Origin: Macrostomum lignano
Taxonomy: Eukaryota
DNA: 64,000 nt
Assembly (NCBI GenBank): GCA_002269645.1
Contig: NIVC01001090.1
Coordinates: forward strand, 1-64,000
Reading direction: 5' to 3'
Shown: one piece after another, positions 1 to 64,000 of the stretch
Layout of the letters: each line of letters starts with the position of its first letter
Numbering within the stretch: position 1 is the first letter of the stretch
Program-made: the position numbers and the translations under genes
Notes under the pieces: model-generated
Database searches by the model: none
Seen by the model: only the letters and a program-made list of their open reading frames with translations
What the model was told of the DNA's origin: nothing

Positions 1-44
1 TGGACTTGTCCGGCCAGGTTTGACGATCAGGGTGAGTGGCGAGC

Positions 45-300
45 GGATAGACCCCAATCCTCTCCAGATCCAAAATCCCCCTCCCAGATCCCAATCCCTC
101 TCCCAGATCCCAATCCCCCTCCCAGATCCCAATCCCCTCCCAGATCCCAATCCCCCTCCCAGATCCCAATCCCCCTCCCAGATCCCAATCCCCTCCAGAT
201 CCCAATCCCCCTCCCAGATCCCAATCCCCTCTCAGATCCAATCCCCTCCCAGATCCCAATCCCCCTCCCAGATCCCAATCCCTCTCCCAGATCCCAATCC
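45..300. repeat. Minisatellite, ~18-20-bp unit CCCAGATCCCAATCCCCT(C)
   Basis: Unit repeated in tandem, read directly; explains the low-complexity ORFs 20..340 and 27..302. Confidence 0.9.
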
Positions 301-783
301 ACTCCAGCTCTCCAATCTGACTCTGAGCTCTCTAATCTGACTCCAAGCTCTCCAATCTCACTCTGAGCTCTCTAATCTCACTCCCAGCTCTCCAGTCTGA
401 CTCTGAGCTCTCCAATCTGACTCCCAGCTCTCCAGTCTGACTCTGAGCTCTCCAATCTGACTCCCAGCTATCCAGTCGGACTCTGAGCTCTCTAATCTGA
501 CTCTGAGCTCTCCAATCTCACTCTGAGCTCTCCAATCGCACTCCCAGCTCTCTAATCTCACTCCCAGCTCTCTAATCTCACTCCCAGCTCTCTAATCCCA
601 CTCCCAGCTCTCCAATCTGACTCTGAGCTCTCTAATCTCACTCTAAGCTCTCTAATCTCACTCCAGCTCTCCAATCTCACTCTGAGCTCTCCAATCTGCT
701 CCCAGCTCTCCAGTCTGACTCTGAGCTCTCTAATCTCACTCCCAGCTCTCCAATCTCACTCTGAGCTCTAATCGCACTCCCAG
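301..783. repeat. Minisatellite, ~20-bp unit CTCTC(C/T)AATCT(G/C)ACTC(TGAG/CCAG)
   Basis: Tandem copies read directly. Confidence 0.9.
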
Positions 784-847
784 ATACAAATCCCACACCT
801 AGATCCCCCAATCCTAATCCTGTGTTTCTTACCTTTTCTCCATAACG

Positions 848-1132
848 CGGTCCCCATCAAAGTGCCAAATTTCGAGCTTGTCATGAGCAGCGGAAGCACA
901 GCAACTAAAACATCCCAAACCTTCAGCAGGCTACACAGCGGAGAATCTTTATCGCTCCAGACGGCACAGCGACGCGGCAACGTCGCTGGATTCTGGGCGC
1001 CTGTTCGCGCCATCTACGCTGGGCTTTGGCCCCGGGTCGGGCGCCGCTGCATTCGGTCACAGGCACCAGAGCGTGTGCTTCTCACCGACTGCGACTCCGA
1101 TGCGAAAAAACGTCTCAGAGAGGGTGGCCCAT
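848..1132 (+). CDS. KCNH2: ERG-type K+ channel, probable exon (PAC remnant plus linker); start uncertain, apparent 1-nt frameshift near 886
   Basis: VPIK..NFELVM resembles ERG VPVK...NFEVVM. After a 1-nt shift the frame is open to KNVSERVAH followed by GTGAGA (1133), matching hERG HNVTEKVTQ and in phase 0 with the next exon. Confidence 0.55.
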
Positions 1133-1546
1133 GTGAGAGGCTATTTATAACCATATCGGCTCAAAACATATAGGCTCTGATTTTGTTTTAACTCCATTAA
1201 TTGCATCATTGCTCATCATGCACCCACCGTGGCAGAGCGGTGTCAATGTTGCAAATCAATTCGATCGAGTAAGTCGATTTTGATTGGTCATGAAAACAGG
1301 GAAAACTAAAACAGGGAAAACTAAAAAAGGGACTAATTTAGTTGTCCCTGCAGGAGAAAAAAACTGATCAAGTTGCTGTGCTGTGACAATGACGGAATTC
1401 TTCAACTAATCCATACTGATCCTAATAACTTTGAAATAAAGATTTTCTGTTGCGAGTTCAAAGGCACGGATTTGAATGCATCAAAGCTTGTAGCGGGAAT
1501 CGTTGAAAGTAATATGAGCAGCGGATTTGCTTATTTCCTGTCACAG

Positions 1547-1742
1547 ATGCTCTCACTCGGCTCGGAGACCCTGCCGGAGTACAAGCTGCAGTCGCCTCGG
1601 GTGCACAGCTGCACGATACTGCACTATTCGCCATTCAAGGCCGTATGGGACTGGTTTTATCCTGGTGTTGGTCATCTACACGGCCATTTTTACACCCTAT
1701 GTGGCCGCCTTTCTACTGAACGATGAGGGCAAACGTAAAAGC
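1547..1742 (+). CDS. KCNH2: ERG-type K+ channel exon (pre-S1 and S1)
   Basis: CAG|[37 protein letters not shown](I)[19 protein letters not shown]...|GTGAGT. 196 nt = 195+1; the extra T lies in TTTT at 1655-1658. Confidence 0.92.
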
Positions 1743-1774
1743 GTGAGTAACCAAAGCGTGAGTCCCGCTTCACT

Positions 1775-2452
1775 TCAGTTGTAGCTCTGGTCTCAGGGAA
1801 GTGAGACACAATGGACTGCAAGGGTTCAGTTGTAGTCTGGTCTCAGGGAAGTGAGACACAATGGACTGCAAGGGTTCAGTTGTAGTCTGGTCTCAGGGAA
1901 GTGAGACACAATGGACTGCAAGGGTTCAGTTGTAGCTCTGGTCTCAGGGAAGTGAGACACAATGGACTGCAAGGGTTCAGTTGTAGCTAATGGTCTCAGG
2001 GAAGTGAGACACAATGGACTGCAAGGGTTCAGTTGTAGCTCTGGTCTCAGGAAAGTGAGACACAATGGACTGCAAGGGTTCAGTTGTAGCTCTGGTCTCA
2101 GGGAAGTGAGACACAATGGACTGCAAGGGTTCAGTTGTAGCTCTGGTCTCAGGGAAGTGAGACACAATGGACTGCAAGGGTTCAGTTGTAGCTCTGGTCT
2201 CAGGGAAGTGAGACACAATTGACTGCAAGGGTTCAGTTGTAGCTCTGTTCTCAGGGAAGTGAGACACAATGGACTTCAAGGGTTCAGTTGTAGCTCTGGT
2301 CTCAGGGAAGTGAGACACAATGGACTGCAAGGGTTCAGTTGTAGCTCTGGTCTCGGGAAAGTGAGACACAATTGACTGCAAGGGTTCAGTTGTACGAGCT
2401 AGCTCTGGTCTCAGGAAAGTGAGACAATTGACTACTAGGGTTCAGTTGTAGA
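1775..2452. repeat. 51-bp tandem repeat (GTTGTAGCTCTGGTCTCAGGGAAGTGAGACACAATGGACTGCAAGGGTTCA), ~13 copies, intronic
   Basis: Read directly; unit contains a small GTCTCA/TGAGAC inverted pair. Confidence 0.95.
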
Positions 2453-2543
2453 ATCGATGTCGAGGTAACTGTATAGTTAATATCAAGGTTAATATCAATG
2501 CAGTGACACAGGCTGTATAACTACCGAACTGAACGTTTTACAG

Positions 2544-2768
2544 CGCTTGGACTATGCCGACCCGCTGACAATCATAGACATAGTTGTGGACATCATGTTC
2601 ATCGTGGACATTCTCATCAATTTTCGCACCACCTACGTGAACAAGAATGACGAAGTCGTGTCACATCCTGGTCGCATCGCTGTGCACTACTTCAAAGGCT
2701 GGTTTCTCATTGACGTGGTGGCGGCGATACCCTTTGATCTGCTGCTTTGGGGCTCCGAGACCGATGAG
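2544..2768 (+). CDS. KCNH2: ERG-type K+ channel exon (S2-S3)
   Basis: CAG|[67 protein letters not shown]...ETDE|GTAATC; 225 nt, phase 0. Confidence 0.96.
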
Positions 2769-3340
2769 GTAATCTCCGTGCAGAGGGGACGCACTTAAAC
2801 CATAGTATCATTTCCAGTAAAAAATCGAAATATTTATTTTGCGTTTGCTGCTAATTCTTCTTAAGTTTTGTCATCGGAGTATTTTGACCGGGGACTGCGG
2901 ATGCTACTGGACTACACGGAATTGACACTGGCGCAAAATCATCAAACATGTTGTCGGCTGCAGAAGAAAACGACCGATGTTGGGACTGCAGGCAAAGCAT
3001 TTGAGGGGGGAGAGACAGCTGGTTTTTAATAGGAATTTATTCTATCGAATGCGTCAGGCTGCCCGCCATAAAGCAACGCCAAGAAGCTTCAGTGCAGGAC
3101 ACTGTTTGGAAGCGATCTGCACGGCAGCGAATTTTCCGATGGTGTTTCTGATGAAAAAAAGTCTACTGCATCAGGAGAGGCAGCTGCACTTCTGGCTGCA
3201 CAGTGAAACACGCGGAAACTTTTAGATCTACCTTAACCCTGCGTCCTATTTGATTTTTTCTTCATTCAGAATTTCTTTATTCTTCATTCAAATTGGTGCG
3301 CGGCCGTCAGCAGCCTGACGTGGCAGCGTGGCAGAAATTT

Positions 3341-3834
3341 TCCATAGACAAACCATAGAAAAGCCATAGACAAACCATAGAAAAGCCATAGACAAACCAT
3401 AGAAAAGCCATAGACAACCATAGAAAAGCCATAGACAACCATAAAAAAGCCATAGACAAACCATAGAAAAGCCATAGACAAACCATAGAAAAGCCATAGA
3501 CAAACCATAGAAAATCCATAGACAAACCATAGAAAAGCCATAGACAAACCATAGAAAAGCCATAGACAAACCATAGAAAAGCCATAGACAAACCATAGAA
3601 AAGCCATAGACAAACCATAGAAAAGCCATAGACAAACCATAGAAAAGCCATAGACAAACCATAGAAAAGCCATAGACAAACCATAGAAAATCCATAGACA
3701 AACCATAGAAAAGCCATAGACAAACCATAGAAAATCCATAGACAAACCATAGAAAAGCCATAGACAAACCATAGAAAAGCCATAGACAAACCATAGAAAA
3801 GCCATAGACAAACCATAGAAAAGCCATAGACAAC
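3341..3834. repeat. 22-bp tandem repeat CCATAGACAAACCATAGAAAAG, ~22 copies, intronic
   Basis: Read directly. Confidence 0.95.
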
Positions 3835-4433
3835 AGAAATGAAATTGTTTTTAACTGCGAGCAATCCGGGCCACAGCGGGAGGCAGAGAGGACAACAAGA
3901 TAAAATCAATCTCTGGTGTACAGACAGAGGATTACTGGATGCATACGTGACTGGTGGTTTGGTGGATTTCATGTCAACGAAATTGATACCAAAAATACGT
4001 CATTCTGCTCAAAGAGACACCAGGAAGCTGGATTCGGCAAAAAAGTTACAATTTTTTCGAAAGTTACAAATGGAAAATTAGGGACTATTATGTAAACTTA
4101 AGTTCATAAGGTGGAGTCCCAAATTGTCTCCTTGCTTGTTCTCTCCTATCCCAGGTCCAATCTTTGTAACTTTTTTAACCAAATTTTTGCCCAGTCGCAC
4201 GGTAGAACGATTGGTTTTTAAATTCTGGGGAAAAAACATGACAAAAACACCGATCAGTCTACTGTCAGTAGTCGGGTATAGGGTCGCTGCACACCCTGTG
4301 TGAGCGAGTGCCTGTGTACATATACTGCATGTGCATGTAAGTGGCTATTGACTCAGAGTTAGTCACCGAAGTGACAGTTGATTTCAACAGTTTTTCAATA
4401 ACTGACGCCAAGCTGCTAACTATCATTCTACAG

Positions 4434-4661
4434 CCTACAACGCTGATTGGCCTGTTGAAAACGGCCCGCCTGCTGCGATTGGTCCGCGTGGCTCGCAAGC
4501 TGGACCGGTACTCGGAGTACGGCGCTGCCGTCCTGCTGCTGCTCATGGCCACGTTCGCACTGATCGCGCACTGGCTGGCGTGCATCTGGTACGCCATAGG
4601 CAACATCGAGAGGCCGAACCTGCCGCAGCCAATCGGCTGGCTGGATCAGCTGGCCGATCAG
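4434..4661 (+). CDS. KCNH2: ERG-type K+ channel exon (S4 voltage sensor, S5)
   Basis: [53 protein letters not shown]; CAG acceptor 4431-4433, GT donor 4662; 228 nt. Confidence 0.97.
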
Positions 4662-4842
4662 GTGTTTATCCAATTTAAATTTACCGACTATTAGGCATGA
4701 GTCTAATGTGCGCATGAAGACGAAATTCGGTGCTACCGTAAAGGAAATAGGACCAAACATAGGACCTACGTATTTCATTAAGAGATTATTCTATGGTCAA
4801 AAGCCCTTGTATCAGTCCTAACTACAGGAGACATCGCGACCT

Positions 4843-5251
<409 letters not shown>

Positions 5252-5525
5252 GAGCGCACGAGTGGCAATTTGGCCATTAGCTTAAATTATCACTTCAAAT
5301 TAGCTGCATTGATTGAATTGTCTATGGTCAAAACAGGACTTTCAGTTAATGACCAGCCGATGATGACTTTACGATCAATGACTGGGGTCTTAACTTTGGT
5401 TGTTATCTTGAACAAAAAAGTGCCAGTCGTACAACGCAGTTCATAAAACACCCCTGATTGTTCTAAGCAATTTATTTCATGCATTCATTTAGGCCAACGG
5501 GTCGACAGCCTGTTTTACCTCAATG

Positions 5526-5720
5526 GCCAGATAAAGAACCTTGCCAATGGCTGCGGGCCAGATGAGAGAGGAAAGGAGAGGGAATAGAGGGAGAGAGAAG
5601 TGAGAAGAGGAGATGGAGATGAGAGATGAGAGAAGAGAGGAAAGAAAAGAGAGAAGATGAGAGGAGAAAAGGCAGAAGAGAAGAAAGAGAGGGGTGAGAG
5701 GAGGTAAGAGAGCTAAGAAG
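5526..5720. repeat. Dispersed repeat copy: GCCAGATAAAGAA...GCTGCGGGCCAGATGAGAG followed by a purine-rich tract
   Basis: The same motif and tail recur at ~33712 and ~35856. Confidence 0.6.
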
Positions 5721-6007
5721 AGACCTTGAGAAGGCCGGATCGCCATTGTGAAGTTTCAAAGGACCCGAGGGCCGGATAGAGAGGCTTCACGAGCTGTAGT
5801 TTGCCGACCCTTGCTTTAGGCGGTTGTTCCAGCTGAGGAAGAATACGTTTGATGCCACCAAAAAATCCCTACAGTCTCCCATTTCTGTAGCGTAATCTTC
5901 ACAGAATTCAACTTTAGACTGTTTTTCACCATAACAGTGCATAGAAATTTCAAACACCCTTCATTAGTAGTCCGTTAATCAAGCAGCCTCCGGCCCCATC
6001 TCTGCAG

Positions 6008-6585
6008 ACCCAACAGCAGTACAAGACCAATGAGAGCGGCTCGGGTCCGTCTCTCAAGTCAAAGTACATCACGGCTCTGTACTTCACCTTCTCCAGCCTG
6101 ACCTCGGTGGGTTTCGGCAACGTATCTCCTAATACTAACATGGAGAAAGTGTTCAGCATCTGCGTGATGCTCATCGGCAGCCTGATGTATGCCAGCATCT
6201 TTGGCAACGTCTCCGCCATCATTCAGCGCCTGTACAGCGGCACCGCGCGCTATCACACCCAGATGCTGCGAGTTCGCGAGTTCATCCGATTCCACCAGAT
6301 CCCCAACCCGCTGCGCCAGCGGCTCGAGGAATATTTCCAGCACGCCTGGTCCTACACCAATGGCATCGACATGAACCTGGTGCTAAAAGGCTTTCCGGAG
6401 TGCCTGCAGGCCGACATCTGCCTGCACCTGAACCGCAACCTGCTGCGCAACTGCCCCGCATTCCGCGAAGCGAGTCCCGGTTGTTTGCGCACGCTGTCGT
6501 TGAAATTCAAGTCGACTCACGTGCCGCCTGGAGACATCCTGGTGCACCGGGGTGACATTCTCAGCGCGCTCTACTTTGTTGCCAG
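6008..6585 (+). CDS. KCNH2: ERG-type K+ channel exon (pore, S6, C-linker, start of CNBHD)
   Basis: [68 protein letters not shown]...; GFG filter; donor at 6586, phase 2. Confidence 0.98.
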
Positions 6586-6958
6586 GTACAAATAGCTCCT
6601 TCTGGATACCTTTTTACTCCTTTGTGTGCTCACTTCAGTAGGTTGGTGCGTAGACATTTAGTGCGTAGACTCGCCATCTAGTGCCCCCATTTGGGGCGCC
6701 CAATAAGCAAGGAACAAAAATCATTTGTGTGAACCCTATTTGCCTTGAAATCTCCGCAATTCTATTCGACCTTGTCTTTAATTACCTCGTCCGTCGTCCC
6801 ATCGTCAAAGGCGTCACGAGACAACGGTAGACAACTTCGGAACAGAGCTTCAAATTTTTTCCATTTTTACGTGCAAGGGCTATGTTCCTTGGAAACTATG
6901 TTCTTACGTCCCTACAAGTATAAACCATATTTCCATTGCTTACCACCGTCATTATCAG

Positions 6959-7235
6959 AGGCAGCATCGAAATCCTCAAGGAGGACACAGTGCTGGCCAT
7001 CCTGGGCAAAGATGACATCTTCGGCGAGATGCCCTGCGCCTACGAGACAGTCGGCAAGTCACGTTGCAACGTGCGCGCCTTGACCTACTGCGACCTGCAC
7101 AAAATCCAGCGAGAGGATCTCATTGAAACGCTCGAGATGTATCCCGGCTTTGCTGAGAACTTTGTCCGCAATCTGGAGATCACGTTTGACCTGAGAGATG
7201 AGGAGCTGTCTCTATCGGGCCGGCGACGCCTCGTA
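6959..7235 (+). CDS. KCNH2: ERG-type K+ channel exon (CNBHD)
   Basis: Phase-2 join restores [24 protein letters not shown]...[13 protein letters not shown]...LEITFDLRD; GTAAGT donor at 7236. Confidence 0.95.
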
Positions 7236-7335
7236 GTAAGTCCTTGGTAGATCTTGGTAGTCCTTGATAAGTCCTTGGTAGAAACAAAAAATTGTCGGAA
7301 AATTCCACCGAATCACCGCTACGGTTTTTACAGAG

Positions 7336-7908
7336 CAGTCATTCGACACATCGGGCCAGCAGAATTGCGACGCCTCGTCGCGAAGCAGCGGAAAGTCGGC
7401 GCCGCAATCGCCAGTCACCGCCGTCGCTCGGATGATGGCCGAGGCGGCGCGAAGTCAAGGCAGCCGCCTGCTGCTTGGCATGTCGACGTCGTCGCAGAAA
7501 CAGCAGCAGGAGCAGCGTCAGGCGTCCTCACCGACGCCGCCACCGCCGCCTCCGCCTGCCCCGCTATTGACATCAATGACGGCTACTACGACAACCGCGG
7601 CAACCGCTTCGCAGGCTGGTCGGCAGCGAAAAAGCTGGGCGAATCTGCGCGAATCCGCGGATCCGGCCTCTATGGGGGGTCGTCAATTTCTCCTGGCTCC
7701 GCCGTCGGCAACTCCGTCCTGTGGGATGTCGAGCGGCGGAGGCATACTGGAGTTCTCGCCAGCCAAAGCTGGCCTGGATGTGACGCCGGCCAACTTTGAT
7801 TTCGCTTCGGGAGCTGCACACCGACAGGCGGTGCAGGGGGCGGCCAGCAGCGGAAGTGGTCTAGCTCACAGGGCGGTTTCCACTCTGCAGAGCATGGTTT
7901 TTGGCCAG
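7336..7908 (+). CDS. KCNH2: ERG-type K+ channel exon (low-complexity C-terminal tail)
   Basis: Open frame in phase 0 between a tandem AG acceptor (start 7336 or 7339) and CAG|GTGGGT at 7909; sequence not conserved. Confidence 0.7.
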
Positions 7909-8163
7909 GTGGGTAGACAAGACCATTGGGCTAATTGGGCTTGGGATCCGGAACTCGATGCTAAATTGGTAGTTTTGGATCTAGAAATTTATGCTGCATC
8001 GGTAGTTTGGGATCGGTAACTCGGTGCTGCATTGGTAGCTTGGGACTAAGAATGCTGCATTGATCGTTAAGATTTGCAACTGGCAACTTTGTTTCAGGCT
8101 TGAAATCAAATTGAAGTCAAAGATCCAGGAACAGGTACTTTCTGAATTCTGCTATTTAAATTT

Positions 8164-8568
8164 AATTCAACCGCCTCACCTCGCCAGCACCAGCACCAGC
8201 CAGAGGCTCGGTCAGTCAGCCAAGCCAGTCAGGACACTCAAGCGACCACCCTGATCACTACGTCGGCAATGCCAGCGTCGACAATAGTCGAAACGGCTCC
8301 GTCGACTTCGTTGGCTCTGGAGCAACTCTATGCCAAGGTGGCATCGCTGGAGGAGCACCTGGACAGACTGGAGGCCAAGCTGGAGACGGACCTACAGACT
8401 GTGCTGCACCTGCTGGGCGGCGGAGGGGAGCAGATGCCGGCTGCAGGTGACGAAGACATCTCTGCTGCTGATGCCGCATCCGCACGCGCTGAAGATCCCA
8501 GTCCGGTTGTCTGCACCGTTCGGGAAGCGAACGGAACTGTCCGAGAGATTCGACGAACATCGCACTGA
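8164..8568 (+). CDS. KCNH2: ERG-type K+ channel terminal exon with tetramerising coiled coil; 5' boundary uncertain
   Basis: LEQLYAKVASLEEHLDRLEAKLETDLQTVLHLL resembles the hERG C-terminal coiled coil (LNRLETRLSADMATVLQLL); TGA at 8566-8568. Confidence 0.75.
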   Translation, partial: NSTASPRQHQHQPEARSVSQASQDTQATTLITTSAMPASTIVETAPSTSLALEQLYAKVASLEEHLDRLEAKLETDLQTVLHLLGGGGEQMPAAGDEDISAADAASARAEDPSPVVCTVREANGTVREIRRTSH

Positions 8569-10134
8569 GATTTGGGATGACATCGAATAGATTTCAATTG
8601 AGCACTCGAAATAACGACTTAACTTGGCGTTGAAGTCTGTACGCGCCCCTAACTTAATTTTTGTTGATTGTTAAAACATTATTTCGTTTTAAAAAACGTT
8701 TTAAATGTGCTAACCCCGTACGGACATTCAATACCGTTTTAGAGAGTGCAGCAACCAATGCCAGCTCGTAGACTTTTGCGCTTTCTGACGTAAGCTTGAT
8801 TGAGATCTAGAAGAACTGAACCGACAAAATATGATGAAATGTTAAAAATTTATCAAATTGGCAAATAATTTTATATCATATACTTATATTTAACTTGATT
8901 TTGCTTCAATTACAAAGCTAAGACTTGAAGTTGCTGGATAAATATCAGACTGATACAAAAAATTGACTTGATTGAAGCTTCCTAGCGCGATACCTCGTAT
9001 GCAGCGCTAGATTCGGCTAAATGGATAATCCTCCCGAGGGAGTGGAGCGAGGTCCGTGGGGGCATTTCCTGCCTAGCATTCGCAGAAACCAAATGGTCAA
9101 ACTGTTGTTTCGGCTATATGCCTGCGCACTTTGCCTTTTTTACATTCCTTCCTGCGGGAGTGGGGCAGAGCCTTTCAGGCGCTCTCTGGTTCCTGCAGCC
9201 CAGGTAGGTAGCAGGCGGACTTTGCGGGCGCATTAGGAGGTTAGGGTCGGACGGTTAGCCCGCAAAACCAGGGGGATTCAACTGTCAGGCGAGTGCACGG
9301 AGGTTGCATCAGGTTTTAGGGTTCGTCAGTAGCTTAGTAGCTAGGTAGGCAGGCAGACAGGCAGGCGGATGTACGGGCGTCGAGATAAGTTCCGCGGCCT
9401 TCACCCGCCCACTTCGGCCAGCAAGCCGATTTGCGCACTAACTTCAAGGAAGGAACGAAAGCGAACCAATAATTTCAATCAGTTGTACAGCACCCCGCCC
9501 TCATCATCTCTCTCCGCCTATTTTCTCCAGTGTTTCAAAGCGGATCGCATTCATCCCTCACACTTTATTTGGCAAGTTTGACTTCAAGCGCCTGGCAAGA
9601 TTTTTTGCCTGAATCTGCAAGTAGCTCGCAGCCTCAGAATTTTTCAGACACTCAGAACGATAAATAGACAGAGTGCAGGAGACCGATTTAAGGGGTTCAG
9701 TCTCTGACAGAATCGAAGAGGATTTTGTGCAAAACCGATCAATTCGAAGGTTTCCGCTGTAAGTCGCTGCGGAGCATTTTTTGTTTCTTACATTTTCTTT
9801 CTTGTCTACTGTGCGAGCGTAGGCATCAGTTGTAGTTTTAAATGGAGAAATATCAAAGAGATAAATGAGAGTACATTAAATTTACTAGAACCTGAGCTAT
9901 TCCAGCGAAATCTTTTAACACCTTGGAGCCTCACTAGGTCTTCTCGCTAGATTTTTTGATGCTCCATGGAGAGACACTTCACCGTGTCTATCAGCACCCA
10001 GCCAGATTTCATGACATCTCTTTTGATCCAGAATTCCTCACCCTGTTTTTAAGACGTAATGCACAAAAACACGAAAGACACTCGTGAGGTCCAAAGCCCG
10101 GGCATGGAGGGTGCGTAAATGCCAGACAAATGGA

Positions 10135-10472
10135 AAGTTAGGGGCGCCGTAAACCCTGCGTGAGCATGCGTCTGCTGCGTACATGTCCGTATGTGTGTTC
10201 CTGCTGCGTACATATCCGTTTGAGTGTGCCTGCTTCGTACATATCCGTATGTGTGTTCCTGCTGCGTACATATCCGTTTGAGTGTGCCTTTTTTATTAGA
10301 GGCAGGGGGGTTGTGTGCACCCTGGCGCACTTTAAGCGACATTGGCACACAACCGGCGAGAGGCATTACTGCCCATTCCGACGACTCCCCTGAGCAGGCA
10401 TACAAGCGCGCGGATACGTACGCAGGCACACACTCACACAGGAGTGTACAGCGGCCCTAACTTTATTTTATC
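10135..10472. mobile_element. Possible MITE with diverged inverted ends (AAAGTTAGGG...CCCTAACTTT)
   Basis: Left end AAAGTTAGGGGCGCCGTAAACCCTGCGTGAG resembles the reverse complement of the right end; related end fragments occur at ~4281-4325 and ~23498-23550; no TSD found. Confidence 0.4.
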
Positions 10473-10649
10473 GTTAGGCATGTACACTTCACTGCGCCTT
10501 GGGGGGTTGGCTCTCAAGGCCGTTAATTGCACGAGCAGAGCCAAGCCGAGATTCCAATTCAGCCCCAAATTAATGCGACTGCACTTGGAATCGAGCCTGG
10601 GTCGCTGGCACACCAGAGCCTGCGCTAGACCGCTGGGCTACGGCCCCCC

Positions 10650-10915
10650 ATGTGTGTGCCTGCTGCGTACATATCCGTATGTGTGTGCCTGCTGCGTACG
10701 TATCCGTATGTGTGCCTGCTGCGTGCATATCCGTATGTGTGCCTGCTGCGTACATATCCGTATGTGTGCCTGCTGCGTACATATCCGTATGTGTGCCTGC
10801 TGCGTACATATCCGTACTGTATGTGTGCCTGCTGCGTACATATCCGTATGTGTGCCTGCTGCGTACATATCCGTATGTGTGCCTGCTGCGTACATATCCG
10901 TATGTGTGCCTGCTC
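10650..10915. repeat. 27-bp tandem repeat GTGCCTGCTGCGTACATATCCGTATGT
   Basis: Read directly; also present as internal units at 10170-10280. Confidence 0.9.
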
Positions 10916-11107
10916 AGGGTTCAGCAGTATATGAATGACTGCTTTCCTTCCTGTCGCATTGATTCTTAACTGTGCTCAAGGCAAGGCCCTGCGAACTGAC
11001 TGACTAGACGATGCATCACTAGCATTGCAGCATGACTCCATGCATCGTACTGGCCTTCTGACACTCAGCCACTAGAAAAGTCCATGCATTTTTTTGTTTC
11101 TTATGAA

Positions 11108-11412
11108 ATGTCGAAATTCCGTTTCCAGTCAACTCAAAACGCCGTCTCCAGCCTCGACCGTAAAGCAAAAAAATGATCAACGACTTCTTCCGACGCCTCG
11201 ATGGCGAATCAAAACGGTCCTCCGACCATCACCAGTCGAACAACAGTGGTGGTGGCGGCGGCAGCGGTGGCAGCGGCGGCGGCGGCGGCGGAGTTCGCGG
11301 CCACGTGGAGAAGCAGTCGGACGGCTCGCTGCTGTACCGGGTGGCGTTTGACGTTCACGGATACGGGCCGGACGACCTGCGCATCAGCCTGATTGGCGAC
11401 CGGACCGTCCAG
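11108..11412 (+). CDS. Small heat-shock protein (p40/Tsp36-like, two alpha-crystallin domains), exon 1
   Basis: VEKQSDGSLLYRVAFDVHGYGPDDLRISL is an ACD beta3-beta4 pattern; donor CAG|GTAGGT at 11413. ATG 11173 is in frame; ATG 11108 joins if one A is missing from the A7 run at 11167-11173. Confidence 0.85.
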
Positions 11413-11720
11413 GTAGGTTAATCACTTTCATTTACTTTAAATAGACTTTAAATAGATAAAATTTTGTGTTTTCGTGCCGTGACTTTATCAGTGGTTCAAG
11501 GAGGTACCCTGCTTACTATGATAGATTTTTTATCATTTTATGCTATCTGTAGGGAGTAAAATCAATGAAATTGCTCTACATCTAAGCGAATTAGACACCC
11601 GTTCTGATCTAATGGCACCTCAAGGTGTGGTCATTCATCAATAAATATCCCCCAGTTCATTAGCGCACCAAAAGCCACATAGCTTACAGAGAGTTCTTCT
11701 CCGACACCACCGCACCGCAG

Positions 11721-12335
11721 GTGTCCGGCAGGGCCAGCCTGTCCGACGCTGGCTCTGGCAAACGGACCAACGTATCCTTCGACGAGCAGTTCACCCTGCC
11801 GGATGGGGTGGACACCAGCCAGCTGCGCTCGATGGTGACCAACGGTCAACTGGTTTTGTCGGCGCCGATTTTGTCCAGCGGCGTCAAGTCGTCCAACTCA
11901 ACTCTTCTGACTCCATCATCCGCTCAGCGGCAAGCTCAGAATCCTCCTGCTTCATCGCAGCAGCATCATCAACAGCAACAGCAACAGCAGCAACAGCAGC
12001 AGCAGCAACAACCACAGCACTCAACACTGAAACGGGTGAGCCTCTATCAGCTCGAGCTGGACCTTGGCCGGGGAGAGTTCTCCGCCAGCGACGTCCGCGT
12101 CGCCACCACCGATTCTGGCGCTCGCCTGGTGGTGCACTGCCAGCGACAGGCCCGCAGCGCCGGCAAAACCTCCTTCAGGGAGTTCCGTGACGAATTCGAC
12201 CTGCCGACGGGCCTTGACTTGGCCCGCATGACCGCCAGGCTGCGCAGCGACGGTCGCGTGTTCGTCGAAGCGCCGTTCCGACCGGAGCCGGAGCCCGGGT
12301 TCGAGTCCCAGCCGCTAACTGTGGTGCATCATTGA
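11721..12335 (+). CDS. Small heat-shock protein exon 2 (end of ACD1, poly-Q linker, complete ACD2)
   Basis: FDEQFTLPDGVDTSQLRSMVTNGQLVLSAP and FREFRDEFDLPTGLDLARMTARLRSDGRVFVEAP are both F-x-LP...L-x5-G-x-L-x3-AP ACD motifs; phase-0 acceptor at 11719-11720. Confidence 0.92.
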   Translation: MSGRASLSDAGSGKRTNVSFDEQFTLPDGVDTSQLRSMVTNGQLVLSAPILSSGVKSSNSTLLTPSSAQRQAQNPPASSQQHHQQQQQQQQQQQQQQPQHSTLKRVSLYQLELDLGRGEFSASDVRVATTDSGARLVVHCQRQARSAGKTSFREFRDEFDLPTGLDLARMTARLRSDGRVFVEAPFRPEPEPGFESQPLTVVHH

Positions 12336-14159
12336 ACACTCGTATATTGTTGTTAGCTATCCCCGCCTGTCTTTGTCCGTAATTTAACTACCCGCAGGCC
12401 TCAAATAAGTTTTTTTGCAACCAATATTTACTTACTGACTGAGTTTTGTGTCTCGCTGTAAGTCTTACTTGGCTTCAGTGCTGCTGTTGCTTCAGATTTT
12501 CACGGACAATTTTCATGTGTGAAACGCATTGCTGTCTCAGCTTTCGCTTGGCTGGCTCTGTAGACTCAGAATCCGATTTTTTGTTCAGAAGATTCATAAC
12601 ACATTTTATTACAAAAGACTCTCTCAGTTCCGTGTTAGCACGCTTAGCCTAAGTCAGTAGTATGTCGAGCGCATTTTGTACTGCTTTGGTTTGTTTAATT
12701 TTGCAAAGCTCATTGTTAGCCGCTGCTGTGCATGGGTTGCTCTCTTCCACCATGATCTTATCTTATAAGCTTTTAAATTCGTTTTCGGTCATTAATAATA
12801 AAAATTGTCTCGTTCGTTCGACTTGCTTTGCTTTCCACTGCAAGCCAGTGTGGGAAACTCAGTTTTTTTAGGCCTAATTTTTTATCTAGTAAACTTATGG
12901 ATTTAAAAATGATATTATCCACACCTCTGGAACATCCTCAGATCCTCAAAAACTTATTCTAAATACTAAACACCCACGAAATAATAAAGTTTAAGGGACC
13001 ATGCTTGGGTTTTTGTGTCACAGCGTGGATTTCAGCGTGGTAGGGTAGAGATGCTGGTATTTTATTTGATTTTTTGTAACTTTTTGTAACTGATACCAAC
13101 TGAAATCCTGGCTGTCACCTTGACATCCTGAATTTGGAGTTGGGATATCACTGAGCCTAAAAACACCCAGGATGTGTTGAATTGGTGTCGTTTCACTGGA
13201 TATTGCAAAAAACTTTTTTTAAATGTGACAGACGCTTGGCACTTGGCATGTCCCAAAAACTTTCGCTAGGAGGGGGGGGGGGCAAACACCCCCTGCCCCT
13301 AAAACTGAAAGCATGCAGTCACTTTTCGTTTAATTCTCATCAAAATCCAAAATTCAAAATGCATAATTCAAAGCGGCGCATTCCTCTCGCTGAAATCTGG
13401 ACATTCTCGAGGCCTGCCTGATCGATGTCGCGAAACTGCCGAAGCCAGCCTCCCAGCCTCCTCCATCGGGTCGGAACTCGGGCCGCACCCCGTGTCTGCC
13501 CTCCCCCCCCCTCTGTTCCCCATTCTCCATGAATCTGAAATGAAGTCCTGAGGGGGGAGGAGTGGGGAGTCTGGGAGCGAAATTTTTGTTTGCCCATTTG
13601 TGAGTCAGATTGGGAAATCGGAGGAGACGGACGCCGACTCTCAAACACACAATCTCCCTCTCTCCCCCCCCCACAAGTCATCGGCTTGGCCGGCCCTTCA
13701 GGCCAGAGAAAGCGGCTTCAGCTCGAGCCCGGCACCAGCCCAACCCCCTCCCCCCCTATTCTCTCTGCAGCTGCAGCTGTGAGCTGAACTAAGCTGAATA
13801 ATTCACGGACTCTCCCAGCGCTTGGCAGGAGCAGAAGAAGCCTGCGCCTGCATGGCGTGGATCAGCAATCGCTTGGATGAGGCGGCGGCATTGAGACAAT
13901 GCCCTGATGAAGGAATAATAGGGGGAGACTCTGCAGACCAACTCAGAAGATAACGATTTAACAAATTACAAGTGACAAGTGGCATGTTTTTACCTTTTAG
14001 CGTTTCATTCGAATCGAAGAGACAGTTTCTTAAAACTTTTAACATTGTCCAAAAATCGTTTAAGTTTTGAGCTTGGGAAATTGACTTTTTTATTTTAGTA
14101 TTTTTTGCAAACGCTCCGAGATACATGTAGATTTGAAAGCAACAGTATTTGCCGACTAT

Positions 14160-14700
14160 AGACCCCGGGGTTAAGACCATAGACTGTAGCTCTGCTGTTC
14201 TCCAAAAGCTAGTGTCTGTGGCCCTATCCCCGGGGTTAAGACCATAGACTGTAGCTCTGCTGTTCTCCAAAAGCTAGTGTCTGTGGCCCTATCCCCGGGG
14301 TTAAGACCATAGACTGTAGCTCTGCTGTTCTCTAAAAGCTAGTGTCTGTGGCCCTACCCCCGGGGTTAAGACCATAGACTGTAGCTCTGCTGTTCTCTAA
14401 AAGCTAGTGTCTGTGGCCCTACCCCCGGGGTTAAGACCATAGACTGTAGCTCTGCTGTTCTCTAAAAGCTAGTGTCTGTGGCCCTACCCCGGGGTTAAGA
14501 CCATAGACTGTAGCTCTGCTGCTCTCCAAAAGCTAGTGTCTGTGGCCCTAACCCAGGGGTTCAGATAGTAGACTGTAGCTCTGCTGCTCTCTAAAAGCTA
14601 GTGTCTGTGGCCCTACCCCGGGGTTAAGACCATAGACTGTAGCTTCTGCTGCTCTCAAGCATTAGCAGCACCCAGTGTCTGTGGCCCTAACTCCGGGGTT
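14160..14700. repeat. ~64-65-bp tandem repeat (CCCCGGGGTTAAGACCATAGACTGTAGCTCTGCTG...), ~8 copies
   Basis: Read directly. Confidence 0.93.
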
Positions 14701-15595
14701 TTTGGGGCCTCGTAGACGGCTGCTAAATATATTAGCGAATGCTGAAGTGACGCATCTATGTAATACAGAATCTGTGCTCGAGATTTCGTTGGCATCTTAA
14801 TACGCTCGTAGAATCTTGATGAAACCGAACTACTTGTAATTTGTCACCTGTAGATAGATTTACAACGCTCTTCTGGAAGAACGGATTCAAGCCGGGAAAT
14901 TTTAGCCAATCCAGCCAGCCGGAGTCAGTCAGTCGTCAGTCAGCAGGGCTTTGGCAGGTTTGCTGGGTCACCTACTGGCGCCCCTCTCCACCTCCCCTCA
15001 GCAATATTCCCAGATCCCCATTCCTGCCTACCCGGGGCCTTGCTGGGCGATGCGAGGGAGGGGGGAGGCCGCAGGCCCGGAATGAGGGCAGAAGAGAGAA
15101 GGGAGAGGGGGAGGCTGGGGAGAGACGGGGGGTGCGCCAGAACACTCATCTAATATTCCATTTGCAAAGCTAAATAATTAATGAGGTGAGCTTTTCTTCT
15201 GTTGGCGATGGTAGGTCTGTTTGAGCCGCGTGAATATTTAATGGGCCGTGTGTTTGACGCCGCGATACGGTCTGGGCCTCAATAATTCAGGCGCACACTT
15301 AGCATTTATGCATAGAAATAGAGGCAAATTCAAAAGAAGCCAAACTGGAAGCTCAACTCCTCGCTTTTGGAGCAGCAGGCAGGAAGGCAGGCAACTCCCC
15401 GGGCAAAGTCTCTCTCTCTCAGTTCCCTCTCTGTCACTTGCTCCCGGCAGCTGACTGCCGCACCGTTATAATCCTGCAGGAATCGGCGGCAGCAGCAGCA
15501 ACAAACCGTTTGCCGAATATTTTCTTCTGCTGATTGTTGTCAATTGGAGATAAAAAGCCTCGTTTGAACGCGACTTTGGCGCGGTGTCGTCACTC

Positions 15596-15688
15596 ATGGC
15601 GGAGACCACCATCGGCGAGGTGAGCAGTCGAAGTCTGCTGTCATCAGCTGCTCAGCAGGCCATCGAGCGGCGATACGAGGACTGCGAG
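15596..15688 (+). CDS. Probable first coding exon of the Ikaros/Hunchback-type gene
   Basis: ATG GCG... to GAG|GTGAGG, phase 0, compatible with the polypyrimidine acceptor at 16539-16540; alternative donor at 15620. Confidence 0.55.
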
Positions 15689-15779
15689 GTGAGGACCACC
15701 TTTGTAGACTTTTATAGATATCTAGTAGGTAGAGGGTCGATTCCTAGTAGATTGGGTAGATTAGCAACACGGATTGAGT

Positions 15780-16190
15780 GTAGATTTTCAGCAAATTGTC
15801 GATAAATTTCTGGTAGATTGTCGATAAATCTCTCGTAGATAGTCAATAGATTTCTGGTAGATTGTTGATAGATTTCTGGTAGATTGTCGATAGATTTCTG
15901 ATAGATTTCCGATAGATTTCTGATAGATTGTCGATAGATTTCTAATAGATTGTCAATAGATGTCTGATAGATTGTCGATAGATTTCTTTGTAGATTGTTG
16001 ATAGATTTCTGGTAGATTGTCGATAGATTTCTTAGATTTCTGATAGATTGTCGATAGATTTCTTCGTAGATTGTCGATAGATTTCTGTTAGATTATCGAT
16101 AGATTTCAGGTAGATTGTCGATAGATTTCTGGTAGATTATCGATATATTTCTGGTAGATTACCGATAGATTTCTGATTGATTATCGATAG
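15780..16190. repeat. Degenerate ~22-bp repeat TAGATTTCTGGTAGATTGTCGA, intronic
   Basis: Read directly. Confidence 0.88.
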
Positions 16191-16540
16191 ACCTTCATCA
16201 TCCGACAATAATTCTGGAACTACAAGACGGAAGAATGAAATTGGGGTGGGCAGGAAAAGTGAGATGGTGAGAAATGTGTGATGGTGAGAATATCGGGGGC
16301 GGGAGAAGTTGGGGTGGCGCTCCCGACTCCGCTTTCCCCACTTGTTTGCTCACGCCCCCTGCCCAAGCCGCCAGCCGCCCCCAGTTTAATTGGAGTTCAT
16401 TCAGGCCTCGCACTGAATATTTAACGGGATTTACAATGCAGACTCAAGCAGACTAAAAATTCACCCAAAAAGACATCGACAGGACAGCCGTTGCTAACAC
16501 AGATCCTCACCTGTGCCGCACCGACTTCCCGCTTCCTCAG

Positions 16541-18010
16541 GCAAACAGCGGACCCGTGGATCTCATCAAGCGGACGGGACAGGTCGGCACAGCGCCGGCC
16601 GAGGCCCGGGGACGCTCGCCGCAGCAGCCGTCCAAGACTTTGGCGTCGGCAGCAACGCCGAACGGAACCGGACAGCATCAGCCGCCTGGTGGCATGCGAG
16701 GCAGGAAGCGCGGCGCTCATCCCGCAGCCGCCTCGGCGTCTCACTACCATCAGCACCATCACCAGCTCTTTGTCCAGCCTGCTGCCAAGCATCCATCTTT
16801 GTCCGCGACAACGTCCTCAGTTCCCGTGTCGGCAGTCTCCTCGGTGGCAGCTGCGGCGGTCGCGGCGGCGGCTGCGGCGGCTGCGGCGGCGGCAGCATCG
16901 GCCAATTCGTCGACGTCCTCGGTGGCTACCATATCTTCGTCTTCGTCATCCTCGACGTCAACTTCTGCCGCGGCAGCGGTGGCGGCAGCGGCCGCAGCGG
17001 CCGCCAGCGGCTGCTTTAGCTGCCAGTCGTGCCGGATGACGTTTGCCAATCGCGACGCCCTGGCGATGCACATGATGGACAGCGTGCGCAACAACGGCAC
17101 CTGCGCCACGGACAGCGGCGGCGGCAGCGGCGGCGGCAGCGGCGTCGGTCTTGGCAGCCATGACCACGTCGCCGGAAGCCGCAGTCAGGCGCCTCATTCA
17201 AAGCCGGCTTCCGCTGGCATCCCGGTGTGCCGCCTGTGCGGAGAACGAATGCCCAGCGAGGAGTCGCTGGCGGTGCACATGCTGGCGCACGCGGCCGCCT
17301 GCCAGCAGCAGCAGCTGCCTCCGCCACCGCCGCAGGCACCGACGCAAGCTGCGCAGCCGCAACACCAGCAGCTGCCGGAGGGCCTCCAGCTGCCGCCGCT
17401 CCTCCGGCCGGGGCTGGCTGCCTACACCGACTACCTTCAGAGCCTCGTGCACCTGGCCTCTCCGCTGATGCACTCACAGACAAACCTGTCGTCTCAGCCG
17501 CCACCGCCGCCGCCTCCACTGCCGCCACAGCCTCCGACAGCGTCGCTAGCCTCGCCCCCGTTGGCAGAGGACAAGGCCGGAGTGCTGGCGCAGTCACCCA
17601 AGACCTCCTCGCCGTCGGCGCCGAAATGTAGAAGCGCACCTGCCGGCGCGGCTGTCAGTTCCGCATCGTCGGCGGCGGCGACCACCATCGGCTCCTTGAT
17701 GCCTGCATCGCCGCAGCTGCTACACGCGGCCCAGTTGCATCCGCAACACCACCAGCAGCAGCAGCAGCAGCCGAAGTCGCCGCAGTCAACCAGCGACGGT
17801 GGCTGCAGGTCGGGTACTCCTGGAACCGGAGCCGTCAGCACTGGCGGATTCCCCCACGTGTGCCCTCACTGCCTGATTGGCTTTGTTGACCAGGTCATGT
17901 ACTGCCTGCACATGGGCCTGCACAACCTCAACGAGCCATTTCAGTGTAACATGTGCGGCAGAGTGCTGGCCAATCGGCAGCAGTTCGCCTCGCACACGTT
18001 GCACTATTGA
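16541..18010 (+). CDS. Ikaros/Hunchback-family C2H2 zinc-finger protein, main exon
   Basis: C-terminal pair CPHCLIGFVDQVMYCLHMGLHNLNEPFQCNMCGRVLANRQQFASH matches the Ikaros/Hb dimerisation fingers (CEHC..LFLDHVMYTIHMGCH....PFECNMCG); two isolated upstream fingers (CQSC, CRLC). Confidence 0.9.
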   Translation, partial: ANSGPVDLIKRTGQVGTAPAEARGRSPQQPSKTLASAATPNGTGQHQPPGGMRGRKRGAHPAAASASHYHQHHHQLFVQPAAKHPSLSATTSSVPVSAVSSVAAAAVAAAAAAAAAAAASANSSTSSVATISSSSSSSTSTSAAAAVAAAAAAAASGCFSCQSCRMTFANRDALAMHMMDSVRNNGTCATDSGGGSGGGSGVGLGSHDHVAGSRSQAPHSKPASAGIPVCRLCGERMPSEESLAVHMLAHAAACQQQQLPPPPPQAPTQAAQPQHQQLPEGLQLPPLLRPGLAAYTDYLQSLVHLASPLMHSQTNLSSQPPPPPPPLPPQPPTASLASPPLAEDKAGVLAQSPKTSSPSAPKCRSAPAGAAVSSASSAAATTIGSLMPASPQLLHAAQLHPQHHQQQQQQPKSPQSTSDGGCRSGTPGTGAVSTGGFPHVCPHCLIGFVDQVMYCLHMGLHNLNEPFQCNMCGRVLANRQQFASHTLHY

Positions 18011-18129
18011 CTGACTGACTGACAGCATCGATTTTCTTTTGCGCACACAGAAACCCTTGCTGGCTTCTTTGTTTAGATTTGTGCAACTGTAAACCTAGTC
18101 ATCATTTCACCTGGATCCTCCTTCCATCA

Positions 18130-18760
18130 CCCACCCCCTCTATCCAGACAAGCACCTCCCTCCGTGCCCCAGACCCCTCTCCAATCACCCACCTCCCTCC
18201 GATCCCCAGACCCTCTCCAATCACCCACCTCCCTCCGTGCCCCAGACCTCTCTCCAATCACCCACCTCCCTTCGATCCCCAGACCCTCTCCAATCACCCA
18301 CCTCCCTCCGTGCCCCAGACCCCTCTCCAATCACCCACCTCCCTCCGTGCCTCAGACCCCTCTCCAATCACCCACCTCCCTCCGATCCCCAGACCCTCTC
18401 CAATCACCCACCTCCCTCCGTGCCCCAGACCTCTCTCCAATCACCCACCTCCCTTCGATCCCCAGACCCTCTCCAATCACCCACCTCCCTCCGTGCCCCA
18501 GACCCCTCTCCAATCACCCACCTCCCTCCGTGCCCCAGACCCCTCTCCAATCATCCCAGACCCCCATCAAGTCACCCATCCTCCGCTGTGCCCCAAACCA
18601 CTTTCAAGTCACCCACCCCCACTGTGCCCCAGATCCCTATCTAGTCACCCACCTCCCTCTATGCCCTAGTCCCCTATTCAGTCACCCACCTCCCTCTATG
18701 CCCCAGTCCTTATCCAGTCACCCACCTCCCTCTATGCCCCAGTCCCCTATCCAGCCAACT
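18130..18760. repeat. ~36-bp tandem repeat CCCAGACCC(C)TCTCCAATCACCCACCTCCCTCCG(T/A)
   Basis: Read directly, degenerating at the 3' end. Confidence 0.92.
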
Positions 18761-20354
18761 ACCTGCCCCGGTCATTAGTATCCAATTGCTCCTGATTTCA
18801 TAAATGAATCAAACCTGTCAACATTTATAGCTACCTGATACCACGCACAATTTACCAAATTTATTAACCAATCATATTTGTCCATAGTTAGAGCTATGCT
18901 TGTGCTTCTTGCTGAACCCTGACTGCCCCTGTCCGATCGTCTCACAGTGTCTCTAATAGCTTATATTTCGAATTTTTTTAACTTACGACAAACAGACTCA
19001 GTTGGACCTCAGTAGTAGCCCCACAATAAAATCTGTTTCTAGCTATGTGGTATAAATTATGCATACACCCTTTATCATATCGGTAGGCATGGTCGCGCTC
19101 GGATCGCTGGCTGCACTTTTCTAGAGGCCGTCTGCTCCTCTCGTGCATCTAAATTATGCATGCATCGCGACTGAAATCTAGCCGGATATGATCTTCAATT
19201 CATGCAACTTTCAATAATTCATGCTCGTAATATTTTACTCATAATAAATTCGGCGAAAATACTCGCCATGGTCTGTCCGGGGCCCTAGCCGACGAGTTTT
19301 CGAGTTTCGAAACTTTCTTGCGCTGCCCCATCTAGCCGGAGGTTTTGATTGGTCAGAGCATTGGCCGGATGTGCCAAGCCAGTTTACCACGAATCAGATA
19401 CAAGTGCTGTTGCTTAGCCTGTTGCTTGGTCGAGTTTTGAAAATTCATTCGAAATGAGCTTTCGAAATGAGACTGGAGAGAGGCTGGGGAGCCTGATGAT
19501 GAGGTGGATGGGGCAGAAGAGGAGGAATAGAGAGAGGGAGGGGGAGATGACGGGGCTGCAGAGCTGTAAATAATAGATGAGGCTATTTGCATTTCTGTCG
19601 TGCACTGCTGCCCCCCCCCCCCTGGTGGTCCTCCTGCGCGCTCCCGGGAAATTGTGACTCAGGAAATGCCGAGAAAGGGAAGCGCAGGAGCAAGGCAGCA
19701 CCAGCTTCTCTGCCTGCCTCCGCCGCCTTGCATTTAAAAAAACTTTTTTCTCTCTGGCCTCAAACCGCTTGCATCTAAGAGCGTTTTTGCTATAAATTTT
19801 TGACTAGATCCCGAGCCCAAACACGGCGGCCATAACTTCCCCACCCCCTTTTCCAGGAAAGCCTGGAGTCAGCCATGCCCGCCCAGCCCTGTCGCATGCA
19901 AATTGCCCCCGCTGCTTCAAGTCAATCAGCCGCTTGGGAGGCTCTCCCTGACAGTCAAGAGTTCTGCTGCGCCTCCTTCACCTGTTGCTTTGTTGCCTGG
20001 AGGGGACGCTTGGGAGATTTAATGGGAGGGATTCTGCGTGAGCGTCGTCATCATTATACGTCCTCTCCAATGCCAAGTGTGCACAATGCGTATTCCATAA
20101 TTAACGAGCTCCGTTCTCCTCCCCTCTCAACTCCCGACAGCTTCCCAATAACGAGGCTGTCCCGTCAGCTATAGAGGAGTTAGCCATGTTGAACCGCGAG
20201 TTAAGCAGCAAAACAGGTGCAAAAAGAGGTGTTACAACTGGAAAGATCTTCATCTAATAGCAGCATATCTGATCTTGGCTAGTCCAATTAATGAGGCTTA
20301 GGTTCCGGCGAACGCAAAATTTTTACCAATTCTTAATGCTAATCGCAATGTTTT

Positions 20355-20895
20355 TGTCGTGGAATCTGAGATCTTACAATGACCCATGGTTTTCTTGGAA
20401 TCTGAGATTTTACAATGACCCATGGTTTTCTTGGAATCTGAGATCTTACAATGACCAATGGTTTTCTTGGAATCTGAGATCTTACAATGACCCATGGTTT
20501 TCTTGGAATCTGAGATTTTACAATGACCCATGGTTTTCTTAGAATCAGAGATCTTACAATGACCAATGGTTTTCTTGGAATCTGAGATCTTACAATGACC
20601 AATGGTTTTCTTAGAATCGGAGATCTTACAATGACCCATGGTTTCTTGGAATTGGACACGTACCCATGGTTTTCTTGGAATCTGAGATTTTACAATGACC
20701 CATGGTTTTCTTGGAATCGGAGATTTTACAATGACCCATGGTTTTCTTAGAATCGGAGATCTTACAATGACCAATGGTTTTCTTGGAATCTGAGATCTTA
20801 CAATGACCAATGGTTTTCTTAGAATCGGAGATCTTACAATGACCCATGGTTTCTTGGAATTGGACACGTACCCATGGTTTTCTTGGAATCGGAGA
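20355..20895. repeat. 36-bp tandem repeat GGAATCTGAGATCTTACAATGACCCATGGTTTTCTT with a twice-recurring variant unit (higher-order structure)
   Basis: The variant GGAATTGGACACGTACCCATGG occurs at ~20647 and ~20856. Confidence 0.92.
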
Positions 20896-23223
20896 CCTTA
20901 GAATGGCTCCTGAATTTAATATTGGAGATCATACATGTACTATAACATACATGTACGAGGGCTATCCCAAAAGTAAGTTTCGCTATTCTATAAAATTTAT
21001 GAATAGCAACTTGAACAGGAGGCACTCGTACATGGTTTTATTAGAATCCAAAGCCTCCATGGCTTTAATCGAAATCGTAATCTGCGTGGTGCTCGTGTTT
21101 CCTAGAATCGGGACTCACTTTCAAACAGACGTTGCTGAGTTGATTTCTTAGAATATGCGAGCGTATTGATACTTAAAGTATACTGGATTATAACTTTATT
21201 GATTCAATTGACGGTCACGAATTTCACCAAGGACCAACAGTATAAATATCACTCAAACTCAATATGGTGAAACGAAGGGATAGGGATCCTACTGTCATAT
21301 ACATGTATCATGCTTTGAAATTCACATTTTAAGGAGTAATAATACGTAATGAAAATTTGGTAGTGGCAAGGATGGATAAATTATCTAAATTACAGTATTT
21401 AGCTAAAATGTGGTGTGTACTGCATGCTGGCTCGTATACATGTATGCAACACAGAATCAGCTTTAGGTGGTGGGACATGCCTAGCTGTAGCTGGGATATA
21501 TACGTGCGTGGTCCTTTGCGTCCTTTATTTGATTGAAATTAAAAACAGCCTGCTTGCATGACAGACAGCATGATATTGACATACTCGTATGGACTAAAGT
21601 ATAAATGGAAATGGCACAGTTTTGCATGATGGCCAAGCATGCTTCCCCACGTTCGACAGGAAGTTAAAATTATCATTTATCAACCTATCTGCTCCAATTT
21701 GGTAAAATTGTCTCGCTTAGCCGAGTAACTTTTGATCAATCAACGTAATTAATCACACGTGAGCTAGTTGTTTAAATGATTTATAAGGGAAGGCTTTCGC
21801 ATACATGTACATATATGCATTTACATACACGAGTCTATTTAGACCGGAATGTGCTAAAGTCCAATCGTTGCCTAAATTCAATTTATATAAAAATTATCAA
21901 GTTATGCAGTTCAAATAGTCTTTATCAAGATTCAATCACGATGGTAGAAACATTTGGTTCAAGTATTGAAGGACGATAGCTGCTAAGAAGCTCGTTGCGT
22001 AAAGAAAAATTGGGGGAGAGAGTACTAGATTTTAGCTCGTAGTTCAAGGACGTAGTTCAGGCTCGTAGTTGTATACAAGTAAGCTTTAAAACAGCTTTTC
22101 TTTGTTTTTTTTTTGCTTGAAGAAGTATTTATCTAATGATAAAGATACTTTTCAATTCCAAAATTTTAAAACACAAAGTCGCTTTTTATTTTATATTTTA
22201 CGGATTTTTTTTCAATCCTTGAACTAACAAACAAGCAATGATCTCTGTTTATAATATCGTAATAATACTTTTAAAACTTGTAAAAATTGTAAAATAAACT
22301 TTAAAAAAACTGTTTTTGTCTACTAAGATCTTACTATAAAAGAGATAACTACGAGCTTAATTTAGAGTCGCGAACAATTCAACATGTTATCAGTCGCCCC
22401 TTTTCGCTAAGCTAGTCCCAATTTAGTCTTACCACCTTGTTACAAAACTTAAAATAGTGAAATGAAGCAGTAAAGCACTGAACCGCAAGTAACACAGTCA
22501 TGGATTATGAGAGCCATCCTAATAGACCGCCATCCGAGCAGGTAAATTTGTAATTTAAAAAGGTTACCAGCCTGCGCTTCTTAATTATTTTTTGCATCTT
22601 TCACGGTGTAGTGCACTGTAGTGTAGACTGTAGTCTGTAGTTAACTATTTAGTATGCTTGAATTCTCATTGTTTTTACAAACATTAGTTGGAATATACGT
22701 GCGAGTATACGTATATGTACATGTACTACAGAAGATAAATCATTATGCAGATTTTTGTATGCTTGACTGTAGGTCGTAAACTCGTAATTAAAATTTTTTG
22801 TATTTCTTGCACTTTTTTCAGTACACAAAACTATTTTAGTAGAAATTTTTATATGGGTACCCTGTTTATGGCCTCGGTTGGAGAACATAAGCTTTTAAAA
22901 TCTGTTTTATTTTATTATTGTAAAAGTTACTTTTATTTTTATTTTATAATTAATAATAAATGGATGAATTAGTATTCCCACTTTTGACTTTAATTTATTA
23001 AACATTTAATGCAAGTTTTAACTTTTCTGGTGATATAGTTGTTTGAGAGATTGTATTACCTTCATATTTAAATTATTTATAGTTGGAAAACAGCAATTGA
23101 TCAAGGTGACACTTTCACTGATAATATAATTTCAAGGATATTTTAGAAAACAAAAAACAAAAATTGCTTTTTTACTTCTAATTGGCTAATTCAAATGATT
23201 TGCTAAAATCCCAACCTAACCAG

Positions 23224-23330
23224 ATGGTCGACTTGCATGTCTACGTTGTCCCGCCAGCACTGTGGCAGGAGCGGCTGCACAGCGCGTTCAACCAGATCAT
23301 CGGCGAGACCGTGTCTGCCGGATTCATTCG
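23224..23330 (+). CDS. SPATA1: SPATA1-like protein exon
   Basis: MVDLHVYVVPPALWQERLHSAFNQIIGETVSAGFIR resembles the SPATA1 N-terminus (VELHVFYVP...ISAGF.R); GTAAG donor, phase 2. Confidence 0.8.
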
Positions 23331-23841
23331 GTAAGGCTGACTGATGGGGCAAAACAGCTCTAAGCACCTCGTTCGATTCCGCCACATTCATTTGGGGTTT
23401 GTGCTTGAAAATTGGCCGGGGGTTGTCGTGCGATTCACAGCCATGAGGGCCAATCCTCGAAGCACAGAGAGTGTACATTCTTGATGATTAGAAAGTCAGG
23501 GGCCGCTGTACACCCTGTGTGAGCGAGTGTATGAGTGCGTGCCTGCGTACAGTATTGGCGCGCTTGCACTTGTACGTGCTCAGGAGCCAGCGGAATGGTC
23601 AGACTAAGAATTGCCTCAGTGCTTGTTGTGAATGACGTCACACATCGCGTTGCGCCAGGTTGGCCGCAGCCCTCCTGCGAATATGGATGGTTTGACAATT
23701 TTTATGCGGTTGATTGACTGGCTTCCTTCATCCAGTGAACTGAAGCCGGAATTTCTATTGGAGGCGAAGCTAATGGGGTCGGGATGGTGCAACTGCGCTA
23801 GAACGGAGGCAACTACTGTTGGAAATGTCCGTATGAACCAA

Positions 23842-24135
23842 TAGTGATCTGAGTAGACTCACCACTTGAAGGTCGGGGGTTCGATTCTCGACCACCCAGT
23901 AACAATTTGTGTCTTTGAGCAAGACACTTAACTCTCTGCATTGCTTCAGTTCACCCAGTTGTAAAATGGGTGCCAGCATTAGCTGGGGTAATTGTCATTG
24001 ACGGTGTGTGTGGCGATCCCCCCACCCCCAGTCCTTGGACTGAACAGCCGTACGCAGCATTCAGATGCGCCGCGCAATAGCTGCGGCTAAGCTGTCGGTT
24101 GCACATCTGGCCCAAATTAGGCAGGTGTGATAAAA
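23842..24135 (+). mobile_element. tRNA-derived CORE-type SINE, copy 1 (degenerate 5' end), intronic
   Basis: B-box GGTTCGATTCTC followed by TGTGTCTTTGAGCAAGACACTTAACTCTCTG...CAGTT...GTAAAATGGG, similar to the MIR CORE consensus; 3' part shared with copy 2. Confidence 0.8.
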
Positions 24136-24173
24136 AAGGATTAGCCAGTACTCTGGGCACACAATGATTTCAG

Positions 24174-24291
24174 CGTCTTCCCCGAGTCCCTGCTGCAGCA
24201 GGTCCGCAGCGACATCGAGCGCCAGCTTGGCTACGAGATTGTTCCCAGAAACTTTGTCTTCTGCAAAAGCGTCGGTCGCTGCTTGACTCAA
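24174..24291 (+). CDS. SPATA1: SPATA1-like protein exon
   Basis: VFPESLLQQVRSDIERQLGYEIVPRNFVFCKSVGRCLTQ; phases 2 and 0 consistent with neighbouring exons. Confidence 0.8.
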
Positions 24292-24381
24292 GTTAGTGCT
24301 TGTTGTGTTGGTTTTTTATAACTTCAGCAAAACATAATCGAGCAATTTAAGCTATTGGCGTTGTCGTACCGGAAATTTCAG

Positions 24382-24435
24382 GTTCGCAGCCGACAGGAAA
24401 AGGAGCTAAAAGTGAAGCACTTTCTGCCGCCTCAC
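24382..24435 (+). CDS. SPATA1: SPATA1-like protein exon
   Basis: VRSRQEKELKVKHFLPPH (cf. SPATA1 VKEKQESELKLKSFAPP); AG/GT boundaries. Confidence 0.8.
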
Positions 24436-24587
24436 GTAAGCCGTCTGCCAGATCTGTGTAGCTAGAGAGTAGTTTGGCATAACTCTAGTAATTGTATCAA
24501 GCAGAGTTTTCTGAAGACTTATTGAGCAGTGTAGCTATTAACATGTTCTGACCTCTTGCACCATTAAATCTGGGTAGAAGGCTATGG

Positions 24588-24790
24588 GTTGTAGCCTAGT
24601 GGAGGGGTTGTAGCCTAGTGGAGGGGTTGTAGCCTAGTGGAGGGGTTGTAGCCTAGTGGAGGGGTTGTAGCCTAGTGGAGGGGTTGTAGCCTAGTGGAGG
24701 GGTTGTAGCCTAGTGGAGGGGTTGTAGCCTAGTGGAGGGGTTGTAGCCTAGTGGAGGGGTTGTAGCCTAGTGGAGGGGTTGTAGCCTAGT
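24588..24790. repeat. 19-bp tandem repeat GTTGTAGCCTAGTGGAGGG built from the SINE A-box
   Basis: About 11 units; the last one runs directly into TAGCCTAGTGGTTAGAGCG of SINE copy 2. Confidence 0.92.
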
Positions 24791-25088
24791 GGTTAGAGCG
24801 TCGGACTCACGACTTGATGGTCGGGGGTTCGATTCCCGATCCCACTAGAACAATTTTTGTCATTAAGCAAGACACTTAACTCTGCATTGCTTCAGTTCAC
24901 CCAGCTGTAAAATGGGTGCAAGAATAAGCTGGGGTAATTGAGGATGTGTGTGGCGACCCCCCAGTCCTTGGACTGAACAGCCGTACGCAGCCTTCAGATG
25001 CGCCGCGCAATAGCTGCGGCTGAGCTGTCGGTTGCACATCTGGCCATTAGGGCAGGTGTAATCAATTATTATTATTAATATTATTACT
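24779..25088 (+). mobile_element. tRNA-derived CORE-type SINE, copy 2, full length with (ATT)n tail, intronic
   Basis: A-box TAGCCTAGTGG, B-box GGTTCGATTCC, CORE-like block GCAAGACACTTAAC...CTGTAAAATGGG, simple-repeat tail. Confidence 0.85.
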
Positions 25089-25155
25089 AGCGTAAAACAC
25101 TATTTTCCCGAATCGGAGTAGACTGCAAATACGAAAATTGAATCGTGCACAACAG

Positions 25156-25345
25156 GCCTACTGCCCCGAGATATTCGTGCTGGACTATGACATCGCTCGC
25201 CGATCTCAATCGAGCTCCGATGGCTCCATTGCTTCGAATCGCAGCTACCCGAATCACCGAGCCCTGCAGCAGCCGCAACGGTCGTCGAGGCAGCAGCAGC
25301 AGCAGCCACCTTTGCAGCAGCAAAACTTCGATTCGCCTCGTCAAA
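25156..25345 (+). CDS. SPATA1: SPATA1-like protein exon
   Basis: AYCPEIFVLD (cf. SPATA1 YALQPELYLL), then Q-rich; phase 0 to phase 1. Confidence 0.75.
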
Positions 25346-25584
25346 GTGAGTCATCCTAGAGAAACTGGTTCTCCGGTTTGCCTAAAAAACTGTATTTAGC
25401 TCGCTTTGCTGCTCAGTTGTCAAGGCTGATCAGGCATGGGGTGCGGCACTCTTTATGGCCAAGTTAATGTTAGCAATCTTCAGTCAGAACAGTGTGGCAC
25501 TCTTCTAAGTGGTCGACCTCACAATTAGCCGTCCTGACGATGAACGTTAGACTGCAATGCCTTTTTGGTCTCTCTAATTTTCAG

Positions 25585-25623
25585 CACAAAGAATGAGGCA
25601 TCACCAACGACTGAGCGAGACGA
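25585..25623 (+). CDS. SPATA1: SPATA1-like protein small exon
   Basis: TTTTCAG acceptor and GTGAGG donor, 39 nt, phase 1/1; no sequence conservation recognised. Confidence 0.55.
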
Positions 25624-26009
25624 GTGAGGCAGAAATGCGCCATTTTAAATTTTTTTAAGAAATAATTTTTAGCCGAGCTTATCGATTTTATGCTATGATG
25701 GCTTACTAATAATTTCCGTTTTCAATCACGCACAGTAGTAACGAATACCACATACAAGCTACCTTACTTTTGATTTTTAAAAAATCGATACTAAATTACA
25801 GGAGAAACTGTAGCAGTCTCTATGGAGACTAAATTTGCATAAATTGCTTATGCATTTTACCGCCGTTTTTTCATTTTTGGTTGTTCCGAATTTTTAACAC
25901 AAAACTGGTTTTAGATTTAGCTCCTGACCATTTTTTAGATCCCGAATTAATGAAACAGCCTCAGTGATTCTGTATTTCGGCTCCGTTTTATCCCGCTCTT
26001 TGTTTCTAG

Positions 26010-26126
26010 CCGTATATCACGGCAGGACGCCAAAGGTGGCGCACAAGGGCATCACTGGAGTGTACATCGGCCCCTACCCGATGCAGAGCTACCCGGGCCT
26101 CGGCTCGCGGCCCGGCACTGCCGACA
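26010..26126 (+). CDS. SPATA1: SPATA1-like protein exon (last one seen before the gap)
   Basis: TTTCTAG acceptor, GTAAGC donor, 117 nt, phase 1/1, open frame. Confidence 0.6.
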
Positions 26127-26759
26127 GTAAGCCAGAGATTATTTGCGGCCGATGGCAATGTACACTATTGGGCAGAGGGGAGACTTGGGTGTGCACATTG
26201 GAGTAGAGGGGTAAAGCGAAAGCTAAAATGCGCCCGAGGGAGAGGGATCGATAAAAACACACAGTTAGGGGGCAGAGGGGGAGAGACTCGGGCGTGCACG
26301 TTGGGTAGAGGGGTAGCGAAAGTTAAAATACACACTGAAGTTGGAGACGGATCGATAACAACACACAATGTACATTATTTAGGGCGGAAGGGAAAGAAAG
26401 GCAGATGGATGGAGACGGCAAAATTGAAAGTTGCACATCAACCAAGTGAGGTGGATTACATTGTACTTTAGGGACAGAGGGGAGAGATCTGGGGCCCATG
26501 CTATAGATTTAAGAGCAAAGAGTAAGGAGTTAGGAGTCAGGAGTGCTCCTAGCAAGGAGCGAATCGATTTGTGTGCTATAGAGTTCAAGAATCAAGAGTT
26601 AGGAGCTAGGAGTTGTTTTAAGGAGTGCAGCATAGGAGTGAGAGAGGAGTTCTAAGGAGTGTAAGGCGATTGGCTAAGGAGTCTGCCAATCTACGTGCTA
26701 TATTAAACTCCTAAATGTACGCACCTTAAGGAGTAATTATAGGAGCAATTCGTGAATTC

Positions 26760-27049
26760 AAACAATGCAAGCAAACCAAAAGTTGCGTTTGTTAAAGCGA
26801 TTGCGGCTCGAAAGGACGTGCACCTTTTCGGTGCCTTTTCGCCAACAATAACAAAAGCACTCAAGATTGAAATGTGGAGAGAGGTCATCCTTGAATGTCG
26901 CAAGAGTTGATTCTCATTGAGCCGAAAATCCTGACACAGTATTATATTCTTCAAAAAAGTTAATGCTCTGCTTAAATTGTCTGGGTCGTCGATCATTAGC
27001 TCCCTCATCGTCCGAGCCTAGCTCACTGTCCGAAAACATGAAAAAAGAA
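26760..27049 (-). pseudogene. Possible degenerate PIF/Harbinger transposase N-terminal fragment
   Basis: RRPRQFKQSINFFEEY then, after a frameshift, CQDFRLNENQLL resembles the R..F..R.NFF.......F...FRL pattern; has stops and frameshifts and abuts the gap. Confidence 0.35.
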
Positions 27050-27184
27050 NNNNNNNNNNNNNNNNNNNNNNNNNNNNNNNNNNNNNNNNNNNNNNNNNNN
27101 NNNNNNNNNNNNNNNNNNNNNNNNNNNNNNNNNNNNNNNNNNNNNNNNNNNNNNNNNNNNNNNNNNNNNNNNNNNNNNNNNNNN
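27050..27184. other. Assembly gap (135 N)
   Basis: Run of N. Confidence 1.
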
Positions 27185-27470
27185 TCCCACTCTTTCAATT
27201 AGCCACTTCATTCCCACTTTTCCATTAGCCTCTTTATTCTCACTCTTTCTATTAGCCTCTCCATTCCCACTTTTTCTATAGTCTCTTTATTCCCACTCTT
27301 TCTATTAGCCTCTCCATTCCCACTCTTTCAATTAGCCTCTCTATTCCCACTCTTCATATTTAGCCTCTTTATTCCCACTCTTCATATTTAGCCACTCTAT
27401 TTCAGTCTTCATATTTAGCCACTCCATCCCCCTCTTCATATTTAGCCATTTTTTCACTCTTTAAATTCAT
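27185..27470. repeat. Degenerate ~26-bp repeat (ATTCCCACTCTTTC.ATTAGCCTCT)
   Basis: Read directly. Confidence 0.8.
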
Positions 27471-28223
27471 ATTCCCACGTCTAAAGAAACCCAGGCGTCT
27501 TCTTTCTCTATCGTCTCTCTCTTTTCTCCTTAAGAAACGATTGTATCACTGAGCTTGCGTTGCTTTTGCGCAGTGCGCAATTCCGAAGGCTGAAGAAGTT
27601 TGGTTTGTTATTAGCCAAACAGTCAGGCAGTATGAGAGGGACTGCGTAGCAGAGGTGCTCAAAGAATTTCTGTGTCTAACAGGTTTTATTTTCCTGCTAT
27701 CTTCTGCTCACAAGCCAGAAAGACTTTCTAACTCACTGGCATCAAAGGGCCCTATTATGAGTGTGAGGCTCACATCTCCAACTCCTCTCTGTACCGCAAA
27801 TTATTCAAGACAGTGTATTTTATAGTCAAGCAAGCAAACTGGTTTAGTTGACAAAATGCAGAGCAATGCATAGTTTGAGCGGGGCAGGGTTATCGCTCGA
27901 GCAGTTTTTCTGTGTGCTGTTGTTAGGCAACCATATCACCCCAAAGCATTGCTGCGAGTCTACTGTGTCACGCGTTCGCAGGCTGCTGGCTTGGCCCTCA
28001 AACCTCGGCTTTTGTTATTTGTCTTTTAGTTTAGAGCTGGTCTGGCTGGATAGCCCGGTCGAGATGAGAGGAGGCCGTTGTTTGCTTCGATGTAAGCACA
28101 ATTCCAGTGCTTACACTCTGCCTTTCACGCATAAAAACTCGTGATACAGACGGCCTCCTATGCATTCCGAGAAATCCTTGTGAGCTTTTTGCAATCTCAA
28201 AACTTTCTGCTCGCGCAAAAACG

Positions 28224-29345
28224 ATGAGAACAAAGAATAACTTAATATCGCTAGCTGGCGCAGCAGCTGTCTTACTGACTGTAGCATACCTCGTTCGGCG
28301 CAGAAATTTCGCTGATTCTGACACACTGCCAGTTCTGAGCGATGTGCAGTTGATCAAAAACTGTCCCGCCTACAACGAGCTCCGCAGCGTCGACTTCACG
28401 AACCCCAGCCTGCGGCACCGGCTGTGTCAGGAGACGCCGGCCTATCATTTAGTCAGGGGCAAGTTTCTCCTGTGCGAGCTGAACAGGAACTTACCGCAGC
28501 AGATGTACACCATTGTCAGACAAGGGTCTCCTGTGGCCAATGTGACCCGAGCGATGGGCGGCGGCCGAATGCCGATATTTACCTTCGGCGCGGAGGACTT
28601 CATTTCTGGGGAGATGCTAAAAAAGAACGCCTGGGAAACTGGCGAAATTCGGACGATGCTCAACCTGTTAAAGCAGTTTCCGACAGACTCGGTAACGTTC
28701 CTTGACGTCGGCAGCAACGTCGGCATCTACAGCCTGCAGGCCAGAGAGCTCGGGTATCCCGTAGTGGCCATCGATGCAAACATTCGTGCATTGGCCAGGT
28801 TGCAAATGTCAGCGAAGAGGCTGGATTTGCTTGATGACAAACTGAAGCTCTTCTGGGGCTTCATCAGCGACGACGTGGCGGTCAAGCGAATCACTTGGAA
28901 CGCTGACGATTTTGGTTGCCACGCCGGAAGCGGCTCGGGTGCAGCGGCTGGCTGGAGACAGAAGGTTACGACAGCAATTGAGGACACTATTCCCGTGATG
29001 ACGGTCAGGGCGGACGAGCTTCGAGAACACATCAGCACCAAGAATGTGATCATCAAGATGGATATCGAGTCCGGTGAGCACCTGTTCATGAAGACTGGCG
29101 AAAAGCTGTTTAGAGAGCTCAACATCATGGCGCTGCAGATGGAGTTCTGGCGGAAGCTCACGGAGCCGCCGCAAGCGTCGAAATATTACAACTTTGTGAC
29201 TCACTTCATGACTTCCAGGAACTTCTCTCTGCTGTCCATGAGGACCTTCCAAGTGCAGAAAATCACCACATTTGGTGAATGGGACGGAATATGGATTAGA
29301 AACGACTTTTTGCCACGAGTTAAGAAAGAGATTCAGATGATTTAG
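28224..29345 (+). CDS. FkbM-family (Methyltransf_21-like) SAM-dependent methyltransferase with N-terminal signal-anchor, intronless, 373 aa
   Basis: TFLDVGSNVGIYSL (motif I), VVAIDAN, VIIKMDIESGE (KxDxEG-type motif); hydrophobic LISLAGAAAVLLTVAYLV followed by RRR. Confidence 0.85.
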   Translation: MRTKNNLISLAGAAAVLLTVAYLVRRRNFADSDTLPVLSDVQLIKNCPAYNELRSVDFTNPSLRHRLCQETPAYHLVRGKFLLCELNRNLPQQMYTIVRQGSPVANVTRAMGGGRMPIFTFGAEDFISGEMLKKNAWETGEIRTMLNLLKQFPTDSVTFLDVGSNVGIYSLQARELGYPVVAIDANIRALARLQMSAKRLDLLDDKLKLFWGFISDDVAVKRITWNADDFGCHAGSGSGAAAGWRQKVTTAIEDTIPVMTVRADELREHISTKNVIIKMDIESGEHLFMKTGEKLFRELNIMALQMEFWRKLTEPPQASKYYNFVTHFMTSRNFSLLSMRTFQVQKITTFGEWDGIWIRNDFLPRVKKEIQMI

Positions 29346-29457
29346 AGATTTAGAGATTTAGAGGTTAGAGATTTAGAGATTTAGAGATTAGAAGATTAGA
29401 AGATAGAAGAAAGAAGATTAGAAGATTAGAGGATTTAGAGATTTAGATGATTTAGAT
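29340..29457. repeat. (GATTTAGA)n-type simple repeat
   Basis: Read directly. Confidence 0.85.
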
Positions 29458-32400
29458 AAGGATGCTCAATGGGCCACTTTTACAGAAAAGTTTTCACTGG
29501 GTTTTGCATTGATATCTTGAAAGACTCTTGTGAGTCCCTTTTTATTGCTACTTTTTTAGTAAATTCGTGTGGGTTAATAACGTAACACGTGTCGTATATG
29601 TACGAGCCAGCTTCATATTTGTGCTGCCTGCATCCCTTTTTGGAAAGTTTCTGCATCAGCTTTCGCCCATCGTGGGATGTCAACTTCCATATTTCCGGAC
29701 CCGGACACCAATCCTCCACCCCATTTAAAGTTCCTGGATATTTTACTGCCTGCACCCGCTGCCAAGAGATTTGGAGAAAAAACTTTCCACCACCATTCAG
29801 TGAGGTCGATGCACCTCTCGAACATAGTGAGTACTTTCTTCCTTTAATTTTTTGTCTTGCCATGTGTTTAAAAAGCAAATGAAGTACAAGCTGAGTACAA
29901 ATCCATCATGCCAAGCGATGTAACTCAATCCAGTGTTTTGATAGCTCAGCTCAATGCAGTTGAAATTAAGTTTGTCTAAGTTGTGTGAATTTTTTACTCA
30001 ATTAAAGCTGATAAGCTGAATAATTTTTAACGGCCGTGTAATAAAAAATTATACTACTTTTTCTATGCTGTGCATAACATAATCGCCCTCCAAAATGAGT
30101 TATTAGTTAACCTTAATCCCCGTAAGACATCCTATCCTGCACCAATCCTGCACGGATTTTGTTATTTTTTTGTTTTTTGTTGCAGCCAAATAAATTTTCT
30201 GTTGGCTTTCCAACCCTGAGCAACAGCGGTTTGTTTCACGGCCAGTAAATTGTGGCTCGTTTTGTTTAACTAAAGCTAATTATATTTTCAACAGATGCTC
30301 CAACCTTTGATACCCTTTTCACTGTTTATGATGCAGTTAAGAACTCGTGTTTTGCGGATCTAATACTCGATATAATTTTTATCTATCTATCTATATGTAT
30401 CTATTTATTTATCATTAAAATTAATTTAAAAAATCCTGCCAAAATGCACCCGTGTATACAGTTTTGCTGGAATATATCACAAATAAGTGCAGCAAAAAGG
30501 CTCAGATATCATGATACGGTGATCTTACATCATGATATTCTTAGCCAAAATGCTGCAACAATAAGCCTCTTCACATTACCAATTACCAATATGAAGAGCC
30601 TCAATGTATCTAGTTGGGATTGTTTACGTGGCGTCGTTTTAAAAGTCTAAATGAAGCATATAATTTTCCTCCAGCATTAGCTTAGTAAGCTCCACTGTAG
30701 CACATGGCCTTGTGAATTATATGCTTATCTCGTATGCTTCCTTAAGTGAAATGCCAAAATGAGCATTATTGTATAAAATGGTGTTGCTTAACTGCATCAC
30801 TTTTAGCTATAGGGCGCAGATTAATATAAATTTATCACCCGTGTCAGCAGTTTATACGCGAATTCAGCACAATTTTAGGTACGATCACAACATGCATATC
30901 CTGCATGCTGGTTGCTTTTACTGCATGCTGGATACTCGTACATATTGCCTGCACAATGACAAACAAACTAGTGAAGTATAGTTGTTGTTGTTGGTGGTTT
31001 CTTATTTGTCTCAGGTGGCCTAGCCGTAGGTCTTGGAATCCCACCGCTGCCACCAATGAAGTGGTTGCTTGTACTTTGCTCGATAGCGTCTAGAGGTGTC
31101 CTAGCAGATCTTCTGGCTCCTGGTCGGTGACCTCCCGTTGGCGGCTTCTTAGAAAGTAGTTCTCGTAGCGTCGGTAGTGCTGCCACCAGCTTCACAGAGT
31201 CGCAGCCTTCGGTGAGGTGCTGAGCTCGTAGAAGCAAATAACTAAGACGAGAGAAAGAGACTCGCACTTCGTGCAGATTTAGCAGTTCCCGCGCAGAGGT
31301 GCGCACCGTCAGCAGTCCCTGCCGGCTCGTGCGGGGTGAGAGCGAAAGTGCTAGCGTCGGGCCATCTGAGCTGGCCTGCTAATTGATAGCAGGAGCAACG
31401 GAAGCAGGCACGCGCAAAGTCGGGAGTCTTGGAGTTTAAACTTTAGCACAAACTTGGCACACAAACTTAGAGTGTTCGCTAGACGAGGAGAACCGGTTTG
31501 GAGCTCTGGAACGGAGGAAACGGGCTAAGGAAAGGCAGAAACGCTTGTCTGAGCCAAGCCATGAGAGGGGCCGCATTTATAGCGAGGATCGATTGCACCA
31601 TAGCACGAAAGGCCCCCGCTGAGAGTCATAAGTGAGGCTTTTCATATCACCGATTCCAGAATCAGAATCGGTTCGAATCTTCCAAGAAAAACAGCAGTAT
31701 AACTATTTAATTTTGTTGTATGTTTGTCTGTCTTAACAGCCTCACTTTGCACAATTTTTCGGTTTCTTCTTGGCGATTGTCATACAATAATAAAAACTTT
31801 ACAGCACGTATCTCCCTCTAGTTCCACCAGTGAACGAGCCGAGCCCGGCGCCGCCGAAGGCGGCGTCGGGCGAGAGCGAGAGAACCCGAGGCCCCGCCAG
31901 GGGCCGAGGGCGAGTGAATAATTTCTACCCATGGCGCGCCGAAGGCCGACATGGGCTAGAAAGTATTTACCAGTAAATAAGTTAGACTCTAATGCATTTT
32001 GAAATTTCACGTTTTTCCGCCAAAAAATGCTCCTGTTTTGCAACCACTGCACCGATTGAGTTGAGTGAGGTGTCGATCGATAGAAAACTTTTAGATCTAT
32101 CGAATGAATGTACTTTTAAATGCAGAGATTTTTTAAATGAGCCGTAAAATAACTGGAAAGACGATTTTTTCAAAAGTGCTTCTAGGAGATCTCAAAATTC
32201 TGGTACACCTTACGAGATACAGCTTCGACATCTGAGGATCAAAGTTGTAAAACTAAATTTCCTACAAAATGGTATATGGCGCTTTGATTTATTTTGGTAT
32301 CTTTATGTAGTTTTGGTGGGTTTTTGGGTAAAAAATGACCCTCATATTATTATTTCCCCACTTTTTCCTACGAAGCTTTTTGAGTTTCGGCTTCAAAGCA

Positions 32401-33711
32401 GTGCATTTGGATGCGCAATGCAAATATCTACAAGTGTCTAAAGTTTTGTTTTCCTACGCTTCTGCAGTGCTGAGAAAATTGACAAAAATCGATTTTTCAA
32501 AAAATCACATGACTTTCGCATTATTGCTCATTATAATTTTGAGAACATGGTGCGAATAAGCCAATATCGAATTTCTATAGCGTAGTTGCTGTACTATATT
32601 GGTGTAAATTGCTGCCGTCTGCTTTCGCTGCTTTCGGATTGAAAAATCGATCAGAAATCGATAATTTGTGATTTTTGGCTGATTGGGTGTCAGAAAAATG
32701 GGTGATTAAAATTTTAAAAGAATGCTAGATCAAATGCGGATACTGCAACGAGTTGTACTAATGTCTGGCTAAAATTTACCAAGTTTTTGAGTGTCTGCAA
32801 CAAGTGCTCATGTGTCAAAAGTGATTGGAAATCGATCAGAGTAGTGATTTTTTAATATTTTGCTTGAAATCAGGCAAAATAACGCAATAGGACGACAATA
32901 TTTTTCTGAAATCTGATTTCCCACATAATGAGGCACATTTGTGTGCAATTTCTAGAGATTCGGTTCATTAGGTAAAAAATTATCGATAAAAAACTGAAAA
33001 CTTGATTTGTGACACTTTTGTTCCTTCCGGGGCTAAATAACCGGGAAATGGTAGGAATTTTGCACTGAAACCAATGCACAGTGTTCCAGACAGTTAATGT
33101 AACAAATTTATTCAGTTTCATAACCATTCGATGTTTTCTTCAGGTAAAAAACGCCTTTTTTGCACCAAAATTCATCCGATTAAGCTGCATACCGCTTTGC
33201 AAAATTTGCATTTGCATTCGATTGCTTGCACGTTGCATGTCTTTGGCGTTGGGCTGAGTTAAGCTGGTTAGAAAGGAAAGGAAAGGAAGGAAAAATCGTA
33301 GAATGTACACACACTCCCGTCCCTTCTAAGTGGGGGGCTGTGGCGTGAGGGCTTGGCGGCTTGGTTTGGAGGGCGTGTAATAGAGCTTCATTTGACTCGC
33401 GCACAGACCAAGGAAAATTAGATCGATAAACGGGTGGCACGTGATTAGAATTTCGTATTAAATTTAGCTCTTTAACTGCACATTTGAATTGCAAGCCCAG
33501 TACAAAGTTTGGCGGGGCAAGCTCCAAGTCACTACGTGTACAATCCTCCCCAGACTAAAAGGCTTATGTCCCTTATGAAGTAGCTATGTACAGTGTTTTG
33601 GAATGACTGTATTTATAGCTTTCTTTGCAAAATATAACCCTGCTACGCTCTGGAGTCATTAGAAATTTTTTTATATCGAGGCCTTCCAAAGCCTATTATA
33701 GAAGACTCGAT

Positions 33712-33890
33712 TCCAGCTCATGGCTGCGGGTCAGATGAGAGAGAAAGAGAATAGAGAAGAGATAAGACTAAAGAGAAGATAAGAGATAAAACGAGAGCTA
33801 GAAGCGAAAGGAGAGGAGAGGGGAGACTAGAGAGAGATTAGAGTGGAGAGAAACAGAACAGACAAAGGGAGAAAATGGGAGAAGTAGAGA
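33712..33890. repeat. Dispersed repeat copy (GCTGCGGGTCAGATGAGAG plus purine tract)
   Basis: Matches the copies at 5526 and 35856. Confidence 0.6.
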
Positions 33891-34643
33891 TTTACATTTT
33901 TATTGAGCTTCTCAAAGTTCTTTTTCATCGGTACAAAACTAGGTTTATCAAGTAGTATGAAGACCCACGTCTAAAAAGAAGCCCGTTCACTGGTGGCAAA
34001 AAGACGTGTGCGTCTTCATACTACTTGTTATGGAGACAAAAAGTTATACTTCACAAATTGGTTCTGGTTCTGGAACAAGGACAAGCAATATGAAAAGGCC
34101 CAGTGACTCTGTTGCTATTTTTAGCAACAAACAAGCGGGCCCTGCCTCAGAGGAGGCAAGGGGGGGTCTGGGCGCACGTGATCTCCCCATAAACACGAGC
34201 CCAGCGTACAATGATGAAATCATTGCACTTTGGACTAAAGAAGGAAGAAGGCCTTGTCATGTGACTGACTCACATGAGTCAGAAGGCACTCGTGACCGTG
34301 GGACCGGAAAACAGAAAGGCATTCCAAATTTGGAGATGCCCAAGAACGAAACAGAGGCAGGCCAGACCAAGCTGTCTTGGCACTGCAAAAAGGGAAAACG
34401 AGACAAAAGGGGGCAAACGAGGACAAACAGACAGACAGACAAACGGGCAGAGGACAGGCCAGAGGACAGGCGGGGGGGGGACAGGCAACTGCCCAGCGGC
34501 AGACAGAAGCCCGGGGCGAGGGCGAGGGCAACAGCTGACTAGTGCGGCGCCTAACTAAACTAGCGACTCACTACACTAGTACCGTCTAAATTCAATATTG
34601 TAGCCTAATCACAACTGAATAGTATTGCTTTCTATCTCTTCTC

Positions 34644-35220
34644 TCTAAATATAAAATCAAAACTCTGTCTGTCTGTCTGTCTGTGGACAATTTCGATCGC
34701 TATGGACTCCCAAACCGCTCAACCAAATTACACCAAACTTTACACCCACCCTAAACTTACTACGGAGAATGTCTTAGGCTACCTTTTAATTTCCTAGACT
34801 CAAGTCTTCCTACCTAAAAGTACAAAAAACTGCTCAAACGCGATTTTTTCACTAAATCCTCCATAGCGCCGCCTCCAGTTTTACCAATCCTCTTCAAATT
34901 TGACACGAACAATCTTCAACTATTTAGGCACAATCATGTAAACTTTAAAGTCTCAAAGTTAATCCTAAACAGCGCTGTGCACTTTTAAAGTTAGGCTGCT
35001 TTTTTCAGCGAGGCAGCCACCGCAACCTCCGCCCGCCTGCTTCTCTTTCCCGATCTGGGCCCAGATGTGTATAAGGTTTTCAAAGTTGACTAACTTTCAG
35101 CTGCCATAAGTTTGCTCCACGTAAAGCGATTGACTCTAAACTTGACACAATACTTCATTGAATCATTCTCTGTCTAAATGTAAAGTTTCAACTCTCTAAC
35201 TCAATCAGAACAGAAACTGT
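34644..35220 (+). mobile_element. Probable non-autonomous Helitron/Helentron-associated element (5' part); 3' end not located
   Basis: TCTAAATATAAAA, then (CTGT)n, then CGCTATGGACTCCCAAACCGCTCAACC...CACCAAACTTT: the usual HINE/DINE-like 5' layout. Confidence 0.45.
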
Positions 35221-35855
35221 AAGCATGTGAAGTTTGTCTGCTTTTTCTGTTGTTTGTGCCACTCACTCACTCATTCCCCCAGAGCCAGACGAAGGATCAG
35301 GCGATAGGACTGAATGTACATAGCAAATGTACAGTGTTTTGGAATAACTTTTTTATAGCCTCCTCGCACCCCGAGAGTGGAGAGGCTACGTTTAGCCATA
35401 ACAGTTTAATTAGTGAGAAATTCTAACCACTGCCCTCCCCTCCTCTGTATTGGCAAACTCTGCAGCAGTTTAACAGTGGATGGCAATTGGCAAATCGAGG
35501 GAATCCAGCAAAAAAGCGAAAGCGAAAAGCGATTTGTAAAAGCGAAAGGTTTATGAAAAGGCGATGCGATGCAATGCACAATGCAATACAACCCTACTAA
35601 ATTAGGCACACCCATGGAAATTTTAGGTTTCTTTTAAAGGTAGTGTGTAAATTTTAAATGGCCTCCTAAGAAATGCGTATTTCCTTGGTTGTTAGACTGA
35701 TGCAGACTGCAGTGGAGCTGAAAATATAAAAATTCCTTTCAGGGCTGCAAATTGGCAAGAAAGATGACGTGATCAAAGCATGAGAACAACGATGAGAGTA
35801 GTACGTCCCACAAACTGCCTTTCGAAGCAGGGATCGGCAGACTTTTACTTCAAAA

Positions 35856-36297
35856 GCCAGATAAAGAATCCAGCTTATGTGCGGGCCAGATGAGAGTGGA
35901 AAGGAGAAGGAATAGACTATTAGAAGAGAGGAGAGGCGAGAGGGGGATAAGAGAAAACATGGAAGATAAGAGGAGAGACAAGTGGTGAGGAGAGAGCAGA
36001 GAAGAAGGGAGGAAGAAGCGAGAGGAGGGGAGAAAGGAGGGAGAGGAAAGAGTAAATGTGAGAAGAGGGGAGAGATGAGACAGAGGATCGATGAGAGGAG
36101 AGTAAAGAAGAGTGAGAAGAGAGTAGAGATGAGAGAGCAGAAAGAAGATGACAGCGGGTCAAGAGGAGAGGAGAGATTAGAGAGGAGAGAGTAGAAAGGA
36201 TAGAGAAGAGAGGAGATTAGAGGGGAGAGGAGTGAGAAGAGAAGAGATAGAGATAAGAGAGGGGTGTAAGAAGAGGGGAGAAAGGAGAGATGAGATT
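35856..36297. repeat. Dispersed repeat copy with long purine-rich tract
   Basis: GCCAGATAAAGAATCC...GCGGGCCAGATGAGAG, then an AG-rich tract. Confidence 0.65.
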
Positions 36298-36425
36298 AGT
36301 AGTAATAGAAAATTACGTCCATACCACATTTTTCAATTGCAAAACACGTAATAAGGTACCCGTCAGAAATTTTATTACGCACATACCTTATTTTTCTATT
36401 AAAAATCAAGTAGTAAGGTACCGGA

Positions 36426-36569
36426 CCAAATGGTAGAGTATTCTACAGGAATTTCAACTACACGGCACAGTACCCACAAAGAATTCAAAAGAAGAAAAGA
36501 TCTCAATTTCGATCAACCAAGCAACTTGTCCAAAAAGATACCGAACCAAATGGTAGGGTATTCTACAGG
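36426..36569. repeat. 120-bp tandem repeat whose second unit is the insertion target; the remainder resumes at 47864-47960
   Basis: Unit 1 GTATTCTACAGGAATTTCAACTACAC...; unit 2 reads GTATTCTACAGG | element | TACAGGAATTCCAACTACAC... Confidence 0.9.
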
Positions 36570-36639
36570 ACTACTAAGGGCCGGCAGATCCGGGCGTTTT
36601 TGGAGGTGGGGTGGGTGTCAACCCACCTCGCTTCTCATT

Positions 36640-37020
36640 GGCGCGCGCGCCGCAGGCGCGTGGCGCCAAGCGCCAATCAGGCGCCCATGCCGCAGGCGCA
36701 CTGCACCCTCCCGATATGTGCACCCTCCCGAGCCGCAGGCGACCCTCCCGATATGTATGCCGCAGGCGCCCATGCCGCAGGGGTACCCTCCCGACATGTA
36801 TGCGCACTCCCGATATGTACCCCGATATGTATGCCCTCCCTCCAGAGCAGCAGGCGCCCATGCCGCAGGCGCTCCACTCTCCCAAACCGCAGGCACTCGA
36901 GTGTACACTCTCCCAAACCGCAGGCATCCGAGTGTACACTCTCCCATGCCGCAGGCACCCCGAGTGTACACTCTCCTCAGTACACTCTCCCCAGTACACT
37001 CTCCCGATATGTATGCATAC
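36640..37020. repeat. Subterminal repeat array (CGCAGGCGCCCATGCCGCAGG, CTCCCGATATGT, palindrome GAGTGTACACTC); mirrored at 47413-47793
   Basis: Read directly. Confidence 0.85.
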
Positions 37021-37840
37021 ACAGATATGTAGTCAATGATATTAGGCTAGTGAAAACTACTTATAGTAGGTGAAATTGTGTATATTTACATAAAAATAGT
37101 AGGCAAAACATATTGGTAGGTGTAAATAATGGTGCATAATGCATATTAAAATGTACATATTGATGCATATGAGCAGCAAAAAACACACCATGTAGGTGCA
37201 TATTATATTGACAGAAATAGACAAAGCAGGTACATATCGCATTATTAGTGTAGTAGGCGCTAATAAAACATAGGCGGAAATACACACAGTATAATGCAGG
37301 TGCATACATACACAAAATGTAGGTGCAAATTGAGTATAATACAGGAAAATTACATAGCATATAATGTAGGCAGATTTTAAACATTTTGCATATTAACCCG
37401 CAGGCACAAATTTCAATGCATAGGATAAAATACACACACTGGAAGTTAAGTATAATACAACATATGCATGCAAAATTAAGCATATAATGTAGGTGCAAAG
37501 TAAAATATCCAGCCCAGGATATTCGAGACACGCCCCCAGAGCCAGGGCCGGGGATCCCAATGTACAGTGCGGGCAGAGTAACATAGAGAAATTCAATTCC
37601 TCCCCAGGGCCGGGGGATCCCAATGTACAGTGCGGGCAGAGAGGAGTAACAGAGACCGCCCCAATGCACAGTGGAGGTAGCAGACCGCATACAAAGAGAA
37701 TTCTCCCCAGGGGAGCTTCCAAATAGGTTTTATTATCTCAAGTGCCGCGCAGACAGGGAAAATCACGTACAGGGAGAAAAAACCGCAAACCCCAGTAAAC
37801 CTCCAGCCGCTCCTCAGTGTTGTTTCATGCCGCCTCCTCC

Positions 37841-38524
37841 TCAAGGGTCTCGAATCAGTAGTCGGCCGACTGCAATGGGGAAATTAAAACAATTAATGTA
37901 GAAAGAATATATGCTTTGTATATGATAAGACGAATTGTGTATACAGTGTAATATCTTACCATAGGTGGGGGCGGCAGAGGCAGAGACACCGGGGGAGGCA
38001 GCACCAGAGTCGGCAGCGGCAGCAGTGGCGGCAGAGGCAGAGACACCAGAGTCGGCAGCAGGGGCGGCAGAGGCAGAGACACCGGGGGAGGCCGCACCAG
38101 AGTCGGCAGCGGCAGCAGGGGCGGCAGAGGCTGAGACACCAGAGTCGGCAGCGGCAGAGTCGGCATCGGCGGCAGAGGTGGCAGGGGCGGCAGCGGCAGA
38201 GGCACCAGAGTCGGCAGCGGCGGCGTTCACACCCCCTCCGATAGTCAGCGGTGGGAGGTCGAAAATCTCAGACCCGGTGTCGCTATCGTAGCTATTACCC
38301 CACGGGATGTCGAAAATCTCAGATCCCGGGTCGCTATCGTAGGTAATAGCCCACAAAGCCCAAGATAAGGCTATATCAGCACCCCAATTTTCAGGATAGT
38401 CAAGTCCGCCGTTTTCTATGCCTATGGGGATTATATGTTCGGGTATTTCACCGTCGAGGGAGGCTAATTCTTCAGATGGGCGGTTTTTATCCCAGAGGGT
38501 GGATAGAGCTCGGCGGCGGGACAT
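37841..38524 (-). CDS. Unknown protein, 227 aa, acidic N-half and Ala-rich repeats (left-arm copy)
   Basis: ATG start, upstream TATATAAC, possible in-frame 90-nt intron; no family recognised. Confidence 0.55.
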   Translation of the reverse strand: MSRRRALSTLWDKNRPSEELASLDGEIPEHIIPIGIENGGLDYPENWGADIALSWALWAITYDSDPGSEIFDIPWGNSYDSDTGSEIFDLPPLTIGGGVNAAAADSGASAAAAPATSAADADSAAADSGVSASAAPAAAADSGAASPGVSASAAPAADSGVSASAATAAAADSGAASPGVSASAAPTYGKILHCIHNSSYHIQSIYSFYINCFNFPIAVGRLLIRDP

Positions 38525-38636
38525 GTTGGAATCAGCAGACTATAGTATCAGGGCTAGGATTAGGGTTTGGCTCTCTAGAGGCTGGCTAGATTAGTTATAT
38601 AGGGAGCCCCGCCGGGTGGCGCGAGCCAATAGGGAA

Positions 38637-39185
38637 CTACCAGCGCTGACTCTCGTCAAACAGATTTTCCCAGGGCGGGAATTGGTAGGGTTTGAGACCC
38701 ACAACCTGGAGAACATCCTGGAGATTTTCTTCCTCCTCCTCAGTCCTGGCTACCAGAGAGGTATCGGTCCTGGCGCGCTTGGCTGGCGGCGGGGCCTTGG
38801 GTTTGAAGAGCTTGCCCAAACGGGCGGCAAACATCCGGCGCCACAGTTCCGGCGTGAATTCAATTGTGTAGCGCCAATTGAACTTTGGATCCCGATTAAG
38901 CCAATTGCGCCGCAAACGAATCCTCCCCTGTGAAGCTTCTGCCGCCTTGAAGCTGCCCAACACGACTCTCTTGTCCACGTGAAGACGTGCCGCAGCCTCC
39001 AGGTCAGGGCGTGCAGCTTCGAGCTTCTTCCACTCGACCTCGCTTAAATAGATTGCTGGGAAGCCGTCCTTCCACACTCCAGCTTCGTCGGTGTAGAGCC
39101 GACGGATTTCAATTAAGTCATGCTCCGTTTCAAATGTGGGCTTCCGCGCCACAAAGTTTTCGTATAGAGCGATAGAAGAAGACAT
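38637..39185 (-). CDS. Tandem PC4-like ssDNA-binding/coactivator protein (left-arm copy)
   Basis: IEIRRLYTDEAGVWKDGFPAIYLSEVEWKKL aligns by eye with PC4 [31 protein letters not shown]; second weaker repeat; upstream TATA. Confidence 0.75.
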   Translation of the reverse strand: MSSSIALYENFVARKPTFETEHDLIEIRRLYTDEAGVWKDGFPAIYLSEVEWKKLEAARPDLEAAARLHVDKRVVLGSFKAAEASQGRIRLRRNWLNRDPKFNWRYTIEFTPELWRRMFAARLGKLFKPKAPPPAKRARTDTSLVARTEEEEENLQDVLQVVGLKPYQFPPWENLFDESQRW

Positions 39186-39401
39186 GATTAGCAGCAGCAG
39201 CAGAGAGCTCTCCGACAGCCGCGCAGCGCTTTATATACCCCCAGATGGAGGGTGGGAGGGTGTGATTTTGGGGTGATTTTGAGTGATTCTGGTTGGTTTT
39301 TTGGTGATTTGGCCAATAATAGACGAGCTAAGCAGGTTTTTAGTATATATTCGGACCCCTAGAACAGGGGTAGAGAGATAATCCTTCTCTCTGTATGCAA
39401 A

Positions 39402-39462
39402 ATGGCTAAACGCAGCGCAGCATCGACTACTTTCCCAGCTGACAAGAGGCAACGTCTTTATG
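39402..39462 (+). CDS. Possible first exon of the polB transcription unit (mirror copy 44971-45031, minus strand)
   Basis: AAAATGGCT start, MAKRSAASTTFPADKRQRLY, GTAAGT donor; phase 1 does not join directly to the phase-0 acceptor at 40556. Confidence 0.35.
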
Positions 39463-39599
39463 GTAAGTTTTAATTAATTTCTATCCGGTTGTATATCAGT
39501 CTAGACGGGTTTTGAGTTGCTGCAGCAGGGAGCTTCTATGAATTGGCAGGGGCAGGAGCAAGAGAGGCGCGATAGAGAGTTGATAAGAGCAGACTAGAC

Positions 39600-40490
39600 A
39601 GGCGGGGGCTAACAAAGAGTTGAGGGGTTTACCGCTGTGACAGCTTCAGGCGCATGCGGGCTATAGAATTCAGAGTGCTGCGACAGGGAGCTTACGAGTT
39701 TGAGTAGGGAGGGGGCGCAAACAAAGAGCAGGCAGGATGCGGCTAGGGTTAAAAAATTGCAGAGAATTTCAGCAGGAGGGTCTACGCGCGAGGGATTATG
39801 AGCCAGGCGGGATAAAAAATGGTGGGCGCTCTGACAGCTGCAGGAGCATGCGGGAATTCAGAGTGCAGCAGCAGGGCATGCGAGTTTGAGTAGAGAGGGG
39901 GCGCAAACAAAGAGCAGGCCGGATAACAGCTGCGGGCTGGGGTTAAAAAAATTGCAGAGCATTTCAACAGGAGGGCCTGAGCGCAAGGGGTTATGCGTGA
40001 GCGCAAACAATGAGCCAGGCCAGATAAAAAATGGTGGGCGCTCTGACAGCTGCAGGAGCATGCGGGAATTCAGAGTGCTGCGACAGGGAGCTTACGAGTT
40101 TGAGTAGGGAGGGTGCGCAAACAAAGAACCAGGCAGGATGCGGGCTAGGGTTAAAAAATTGCAGAGCGTTTCAGCAGCAGGGCTTGCTTGCGAGGGGTAG
40201 CGCAAACAAAGAGCCAGGCAGGATGCGGCTAGGGTTAAAAAAATTGCAGAGCGTTTCAGCAGCAGGGCTTGTGCGGGAGGAGTAGCGCAAACAATGAGCC
40301 AGGCCGGATGCGGCTAGGGTTAAAAAATTGCAGATGCGTCTCGGCAGGGGGGCATGCGTGCGAGGGGTTATGGGGGAGCGCTAACAAAGAGCCAGGCGGG
40401 ATGCGGCTGGGGTTAAAAAAATTGCAGAGCGTGTCGGTGGGAGGGCCTGAGCGCAAGGGGGGGGGGAGCGTGAACAATGAGTCGGTTGGA
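39600..40490. repeat. Degenerate repeats with core GCGGCTAGGGTTAAAAAATTGCAGAG (mirror 43943-44833), probably intronic
   Basis: Variable A-run length breaks all frames. Confidence 0.8.
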
Positions 40491-40556
40491 GTCTGATCCT
40501 GGGGTGCCACGAATTGACAGATTCTTCTGGTTTTTTATCTCCTTGTGTTTTTTCAG

Positions 40557-41243
40557 ACGCGTTTGTCCCGCCTGCCCAACCTGAATTTGTTACCGGACCG
40601 GGTGAGTTATCCAGCCCCCCTATTCCCCAGGCAGACCCGGGCTGACTCACACTCCCCCTTCATTCCCCCTACAGGTTTTACGGCCCGGCTGGATAATCAG
40701 CGCGACCTGCCCAAGTTTAGGGCCAAGGGTGTGGAATATGTGGTAAAGTTGGATGGTACTAGCGACTTACGCGAGACATTTGCCAGTTTGCTCGAAGTAT
40801 TCAAGCAGGATTTGGCTGGTGATGAATTTATGGCCGCGAAATTCGAGAGTGATAATATGCTCAAAGCAGCCCACACTCCCCCGGTGCGTGCGGCCCGCAT
40901 GACAGCAGAGTTGTTGTTTAAGCACATTGACAAGATTGTGCAGTCAGACGCAAGCGTACTGTCGAGCAACTTTTCTATCCGGTTGCTAAAGGCCTGGGTG
41001 CCTCGAGGTGGATGTGCTCTCGAGAACAAGCATCTAGAAGAGAGGCACGCTTTTTCAAAGCACTATGTCCGCATCACCAACACGGACAAGAGGTGCCTGC
41101 TGCGAGCTCTGGTCGTGGCCTGCGCCTATCTGCAATTTGTGGCCAAGCGCATCACCGAGGATGTGTGGCGCAGGATCAAGGCCAATTCACCCAAGCAGAC
41201 TAAGCTGGTGACTGAGCTGCAAGTCGAAGCAGGCCTCTACACG
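40557..41243 (+). pseudogene. polB: pPolB N-terminal exon, duplicated left-arm copy without its downstream acceptor
   Basis: Mirror of 43190-43876; donor GTAAGT at 41244, then junction into antisense polB. Confidence 0.8.
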
Positions 41244-41260
41244 GTAAGTTGTGCACTAAT

Positions 41261-42971
41261 AGCGCTCAGTCTCCTCATAAATCGCCCGCATTGGCTGGTT
41301 CTTGAGCGGGTGCAGCACGTCGCCGTTGGGGAAGCACTTGGGACAGCCATGGAAGAAGCAGCCATGAAACTGCAGCACTGTCCTGGTCTCCGGGTCAAAG
41401 CCATCCACCTTACGGCCCATGGCGAAAGCCTCGCCGCCAGAATCGGCTGTCCGCAACCGGCCGCCAAACTCGGTTGCATTCAAATGTGCCAGCCAGCAGC
41501 GCGCCTTGTGCGACTGTACATCGGACCGGCGGGAAATCACCCCAAGAGTGTTGGGCTCCATAAACTTGGTGGTGAAAACAGCCATAGCCAAGCCCGCAAT
41601 GGTGTTGGATTGGACAAATGCGTCCAGTCCGCAAATGTCCTTAATCAGGCGGGTGTACTTTAGACAGCCTTCCCGCAAAATTAACGTGTCCTGCAGGCAA
41701 TAGTCCAGGTACTCCTTATTGAAATTAAACACCTGTCCCTCCTGCTTGGCCAGCCAGTCAGCGATGGAGTCGTGCTGCTTATTCTTCTTCCCGCCGTACA
41801 TATCAATTGAGCAGTAGGGACCTACGTACCCCCAGTTTTGTGGCTGATTGAACACGTGCGGGAAATCTCCTTTGGTCAGTTGGGTGCCCAAACCAAGCGC
41901 CTTTGGGAATTGCGCCAGACCAATAGGGATAAAGTTGAGGCTGTCCTTGAACGTGATCTTGTCGCACTTCATGTACATTAGGCGGCTGTTCTGGAAGATC
42001 ACCTGCGGCTTCTTCTTGGCCAGTCCGTTGAGTAGGGCGCCGAGCAGGAGGAATGCGTCATACGCAGAGCCATTGTGCGCAATTGCAATTGCCCCCTGCT
42101 TGAACACGCTAGTCAGCCAGCAGTAAAAGGCATCGATAGAGTGCAGTCCAACGGATACAAACTCTCGCATCCCACAGGCACAGTCATTGTGGGAGACACA
42201 GCTCGTAAAATCCAGCGCCAGATTGCGTCCCGCAATGCAATTGGCTGAGCTGTGCAACCCCCGCACACGCTGCAGCGGGGCCTGGGGAAGAGTTTGGGAC
42301 ACGCCTCGCAGGAGGTGGCAGCCGTAACCAAGTGTACCCGGTGCTGCTTGGTCCACGTACGTCTCGAAATCATAGTAAACGTACGGGGCGCTAGACTCTT
42401 TGGCTTTGGGCGGGGTGACAAAGCACTCGTGGGTGGCCGTTTCGTCGTACTGCTTGCAGACTGGACACTTGGCGTAACCACACTGATGCTCGGGGGGCTG
42501 GCCTACTTTCAGTTCTTCTAGATAGCCACACGTGCCGCAAACGTGGACTGAATCACAGCGCGATCTGCCCGCCTTATTCTTGCGCTTGTGATTCTCTAGG
42601 CACTGAGCATTATAGCAATTTAGCCCGCAATCATGGCATCTTACATATGCACGGTTGGCTTTGCAGTTGGAGCCCGGAGTCTTGCATGTACTGCAGGCAT
42701 CAGCGCACTTGTGCTTCTCATAATTGCAATCGAAGGCCATCTCGCACTTGGCGCAGTAGTGATCGGAGCCGAAAAACGCAGGCAGCTTGGTGACCACATT
42801 AAAGTGCTGCTCGACCAGGTGCAGGTGCAGAATCTCGGTGCCAGGCAGGTTGAATATGCACGTGTTGGCCTCCTCTGCCCTGTACACTCGTACACCAAAA
42901 TCGTGGCCTGGATGCAGACGGTTCAGGGCCCGTATCGCCTCGGGCAGAACATCCACCCCAAAAGGACCGGC
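41261..42971 (-). pseudogene. polB: Polinton protein-primed PolB: Zn-finger region, exonuclease and VSR-like insert, truncated before the polymerase motifs
   Basis: ExoI YVYYDFET, ExoII AHNGSAYD, FKDSLNFIP, KGDFPH, ExoIII YCLQD, KVDGFD...FHGCFFHGCPKC; the stop comes from left-arm sequence. Confidence 0.93.
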
Positions 42972-43189
42972 CTGCGAGACGATTTGATGAGTCTGTGTGG
43001 AGGCAAAATATTTCTTTTAGTATTCCTTATCGTAAAAATTCTTATCAGAAAATATAGCTTTTAGTATTCCTTATCGTAAAAATTCTTTTAGTAATCCATG
43101 AAAATACTAGAAACCAGAAACGAAATTCTTATCAGAAAATAAATCTTTTGGTATTCCCTGATACAGTGGAAAATTAGTGCACAACTTAC

Positions 43190-43876
43190 CGTGTAGAGGC
43201 CTGCTTCGACTTGCAGCTCAGTCACCAGCTTAGTCTGCTTGGGTGAATTGGCCTTGATCCTGCGCCACACATCCTCGGTGATGCGCTTGGCCACAAATTG
43301 CAGATAGGCGCAGGCCACGACCAGAGCTCGCAGCAGGCACCTCTTGTCCGTGTTGGTGATGCGGACATAGTGCTTTGAAAAAGCGTGCCTCTCTTCTAGA
43401 TGCTTGTTCTCGAGAGCACATCCACCTCGAGGCACCCAGGCCTTTAGCAACCGGATAGAAAAGTTGCTCGACAGTACGCTTGCGTCTGACTGCACAATCT
43501 TGTCAATGTGCTTAAACAACAACTCTGCTGTCATGCGGGCCGCACGCACCGGGGGAGTGTGGGCTGCTTTGAGCATATTATCACTCTCGAATTTCGCGGC
43601 CATAAATTCATCACCAGCCAAATCCTGCTTGAATACTTCGAGCAAACTGGCAAATGTCTCGCGTAAGTCGCTAGTACCATCCAACTTTACCACATATTCC
43701 ACACCCTTGGCCCTAAACTTGGGCAGGTCGCGCTGATTATCCAGCCGGGCCGTAAAACCTGTAGGGGGAATGAAGGGGGAGTGTGAGTCAGCCCGGGTCT
43801 GCCTGGGGAATAGGGGGGCTGGATAACTCACCCGGTCCGGTAACAAATTCAGGTTGGGCAGGCGGGACAAACGCGT
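43190..43876 (-). CDS. polB: pPolB N-terminal exon, spliced via a 218-nt intron (43189-42972) to the exonuclease exon
   Basis: PRGG...ITNTDKRCLLRALVVA pattern typical upstream of Polinton PolB; GTAAGT donor and CAG acceptor give the in-frame join EAGLYT-AGPFGVD (alternative acceptor 21 nt earlier). Confidence 0.82.
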
Positions 43877-45247
43877 CTGAAAAAACACAAGGAGATAAAA
43901 AACCAGAAGAATCTGTCAATTCGTGGCACCCCAGGATCAGACTCCAACCGACTCATTGTTCACGCTCCCCCCCCCCTTGCGCTCAGGCCCTCCCACCGAC
44001 ACGCTCTGCAATTTTTTTAACCCCAGCCGCATCCCGCCTGGCTCTTTGTTAGCGCTCCCCCATAACCCCTCGCACGCATGCCCCCCTGCCGAGACGCATC
44101 TGCAATTTTTTAACCCTAGCCGCATCCGGCCTGGCTCATTGTTTGCGCTACTCCTCCCGCACAAGCCCTGCTGCTGAAACGCTCTGCAATTTTTTTAACC
44201 CTAGCCGCATCCTGCCTGGCTCTTTGTTTGCGCTACCCCTCGCAAGCAAGCCCTGCTGCTGAAACGCTCTGCAATTTTTTAACCCTAGCCCGCATCCTGC
44301 CTGGTTCTTTGTTTGCGCACCCTCCCTACTCAAACTCGTAAGCTCCCTGTCGCAGCACTCTGAATTCCCGCATGCTCCTGCAGCTGTCAGAGCGCCCACC
44401 ATTTTTTATCTGGCCTGGCTCATTGTTTGCGCTCACGCATAACCCCTTGCGCTCAGGCCCTCCTGTTGAAATGCTCTGCAATTTTTTTAACCCCAGCCCG
44501 CAGCTGTTATCCGGCCTGCTCTTTGTTTGCGCCCCCTCTCTACTCAAACTCGCATGCCCTGCTGCTGCACTCTGAATTCCCGCATGCTCCTGCAGCTGTC
44601 AGAGCGCCCACCATTTTTTATCCCGCCTGGCTCATAATCCCTCGCGCGTAGACCCTCCTGCTGAAATTCTCTGCAATTTTTTAACCCTAGCCGCATCCTG
44701 CCTGCTCTTTGTTTGCGCCCCCTCCCTACTCAAACTCGTAAGCTCCCTGTCGCAGCACTCTGAATTCTATAGCCCGCATGCGCCTGAAGCTGTCACAGCG
44801 GTAAACCCCTCAACTCTTTGTTAGCCCCCGCCTGTCTAGTCTGCTCTTATCAACTCTCTATCGCGCCTCTCTTGCTCCTGCCCCTGCCAATTCATAGAAG
44901 CTCCCTGCTGCAGCAACTCAAAACCCGTCTAGACTGATATACAACCGGATAGAAATTAATTAAAACTTACCATAAAGACGTTGCCTCTTGTCAGCTGGGA
45001 AAGTAGTCGATGCTGCGCTGCGTTTAGCCATTTTGCATACAGAGAGAAGGATTATCTCTCTACCCCTGTTCTAGGGGTCCGAATATATACTAAAAACCTG
45101 CTTAGCTCGTCTATTATTGGCCAAATCACCAAAAAACCAACCAGAATCACTCAAAATCACCCCAAAATCACACCCTCCCACCCTCCATCTGGGGGTATAT
45201 AAAGCGCTGCGCGGCTGTCGGAGAGCTCTCTGCTGCTGCTGCTAATC

Positions 45248-45796
45248 ATGTCTTCTTCTATCGCTCTATACGAAAACTTTGTGGCGCGGAAGCCCACATT
45301 TGAAACGGAGCATGACTTAATTGAAATCCGTCGGCTCTACACCGACGAAGCTGGAGTGTGGAAGGACGGCTTCCCAGCAATCTATTTAAGCGAGGTCGAG
45401 TGGAAGAAGCTCGAAGCTGCACGCCCTGACCTGGAGGCTGCGGCACGTCTTCACGTGGACAAGAGAGTCGTGTTGGGCAGCTTCAAGGCGGCAGAAGCTT
45501 CACAGGGGAGGATTCGTTTGCGGCGCAATTGGCTTAATCGGGATCCAAAGTTCAATTGGCGCTACACAATTGAATTCACGCCGGAACTGTGGCGCCGGAT
45601 GTTTGCCGCCCGTTTGGGCAAGCTCTTCAAACCCAAGGCCCCGCCGCCAGCCAAGCGCGCCAGGACCGATACCTCTCTGGTAGCCAGGACTGAGGAGGAG
45701 GAAGAAAATCTCCAGGATGTTCTCCAGGTTGTGGGTCTCAAACCCTACCAATTCCCGCCCTGGGAAAATCTGTTTGACGAGAGTCAGCGCTGGTAG
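45248..45796 (+). CDS. Tandem PC4-like ssDNA-binding/coactivator protein (right-arm copy)
   Basis: As the left copy; TATATAAA at 45196-45203. Confidence 0.75.
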   Translation: MSSSIALYENFVARKPTFETEHDLIEIRRLYTDEAGVWKDGFPAIYLSEVEWKKLEAARPDLEAAARLHVDKRVVLGSFKAAEASQGRIRLRRNWLNRDPKFNWRYTIEFTPELWRRMFAARLGKLFKPKAPPPAKRARTDTSLVARTEEEEENLQDVLQVVGLKPYQFPPWENLFDESQRW

Positions 45797-45907
45797 TTCC
45801 CTATTGGCTCGCGCCACCCGCGGGGCTCCCTATATAACTAATCTAGCCAGCCTCTAGAGAGCCAAACCCTAATCCTAGCCCTGATACTATAGTCTGCTGA
45901 TTCCAAC

Positions 45908-46591
45908 ATGTCCCGCCGCCGAGCTCTATCCACCCTCTGGGATAAAAACCGCCCATCTGAAGAATTAGCCTCCCTCGACGGTGAAATACCCGAACATATA
46001 ATCCCCATAGGCATAGAAAACGGCGGACTTGACTATCCTGAAAATTGGGGTGCTGATATAGCCTTATCTTGGGCTTTGTGGGCTATTACCTACGATAGCG
46101 ACCCGGGATCTGAGATTTTCGACATCCCGTGGGGTAATAGCTACGATAGCGACACCGGGTCTGAGATTTTCGACCTCCCACCGCTGACTATCGGAGGGGG
46201 TGTGAACGCCGCCGCTGCCGACTCTGGTGCCTCTGCCGCTGCCGCCCCTGCCACCTCTGCCGCCGATGCCGACTCTGCCGCTGCCGACTCTGGTGTCTCA
46301 GCCTCTGCCGCCCCTGCTGCCGCTGCCGACTCTGGTGCGGCCTCCCCCGGTGTCTCTGCCTCTGCCGCCCCTGCTGCCGACTCTGGTGTCTCTGCCTCTG
46401 CCGCCACTGCTGCCGCTGCCGACTCTGGTGCTGCCTCCCCCGGTGTCTCTGCCTCTGCCGCCCCCACCTATGGTAAGATATTACACTGTATACACAATTC
46501 GTCTTATCATATACAAAGCATATATTCTTTCTACATTAATTGTTTTAATTTCCCCATTGCAGTCGGCCGACTACTGATTCGAGACCCTTGA
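45908..46591 (+). CDS. Unknown protein, 227 aa (right-arm copy)
   Basis: TATATAAC at 45831-45838; possible in-frame intron 46473-46562. Confidence 0.55.
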   Translation: MSRRRALSTLWDKNRPSEELASLDGEIPEHIIPIGIENGGLDYPENWGADIALSWALWAITYDSDPGSEIFDIPWGNSYDSDTGSEIFDLPPLTIGGGVNAAAADSGASAAAAPATSAADADSAAADSGVSASAAPAAAADSGAASPGVSASAAPAADSGVSASAATAAAADSGAASPGVSASAAPTYGKILHCIHNSSYHIQSIYSFYINCFNFPIAVGRLLIRDP

Positions 46592-48477
46592 GGAGGAGGC
46601 GGCATGAAACAACACTGAGGAGCGGCTGGAGGTTTACTGGGGTTTGCGGTTTTTTCTCCCTGTACGTGATTTTCCCTGTCTGCGCGGCACTTGAGATAAT
46701 AAAACCTATTTGGAAGCTCCCCTGGGGAGAATTCTCTTTGTATGCGGTCTGCTACCTCCACTGTGCATTGGGGCGGTCTCTGTTACTCCTCTCTGCCCGC
46801 ACTGTACATTGGGATCCCCCGGCCCTGGGGAGGAATTGAATTTCTCTATGTTACTCTGCCCGCACTGTACATTGGGATCCCCCGGCCCTGGCTCTGGGGG
46901 CGTGTCTCGAATATCCTGGGCTGGATATTTTACTTTGCACCTACATTATATGCTTAATTTTGCATGCATATGTTGTATTATACTTAACTTCCAGTGTGTG
47001 TATTTTATCCTATGCATTGAAATTTGTGCCTGCGGGTTAATATGCAAAATGTTTAAAATCTGCCTACATTATATGCTATGTAATTTTCCTGTATTATACT
47101 CAATTTGCACCTACATTTTGTGTATGTATGCACCTGCATTATACTGTGTGTATTTCCGCCTATGTTTTATTAGCGCCTACTACACTAATAATGCGATATG
47201 TACCTGCTTTGTCTATTTCTGTCAATATAATATGCACCTACATGGTGTGTTTTTTGCTGCTCATATGCATCAATATGTACATTTTAATATGCATTATGCA
47301 CCATTATTTACACCTACCAATATGTTTTGCCTACTATTTTTATGTAAATATACACAATTTCACCTACTATAAGTAGTTTTCACTAGCCTAATATCATTGA
47401 CTACATATCTGTGTATGCATACATATCGGGAGAGTGTACTGGGGAGAGTGTACTGAGGAGAGTGTACACTCGGGGTGCCTGCGGCATGGGAGAGTGTACA
47501 CTCGGATGCCTGCGGTTTGGGAGAGTGTACACTCGAGTGCCTGCGGTTTGGGAGAGTGGAGCGCCTGCGGCATGGGCGCCTGCTGCTCTGGAGGGAGGGC
47601 ATACATATCGGGGTACATATCGGGAGTGCGCATACATGTCGGGAGGGTACCCCTGCGGCATGGGCGCCTGCGGCATACATATCGGGAGGGTCGCCTGCGG
47701 CTCGGGAGGGTGCACATATCGGGAGGGTGCAGTGCGCCTGCGGCATGGGCGCCTGATTGGCGCTTGGCGCCACGCGCCTGCGGCGCGCGCGCCAATGAGA
47801 AGCGAGGTGGGTTGACACCCACCCCACCTCCAAAAACGCCCGGATCTGCCGGCCCTTAGTAGTTACAGGAATTCCAACTACACTGCACGGTACCCACAAA
47901 TAATTCAAAAGAAGAAAAGATCCCAAGTCCGATCAACTGACCAACTTGTCCAAAAACGCATTTTCAGTATATTTCTAAACCAAGCGAATCAAAATATTCC
48001 CCGACTCTTCGTCCACGCCCCCCTTAAGTTTAAGGATCTCGGCGACGCACCCGCGGCGGAGCGCGCATGTATACCATTGTAAAGTTTGCCTCTTCTTCTC
48101 GGGTTCTCTAAGATGTTCCTAGAAAAATAAAACCCGCTGCTCCAGAAGAAGCTAGATAGCACCGCAGTACTACCTATCGATTTTTGCCTGAAAATGAACC
48201 TAAAACGTTGCCGTGACTTGGTAGGGTTGCTGCCACCTTGGTGTGCGGACTCGACGCGTCGGCAGAGTTGTCTATCCGTCACCTGAAAGAAAAATAACAA
48301 AGTCGCTCGGAGCAAAGGCAAATCTGAAAAATGTCTCGACAGTCGATCGTCTTAGTAGAATGCTGCTCGAACCTGAAAACCTGAAAACCTGAAATGAGAG
48401 AGGAGAGCTCGGAGGCAGCTCCGGTCGAGCCCAGGCAGGACGACACGATCTGGAGAAAATTGCTCGCAGATGCTCCG

Positions 48478-49730
48478 TATTTATAGCCGAGCGGACCCCC
48501 AAAAGTCACGTGAGTTTCATGCGGTGAGCGCGTGAAACTTCCTTATTTGGGCATTGGAATCATGCGGGCGACGCGTGATCCAAGGCCAACTTCCAAATAA
48601 GGCAACCCTGTCACGCAGCAGTGGCGTGACTCAAGGTCAGTGGCCACGCACAGAGTGCGTGCACAGTCACGTGCTTAGTCTGTGCTAAAAATAGAATCGT
48701 GGGCGGATGAGTCATCCTGTTTACTCCCTCTAGGCAGCCCTTACACTCCGCGCAGGTGATGAGTCATCCTGCAACGCCTCCTCAGCGCGAGTGGGAAGAC
48801 ATTGAGTGTGGCTGCCCGCGCCCGCTCAGGCGATGAGTAATTGGGCAGTAAACACATAGGCCCAGCACAGGGTAACTCTCTCACTAGATCAGGTGGACTG
48901 AGCTACTGTGCAGCGGATCACAGCACTCTTAGGGAAAGCTAGTGAATGCTGCTGAATAACCAGATAGCAGCCAGTCACTACACCATCTTAAAACTATTCG
49001 CAGTCTCGTCCACCCGGAATCTGGCCACACTCTCAATGGACACGGAGCCGTCGGACCACAAGTGGCGGCAGTAGCCAGCACCGTCCAAAGTAGTGCAGCG
49101 GCGGTCGGATGGCAGTCCCCACGCCGTCGCGGGTACCCCCGTCCCGTGTCGTCCGAGTAGATTAACTCCCTCCGCCCGGCACACCGTCCTGATTTCATCA
49201 ATCCGCTCGATTTTATGTCAGTGTGGACTCAATGTGGGGCGGGGGCCGCGGCTCGAGGATGAAGGGGAAAAGTCCAGCTGCGCCCCTCCCCGCCCTCATG
49301 CGCCCAAGAAACCGAAGCCTGCAGCTACGACCAGTTGGGCGACCGGCTGGACTTTCACTTAGCGAGATAGTAATACAATAGAGCACCTGGCCCCACGTGG
49401 GGCGGCCTGCGGACTCTCAACTTAAGGAGACAGTATTACAATAGAGCAGAGCTCGCGTGCGTTGGCCGGAAAGCACCATTATTTTCGCCAAACAAACTTA
49501 TTTAATCAGCCTGCCGAACGGATTTGTTTGTCCATGGGGCGCGGGCGTGGGCCGGAAAGCACCATTATTTTCGCCAGGAACTGCCCAACTTATTTAACAA
49601 GCCTGCGGAACGGATTTGTTTGTCAATGGGCAGCTGTTCCTTCGTTATTCAAGCCCACCCCCCGAAACTGCCACGTGGCACAAAAAGCCAGATGGCGCCC
49701 CTCCCCACCAAATCCTGCTCTATAAAAGAA
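48478..49730. promoter_or_regulatory. Putative divergent promoter region: TATAAATA (minus, 48478-48485), TATAAAAG (plus, 49721-49728), AP-1 motifs, CACGTG boxes, ~86-bp tandem duplication at 49464-49630
   Basis: TGACTCA 48627, TGAGTCA 48708 and 48760; motif matches only. Confidence 0.5.
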
Positions 49731-49821
49731 AGTAGAAAATTCGCTCAAACTGCCAACGAGCCAAGGACAACAGGAAGCAACCCAAGCGTACGGAGACTAA
49801 ACCAACCGCCGCTGGAGAACC

Positions 49822-50995
49822 ATGACCGCCTATCCCGCCGAAACAGTCCTGACGCTGCGCCAACTCACTGACGGAGCAAGACTACACATTGGCGACGAGT
49901 CAACAAACGGCGAGTGCTTCTTCCGATCTGTGACGTGGACTCGGCCGGGGGAGAAGAAACGCTACCCGATCATACTGCAGACGGAGACCCCGCTGGAGCT
50001 GCTGAAAGGGATCAACGAGCGAGGAAACCACCACGCCGAACAATTGACCGCGTATCAGGCCGACCATCGCGAGGAAATCGGACTGAATTTTCTCGGCGAA
50101 GATTTCTGCAAGCCACTGTTCAATCTACTGAGGTGAGTTACCCCCCCCCCCCCCGACAACTTTTCAGGATTCACTAGCCCCTTGGTGTCAGTTAAAATCA
50201 ACACATAAACTCCAATTTAATTCCAGAACTGTGGAACGAACAATCGCACAGGAGCTCGAGGAGAAGCCGGACTCTAAAGCGCTGCTGCGCGTGACGCGAC
50301 AATCCTCACGCGGTATAACGGGTGGGGCCTCCGCGGACTACGCGCCAATGCACTGGATTCCAATCAAGCCAAACTTCAGCTGTCTCGGCTTTCGCACAGA
50401 CCAGGCCACCCACCCGGACGGTCGAGAGGCAGCCCTGAGCGAATTCAAAGGACTGACGGGACGCTACCACCTTTCAATTCAAGTCACGTCGCTATTCTGT
50501 CCACGGACCGGAACCGGCTGGAGGCTCTCTTTCGCTCTACGCTCTATTGTGCTGATGGAGAGCAACCCAAGCCGGCTGGCCGTCTTCGCGGGAGTCCGAC
50601 AACAGCTAGTCAAGAAGAGGGAGCCAGATACAGACGAAAAACCAGAAGCCGGCTCTACAATGGAGAGGAAGCCGCCCAAGCGGCACCAGTCCAGTTCTGA
50701 AGAGGAAGCCGAACCTAGCACAAAGAAGAAGCCACCGACCAAGAAGCCGGCGACCCCTCGCCGTCCTAATGCGCCCAAGAAACCGAAGCCGCCTGCAGCT
50801 ACGCAGAGCAACGACCGGCTGGCCCCAACTGCTGAAGGTTTGCCCTCGGCCAAGGCACTGGTGAGCCCTACCGGGTCAACTATCTCAACGTCAACTGGCG
50901 GAACTCGGGTGGCCTTTAAAGACCTGGCTTACCAACGTCACCTGGCGGCGGCCGCGGAGCAGTCCACGTCCAGCGACTCTGAAGCTGACTGCTGA
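49822..50995 (+). CDS. Putative OB-fold ssDNA-binding protein (T7 gp2.5/large-DNA-virus SSB-like), join(49822..50132,50227..50995), 359 aa
   Basis: GT-AG intron joins the two ORFs in frame; GRYHLSIQVTSLFC...WRLSFALRSIVL resembles the C-terminal strands of viral SSBs; charged Lys/Pro tail. The gene is well supported, the family call is tentative. Confidence 0.6.
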
Positions 50996-51134
50996 ATCCA
51001 AATCCTAAATCTGATATTCAAATTTTTAAACAACGCTTGTCGATAAGAAATACATTGGCCACCCAGGTTCCGCCAGGAAAATTTCTATATTGTGGGTGAC
51101 ATCTCTATTGAGCCTTTGTTTTTTCTTCTTTCAG

Positions 51135-51690
51135 CGCTTGGTGCTAGTCATTTTTGGTGCCGCACTGAAAATCTCTCCTGGAGAAAAGCTTTGCATGCAC
51201 GAGACTGAGATAGCTTTAGCTCGAAAGTCATATTCGTGCAAGGTTTTTAAAGCGAGACCTACAATGTGCAAATTTAAATTTGCGGATTTAACCATTCAGC
51301 TTTATCCCAACGGGAAGCTGACAATTTTTTGCCGCAATATGAATGTGGACGTGGGATCGATTTTACAGTTTGTTAACGAAATTACTATTTACAAACTGGA
51401 TTTCGATTCTGTCCACGTTCAAACTTCTACAATGGTTGGTCAAGTTCAGTTTCCCGCAAGAAACAGCTTCCACTATTTAAAAAGCTGTGTCGGAAACTAT
51501 GAGGACTTTAGGGCAACCTATGATGCAGAACTTTTTCCACAGGCAATCAGTTTAAGACAGTCAAAAACTCCCAGACTTTTTTGCAACGTCTTTCATACTG
51601 GAAAGATTGTCGCAATGGGAGCAAAAAATGAGACCGAAGTAAACCTCTTAACTCGGTCCGTTAATGCATTGCTTGCTATGCTACTGATAG
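51135..51690 (+). CDS. Divergent TATA-box-binding protein (TBP-like); frame stays open to 52064 as sequenced
   Basis: Second repeat YDAELFPQAISLRQSKTPRLFCNVFHTGKIVAMGAK vs TBP [34 protein letters not shown]; first repeat LTIQLYPNGKL; acceptor at 51133-51134, first ATG 51195. Confidence 0.85.
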
Positions 51691-51717
51691 CAGTACTATT
51701 GGCAAAAAAATCCAGCC

Positions 51718-52389
51718 ATGGCCCGGATCTACATTCTGGAGGGGAACCTGGCGGCAGGCAAAACAACGCTGCTAAGAAACCTGGCCCTGAACTCGCGGTT
51801 GGAGAAATGGGAACCACAGATTCTCTGGGCCAAGGAGCCGGTTCAGGCCTTCACCTCACACCCGAAACTGCCGGCAGAAACGAACCCGCTGGAGGAATTC
51901 CACCGAGGATCTCTATCGGCACTCGGTTTTCAAGTCGATGCGAGCCATTGTCTGCTTCAGCGGAACAAGAACATGAGAGAGCTTCTGCTCTCACCGGAGC
52001 CGGATCAACCAGAGTACGACATTCTGGTGATGGAAAGGCTCATGGCGTCGGCTCACGCATTTAACTCGGTTCTAACAGAGGCGGGGCGGCTAACAACGCT
52101 GGAGAAGGCAATCTGCTGCGCACAGGTGGAGACATTGCAGGCGATCAAACCAAGCGAGGCCACCCTGATCTACCTCGACATTGAGCCAAGCCTGGCACTA
52201 GAGCGGATCCGGCAACGCGGCCGAAAAGGAGAATCCGAAGTGACGCTCGACTATCTGAACCGGCTGCACGAAGCAATGGTGTCCTATTTCTGTCTCTATC
52301 GGGCGGTCCACCGAGTGACGGTCGGACCATCTACAACACCAAGCGACGTGGCTCGGCTGGTTGGGCGCATTGTGCGAGGACTAAACTAA
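51718..52389 (+). CDS. Deoxynucleoside kinase (dNK family), 223 aa
   Basis: P-loop LEGNLAAGKTT, EPV, MER motif, lid IYLDIEPSLALERIRQRGRKGE...DYLNRLHE. Confidence 0.92.
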   Translation: MARIYILEGNLAAGKTTLLRNLALNSRLEKWEPQILWAKEPVQAFTSHPKLPAETNPLEEFHRGSLSALGFQVDASHCLLQRNKNMRELLLSPEPDQPEYDILVMERLMASAHAFNSVLTEAGRLTTLEKAICCAQVETLQAIKPSEATLIYLDIEPSLALERIRQRGRKGESEVTLDYLNRLHEAMVSYFCLYRAVHRVTVGPSTTPSDVARLVGRIVRGLN

Positions 52390-53382
52390 CTAATCCAAAT
52401 CCGAATGAAATATATCTAAAACACAGCTTTTGCTGTAAAAATCTTTCCGATCGAGGAAAGAGCCTGAGATCTATACAGTCTCGTGAATTATTTCTACGTC
52501 TTTTGACGTAGACGAGAGACCAAAACAATTACAGTCAGCTAAAGTTAATCATGTAGCTCTCTATTATTAGACATGCCCTCGCGTTTGGTTTCGCGAGTGT
52601 TTTCGCCGATTGCTATTGGAAACAACGTCCCCCTGCTGATTGCAAAAAGCATTCTTCAACACAATTAATTCTATTGGCTGTTGTTGATGCTGCTATTTAC
52701 TTGCCTGCTAGCAGACGGTTTGGTTTTGTCTCTATGTCGCCAATAATTTGAGGCCGTGCCCACCCCGGTGTCTGGTGTAAACTGACGACTGGGTTTTTTC
52801 GACCATTGGCAAGTAGCTCCTTGAGGCTGCATAATGTGGATTTTTCTTTCCACAGCTGGGTGTCTAGGCCGACTCTGGGTCATAGCACCATTCAGGTCCA
52901 CCTGGCCCAGTGCCTTAAATGCAGCCAGACCAGTAAAGGAGCGCTAGGTACTGACCCAATATTCGAGGTCTGCATTCAGACCCAATATTTCGAGAACTGC
53001 GCTTGCATCCATTGGTTGAATTACGGTGTGCATAGGGACGCTCACTAGGAGATGCACCATCACCACCACCACCACCACCTATTTCTGGCTGGCTGGTTGG
53101 CTGCGTCTCCTTGCGTGTTGGCACTCCAGAAATATTTTGGTTGGGTGCGGTGCGGATAAAATAATGAGGGATAAAAAAAAGTCAGCTTAAGTTAATCGTG
53201 TCATCACCCTCTAAAATTATTGAAGACACGCCCTCGTGTTTGGGGTCACGAGTACTGCTACTACTATTTGTAGTAACGTCCCCCTGCTGACAAAAAAAAT
53301 TATTTTTTTAAAGTCTATTTTTATTACTACGCTACTGCCTACACCGTTGGCTAATAAATAAAAATCATTTTCCTAATTCCAG

Positions 53383-53927
53383 CTATTGATACAGTGTGTT
53401 GTGTGCAAGCGCGTGTTTCGTTCTCGCGCCGAGTTGCACATTCACACACATCAATTCTGTTTCGTTCCTGAACAACTACTGGATGGGCCGATTCGGGAAC
53501 TGACTGCCGACAATCCTCCTGATGGGTGGAATGTTGAATTGCGCGAGTCAGCTCACCGAGGACTGGTCAACTATTTGGTGTTTATACCCGACCAGCAGGA
53601 GGGCGGTGATGCGGAGCGTCTGTTGTCACCCGGCAGCTTGTTGGCCCAATTGCGCGACTCGATTTACCGCCTATTCACACAGCTGGGTTCACCCTCGTTA
53701 CTACTGCGAACTTGTATGCACCTAAAAGTGAGAATGGCTAGACCGAGAACCACTACTGCCACCACCGCTGAGGAAGAAGTGATATTGCATACTTCAACAC
53801 CAACGTTGCAACAATTCGCTTTGACAACCACAACAACAACAGCGAGCCACAGCAAACGTGGCTCTTATCGCGCGATGCCTACAATGATTGGTTTGAATTG
53901 GTTTTAAACGAACTGGTGAGCAAGGTG
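53383..53927 (+). pseudogene. C2H2 finger plus N-terminal region of a third pPolB, frameshifted near 53820 and cut at 53927
   Basis: CVVCKRVFRSRAELHIH; ESAHRGLVNY; after a 1-nt shift AYNDWFELVLNELVSKV, the segment that normally precedes ERGSGW. Confidence 0.6.
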
Positions 53928-54027
53928 AGTAGTAGTATGTTGTAAGGGGCTGCGCCACACTTGATTGCTCGGGCGCATTGCGCGCCAGCTCGCTGGATGA
54001 CTCAGCCCCTTACAACATACTACTACT
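53928..54027. mobile_element. 100-bp unit with perfect 25-bp inverted ends AGTAGTAGTATGTTGTAAGGGGCTG ... CAGCCCCTTACAACATACTACTACT (Polinton-type terminus)
   Basis: Exact reverse complements at 53928-53952 and 54003-54027; flanks AAGGTG and ACCAGG do not match. Confidence 0.75.
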
Positions 54028-54549
54028 ACCAGGGGGTCATTGATTCAAGTGGGGTGTGATAAACAAAATATATATATAAATATACATATATCTGTGAGTG
54101 AGGGTGTTGAGGGTGAGGGCATGTGGGGGCATTGGCATGTGGAATATTTCTCAGAACACAGAATTTCCGAAATTTTTATACTTTTAAAAAGGGGGGGGTG
54201 CCCTCGCCCTCATGCCCTCACTCATTTTGAAAATCACTAAAAATAACTGAAAAATGACTAAAAACAGGCGAAAATGGTCTGAAAACAGCGATTTTTTGTG
54301 ATTTTCAAAAATTTTGAAAAAGTGCAATTTTCACGGTTCCAGCTCTGAAACCATGAGAAAAGTTGGATTTACGGGTCAATTTAATGCGATTTCAGGTATA
54401 TACAAAATGAAAGTGTCATCCAATTCAACGATAGTAAATTTTATATATATATAAAATGGCCTTCAGTAAACCATTATTTCTAGGAAACGCTTTAGATATT
54501 CAGTCAGCTATAGACATAATTGACAATTAGGCATAATCGCCATATAAAA

Positions 54550-55299
54550 ATGAATGATAAAAATGAACGCATCTATCCTGTGGTTGAGCTGCATGAAGCA
54601 GATTTGAGGGAGCGGGACTATTTCAATCAGAGAAAGGGTGAAATCAAAGGCAGTATTGAATGCATTACGAAAGATCTTACAATTTATAGCAAAAAGGTAA
54701 AAAAGTACAAACGACAAAGTAGCAGGATAAATTGGATCAACATTGTGACAGGAAATGTAAGTCTCTTGGCTGCTACAGGAATTGGCATAGCAACATCGAT
54801 ACTGACATTGAATCCCTTAGTCATTGGAGTAGTAATCGGGGCAATGAGTGGTTTTGAAGCTGTAAAATCCACGTCGTTGTTTGCAACTGTGAAAATGCAT
54901 TGCCAAAAGCAGAAGGCAAAATACATTTTTCTCAGAGATCTGGCAAATCAATACAGAGAGAGATTGTATACTTACTCCCAAAAAGCAGTTGATGATTATA
55001 GATTAACTCTTGAAGAGGTTCAAGCAGCTGCTGCAATTTATTCAGAATACAGAGAGAAAAGAGACCAATTGTTAGACGCCTGTGTTGCGCCTGAAGAAGT
55101 TAACCGTTCGGAAGTCGTTGATAAAATCCTCAAAGAGAGTAGACTTGGTCATTCAGCGAAGGAAAAAATTAAAAAGGAACTGCTGGAGAAAGATCTGAGA
55201 GAAAAATTGGGTCTAGCTGATAAGCCAAAAGAGTACTCGGCAACACTCAATCTTCAATCAAATGCTCCAAGTGCGCCCCCTATGCTTGAGTCTGTTTAA
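54550..55299 (+). CDS. Polinton-associated predicted membrane protein, 249 aa
   Basis: Basic KKYKR segment, two Gly-rich hydrophobic stretches, then K..DDYRLTLEE helix: the layout of the small TM ORFs common next to invertebrate Polinton polB. Confidence 0.65.
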   Translation: MNDKNERIYPVVELHEADLRERDYFNQRKGEIKGSIECITKDLTIYSKKVKKYKRQSSRINWINIVTGNVSLLAATGIGIATSILTLNPLVIGVVIGAMSGFEAVKSTSLFATVKMHCQKQKAKYIFLRDLANQYRERLYTYSQKAVDDYRLTLEEVQAAAAIYSEYREKRDQLLDACVAPEEVNRSEVVDKILKESRLGHSAKEKIKKELLEKDLREKLGLADKPKEYSATLNLQSNAPSAPPMLESV

Positions 55300-55314
55300 T
55301 TTTTTTTCTTAAAA

Positions 55315-58300
55315 ATGGAAAGGAAAATACCAGCGGCCTCTTATGAATATGATCTCGACTCCGTTGAAGAAATTCGCGGTTTAATCTCCCCAACTCTTTC
55401 CAAACATTTGATGGCCAGAGATTCAATAAAATACAGAATTTCCTTTGTTGCAGAATTTTATAAAGGAACTACCGAAAGTTGGATTGAGTTCCAATATCAT
55501 TCAAAGTATCGAACTTTGTTAAATCTGCTTAAAGTTGAAGATAGTATTGAAAGTACAATAAGGGATGTTCTGGATGAATTTGATGAATGGAAGGATAGTT
55601 TTAATGAAAGGGATCGAAATATTATTTTGTTAAGTTAGTAAAGATTATGTTGAAAGTTGTTGGCATTAATCAGTTGAAAGGAGGAACTTATATTTCAATT
55701 CCAATTAAATCAAACGCATTAGTAAATGTTAAGAACACTAAAGACAATAGGTGCTTTCTCTAGTCTATTTTAGCAAAGCTCCATCCTGTGAAGGAACATA
55801 GATATAGAGTTGGTAAGTATACACAGTATATAAATGAAATAAACTTAGGAGACGTTAAATTTCCAGTGGACATTCGAGATATCTCTGAGATTGAAAAGTT
55901 GAACAGCCTCCATATAAATGTGTTTGGATTGAGGGATATAAATACTAAAGAGTCAATATATTCTATTCGTCTGACAGAAGATTACGACAACCCCGATGTT
56001 ATTGATTTACTACTTGTTGAAAATCATTATTGCTTAATAACAGACTTGTGTTTATTCCTCACGTCCCAAAATTACAACAGGGTTTTACTTTGTCGAAAGT
56101 GTCTTCAAGTTAAATACTCCCAGGATGCACTGGATAATCATAAAGCAATCTGTACTGACTTCAAAGTGTCAATTGAAGTTTCAAAGATTGATAAGAGGAT
56201 ATTAAAGTTTAAAAACTACCACATGAGTGTAAGAAAACCATTTGTGTTTTATGCAATATTAGATTATGTAACGATGGATGATAAATCACTAGAGCTATCA
56301 CAATGGACACTTTTTACTAGTTCCGACTATGAGGACATTATAAAATCAAATATTATTTCAAATACTACAGTGGAATCATTCGTTGAAACCGTAATCAAAA
56401 AGTTTGAGCATATAAAAAATGAAATGGATAAATATAAACATCCAAGATTAAGTGATCTCGAAGAGACTGATTACAAAGCGGCAGAACAATATTTTCTCTG
56501 CTCAAGGCCATTTGTAAATAGTAAAAAAATTCGAGAGCATAATCACTACAATGGTAAATATCGCGGCGCAGCATGTCAATCATGTAATACCAAGGAGGCG
56601 AATCAAACAGTGCCATTCGTTCTCTTGAATGAATCTGGAAAAGATCTAAACTATTTGATAGTTCCATTAACACGAATAAAGAATACAGCGTATAAATTGG
56701 ATTTCATTTCTAAAACATCGGAAGACCATGTTGCAATTAAGTGGGGGAATTATACCAGTGGTGTTGTGTTTTTAGATGGATCTAGGTTTTTGGAACCACC
56801 ATTTACACTCTCTGAAGAAGAAATAAAATATTTGCCACCCAGTGATACAACAGCAGTAATTAGAAAGATTTACTCATTTGTCAATGCTTTTGAGAAGTTT
56901 CGATCAACATTTTTGAACTACTTCAAGATAGATCCTGCGTATTGCTTTTCCCTTTCTGGATTATCGTGGGCATGTGGGTTGAAATATACTAATGTGGAAT
57001 TGGAATTACTTGGTGATAAAGATATGATATCCATGGTAGAAAGTGGTATTCGCGGCGGTTTCTCCGGAGTTCTTGGAGATCGATATAAAAAAATGAACAA
57101 TAAGTATTTAGAAAATTATGACAGTAATTCTGAATCGTCATACATGTTATACTTGGACAAGAATAATTTATATGGTGAAGCAATGACGAAAAATCTTCCT
57201 GTGGGAGATTTTAAGTTTGAAAATGATTTAGAGTATCACAAGAATATTCCTAATGACAGGGGTTGTTTTCTTGAAGTTGACCTTGAATATACAGAAGAAT
57301 GTAAGAAAGCTACAAGTAAATATCCACTGGCTCCTGAGAAACGAACAACTAGATTTGAGGATTTATCTGACATACAGAAGCAATACCTCGAAGTCGAAAA
57401 GAAAAAGTTTGTTCAATCCAAGTTGATGTTGACATTTTACAACAAGGAGAAATATGTTTTACATCACAGACTACTTGAGTTTTATGAGAAGATGGGCATG
57501 CGAGTTACGAGAGTTTATAGAATTCTTTCATTCAAAGAGTCAAACTGGTTGAGTAAATACATCGAATTTAATACCAGGTAGAGAATGGAAGCAAAAACTA
57601 AATTTGAGAAAGATCTGTGGAAACTACTAAACAACTCATTCTACGGTAAAACAATCGAAAATGTAAAGAATAGGTCGAACTTTCATCTTGTAGCTGAAGA
57701 AAAAACTGCAAGGCGTTATTTTTCCAAACCAAATTTCAAAGATTTCATTATGTTTAGTGAGAATGCAGTTGGTATCCAAATGTACAAAAAGACAATTGCG
57801 TGTGACAAGCCAATTTATTTAGGAATGGCCATTCTGGATTATGCAAAAATGCTAATGTACGATTGCTATTAAAATGTTATTGAGAAGAATTGGAACAACT
57901 GTCAATTACACTATTCTGATTGTGATTCGTTGATATTCTCAGTGATTACTCAGGATGTTTATGAGGATCTTGAAAAAGTTAAAGAACACTTAGACACATC
58001 GGATTATCCAAGAGAGCATCCACTATACTCCGAAACGAACAAGAAAGTCATTGGAAAGTTGAAAGATGAAATTAATGGCTCAATAATTTCCGAAGCTGTA
58101 TTCCTGCGGTCAAAAGAGTATGCTTTCACTACAGTTTCAGGAGAGTGTGTTACGATCAAGGGAGTTGATAAAAGCAGTACAAATATAAAGTTTGAAACAT
58201 TTAAAAACATACTATAGACAGATTACAAAGATATTCAAAGAGGTAGAGTAAGTATGACTGTATCTGAAAAAAATAAAATATTTATTCGTGAGATTATGAA

Positions 58301-58376
58301 ACAAACAATGAGTCCGTTAGATGATAAAATATATTATTTGGATCCTATCAGATCTATTCCTCATCAGCCAATGTAA
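55315..58376 (+). pseudogene. polB: Protein-primed PolB (second clade): one frameshift (~55610) and four in-frame stops (55761, 57579, 57870, 58215)
   Basis: KGGTYI, DNRCFL, REHNHYNGKYRGAACQSCN, YLDKNNLYGEAM (PolA), KLLNNSFYGK (PolB), YSDCDS (PolC), IGKLKDE. Confidence 0.95.
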
Positions 58377-60287
58377 TCTCATTGATAACATCTTCGTTTA
58401 TTTTTTTCGTGCACTGTAGCAACACATTTCTAGTTTCTTGCTGTTTACCATCTATCCTACGCCTATATCTATCCTTATAATACTTACAATAGTCATTGTG
58501 ATTCTTGAAGAAATCTGTTATGTATTGTTGTTGGAATTCACGTTTCTCACGTTGGGCTAGAGTCCTATAGTATTCACTCTCTGTTGCGGCAGTGTAAATT
58601 TCTCTAATAAGCATAAATGTTTTTTCCTCAGTTTCTAAAAATTCATAATTCTCTTCAATGAAGTGAGAAAACCAATTATAATTTTGTATGAATTCATTAG
58701 TGTTTTCAATTACGCTTTTCGATCGATATATTTCACCCTTTGTTTGCTTGAAAATTTCTAGTAGGTTTTTCATCTCAGCAAACTTATATTTATTCTTAAA
58801 TTCCTCGGTTTTAAGATATGAATCGGCTTTATAAATGTGTTTCGCATGATCAATGATGTCGGTATCTGTTGTATATTTACATGGGTAATTAATATTTATA
58901 ATTCGTCTTTTTTCTGCATCTCCAATATTTTGTCTAAAGTCAGGCTTGTTGTTGCATTCGACTATTAGGGTTGCGTGTAAAACGACATTACACTGGCTTG
59001 AATATAAAGTTCTAGCTTGAATAACTCCTCCACCAGTTAGTAATTTTATTGATGCATTGTTCAAGACACCGCTTACTTCTTGACTGATAACCAACCTCTT
59101 TTTATTAATTTGTGCTAGGGCTGGTTGTGGCCTGTCTATTCTTATTGGTGAATTCAAAACATCAGGACTCAGTGGTGCTGCATAATCAGATCCTAGAGTT
59201 CTAAGAAGTAGGTTGTCCTCAACCCCCTTGCCATTTCCACCAGCGCCATCAAACATTATAAAGTTTTCAACATTTTTGCCCATTAGAGCTGTGGTTATAA
59301 CGGATTCCCAACTCTTTCTATTTTCTGGATCGGGATGAATTTGGTTATGCAGATTAACAATGAAGCCATAGTAGTAATCACTCACTCCAAGTACATCCGA
59401 GTAATTATATCCCACCGATTTAGTAACGTAATCGTCATATCTATACGCGCGAAACTCACCTGTAATGAGGTCGTATACTCCATCATCAAACCCTAGCAAA
59501 TTCCATTGCGTGTCAAATTCAATTTCATTGTTAGTAAACCTCTCTTTGAGCAAAGTAGTTACCTGTTTGAGTTTGTTGGCTCCTTGTATTGAATTTACAT
59601 TCTCCATTGTACTCTGTAGTTTCTTTTCAAGTACTTTTAACTTCTCTTTATCATCAGCCGCCTTCTTAATTGCAATTTCGAGTCTAGTCTTTCGGTGGTT
59701 TAACTCACCGCTAACAAGTTCTGATATTTAAAGAAATATGTCATTTATACTACTTAGTTCTCTCCACTTATCATCATTAAAATAGTAAATACCATCGCTA
59801 TTGTAAATTATATTATTCTTCTGATATTCATAAACAAAATTGGTTATGTTAACGTCAGTGAAATTATCATCAAGAAACTCAATCCTACCATAATAATCAT
59901 ATTTGCTTTTCCATTCCTTATATTTGTTATAGTTTTCTTCACTTCCCCATTTCTTTAGTGTACCGATAGTAAGTCTGTCCTGTGCATCAGCAGAGCTGGT
60001 ATTGGTGCTATTCCACACATTTTTACATGATTCGGAATCGAACTTATCATAATTTACTTTTGACCAATCAGTGAATACTTTGTACATTTCATCACCACTG
60101 CCTATGTCGCGGAGTATAAGTGCTACCTTGTACCAAGAATCATAGTCTTGGTTTTTGTGTTGTATTATACTTAACAACTTTGAAACTCCTTCACAACTAG
60201 GTGGTGGAACGGTGCTTTTTAGTGCCTGTTTATCGGGTTCTTGGTTTTCTTTTTTATCCTGTGGCTTTATTAATCTATTTATCTCAT
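58354..60287 (-). pseudogene. D5-like primase-helicase (PriCT-2 plus SF3 helicase), one in-frame TAA at 59728-59730, 5' part cut off by the Ngaro insertion
   Basis: YDSWYKVALIL...FTDWS...LTIGTLKKW (PriCT-2); LLGFDDGVYDL; Walker A GAGGNGKG; RLVISQE; IKLLTGG..IQARTLY; CNNKP. Confidence 0.92.
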
Positions 60288-60345
60288 CATTAAACCGCGG
60301 GGAAAGAAACGAGGCAAGACAAGGGATGGCGCGAAACGGAACCTC
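60288..60345. repeat. Split direct repeat B2 (58 bp)
   Basis: 57/58 identical to 60619-60676. Confidence 0.92.
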
Positions 60346-60618
60346 TGCTGGTCGAAAAAAAAATGGCAGCCGATGAATTATTTATTTCTTGCGAAAGATT
60401 TAATAGCCGAATGAGAAAAAAAGCTAAAAAAAATTCTGAGCAAACACGAACGCACGGCGAACAAGCGGGGGACCGGACTAAATAAGAAATCAAGCTAGCA
60501 CCCCCGCGACCCCCCGCCCCCCCGCAGCACACGCAACCCCGCACGCACCCGCCCCAGCCAAGCGAGCCCCTCCCCCGCAGTTTAAACGCCCTTACCACCA
60601 ACACAGTGGCAAGGGTAA

Positions 60619-60676
60619 CATTAAACCGCGGGGAAAGGAACGAGGCAAGACAAGGGATGGCGCGAAACGGAACCTC
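60619..60676. repeat. Split direct repeat B1 (58 bp)
   Basis: 57/58 identical to 60288-60345. Confidence 0.92.
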
Positions 60677-60784
60677 CAAACCCAAACCGGAGAACGGACA
60701 GAAACGGAGACAGTAGTAAAAGAAAAGACACCGGGAAACTAAAAGAGCGGAGAAGCTAACGCCAGCACAGACACAGTTAGACAG

Positions 60785-63700
60785 CTAAACAGTTAGAACG
60801 CAGCCTGCACCGCTGCCCCGATGCGACGAACAGCCCGGCTGGCCACCTGCGGCTGCTGGCCCGCATAGAGATGCACCGCATCGCTCTTCCAGTCGCCAAT
60901 GGCTTTGATATCCTCGATCGCGATGCCTGAACGCCTGGCGAAGGTGGCGCCGCCTCGGCGCAGGCTGTGCATTGAAAAGCGGTTTCTCGGAAGGCCAGCC
61001 TGGTGAAAAAGCTGGGACAACTCGCGCCGGACATGCGCTGCAGTTAAGCTCATCCAGCTTCCTGCTGACTGCAGGGTCGAGAACAGAGGCTGCGAAGGAG
61101 GTGCAATGTCCAGTGAATTCCGGCTGAAATGACGATGGAGCGCACAAAACGGACACAGCGGAGCAGTCGCACTCTTGCAGATGCAGGGCAGAAGAACGAC
61201 ATGACGGCGCTCGCCGAATTGATTCGTCTTGGACAGGCGAACAGAAATCCGAGCCTCCTTGACGCCCAGGCGAAGATCGCTGATCAGCACCGCCGTGCCG
61301 ACGTTTGCCCGGCTGACAGAGCAAAGATTGGCCGCCCGCAGCATGGCCCACCAGCCGGCTAAGATGAGACTCCACAGAGCAGCTCCAAGGCCGGTCTGCA
61401 GCTGTAGGCAGCGCCGCAGTCGCAGAAGATGACTCGGCCCCAGCGCAGCCTTGCGGCGAACGGGCGTTGCGGCCAGCAGCCGCTTCGCACCTCGAAGAGC
61501 CAAGCGCACGAGTCCAGAGTCTGTCGTAACCGGAGAGTCGCTGAGTCGCAATAGAGTGGCGATCGAGCTGATGTATGCCTGCAGGCTCGATTGTCGCGAC
61601 AGGCGATGGTGCATGAGGAAGTTGATGAATTGGCAAATCTGAGTTGGAGTCGGCTTCAGAGCTTTGATCTTTGCCTCGCTGCAGAAAGCGAGCCACGTCC
61701 TCCATTTGCTTTCCAGCGACCGCAGCGTCGCCGGTGCGAAGGCGGCGCGAACTAGAGGGAGCAGCTCGGTTGGCAGCCCAAAGGAGACGGCACCTGAAAA
61801 ACAGGGTGGAGGCGGAAGCAGGACCCAGCGCATGCGAAGCAAATTCAGAGGGATCAATCAATAAATGACCGTAGAAACGAGAGGCAAAATCAATCAGAGC
61901 AGCGTCGCCCGTCAGGAGACGAGAGGCGGGGTCAGCGAGGAACTGGCGGCAACCGGGCATGTAAAAGACCTTGAAAGTGATCTGCTGCTGCATGCAGACA
62001 AGCCCAGCCTGCATCAGAAGGTCATTCACGATGGGACACTTAGCAGAGCCACGGTTGAGCATGCCGACAGCTGCTTGGTTGTCGCTGTAGAAGACCACCT
62101 GGGCCTGATGAAGCTGGTCACGAAACCGCAGCAGAGTGATAGGAGCGATAGCCGCCTCCTTGTAATTGATGTGCAGATCGGCCAAACGGCCGTCCAAGTC
62201 CGAGGAAAAATCAACGAAAAACCAATCGCGGAAGCAGCAACTGCTGAGAATAGCGGCGCCGCCACTGATGCAGGCGTCAGTTTCCACGGCCAAGGCGTCG
62301 GAGAAGATGGGCCAGATGAGACGATCGTGGTAACACCTGACGGCCGATTCCCACCATTGAAAAAGATGCCGCAAACTCTCGCAAATGCGCACTCGACGAT
62401 TTTCACGACTAAGACTCTCGGTAAACTCGATGATGGGGCGAAGGAACATGCGAATTTGTCTTTGCACCTGGAAAAACCAGCTTAGCTTTCCGGTGAGGCG
62501 ACGCAAGAAGGAAGCAGAGACTTGTCTAGCGGCAAGACAGTCAGTGAGCAACTGACGCAGCTCATGCAGCTTTTCCGGAGGCAGAGACATGACTCCGATG
62601 TCTGTCTGGATACGAACACCGAGGAAGACCATGTCCTGACAAGGCGGGGTGCACTTTTTGCGGTTGACCTCGAAGCCAAGATGCTCCAGAAGACTTAGCA
62701 GGTGATCATAGGCCTTGAAGCAATCTCTGTAGGTAGCGGCAGTGACAGCAAAGTCATCCAGATAGTTGACAACAGCGGTATAGCCGTCCTTGACCATGAA
62801 GCGATGAATGGCTTGAGAGACACGGTGAAAGCTAGGAACAGAGCCGGCAGCACCCATGGGAAGGCGTCGGTCTTCCATGTAAGTAACGTGATCGTCGCCG
62901 GAAAACTTGAACTTCAGACCAAGAAGAGGCCAGCAGCTGGGGTGGCAGGCAATGGACCGATACGCCGAGGAAATATCAACTTTGGCCATGAAGTGACCTG
63001 GCCGAAGAAGACGCACGAAATCCTCGACAGACGCAAAACGCAGCTTGCGTTCGGCGGTGAAACAGTCGTTGAGAGACGCATTATGCGGGACGGAGCAGTC
63101 GTGAATGAGTCTGACGCCACCAGAAGATTTGCGAATAGCCCCAAGCGGGCTCACCAAGCTTGGCGGATCTGGCACAACCACGACTCTACCCCTGCGAATT
63201 TCTTCAAGCAGCAGGCATTCGACCTCCTGCCTGAACTCCTCCACCGACGGGTAGTTATCGGACTCAAAGGCGGGCACTTGAGAACCGTCGTCGATTAAAG
63301 AAAAACCAGCACGAAGACTGTCGACAAGGAAATTCTCATCCGGATCTCCACGAAGACGCTCCTCCCAGACAGCCACGACGAGGTCGCCGCACCGACGGGG
63401 ATCGACCGGAGGACAGCCGTTAGCTAGCCGGTGAGCAGGGTCGATGACGGAGGCCGACAAGCAGGCAGGTTTGGTAGCGTCGGAGCCAGGCAGGCAGGCA
63501 GGTTGAGCGACGTCGGAGGCAGGCAGGCAGGCAGGTTGAGCGACGTCGGAGGCAGTCAGGCAGGCAGGTTGAGCGACGTCGGAGGCAGTCAGGCAGGCAG
63601 GTTGAGCGACGTCGGAGGCAGGCAGGTAGGCAGGTTGAGCGACGTCGGAGGCATGCAGGCAGGCAGGTTGAGCGACGTCAGAGGCAGGCAGGCAGGCAGG

Positions 63701-63826
63701 TTGAACGACGTCGGAGGCAGGCAGGCAGGCAGGTTGGGCGATGTCGCGGGCAGGCAGGAAGTTAAAAGAGAAGGCGTCGCAGGCGATGGAATCTGCATGC
63801 GACGCTTCTCTCAGTTTTTTGCTTGA
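60785..63826 (-). CDS. Pol: reverse transcriptase and RNase H; frame open from 63826, extends over the YR ORF in another frame
   Basis: KVDISSAYR, LPMG, YLDD, FLG; RNase H TDA...HINYKE...SDNQAAV...ADPASR; no ATG near the 5' end of the frame. Confidence 0.95.
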   Translation of the reverse strand, partial: SSKKLREASHADSIACDAFSFNFLPARDIAQPACLPASDVVQPACLPASDVAQPACLHASDVAQPAYLPASDVAQPACLTASDVAQPACLTASDVAQPACLPASDVAQPACLPGSDATKPACLSASVIDPAHRLANGCPPVDPRRCGDLVVAVWEERLRGDPDENFLVDSLRAGFSLIDDGSQVPAFESDNYPSVEEFRQEVECLLLEEIRRGRVVVVPDPPSLVSPLGAIRKSSGGVRLIHDCSVPHNASLNDCFTAERKLRFASVEDFVRLLRPGHFMAKVDISSAYRSIACHPSCWPLLGLKFKFSGDDHVTYMEDRRLPMGAAGSVPSFHRVSQAIHRFMVKDGYTAVVNYLDDFAVTAATYRDCFKAYDHLLSLLEHLGFEVNRKKCTPPCQDMVFLGVRIQTDIGVMSLPPEKLHELRQLLTDCLAARQVSASFLRRLTGKLSWFFQVQRQIRMFLRPIIEFTESLSRENRRVRICESLRHLFQWWESAVRCYHDRLIWPIFSDALAVETDACISGGAAILSSCCFRDWFFVDFSSDLDGRLADLHINYKEAAIAPITLLRFRDQLHQAQVVFYSDNQAAVGMLNRGSAKCPIVNDLLMQAGLVCMQQQITFKVFYMPGCRQFLADPASRLLTGDAALIDFASRFYGHLLIDPSEFASHALGPASASTLFFRCRLLWAANRAAPSSSRRLRTGDAAVAGKQMEDVARFLQRGKDQSSEADSNSDLPIHQLPHAPSPVATIEPAGIHQLDRHSIATQRLSGYDRLWTRALGSSRCEAAAGRNARSPQGCAGAESSSATAALPTAADRPWSCSVESHLSRLVGHAAGGQSLLCQPGKRRHGGADQRSSPGRQGGSDFCSPVQDESIRRAPSCRSSALHLQECDCSAVSVLCAPSSFQPEFTGHCTSFAASVLDPAVSRKLDELNCSACPARVVPAFSPGWPSEKPLFNAQPAPRRRHLRQAFRHRDRGYQSHWRLEERCGASLCGPAAAGGQPGCSSHRGSGAGCVLTV
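60793..61857 (-). CDS. Tyrosine recombinase
   Basis: MLRAANL (R), SKTNQ (K), HSLRRGGAT (HxxR), GDW (W), HLY (Y); exact start uncertain. Confidence 0.95.
   Translation of the reverse strand: MIPLNLLRMRWVLLPPPPCFSGAVSFGLPTELLPLVRAAFAPATLRSLESKWRTWLAFCSEAKIKALKPTPTQICQFINFLMHHRLSRQSSLQAYISSIATLLRLSDSPVTTDSGLVRLALRGAKRLLAATPVRRKAALGPSHLLRLRRCLQLQTGLGAALWSLILAGWWAMLRAANLCSVSRANVGTAVLISDLRLGVKEARISVRLSKTNQFGERRHVVLLPCICKSATAPLCPFCALHRHFSRNSLDIAPPSQPLFSTLQSAGSWMSLTAAHVRRELSQLFHQAGLPRNRFSMHSLRRGGATFARRSGIAIEDIKAIGDWKSDAVHLYAGQQPQVASRAVRRIGAAVQAAF
63470..63760. repeat. 33-bp tandem repeat (~9 copies) inside pol, encoding (ASDVAQPACLP)n
   Basis: Read directly; no stops in the pol frame. Confidence 0.9.
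63774..63820 (-). promoter_or_regulatory. Candidate -1 programmed ribosomal frameshift signal
   Basis: A AAA AAC (63820-63814) in the gag frame directly before TGA, 8-nt spacer, then stem GCGTCGCA/TGCGACGC (63805-63798 with 63781-63774). Confidence 0.78.
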
Positions 63827-63999
63827 TTAGCACGGTTGGTGTGGCTAGCAGCAGCATGTGAGCCACCACAAATCCGACAGCAGTGTAGATAGTTGCAGGT
63901 GTCTCTCTGACATCCGGTGGCGCTGTTAAACAGTCCACAGACCGCTTGGCCTCGCGAAGCGAATTGTCGGCGGCCTCCGCGGCCAGTCTGGCTGGCTTG
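63811..63999 (-). CDS. Gag C-terminus (partial)
   Basis: VCGLFNSATGCQRDTCNYLHCCRICGGSH, the Cys/His motif typical of DIRS/Ngaro gag; ends AKN*. Confidence 0.85.
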   Translation of the reverse strand, partial: QASQTGRGGRRQFASRGQAVCGLFNSATGCQRDTCNYLHCCRICGGSHAAASHTNRANQAKN

Positions 64000-64000
64000 C

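Follow-up and report, generated by a model that had tools for sequence, protein, structure and literature searches.

A long palindrome in the genome of the flatworm Macrostomum lignano raises the question of whether an inverted duplication of a transposable element can turn it into a silencer of its own family, and of how such a structure arises. The palindrome lies in contig NIVC01001090.1, of which positions 1 to 64,000 (64,000 nucleotides, hereafter the window) were analysed. An earlier note on this DNA had likened the locus to Mu killer of maize and expected it to produce a long hairpin RNA.

Architecture and insertion site

The palindrome was confirmed and proved larger than the 39402..45031 first assigned to it. 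The element spans 36570-47863 (11,294 bp), and its arms (36570-41260 and 43173-47863, each of 4,691 nt) are separated by no substitutions and two single-base indels. The spacer, described before as 1.9 kb, measures 1,912 nt, and the whole is flanked by a 6-bp target-site duplication (TSD), TACAGG. The structural features are as follows:

36564..36569, plus strand: left TSD copy, TACAGG, supported by related host-repeat loci that lack the insertion and have TACAGG once
36570..41260, no strand: left arm, the duplicated end, 4,691 nt
36570..37760, no strand: the family's ordinary terminal inverted repeat (TIR), about 1.2 kb, terminus ACTACT, matching both ends of relatives
41260..41261, no strand: fold-back junction, placed by comparison with relatives
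41261..43172, no strand: unique spacer, 1,912 nt
43173..47863, no strand: right arm, joining the spacer without a break, as in relatives
47864..47869, plus strand: right TSD copy, TACAGG

The empty site was found in 3 of the 12 related host-repeat loci examined. At the junction, comparison with six relatives revealed no microhomology in any of them, the longest common word (5 nt) being out of register. Most scored matches (37 of 40) end exactly at 41261, and the remaining three have one common left flank. This single flank across the three junction-carrying contigs therefore indicates one insertion; three independent insertions of the palindrome were considered and rejected, the left flank being identical. 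Two of these contigs stop within the element and only the window reaches the right flank, and one of the contigs differs by 10 substitutions. A single insertion site is known for the element, so that its mobility as a palindrome is hypothetical. The flank at 48078-48983 was also considered as part of a helper element and rejected, as its sequence recurs at either end of retrotransposon-like ORF blocks, which makes it a solo LTR.

A private gap of about 355 nt, located near 37966 in the left arm, is present in both arms, so one arm was copied from the other; the Ala-rich ORF is about 355 nt shorter in both arms than in the closest relative. One palindrome copy shares its contig with this relative, at a distance of about 95 kb.

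Gene content and the parent family

The genes and signals of the arms and spacer are the following:

39402..39462, plus strand: polB exon 1, left arm, 61 nt, ATG at 39402 and GTAAG donor; length, phase and donor conserved in relatives
40557..40601, plus strand: polB exon 2, left arm, placed by eye from splice signals and phase
40675..41243, plus strand: polB exon 3, left arm, from splice signals and phase; the family's exon 3/exon 4 splice occurs in sequencing runs
45031-44971, 43876-43832 and 43758-43190, minus strand: polB exons 1-3, right arm
39313..39350, plus strand: CCAAT (39313-39317) and TATATAT (39344-39350) upstream of polB, read from the sequence
38637..39185, minus strand: outward PC4-like ORF, left arm, 182 aa; Atlas feature matches to PC4 clusters of 0.84-0.85, a lead only
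45248-45796, plus strand: PC4-like ORF, right arm
37841..38524, minus strand: outward Ala-rich ORF, left arm, from the ORF listing; no Pfam family
45908-46591, plus strand: Ala-rich ORF, right arm
41256..42992, minus strand: polB exon 4 in the spacer (PF03175, E 9e-15), truncated at the junction ahead of the polymerase motifs
37729..37734, minus strand: AATAAA at the inner edge of the terminal repeat, from a motif scan
43138..43143, plus strand: AATAAA 35 nt ahead of the right arm, putative end of the left-arm antisense transcript

The inward-pointing polB unit proposed for each arm is borne out by ATGs at 39402 and, on the minus strand, at 45031, and the 61-nt phase-1 exon 1 recurs in all 18 other family copies examined. 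By phase, exons 1-3 join in frame. The TATA-like tract noted upstream of polB is likewise present, and is found in the closest relatives too. The region 39313..39350 is a head-to-head promoter region between polB and the PC4-like gene; TATATAAA at 39237-39230 accompanies the PC4-like ORF, which has no Pfam match.

Downstream, the left-arm exon 3 keeps its donor at 41244 and has lost the acceptor. In the window the exon 4 frame is open to the junction (578 aa), without polymerase motifs; this open frame depends on one homopolymer base near 42257, where a different state is found in both other palindrome contigs and in 17 of 18 relatives. Exon 4 is probably also frameshifted near 42350, where the closest relative, like all three palindrome contigs, has a 5-nt gap that is missing from 17 other copies. 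This shared gap suggests that the polB of the lineage was probably broken before the fold-back.

The parent family consists of 8.7-9.8 kb elements encoding an intron-containing protein-primed polymerase, a PC4-like protein and one further, Ala-rich ORF. Their terminal repeats measure 0.7-1.35 kb, with termini ACTACT..AGTAGT, and matching 6-bp TSDs flank all 10 family copies with both ends detected. The relatives carry the 3' polB motifs missing from the palindromic copy and are mosaics, with left and right repeats 74-100% alike. No integrase was found in the palindromic element or seen in six relatives with listed ORFs (polB, PC4-like and Ala-rich genes), which were read by eye and scanned against Pfam in part. 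Capsid, packaging ATPase and protease genes are absent from the palindromic element and the 8.7-9.8-kb relatives. ORFs resembling capsid and ATPase genes, the latter with a P-loop, sit in a different family of the same genome, whose termini begin AGTAG; a second polB family is about 61% identical. No helper that combines an integrase with ACTACT termini was found. A profile search of the genome with PF00770 and PF04665 gave no match; the PF04665 blank is a false negative, because of the ATPase-like ORF with a P-loop in the capsid-bearing family, and neither blank proves absence.

Judged by gene content, the "parent Polinton" of the earlier note is thus a minimal, integrase-less family and not a full Polinton. 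It shares with Polintons/Mavericks, in the accessible text of PMC10748475 and PMC5499653, a protein-primed family B polymerase (truncated in the palindromic copy), parental TIRs within 100-1,500 bp and a 6-bp TSD. It differs in length (8.7-9.8 kb for the parents and 11.3 kb for the palindromic copy, versus the 13-25 kb given there), in the spliceosomal introns of polB, in the integrase, capsid, ATPase and protease genes that were not seen, and in the 4.7-kb arms of the palindromic copy. The seven supplementary files of PMC4604429 searched hold no Polinton/Maverick entry.

Origin and predicted transcripts

Comparison with relatives shows that the element retains 6.6 kb from one end of a 9-10-kb parent. 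The other terminal repeat, the 3' third of polB and its end-of-transcript region are gone, and in their place stands an inverted duplicate of the first 4.7 kb. One terminus has been replaced by the complement of the other and essential genes are lost. The element is probably, in our moderately confident judgement, a young non-autonomous fold-back (copy-back) derivative of the minimal Polinton-type family, its proposed origin and behaviour included. During protein-primed strand-displacement replication the polymerase would have left its template at 41261 and resumed copying backwards on the displaced strand from 43173; alternatively, a full fold-back dimer may have lost part of one arm. The product would have been integrated by an integrase supplied in trans, and the palindromic element would make no working polymerase. 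Template switching usually uses microhomology, and its absence at the junction suggests that end-joining may be involved. Copy-back defective viral genomes are similar in retaining one end, with the other replaced by its complement, and in depending on a helper. The element differs from them in being DNA, integrated with a TSD and inherited, with interference only hypothetical.

Fold-back is a recurrent by-product in this genome. Five more long-armed palindromic Polinton-type elements, with their own TSDs, were found in two other families; long-armed palindromes made up 3 of 14 fetched terminus matches and both fetched inverted pairs of the capsid-like gene. These derivatives range from 7 to 13 kb, have TSDs, and include a 13-kb capsid-module palindrome on C633 and a family without recognised genes. 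A related palindrome family occupies several sites with differing TSDs and a common centre; palindromes at several sites suggest replication of such molecules. Recurrence in other families, one of them without recognised genes, points to a replication by-product and not a dedicated silencer. The likeness to Mu killer is partly supported: the anatomy matches, and read-through, small RNAs and silencing are hypothetical.

Regarding RNA, the self-complementary arms of roughly 1.8 kb that had been expected hold for an unspliced transcript only (1,859 nt, 39402-41260 with 43173-45031, of which 1.17 kb is intron); after splicing the stem is 675 nt. Judging from the signals, the right-arm transcript is the likelier hairpin source: from 45031 leftward to the end of the element, the minus strand has a single AATAAA, at 37729..37734, and the transcript, its terminator lost, would run into the left arm and fold (675-nt stem if spliced, at most 1.86 kb if not). 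The left-arm transcript encounters an AATAAA while still 35 nt short of the right arm; instead of a hairpin it may form a 1.7-kb antisense RNA, which would carry antisense exon 4. The minus-strand exon 4 of the spacer agrees with the earlier expectation that convergent transcription would give sense and antisense polB RNA. AATAAA in polB sense after the ATG occurs in only one of nine relatives, so the poly(A) prediction is weak.

The putative antisense RNA has a median of 46% of 21-mers in common with relatives, versus 10% for the stem. Across 16 relatives the share is 22-89% for the spacer, 6-47% for the stem and 8-45% for exon 3; each of the 16 has no fewer than 116 perfect 21-mers in common with the stem and 379 with the spacer, enough for guide pairing, but the shares are mostly low. 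Dicers, RdRPs and a ping-pong piRNA system are reported for the host lineage in the accessible parts of PMC5594548 and PMC4604429. Such RNA would enter the host siRNA/piRNA pools, and its most likely target would be its own locus and nearest kin, supplementing rather than replacing family-wide control.

Four of 24 sequencing runs were examined, as contigs without strand; none is on record as RNA, and RNA status was guessed. The family exon 3/exon 4 splice was seen in two of the four (X3 and X6, RNA-like), a weak hint against complete silencing, and neither exon 1-2 nor exon 2-3 splices were among the splices listed for the four. Arm sequence is matched in the RNA-guessed run X1 (195/195 nt at 40674-40868; next relative 177) and in X3 (137/137 nt spanning the arm-private gap), the latter in the same run as spliced family polB. 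In X17, a presumed DNA run, a contig crosses from the arm into intron 3, its shorter side being 96 letters long. No contig bridging 41260/41261 was among those listed for the four runs, and the spacer markers (the allele at 41391 and the 5-nt gap near 42350) occur in none of the four. As the markers are missing even from X17, their absence from RNA is uninformative, since contigs drop rare variants.

Other explanations for the structure have been weighed. The palindrome could have been made in place by abortive gap repair, in which a break in an integrated 9-10-kb copy is followed by inward copying from the opposite terminal repeat and end-joining. The zero microhomology, the single site with the closest relative about 95 kb off on the contig of one palindrome copy, and the mosaic relatives with unlike repeats (74-100%) agree with this, yet a related palindrome family with a common centre, and with TSDs that vary between its several sites, shows that such molecules are replicated and integrated whole, and we regard in-place repair as unlikely. 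That misassembly or chimeric reads turned an ordinary copy into a palindrome is very unlikely: the junction offers no homology for an assembler to walk, distinct flanks have a TSD and matching empty sites, no other copy has this terminal repeat at 100% (so that no orphan left half has come to light), 10 substitutions set one contig apart, and other palindromes have their own TSDs. What could be read that way is that the three contigs may stem from the same reads, two ending within the element and the right flank appearing only in the window, and that the X17 contig goes from arm into intron 3, with none across the junction among the contigs listed.

As for function, a working Mu killer-like locus would have its hairpin or antisense RNA diced and amplified (by RdRP or ping-pong), dominantly lowering the whole polB family. 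Such activity seems improbable. Its case consists of the palindrome with essentially identical arms, the arm-specific sequence in X1 and X3, the spacer 21-mers in common with 16 relatives and the host RNAi genes reported in the accessible part of PMC5594548. However, family polB is spliced in X3 and X6, X3 also containing arm-specific sequence; the stem and exon 3 have low 21-mer shares; palindromes recur whatever the gene content; and in the available text of PMC4604429 the host 22-nt class is mostly miRNA, with transposon control ascribed to piRNAs. A further reading is repression by protein, as by KP elements for P. Here the right arm and spacer would yield an approximately 800-aa polymerase fragment that poisons replication, and the open exon 4 frame without polymerase motifs would allow it; the frame hangs on the homopolymer base near 42257, adjoining the 5-nt gap, and the true copy is probably frameshifted, which leaves this explanation scarcely credible.

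Known systems and significance

In structure, the fold-back derivative is a Mu killer candidate whose silencing action is hypothetical: a partial element, made up of one terminus together with the 5' portion of the key gene, is present as an inverted duplication. Mu killer, in the accessible text of PMC3440606, similarly has an end and the 5' portion of the enzyme gene duplicated in inverse orientation, with the terminal repeat twice, at a single locus. In contrast, the arms here have their own promoters, two outward genes and a 1.9-kb spacer, and the family is a protein-primed replicon whereas Mu is cut-and-paste. According to the same text, the hairpin model is disputed, and silencing tracked short antisense transcripts from within the locus. 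Ac/Ds composite insertions (10.1101/2020.01.07.897926, as far as its accessible text goes) are also inverted duplications by aberrant own movement in which the element promoter can drive dsRNA; they arise by alternative transposition of two nearby ends, and dsRNA, siRNA and heritable repression were measured. In C. elegans eri-6/7, Polinton sequences gave rise to inversions that affect small RNAs, likewise in an animal; in that case the inverted segment is a host gene flanked by Polinton repeats, and the accessible part of 10.1101/2024.01.15.575659 does not describe an anti-Polinton hairpin. A literature search, with most subscription journals and Repbase outside its scope and sources seen in part, found neither palindromic Polinton derivatives nor an integrase-less, intron-containing polB family described.

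A broader reading, speculative and rather unlikely, is that in this flatworm the Polinton type is divided into independent modules, some carrying polB alone, some carrying the capsid gene and lacking polB, and some in which no gene is recognised. These modules would repeatedly shed copy-back palindromes, which integrate and are inherited, those with inward promoters giving the host its first recognition and silencing of each family. If true, an animal Mu killer would arise from an element's own protein-primed replication, exemplified by the 36570-47863 palindrome and that on C633. How a new DNA transposon or endogenous virus is first targeted in animals is an open question, single-locus initiators being best documented in maize. 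The locus offers a testable case in a laboratory flatworm with RNAi and piRNA pathways, where private markers, namely the 41260/41261 junction, the arm gap near 37966 and the stretch 40674-40868, separate it from relatives. Among Polintons, a polB family with introns and no integrase is unusual, and even without silencing, 7-13-kb palindromes with TSDs constitute indirect evidence on Polinton replication, otherwise inferred from gene content.

Structure, insertion and gene content of the palindromic element

The palindromic element covers 11,294 bp (window 36570-47863) and consists of two arms of 4,691 nt (36570-41260 and 43173-47863), which show 0 substitutions and two single-base indels and are separated by a 1,912-nt spacer. 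The element ends in ACTACT..AGTAGT and is flanked by TACAGG on both sides. It is inserted into another dispersed repeat, to which both flanks belong, and an empty site with a single TACAGG was found in 3 of 12 other loci of this repeat examined. The junction query returned 159 candidates, 40 of which were scored: 37 stop at 41261 and three span it. These three contigs share their left flank at 99.8-99.9%, indicating one insertion; two of them end inside the element, the right flank being joined in the window only. An artefactual palindrome is very unlikely. The seat of the palindrome is a 120-bp subterminal repeat of another element (window 36295-36569 and 47864-48000), whose own ends recur in inverted pairs spaced 2-26 kb.

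Gene content of arms and spacer
Outermost part of each arm: terminal repeat, 1.2 kb
Each arm, inside the terminal repeat, outward: Ala-rich ORF
Each arm, inside the Ala-rich ORF, outward: PC4-like ORF (Atlas lead at 0.85; no Pfam match)
Each arm, between the PC4-like ORF and polB: head-to-head promoter region, TATA-like tracts both ways
Innermost part of each arm, inward: polB exons 1-3
42992-41261, minus strand: polB exon 4 (PF03175), reached from the right arm through intron 3

The polB exon 1 (61 nt, phase 1) has a GTAAG donor in 18/18 relatives, while exon 4 is cut at the junction, ahead of the polymerase motifs. Among named proteins, those nearest to the spacer ORF are polymerases of Macrostomum lignano (16 of 23 hits, 51-99% identity). 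The predicted exon 3/4 splice corresponds to an opposite-strand joint in the contig sets X3 and X6 (RNA-like by guess), and was not seen in those of X1 (likewise RNA-like) or X17 (presumed DNA). This layout, the conserved exon 1 and the splice confirm the observation in the earlier note of an inward-pointing polB unit in each arm, with a first exon and a TATA-like tract upstream.

Other features of the window
5945-6595: host potassium-channel exon block
24548-24830: tRNA-like repeat head, preceded by a perfect 19-bp tandem array
28068-29345: FkbM-like methyltransferase ORF
48078-48983: solo LTR of an abundant retrotransposon
49700-52400: virus-like gene cluster with a TATA-led small ORF, a TBP-like ORF (PF00352, E 1.5e-7) and a deoxynucleoside kinase (PF01712, E 1.4e-19)
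54500-60400: AT-rich Polinton-like remnant with polB-like frames including an endonuclease VII-like stretch, a D5-like helicase and a PriCT-2 primase
60785-63826: reverse transcriptase frame overlapping a tyrosine recombinase frame, which we take to be a DIRS/Ngaro-type retrotransposon

The parent family

The relatives measure 8.7-9.8 kb (nine measured) and carry terminal repeats of 0.7-1.35 kb; dozens of such elements are present in the genome, their coding content limited to a pPolB with introns, a PC4-like protein and a single further ORF. In six relatives, polB and the PC4-like and Ala-rich genes fill the element, and none of the ORFs listed was recognisable as an integrase or capsid gene. 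This gene content predicts that the parent is a minimal, helper-dependent Polinton-type unit rather than a full Polinton. Despite the integrase-less gene set, matching 6-bp target-site duplications (TSDs) occur in all 10 copies with both ends detected, the other 8 of 18 being without a detected end. The palindrome itself has neither the integrase and virion genes nor the length of an autonomous Polinton. A second polB family (~61% identity) is also present, and a further copy of the PC4-promoter region, inverted, starts 150 bp beyond an ordinary polB element, at the end of a contig (L037, C2368 51900-52521).

Exon 3 is matched at 100% in the palindrome copies only, the next match being 93% (40 of 67 scored). 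The closest relative of the spacer, at 98-100% per tile over 41261-43060, lies ~95 kb from one palindrome copy, and ~355 nt of it is missing from both arms. It shares with the three palindrome contigs a 5-nt gap near 42350 that is not seen in 17 other family copies. The open exon-4 frame of the window hangs on one homopolymer base beside this gap, at which the other two palindrome contigs differ, so polB was probably already frameshifted in this lineage. A poison protein made from the element is the least credible of the explanations considered.

Predicted transcripts and possible silencing in trans

The right-arm transcript has lost the 3´ region of the parent, and no minus-strand AATAAA occurs from 45031 to 37734 (a single ATTAAA lies at 39469), so it could read into the left arm and copy at least 1.79 kb of it in antisense. 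Along the left-arm path lie ATTAAA motifs at 41724 and 42798 and, 35 nt ahead of the right arm, AATAAA at 43138; the left-arm transcript may therefore stop short of the hairpin and consist of exons 1-3 in sense followed by 1.7 kb complementary to exon 4. These ends are weakly predicted, since only 1/9 relatives has a polB-sense AATAAA. After splicing of the right-arm transcript, 675 nt of exon sequence would be left to pair (longest piece 569 nt), which is still ample for Dicer. The read-through hairpin of ~1.8 kb proposed earlier would thus hold for an unspliced right-arm transcript, but would shrink with splicing and may not form from the left arm.

Perfect 21-mers shared with 16 relatives make up 6-47% of the unspliced stem (median 10%), 8-45% of exon 3 (median 20%) and 22-89% of the spacer (median 46%), from which antisense spacer RNA is predicted to be a stronger trans agent than the stem. 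This fits PMC3440606, which ties Mu killer silencing to short antisense transcripts and disputes the read-through hairpin model. According to published work, the host possesses Dicer-1, Dicer-2, four RdRPs and expanded Argonautes (PMC5594548), ping-pong piRNAs targeting transposons, and a mostly miRNA 22-nt class besides a separate complex 20-nt class (both PMC4604429).

Expression was checked in the four contig sets, none from a run on record as RNA. Spliced family polB is present in X3 and X6; the X6 piece shows 14 differences in 124 nt and so derives from another copy. At low depth, X1 holds an arm-specific piece (40674-40868, 195/195; next relative 177) beginning at the exon 3 border, and X3 one (37861-37997) crossing the arm-private gap; either piece may stem from RNA or from carried-over DNA. 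That X3 contains both arm sequence and spliced family polB hints weakly against complete silencing. The element is built like Mu killer and like Ac/Ds composite insertions. The Mu killer-like silencer put forward in the earlier note is borne out in part, in its structure only, and a working trans-silencer is unlikely.

Recurrent palindromes and their origin

The element can be described as the initial 6.6 kb of the parent joined to an inverted copy of the parent's initial 4.7 kb, which is how a copy-back genome is laid out (one end and its reverse complement). Its junction shows no microhomology against 6/6 relatives, and no palindromy beyond the terminal repeats was found in the 18 polB relatives examined. 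Among 14 fetched terminus matches, three are complete long-armed palindromes of 7-9 kb that share the element's termini and have differing TSDs of their own, from a family lacking polB and any recognised gene. The rest comprise three more of this family, each covered in part, two ordinary polB copies and six short, mixed or unpaired matches. In two of the three palindromes, a short central segment in opposite orientations recalls flip/flop hairpin ends.

A search for a capsid-like ORF (131 of 639 candidates scored; named by eye and by Atlas viral clusters at 0.98) gave three contigs, among those scored, with two opposite-strand matches within 13 kb. Both inverted pairs fetched are palindromic, with 6-bp TSDs.

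Other palindromes and related copies
L122, 260-7509: polB-less palindrome, 7.25 kb, arms 3.25 kb, 99.9%
L126, 184-8752: polB-less palindrome, 8.57 kb, arms 3.97 kb, 98.7%
L124, about 270-9151: polB-less palindrome, 8.88 kb, nearly perfect, 99.5%
L123, 300-3662: polB-less family, ACTACT termini
C1584, 127375-135893 (L148-L149): capsid-module palindrome, 8.5 kb, arms 1.75 kb
C633, 134497-147606 (L150-L151): capsid-module palindrome, 13.1 kb, arms 4.85 kb

The C1584 and C633 palindromes are AT-rich and Polinton-type, with AGTAG termini and ORFs resembling major and minor capsid proteins and an ATPase; no polB or integrase was found in these stretches. In C633, both arms carry inward units, as in the window. 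In another element (L128, 2296-9861), ACTACT-family repeats enclose a minor-capsid-like ORF of the AGTAG family, possibly linking the two systems.

With TSDs of their own, the polB-less and capsid-module palindromes indicate that the window's palindrome is not a one-off. Beside this recurrence, construction of the window copy in place by gap repair is unlikely, and we infer that strand switching in protein-primed replication best accounts for the palindromes. The element itself is probably a copy-back derivative, passive though hairpin-competent, and several such derivatives are present in the genome.

Follow-up and report, generated by a model that had tools for sequence, protein, structure and literature searches.

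A near-invariant A AAA AAC heptamer as the probable gag-pol frameshift signal of Ngaro-type retrotransposons in Macrostomum lignano, with a recombinase probably made by splicing

Structure of the element

The window is the whole stretch of 64,000 nt that was analysed (positions 1 to 64,000 of Macrostomum lignano contig NIVC01001090.1, assembly GCA_002269645.1). Its end carries, on the minus strand, part of a retrotransposon that spans about contig position 65107 to 60288 (Table 1). The direct repeats of the element are ordered A, B, A, B, with identities of 94-100% for A and 98% for B, and this repeat structure is also present in copy L037. The open reading frames follow the order gag-like, reverse transcriptase/RNase H (RT/RH) and tyrosine recombinase (YR), giving A-gag-pol-YR-B-A-B. 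The gag frame starts outside the window at contig position 64896 and encodes 361 aa with an N-terminal SAP domain (E 2e-9); we also read a coiled-coil-like stretch and a Cys/His knuckle in it. In the pol frame, Pfam RVT_1 matched aa 267-406. The RNase H-like region, which extends to about 61800, had no Pfam match of its own, and it is covered in alignments with full-length homologues, of which 3 of 35 carry PF17917. The recombinase region matched PF00589 with an E value of 0.004, below the curated cut-off, and contains the expected catalytic motifs (R, K, HxxR, W, Y). No stop closes the pol frame through the entire recombinase gene (60785-61793, minus strand), and several other families also have such long open extensions.

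No inverted pair was found in the element, and no methyltransferase domain was matched by Pfam in the scanned pol stretches 61700-63826 and 61793-62599. The repeat order, the gene order and the lack of inverted repeats fit the structural definition of Ngaro in the passages of PMC9210276 and PMC3783388, which describe A1...B1-A2-B2 repeats, the order gag, RT/RH, YR, and, as here, no methyltransferase; those passages give no gag-pol mechanism. By this definition the element is a Ngaro-type retrotransposon (order DIRS), as the initial annotation had proposed.

Table 1. Coordinates of the features of the Ngaro-type element in the window
Feature	Position	Strand	Remark
gag 3' end, closing ...QAKN, with Cys/His knuckle	63811..64000	minus	
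TAA closing the pol frame on the upstream side	63827..63829	minus	overlap with gag thus limited to 16 nt
Slippery heptamer AAAAAAC	63814..63820	minus	A_AAA_AAC in gag frame
gag stop TGA	63811..63813	minus	immediately 3' of heptamer
Whole hairpin with 7-bp lower stem	63766..63812	minus	63812-63806 with 63772-63766, bulged C 63773
Upper stem-loop of 8 bp; additional pairing within its 16-nt loop	63774..63805	minus	predicted stimulator
TTTTAAC motif	63761..63767	minus	shared by most families of the genome; reading phase variable
About nine 33-nt repeats, 11 aa each, at pol start	63455..63751	minus	
pol frame, 1013 open codons	60785..63826	minus	
Pyrimidine tract and CAG/G acceptor	61793..61811	minus	phase 1 of YR frame; AG 61795-61794
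Tyrosine recombinase coding region	60793..61793	minus	weak PF00589 match and motifs
Split direct repeat B1	60619..60676	minus	
Split direct repeat A2	60426..60620	minus	A1 outside window, contig 64913-65107
Split direct repeat B2, element 3' end	60288..60345	minus	

The element interrupts a Polinton-like primase-helicase gene (window 58354-60287, minus strand, and contig 65110-65742), with a Prim-Pol match (E 3e-4) upstream and a D5_N match (E 8e-11) downstream of the insertion. The insertion-free site was present in contigs of all four sequencing runs. This resembles the Ngaros of Cafeteria burkhardae, which are inserted in endogenous virophages according to the passages of PMC8547959; unlike what is described there, the other copies of the present family do not lie in this element. 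No targeting of Polinton-like DNA is thus shown: seven of the eight other loci had no match to the flank and the eighth was the same insertion. Further mobile or virus-like ORFs of the window lie at 41256-43603, 51718-52389 and 55764-57581. We take them to be fragments resembling protein-primed polymerases and a nucleoside-kinase-like ORF, and an Endonuclease_7 match (E 7e-4) was among them.

The gag-pol junction

The initial annotation had described a -1 ribosomal frameshift signal between gag and pol, and its reading of the junction was reproduced. Gag ends GCA AAA AAC TGA with the heptamer in phase, pol is in the -1 frame, and A AAA AAC is the sole XXXYYYZ-type heptamer in the 3.2 kb of element within the window. 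A 3' structure is expected 5-9 nt downstream of a -1 slippery heptamer. Here a spacer of 8 nt is followed by the 8-bp stem with a 16-nt loop, also as described before, in which GCGTCGCA (63805-63798) pairs with TGCGACGC (63781-63774) on the minus strand. The upper stem has a folding energy of -16.7 kcal/mol (z -4.1) and the whole hairpin of -26.2 kcal/mol (z -5.6); in each of four windows folded, 0 of 200 shuffles were as stable as the native sequence. The extension of the stem past the bulge was found again, with a length of 7 bp including one G-U pair instead of 6 bp. The lower stem begins as little as 2 nt past the heptamer and would probably be open already when a ribosome occupies the slip site.

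The pol frame opens just after the upstream TAA and has no ATG, GTG or TTG for 122 codons, in agreement with the initial annotation. Its start-like codons are CTG at codon 5, TTG at codon 123, GTG at codon 151 and ATG at codon 280 (62989), and this first ATG falls inside the RT match. The start-less opening stands, with the addition that the near-cognate CTG, which overlaps the gag stop, had been overlooked. The 33-nt repeats at the beginning of pol have a unit length that preserves the frame, and their number differs among copies (one copy has a 29-nt unit). This variation in frame-keeping steps fits translation just after the slip site.

Copies of the family

A genome-wide pattern permitting five to eight A at the junction matched 8 places in the 764 Mb searched, and all eight family copies had exactly six A (A6C); some share flanks, so that they represent fewer independent insertions. 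In a sister family, short-read contigs from three of four runs (two studies) span the gag-pol junction unspliced, with no indel listed. Homopolymer errors occur in long-read assemblies, and a few variants with A5, A7 or A8 exist among the junctions described below, so it could be argued that the A-run is an assembly error or chance and that the true element has a single gag-pol frame. The agreement of 8/8 copies, 13/14 families, independent short-read contigs and outside genomes speaks against it; the copy and family counts refute this reading, and we regard its chance as negligible. The A-run is thus not a sequencing error.

The stem is kept in six of the eight copies; in one of them a lower-stem G-C pair has become G-U. 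Covariation, which had been suggested as a check, gave no support: the copies are too alike, this single change is all that was found, and no compensatory pair change occurs within the family. In the other two copies, L034 and L035, the 3' arm is lost, pol continues the gag frame past the stop, and an ATG follows 12 nt further on. This variant is the strongest case against the frameshift reading. The two copies share both truncation points and gag is broken in both, therefore we read them as one dead variant. Copies with gag and pol in frame, named beforehand as an observation that would count against frameshifting, thus exist in this family, confined to one truncated, gag-broken variant. Another copy of the family, L039 (G000:C42:322000-330000), lies beside or within another reverse-transcriptase-like ORF, which we take to resemble the Penelope type.

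Other Ngaro families in the genome

A search with RT scored 148 of 1932 candidates, and 83 distinct loci were examined. The first 49 loci were clustered at 80% RT identity and truncated copies were merged, which gave 14 families with RT identities of 36-68% between them. A loose genome-wide pattern returned thousands of mostly unrelated matches and was left out. In 13 of the 14 families gag ends with A AAA AAC in the -1 phase, immediately ahead of the stop or one codon before it, so the heptamer is conserved in phase across divergent families. In all 13 the preceding codon is NNA, Lys is AAA and Asn is AAC; in gag codon usage, AAA accounts for 27% of Lys codons, and A for 8-23% of those third positions. 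The joint chance of this pattern over the 13 families is about 1e-20, which is overstated because the families were treated as independent. Codon choice of this kind points to a constraint that acts on the nucleotides.

Eight of the 83 loci had no gag end. The remaining 75 junctions comprised 61 with A6C, four with A7C, one with A5C, one with A8C and eight without such a run (three in the fourteenth family, one with A AAA GAC and four without recognisable junction). One A7 copy of another family, L073, has gag and pol fused. These longer runs and the fused copy would fit a stutter of RNA polymerase on the A-run that adds an A, so that some RNAs carry gag-pol in one frame. Bases gained in this way would be passed on to progeny copies, yet A6C is found at 61 of 75 junctions. 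In addition, the run is short, always divided as A_AAA_AAC and closed by C, features that would matter to tRNA slippage and not to a polymerase. No insertion was listed in the contigs, which drop rare variants. We consider polymerase stutter extremely improbable as the source of Pol.

Ribosomes might also reinitiate in the pol frame after the gag stop, on the overlapping CUG or, in some families, on AUG. The CTG at codon 5 of pol suits this, as do the AUG overlapping the stop (TGATG) in two families, the early AUG in others and the ATG of the L034/L035 variant. Against this, 6 of 13 families have CTA or CGA as the overlapping codon, and in 4 of 13 the translated stretch is free of ATG to beyond the start of RT homology. 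Reinitiation also has no need for an A AAA AAC in phase, and the L034/L035 variant is the truncated one with broken gag. We give this explanation a very slim chance, and retain -1 frameshifting as the preferred reading.

The fourteenth family (L091, L110 and L111; G000:C3789, C2342 and C2401) has gag and pol in frame with a single TGA between them. Its junction, CAY TGA CTG, occurs at 10 places genome-wide. A Met at codon 22 of this family allows reinitiation as an alternative to readthrough there.

The 3' structure is less regular than the heptamer. Strong folds were found in 8 of 13 families, with z of -2.4 or lower in 5 of 13, and the structure was absent (dG above -4.5) in 5 of the 13 families folded. 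Stems of different families are unrelated to each other. It means that the stem is a family-specific and not a conserved Ngaro feature: as a predicted part of the signal it holds for the present family, and as a universal Ngaro element it fails in those five families.

Of 13 families, 11 carry a TTTTAAY or TTTTAT motif downstream of the gag stop, and its phase is not constant. It often precedes a long pyrimidine-rich stretch without AG, here window 63792-63426 (minus strand). In outside relatives TTTTAA is rare (8 of 40). The motif could be a decoy branch point or a stimulator that binds protein. Pairing of TTTTAA with the A-run was rejected, as pairing probabilities supported it in at most one or two of 13 families, and a Phe-Asn peptide motif was rejected because the phase varies.

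One multi-copy family (L079-L081, e.g. G000:C172:723000-729300) has gag and pol and neither recombinase nor gag donor, and its pol opens with a long 12-nt repeat array. It is likely mobilised in trans.

Relatives outside the genome

A profile of 26 RT-RH proteins recovered 86 loci, 80 of them from metagenomes and 6 from bacterial bins; a single-protein metagenome search and a viral-contig search found no relatives, and no Gag homologues were found among proteins of 198-632 aa. The six loci in bins (L210-L215) are Ngaro-like elements on short contigs labelled Sedimenticola and Thiodiazotropha, and are probably animal host DNA misplaced in bacterial bins.

Junctions could be resolved in 40 of the 86 loci, the other 46 being left out of the counts: 15 were in the -1 arrangement, 16 had one in-frame stop and nine were in +1. 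An in-phase A AAA AAC was present in 14 of the 15 -1 loci and in none of the 25 others. A gag-frame TTT CGT inside the overlap was present in 8 of the 9 +1 loci and in none of the 31 others. The 16 in-frame stops were TAG-G (6), TGA-C (7), TGA-T (2) and TGA-G (1), never TAA, and TAA closes gag in 11 of 24 shifted loci. The sequence 3' of these outside junctions mostly folds weakly.

A quick IQ-TREE analysis of 52 RT rows, unrooted and with unnamed relatives, was carried out after L204 and L209 were dropped for shortness. On this unrooted tree the well-supported branches force at least four changes between the -1 and the in-frame arrangement. The +1 loci form one group with weak support, and the in-frame family of the present genome is sister to a -1 family with support 99. 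The junction sequences and the tree suggest that the gag-pol step is interchangeable across Ngaro-like relatives, by -1 slip, +1 slip or stop readthrough.

Expression of the recombinase

The recombinase lies in the +1 frame of pol in this family and in the -1 frame in most others. The phase of the acceptor relative to YR is unchanged despite the altered offset of pol and YR. A phase-1 acceptor before the YR homology was found at 23 of 27 loci and in all 13 YR-bearing families. The exceptions are a damaged copy, with its acceptor in phase 2, and three under-threshold loci, all of one family, which have a phase-1 CAG at the same place. In gag of the present element there is a phase-1 donor G/GTAAGC at codon 125, from which an intron would start at contig position 64523, outside the window. 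Of 13 assessable families, 12 have a phase-1 GTRAG donor 3' of the coiled coil, between gag codons 105 and 144, and the sole family without it is the one that lost YR; the phase bias of the donor is partly built in because a donor in phase 2 would create a stop codon. An in-frame ATG before YR is present in only 2 of 13 families, this family included. Among outside relatives, the best acceptor was in phase 1 at 33 of 43 loci and a strict donor was present within the first 170 codons in 12 of 29 gags.

In the sister family L101, donor and acceptor were located first and four sequencing runs, whose RNA status was guessed, were then compared. One contig of run X7 joined 1799 to 4201 with GT..AG, skipping 2401 nt, as located beforehand. 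This joint, with a depth of 6.9 and 24 letters on the short side, was in one of the four runs, a putative RNA run, and was not listed in the other three. For the present family no splice joint was listed in four runs, which also had no cover over its gag-pol junction; among runs recorded as RNA, none was listed as containing the element. Taken together, the recombinase is probably made by splicing the gag donor to the YR acceptor.

Pol could likewise come from spliced RNA, if the gag donor were joined to a distant acceptor in the N-terminal part of pol with TTTTAAC as a far branch point. In this copy the 369 nt that follow 63793 contain no AG. The dinucleotide first occurs at 63424, in phase 1 of pol, which matches the phase of the gag donor, and ahead of the conserved part of pol. 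Of 11 families compared, only 4 have their first AG 3' of the motif in phase 1, a proportion expected by chance, and the family without donor retains both motif and pol. In the L101 contigs of the four runs no joint into pol was listed, and three cross the junction unspliced. Splicing into pol would also leave the conservation of the heptamer unexplained. We consider it very unlikely. A separate mRNA for pol had been named as a finding that would speak against frameshifting, and we found neither a usable pol ATG nor a conserved in-frame acceptor.

With the alternatives weighed, the in-phase heptamer, the overlap, the start-less pol and the conservation of the heptamer support the canonical -1 arrangement that had been proposed. 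From this comparison of sequences, we conclude that the A AAA AAC signal is real and very probably functional.

Comparison with known systems

The junction shares with retroviruses and animal LTR elements the tandem in-phase heptamer, the short spacer, the 3' structure and the start-less pol, as these are treated in the passages of PMC5009743. There A_AAA_AAC is among the shiftiest heptamers on mammalian ribosomes, pol is in -1 in 28 of 51 animal elements, and neither DIRS nor tyrosine recombinase is mentioned in those passages. In contrast to retroviruses and LTR elements, pol here has no protease or integrase, the recombinase is reached by another route, one heptamer is near-invariant over very distant families, and the 3' structure is often missing.

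The +1 relatives, to which the element of this window does not belong, resemble the influenza A PA-X site UCC_UUU_CGU (given in the same passages of PMC5009743) in their gag-frame UUU CGU. They differ from it in that CGU or CGG precedes in place of UCC, and in that the host sequence is a retrotransposon.

Gag-pol readthrough at UAG-G is used by gammaretroviruses, and readthrough at UGA-C by alphaviruses. Similar stops, a single in-frame UAG-G or mostly UGA-C, are present in the 16 outside loci and in the fourteenth family of this genome. Unlike those viruses, the candidate readthrough Ngaro relatives are interleaved on the tree with -1 families.

Concerning the recombinase, a quotation from Poulter and Butler 2015 in PMC13003380 holds that translation of the Ngaro YR ORF probably depends on programmed frameshifting. 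In the form quoted there, this proposal does not fit the present elements, where YR has conserved splice sites and, in this family, lies in the +1 frame of pol. In the literature that our search reached, we found neither a slippery site nor readthrough between gag and pol, nor a splice from gag to YR, described for YR retrotransposons. The founding Ngaro paper (Goodwin and Poulter 2004) and the review by Poulter and Butler (2015), outside its reach, may already suggest a gag-pol frameshift. The passages of PMC6681497, PMC7192593, PMC4495291, PMC13465315, PMC9341512, PMC3266345 and bioRxiv 2022.06.16.496473 describe no such signal. Supplementary or repeat-database annotations of such elements could already mention these signals.

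Proposed mechanism and significance

We propose that one full-length RNA would be translated into Gag, with most ribosomes terminating behind Asn361. In a minority of them, the Lys and Asn tRNAs paired to A AAA AAC would slip back by one base. The stem 8 nt downstream and the adjacent stop may slow the ribosome and stimulate the slip. Shifted ribosomes would then read the repeat linker, RT and RNase H to give Gag-Pol. A spliced RNA, joining the first 125 gag codons to YR, would give a SAP/coiled-coil-recombinase.

As a general picture, we favour, with some reserve, that a single RNA serves for three Ngaro proteins. Recoding would supply Pol, removal of pol by splicing would supply a chromatin-binding SAP/coiled-coil-recombinase, and the gag-pol step would have been switched repeatedly between -1, +1 and readthrough. 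In this picture the A AAA AAC families without a stem would point to a further stimulator, perhaps a protein on the U-rich TTTTAA tract.

The -1 mechanism itself is textbook; what may be new is that the heptamer is nearly invariant among Ngaro families, that +1 and readthrough signals stand in its place in relatives, and that the recombinase is probably made by splicing. These findings offer exact sites for tests, namely a single heptamer in the case of Gag-Pol and a donor-acceptor pair in that of the recombinase. The donor-acceptor pair alters the predicted N-terminus of the recombinase and how such elements should be annotated. Closely related natural pairs that would use frameshift and readthrough for the same job, together with the A AAA AAC sites without a stem, are good material on the origin and replacement of recoding signals.
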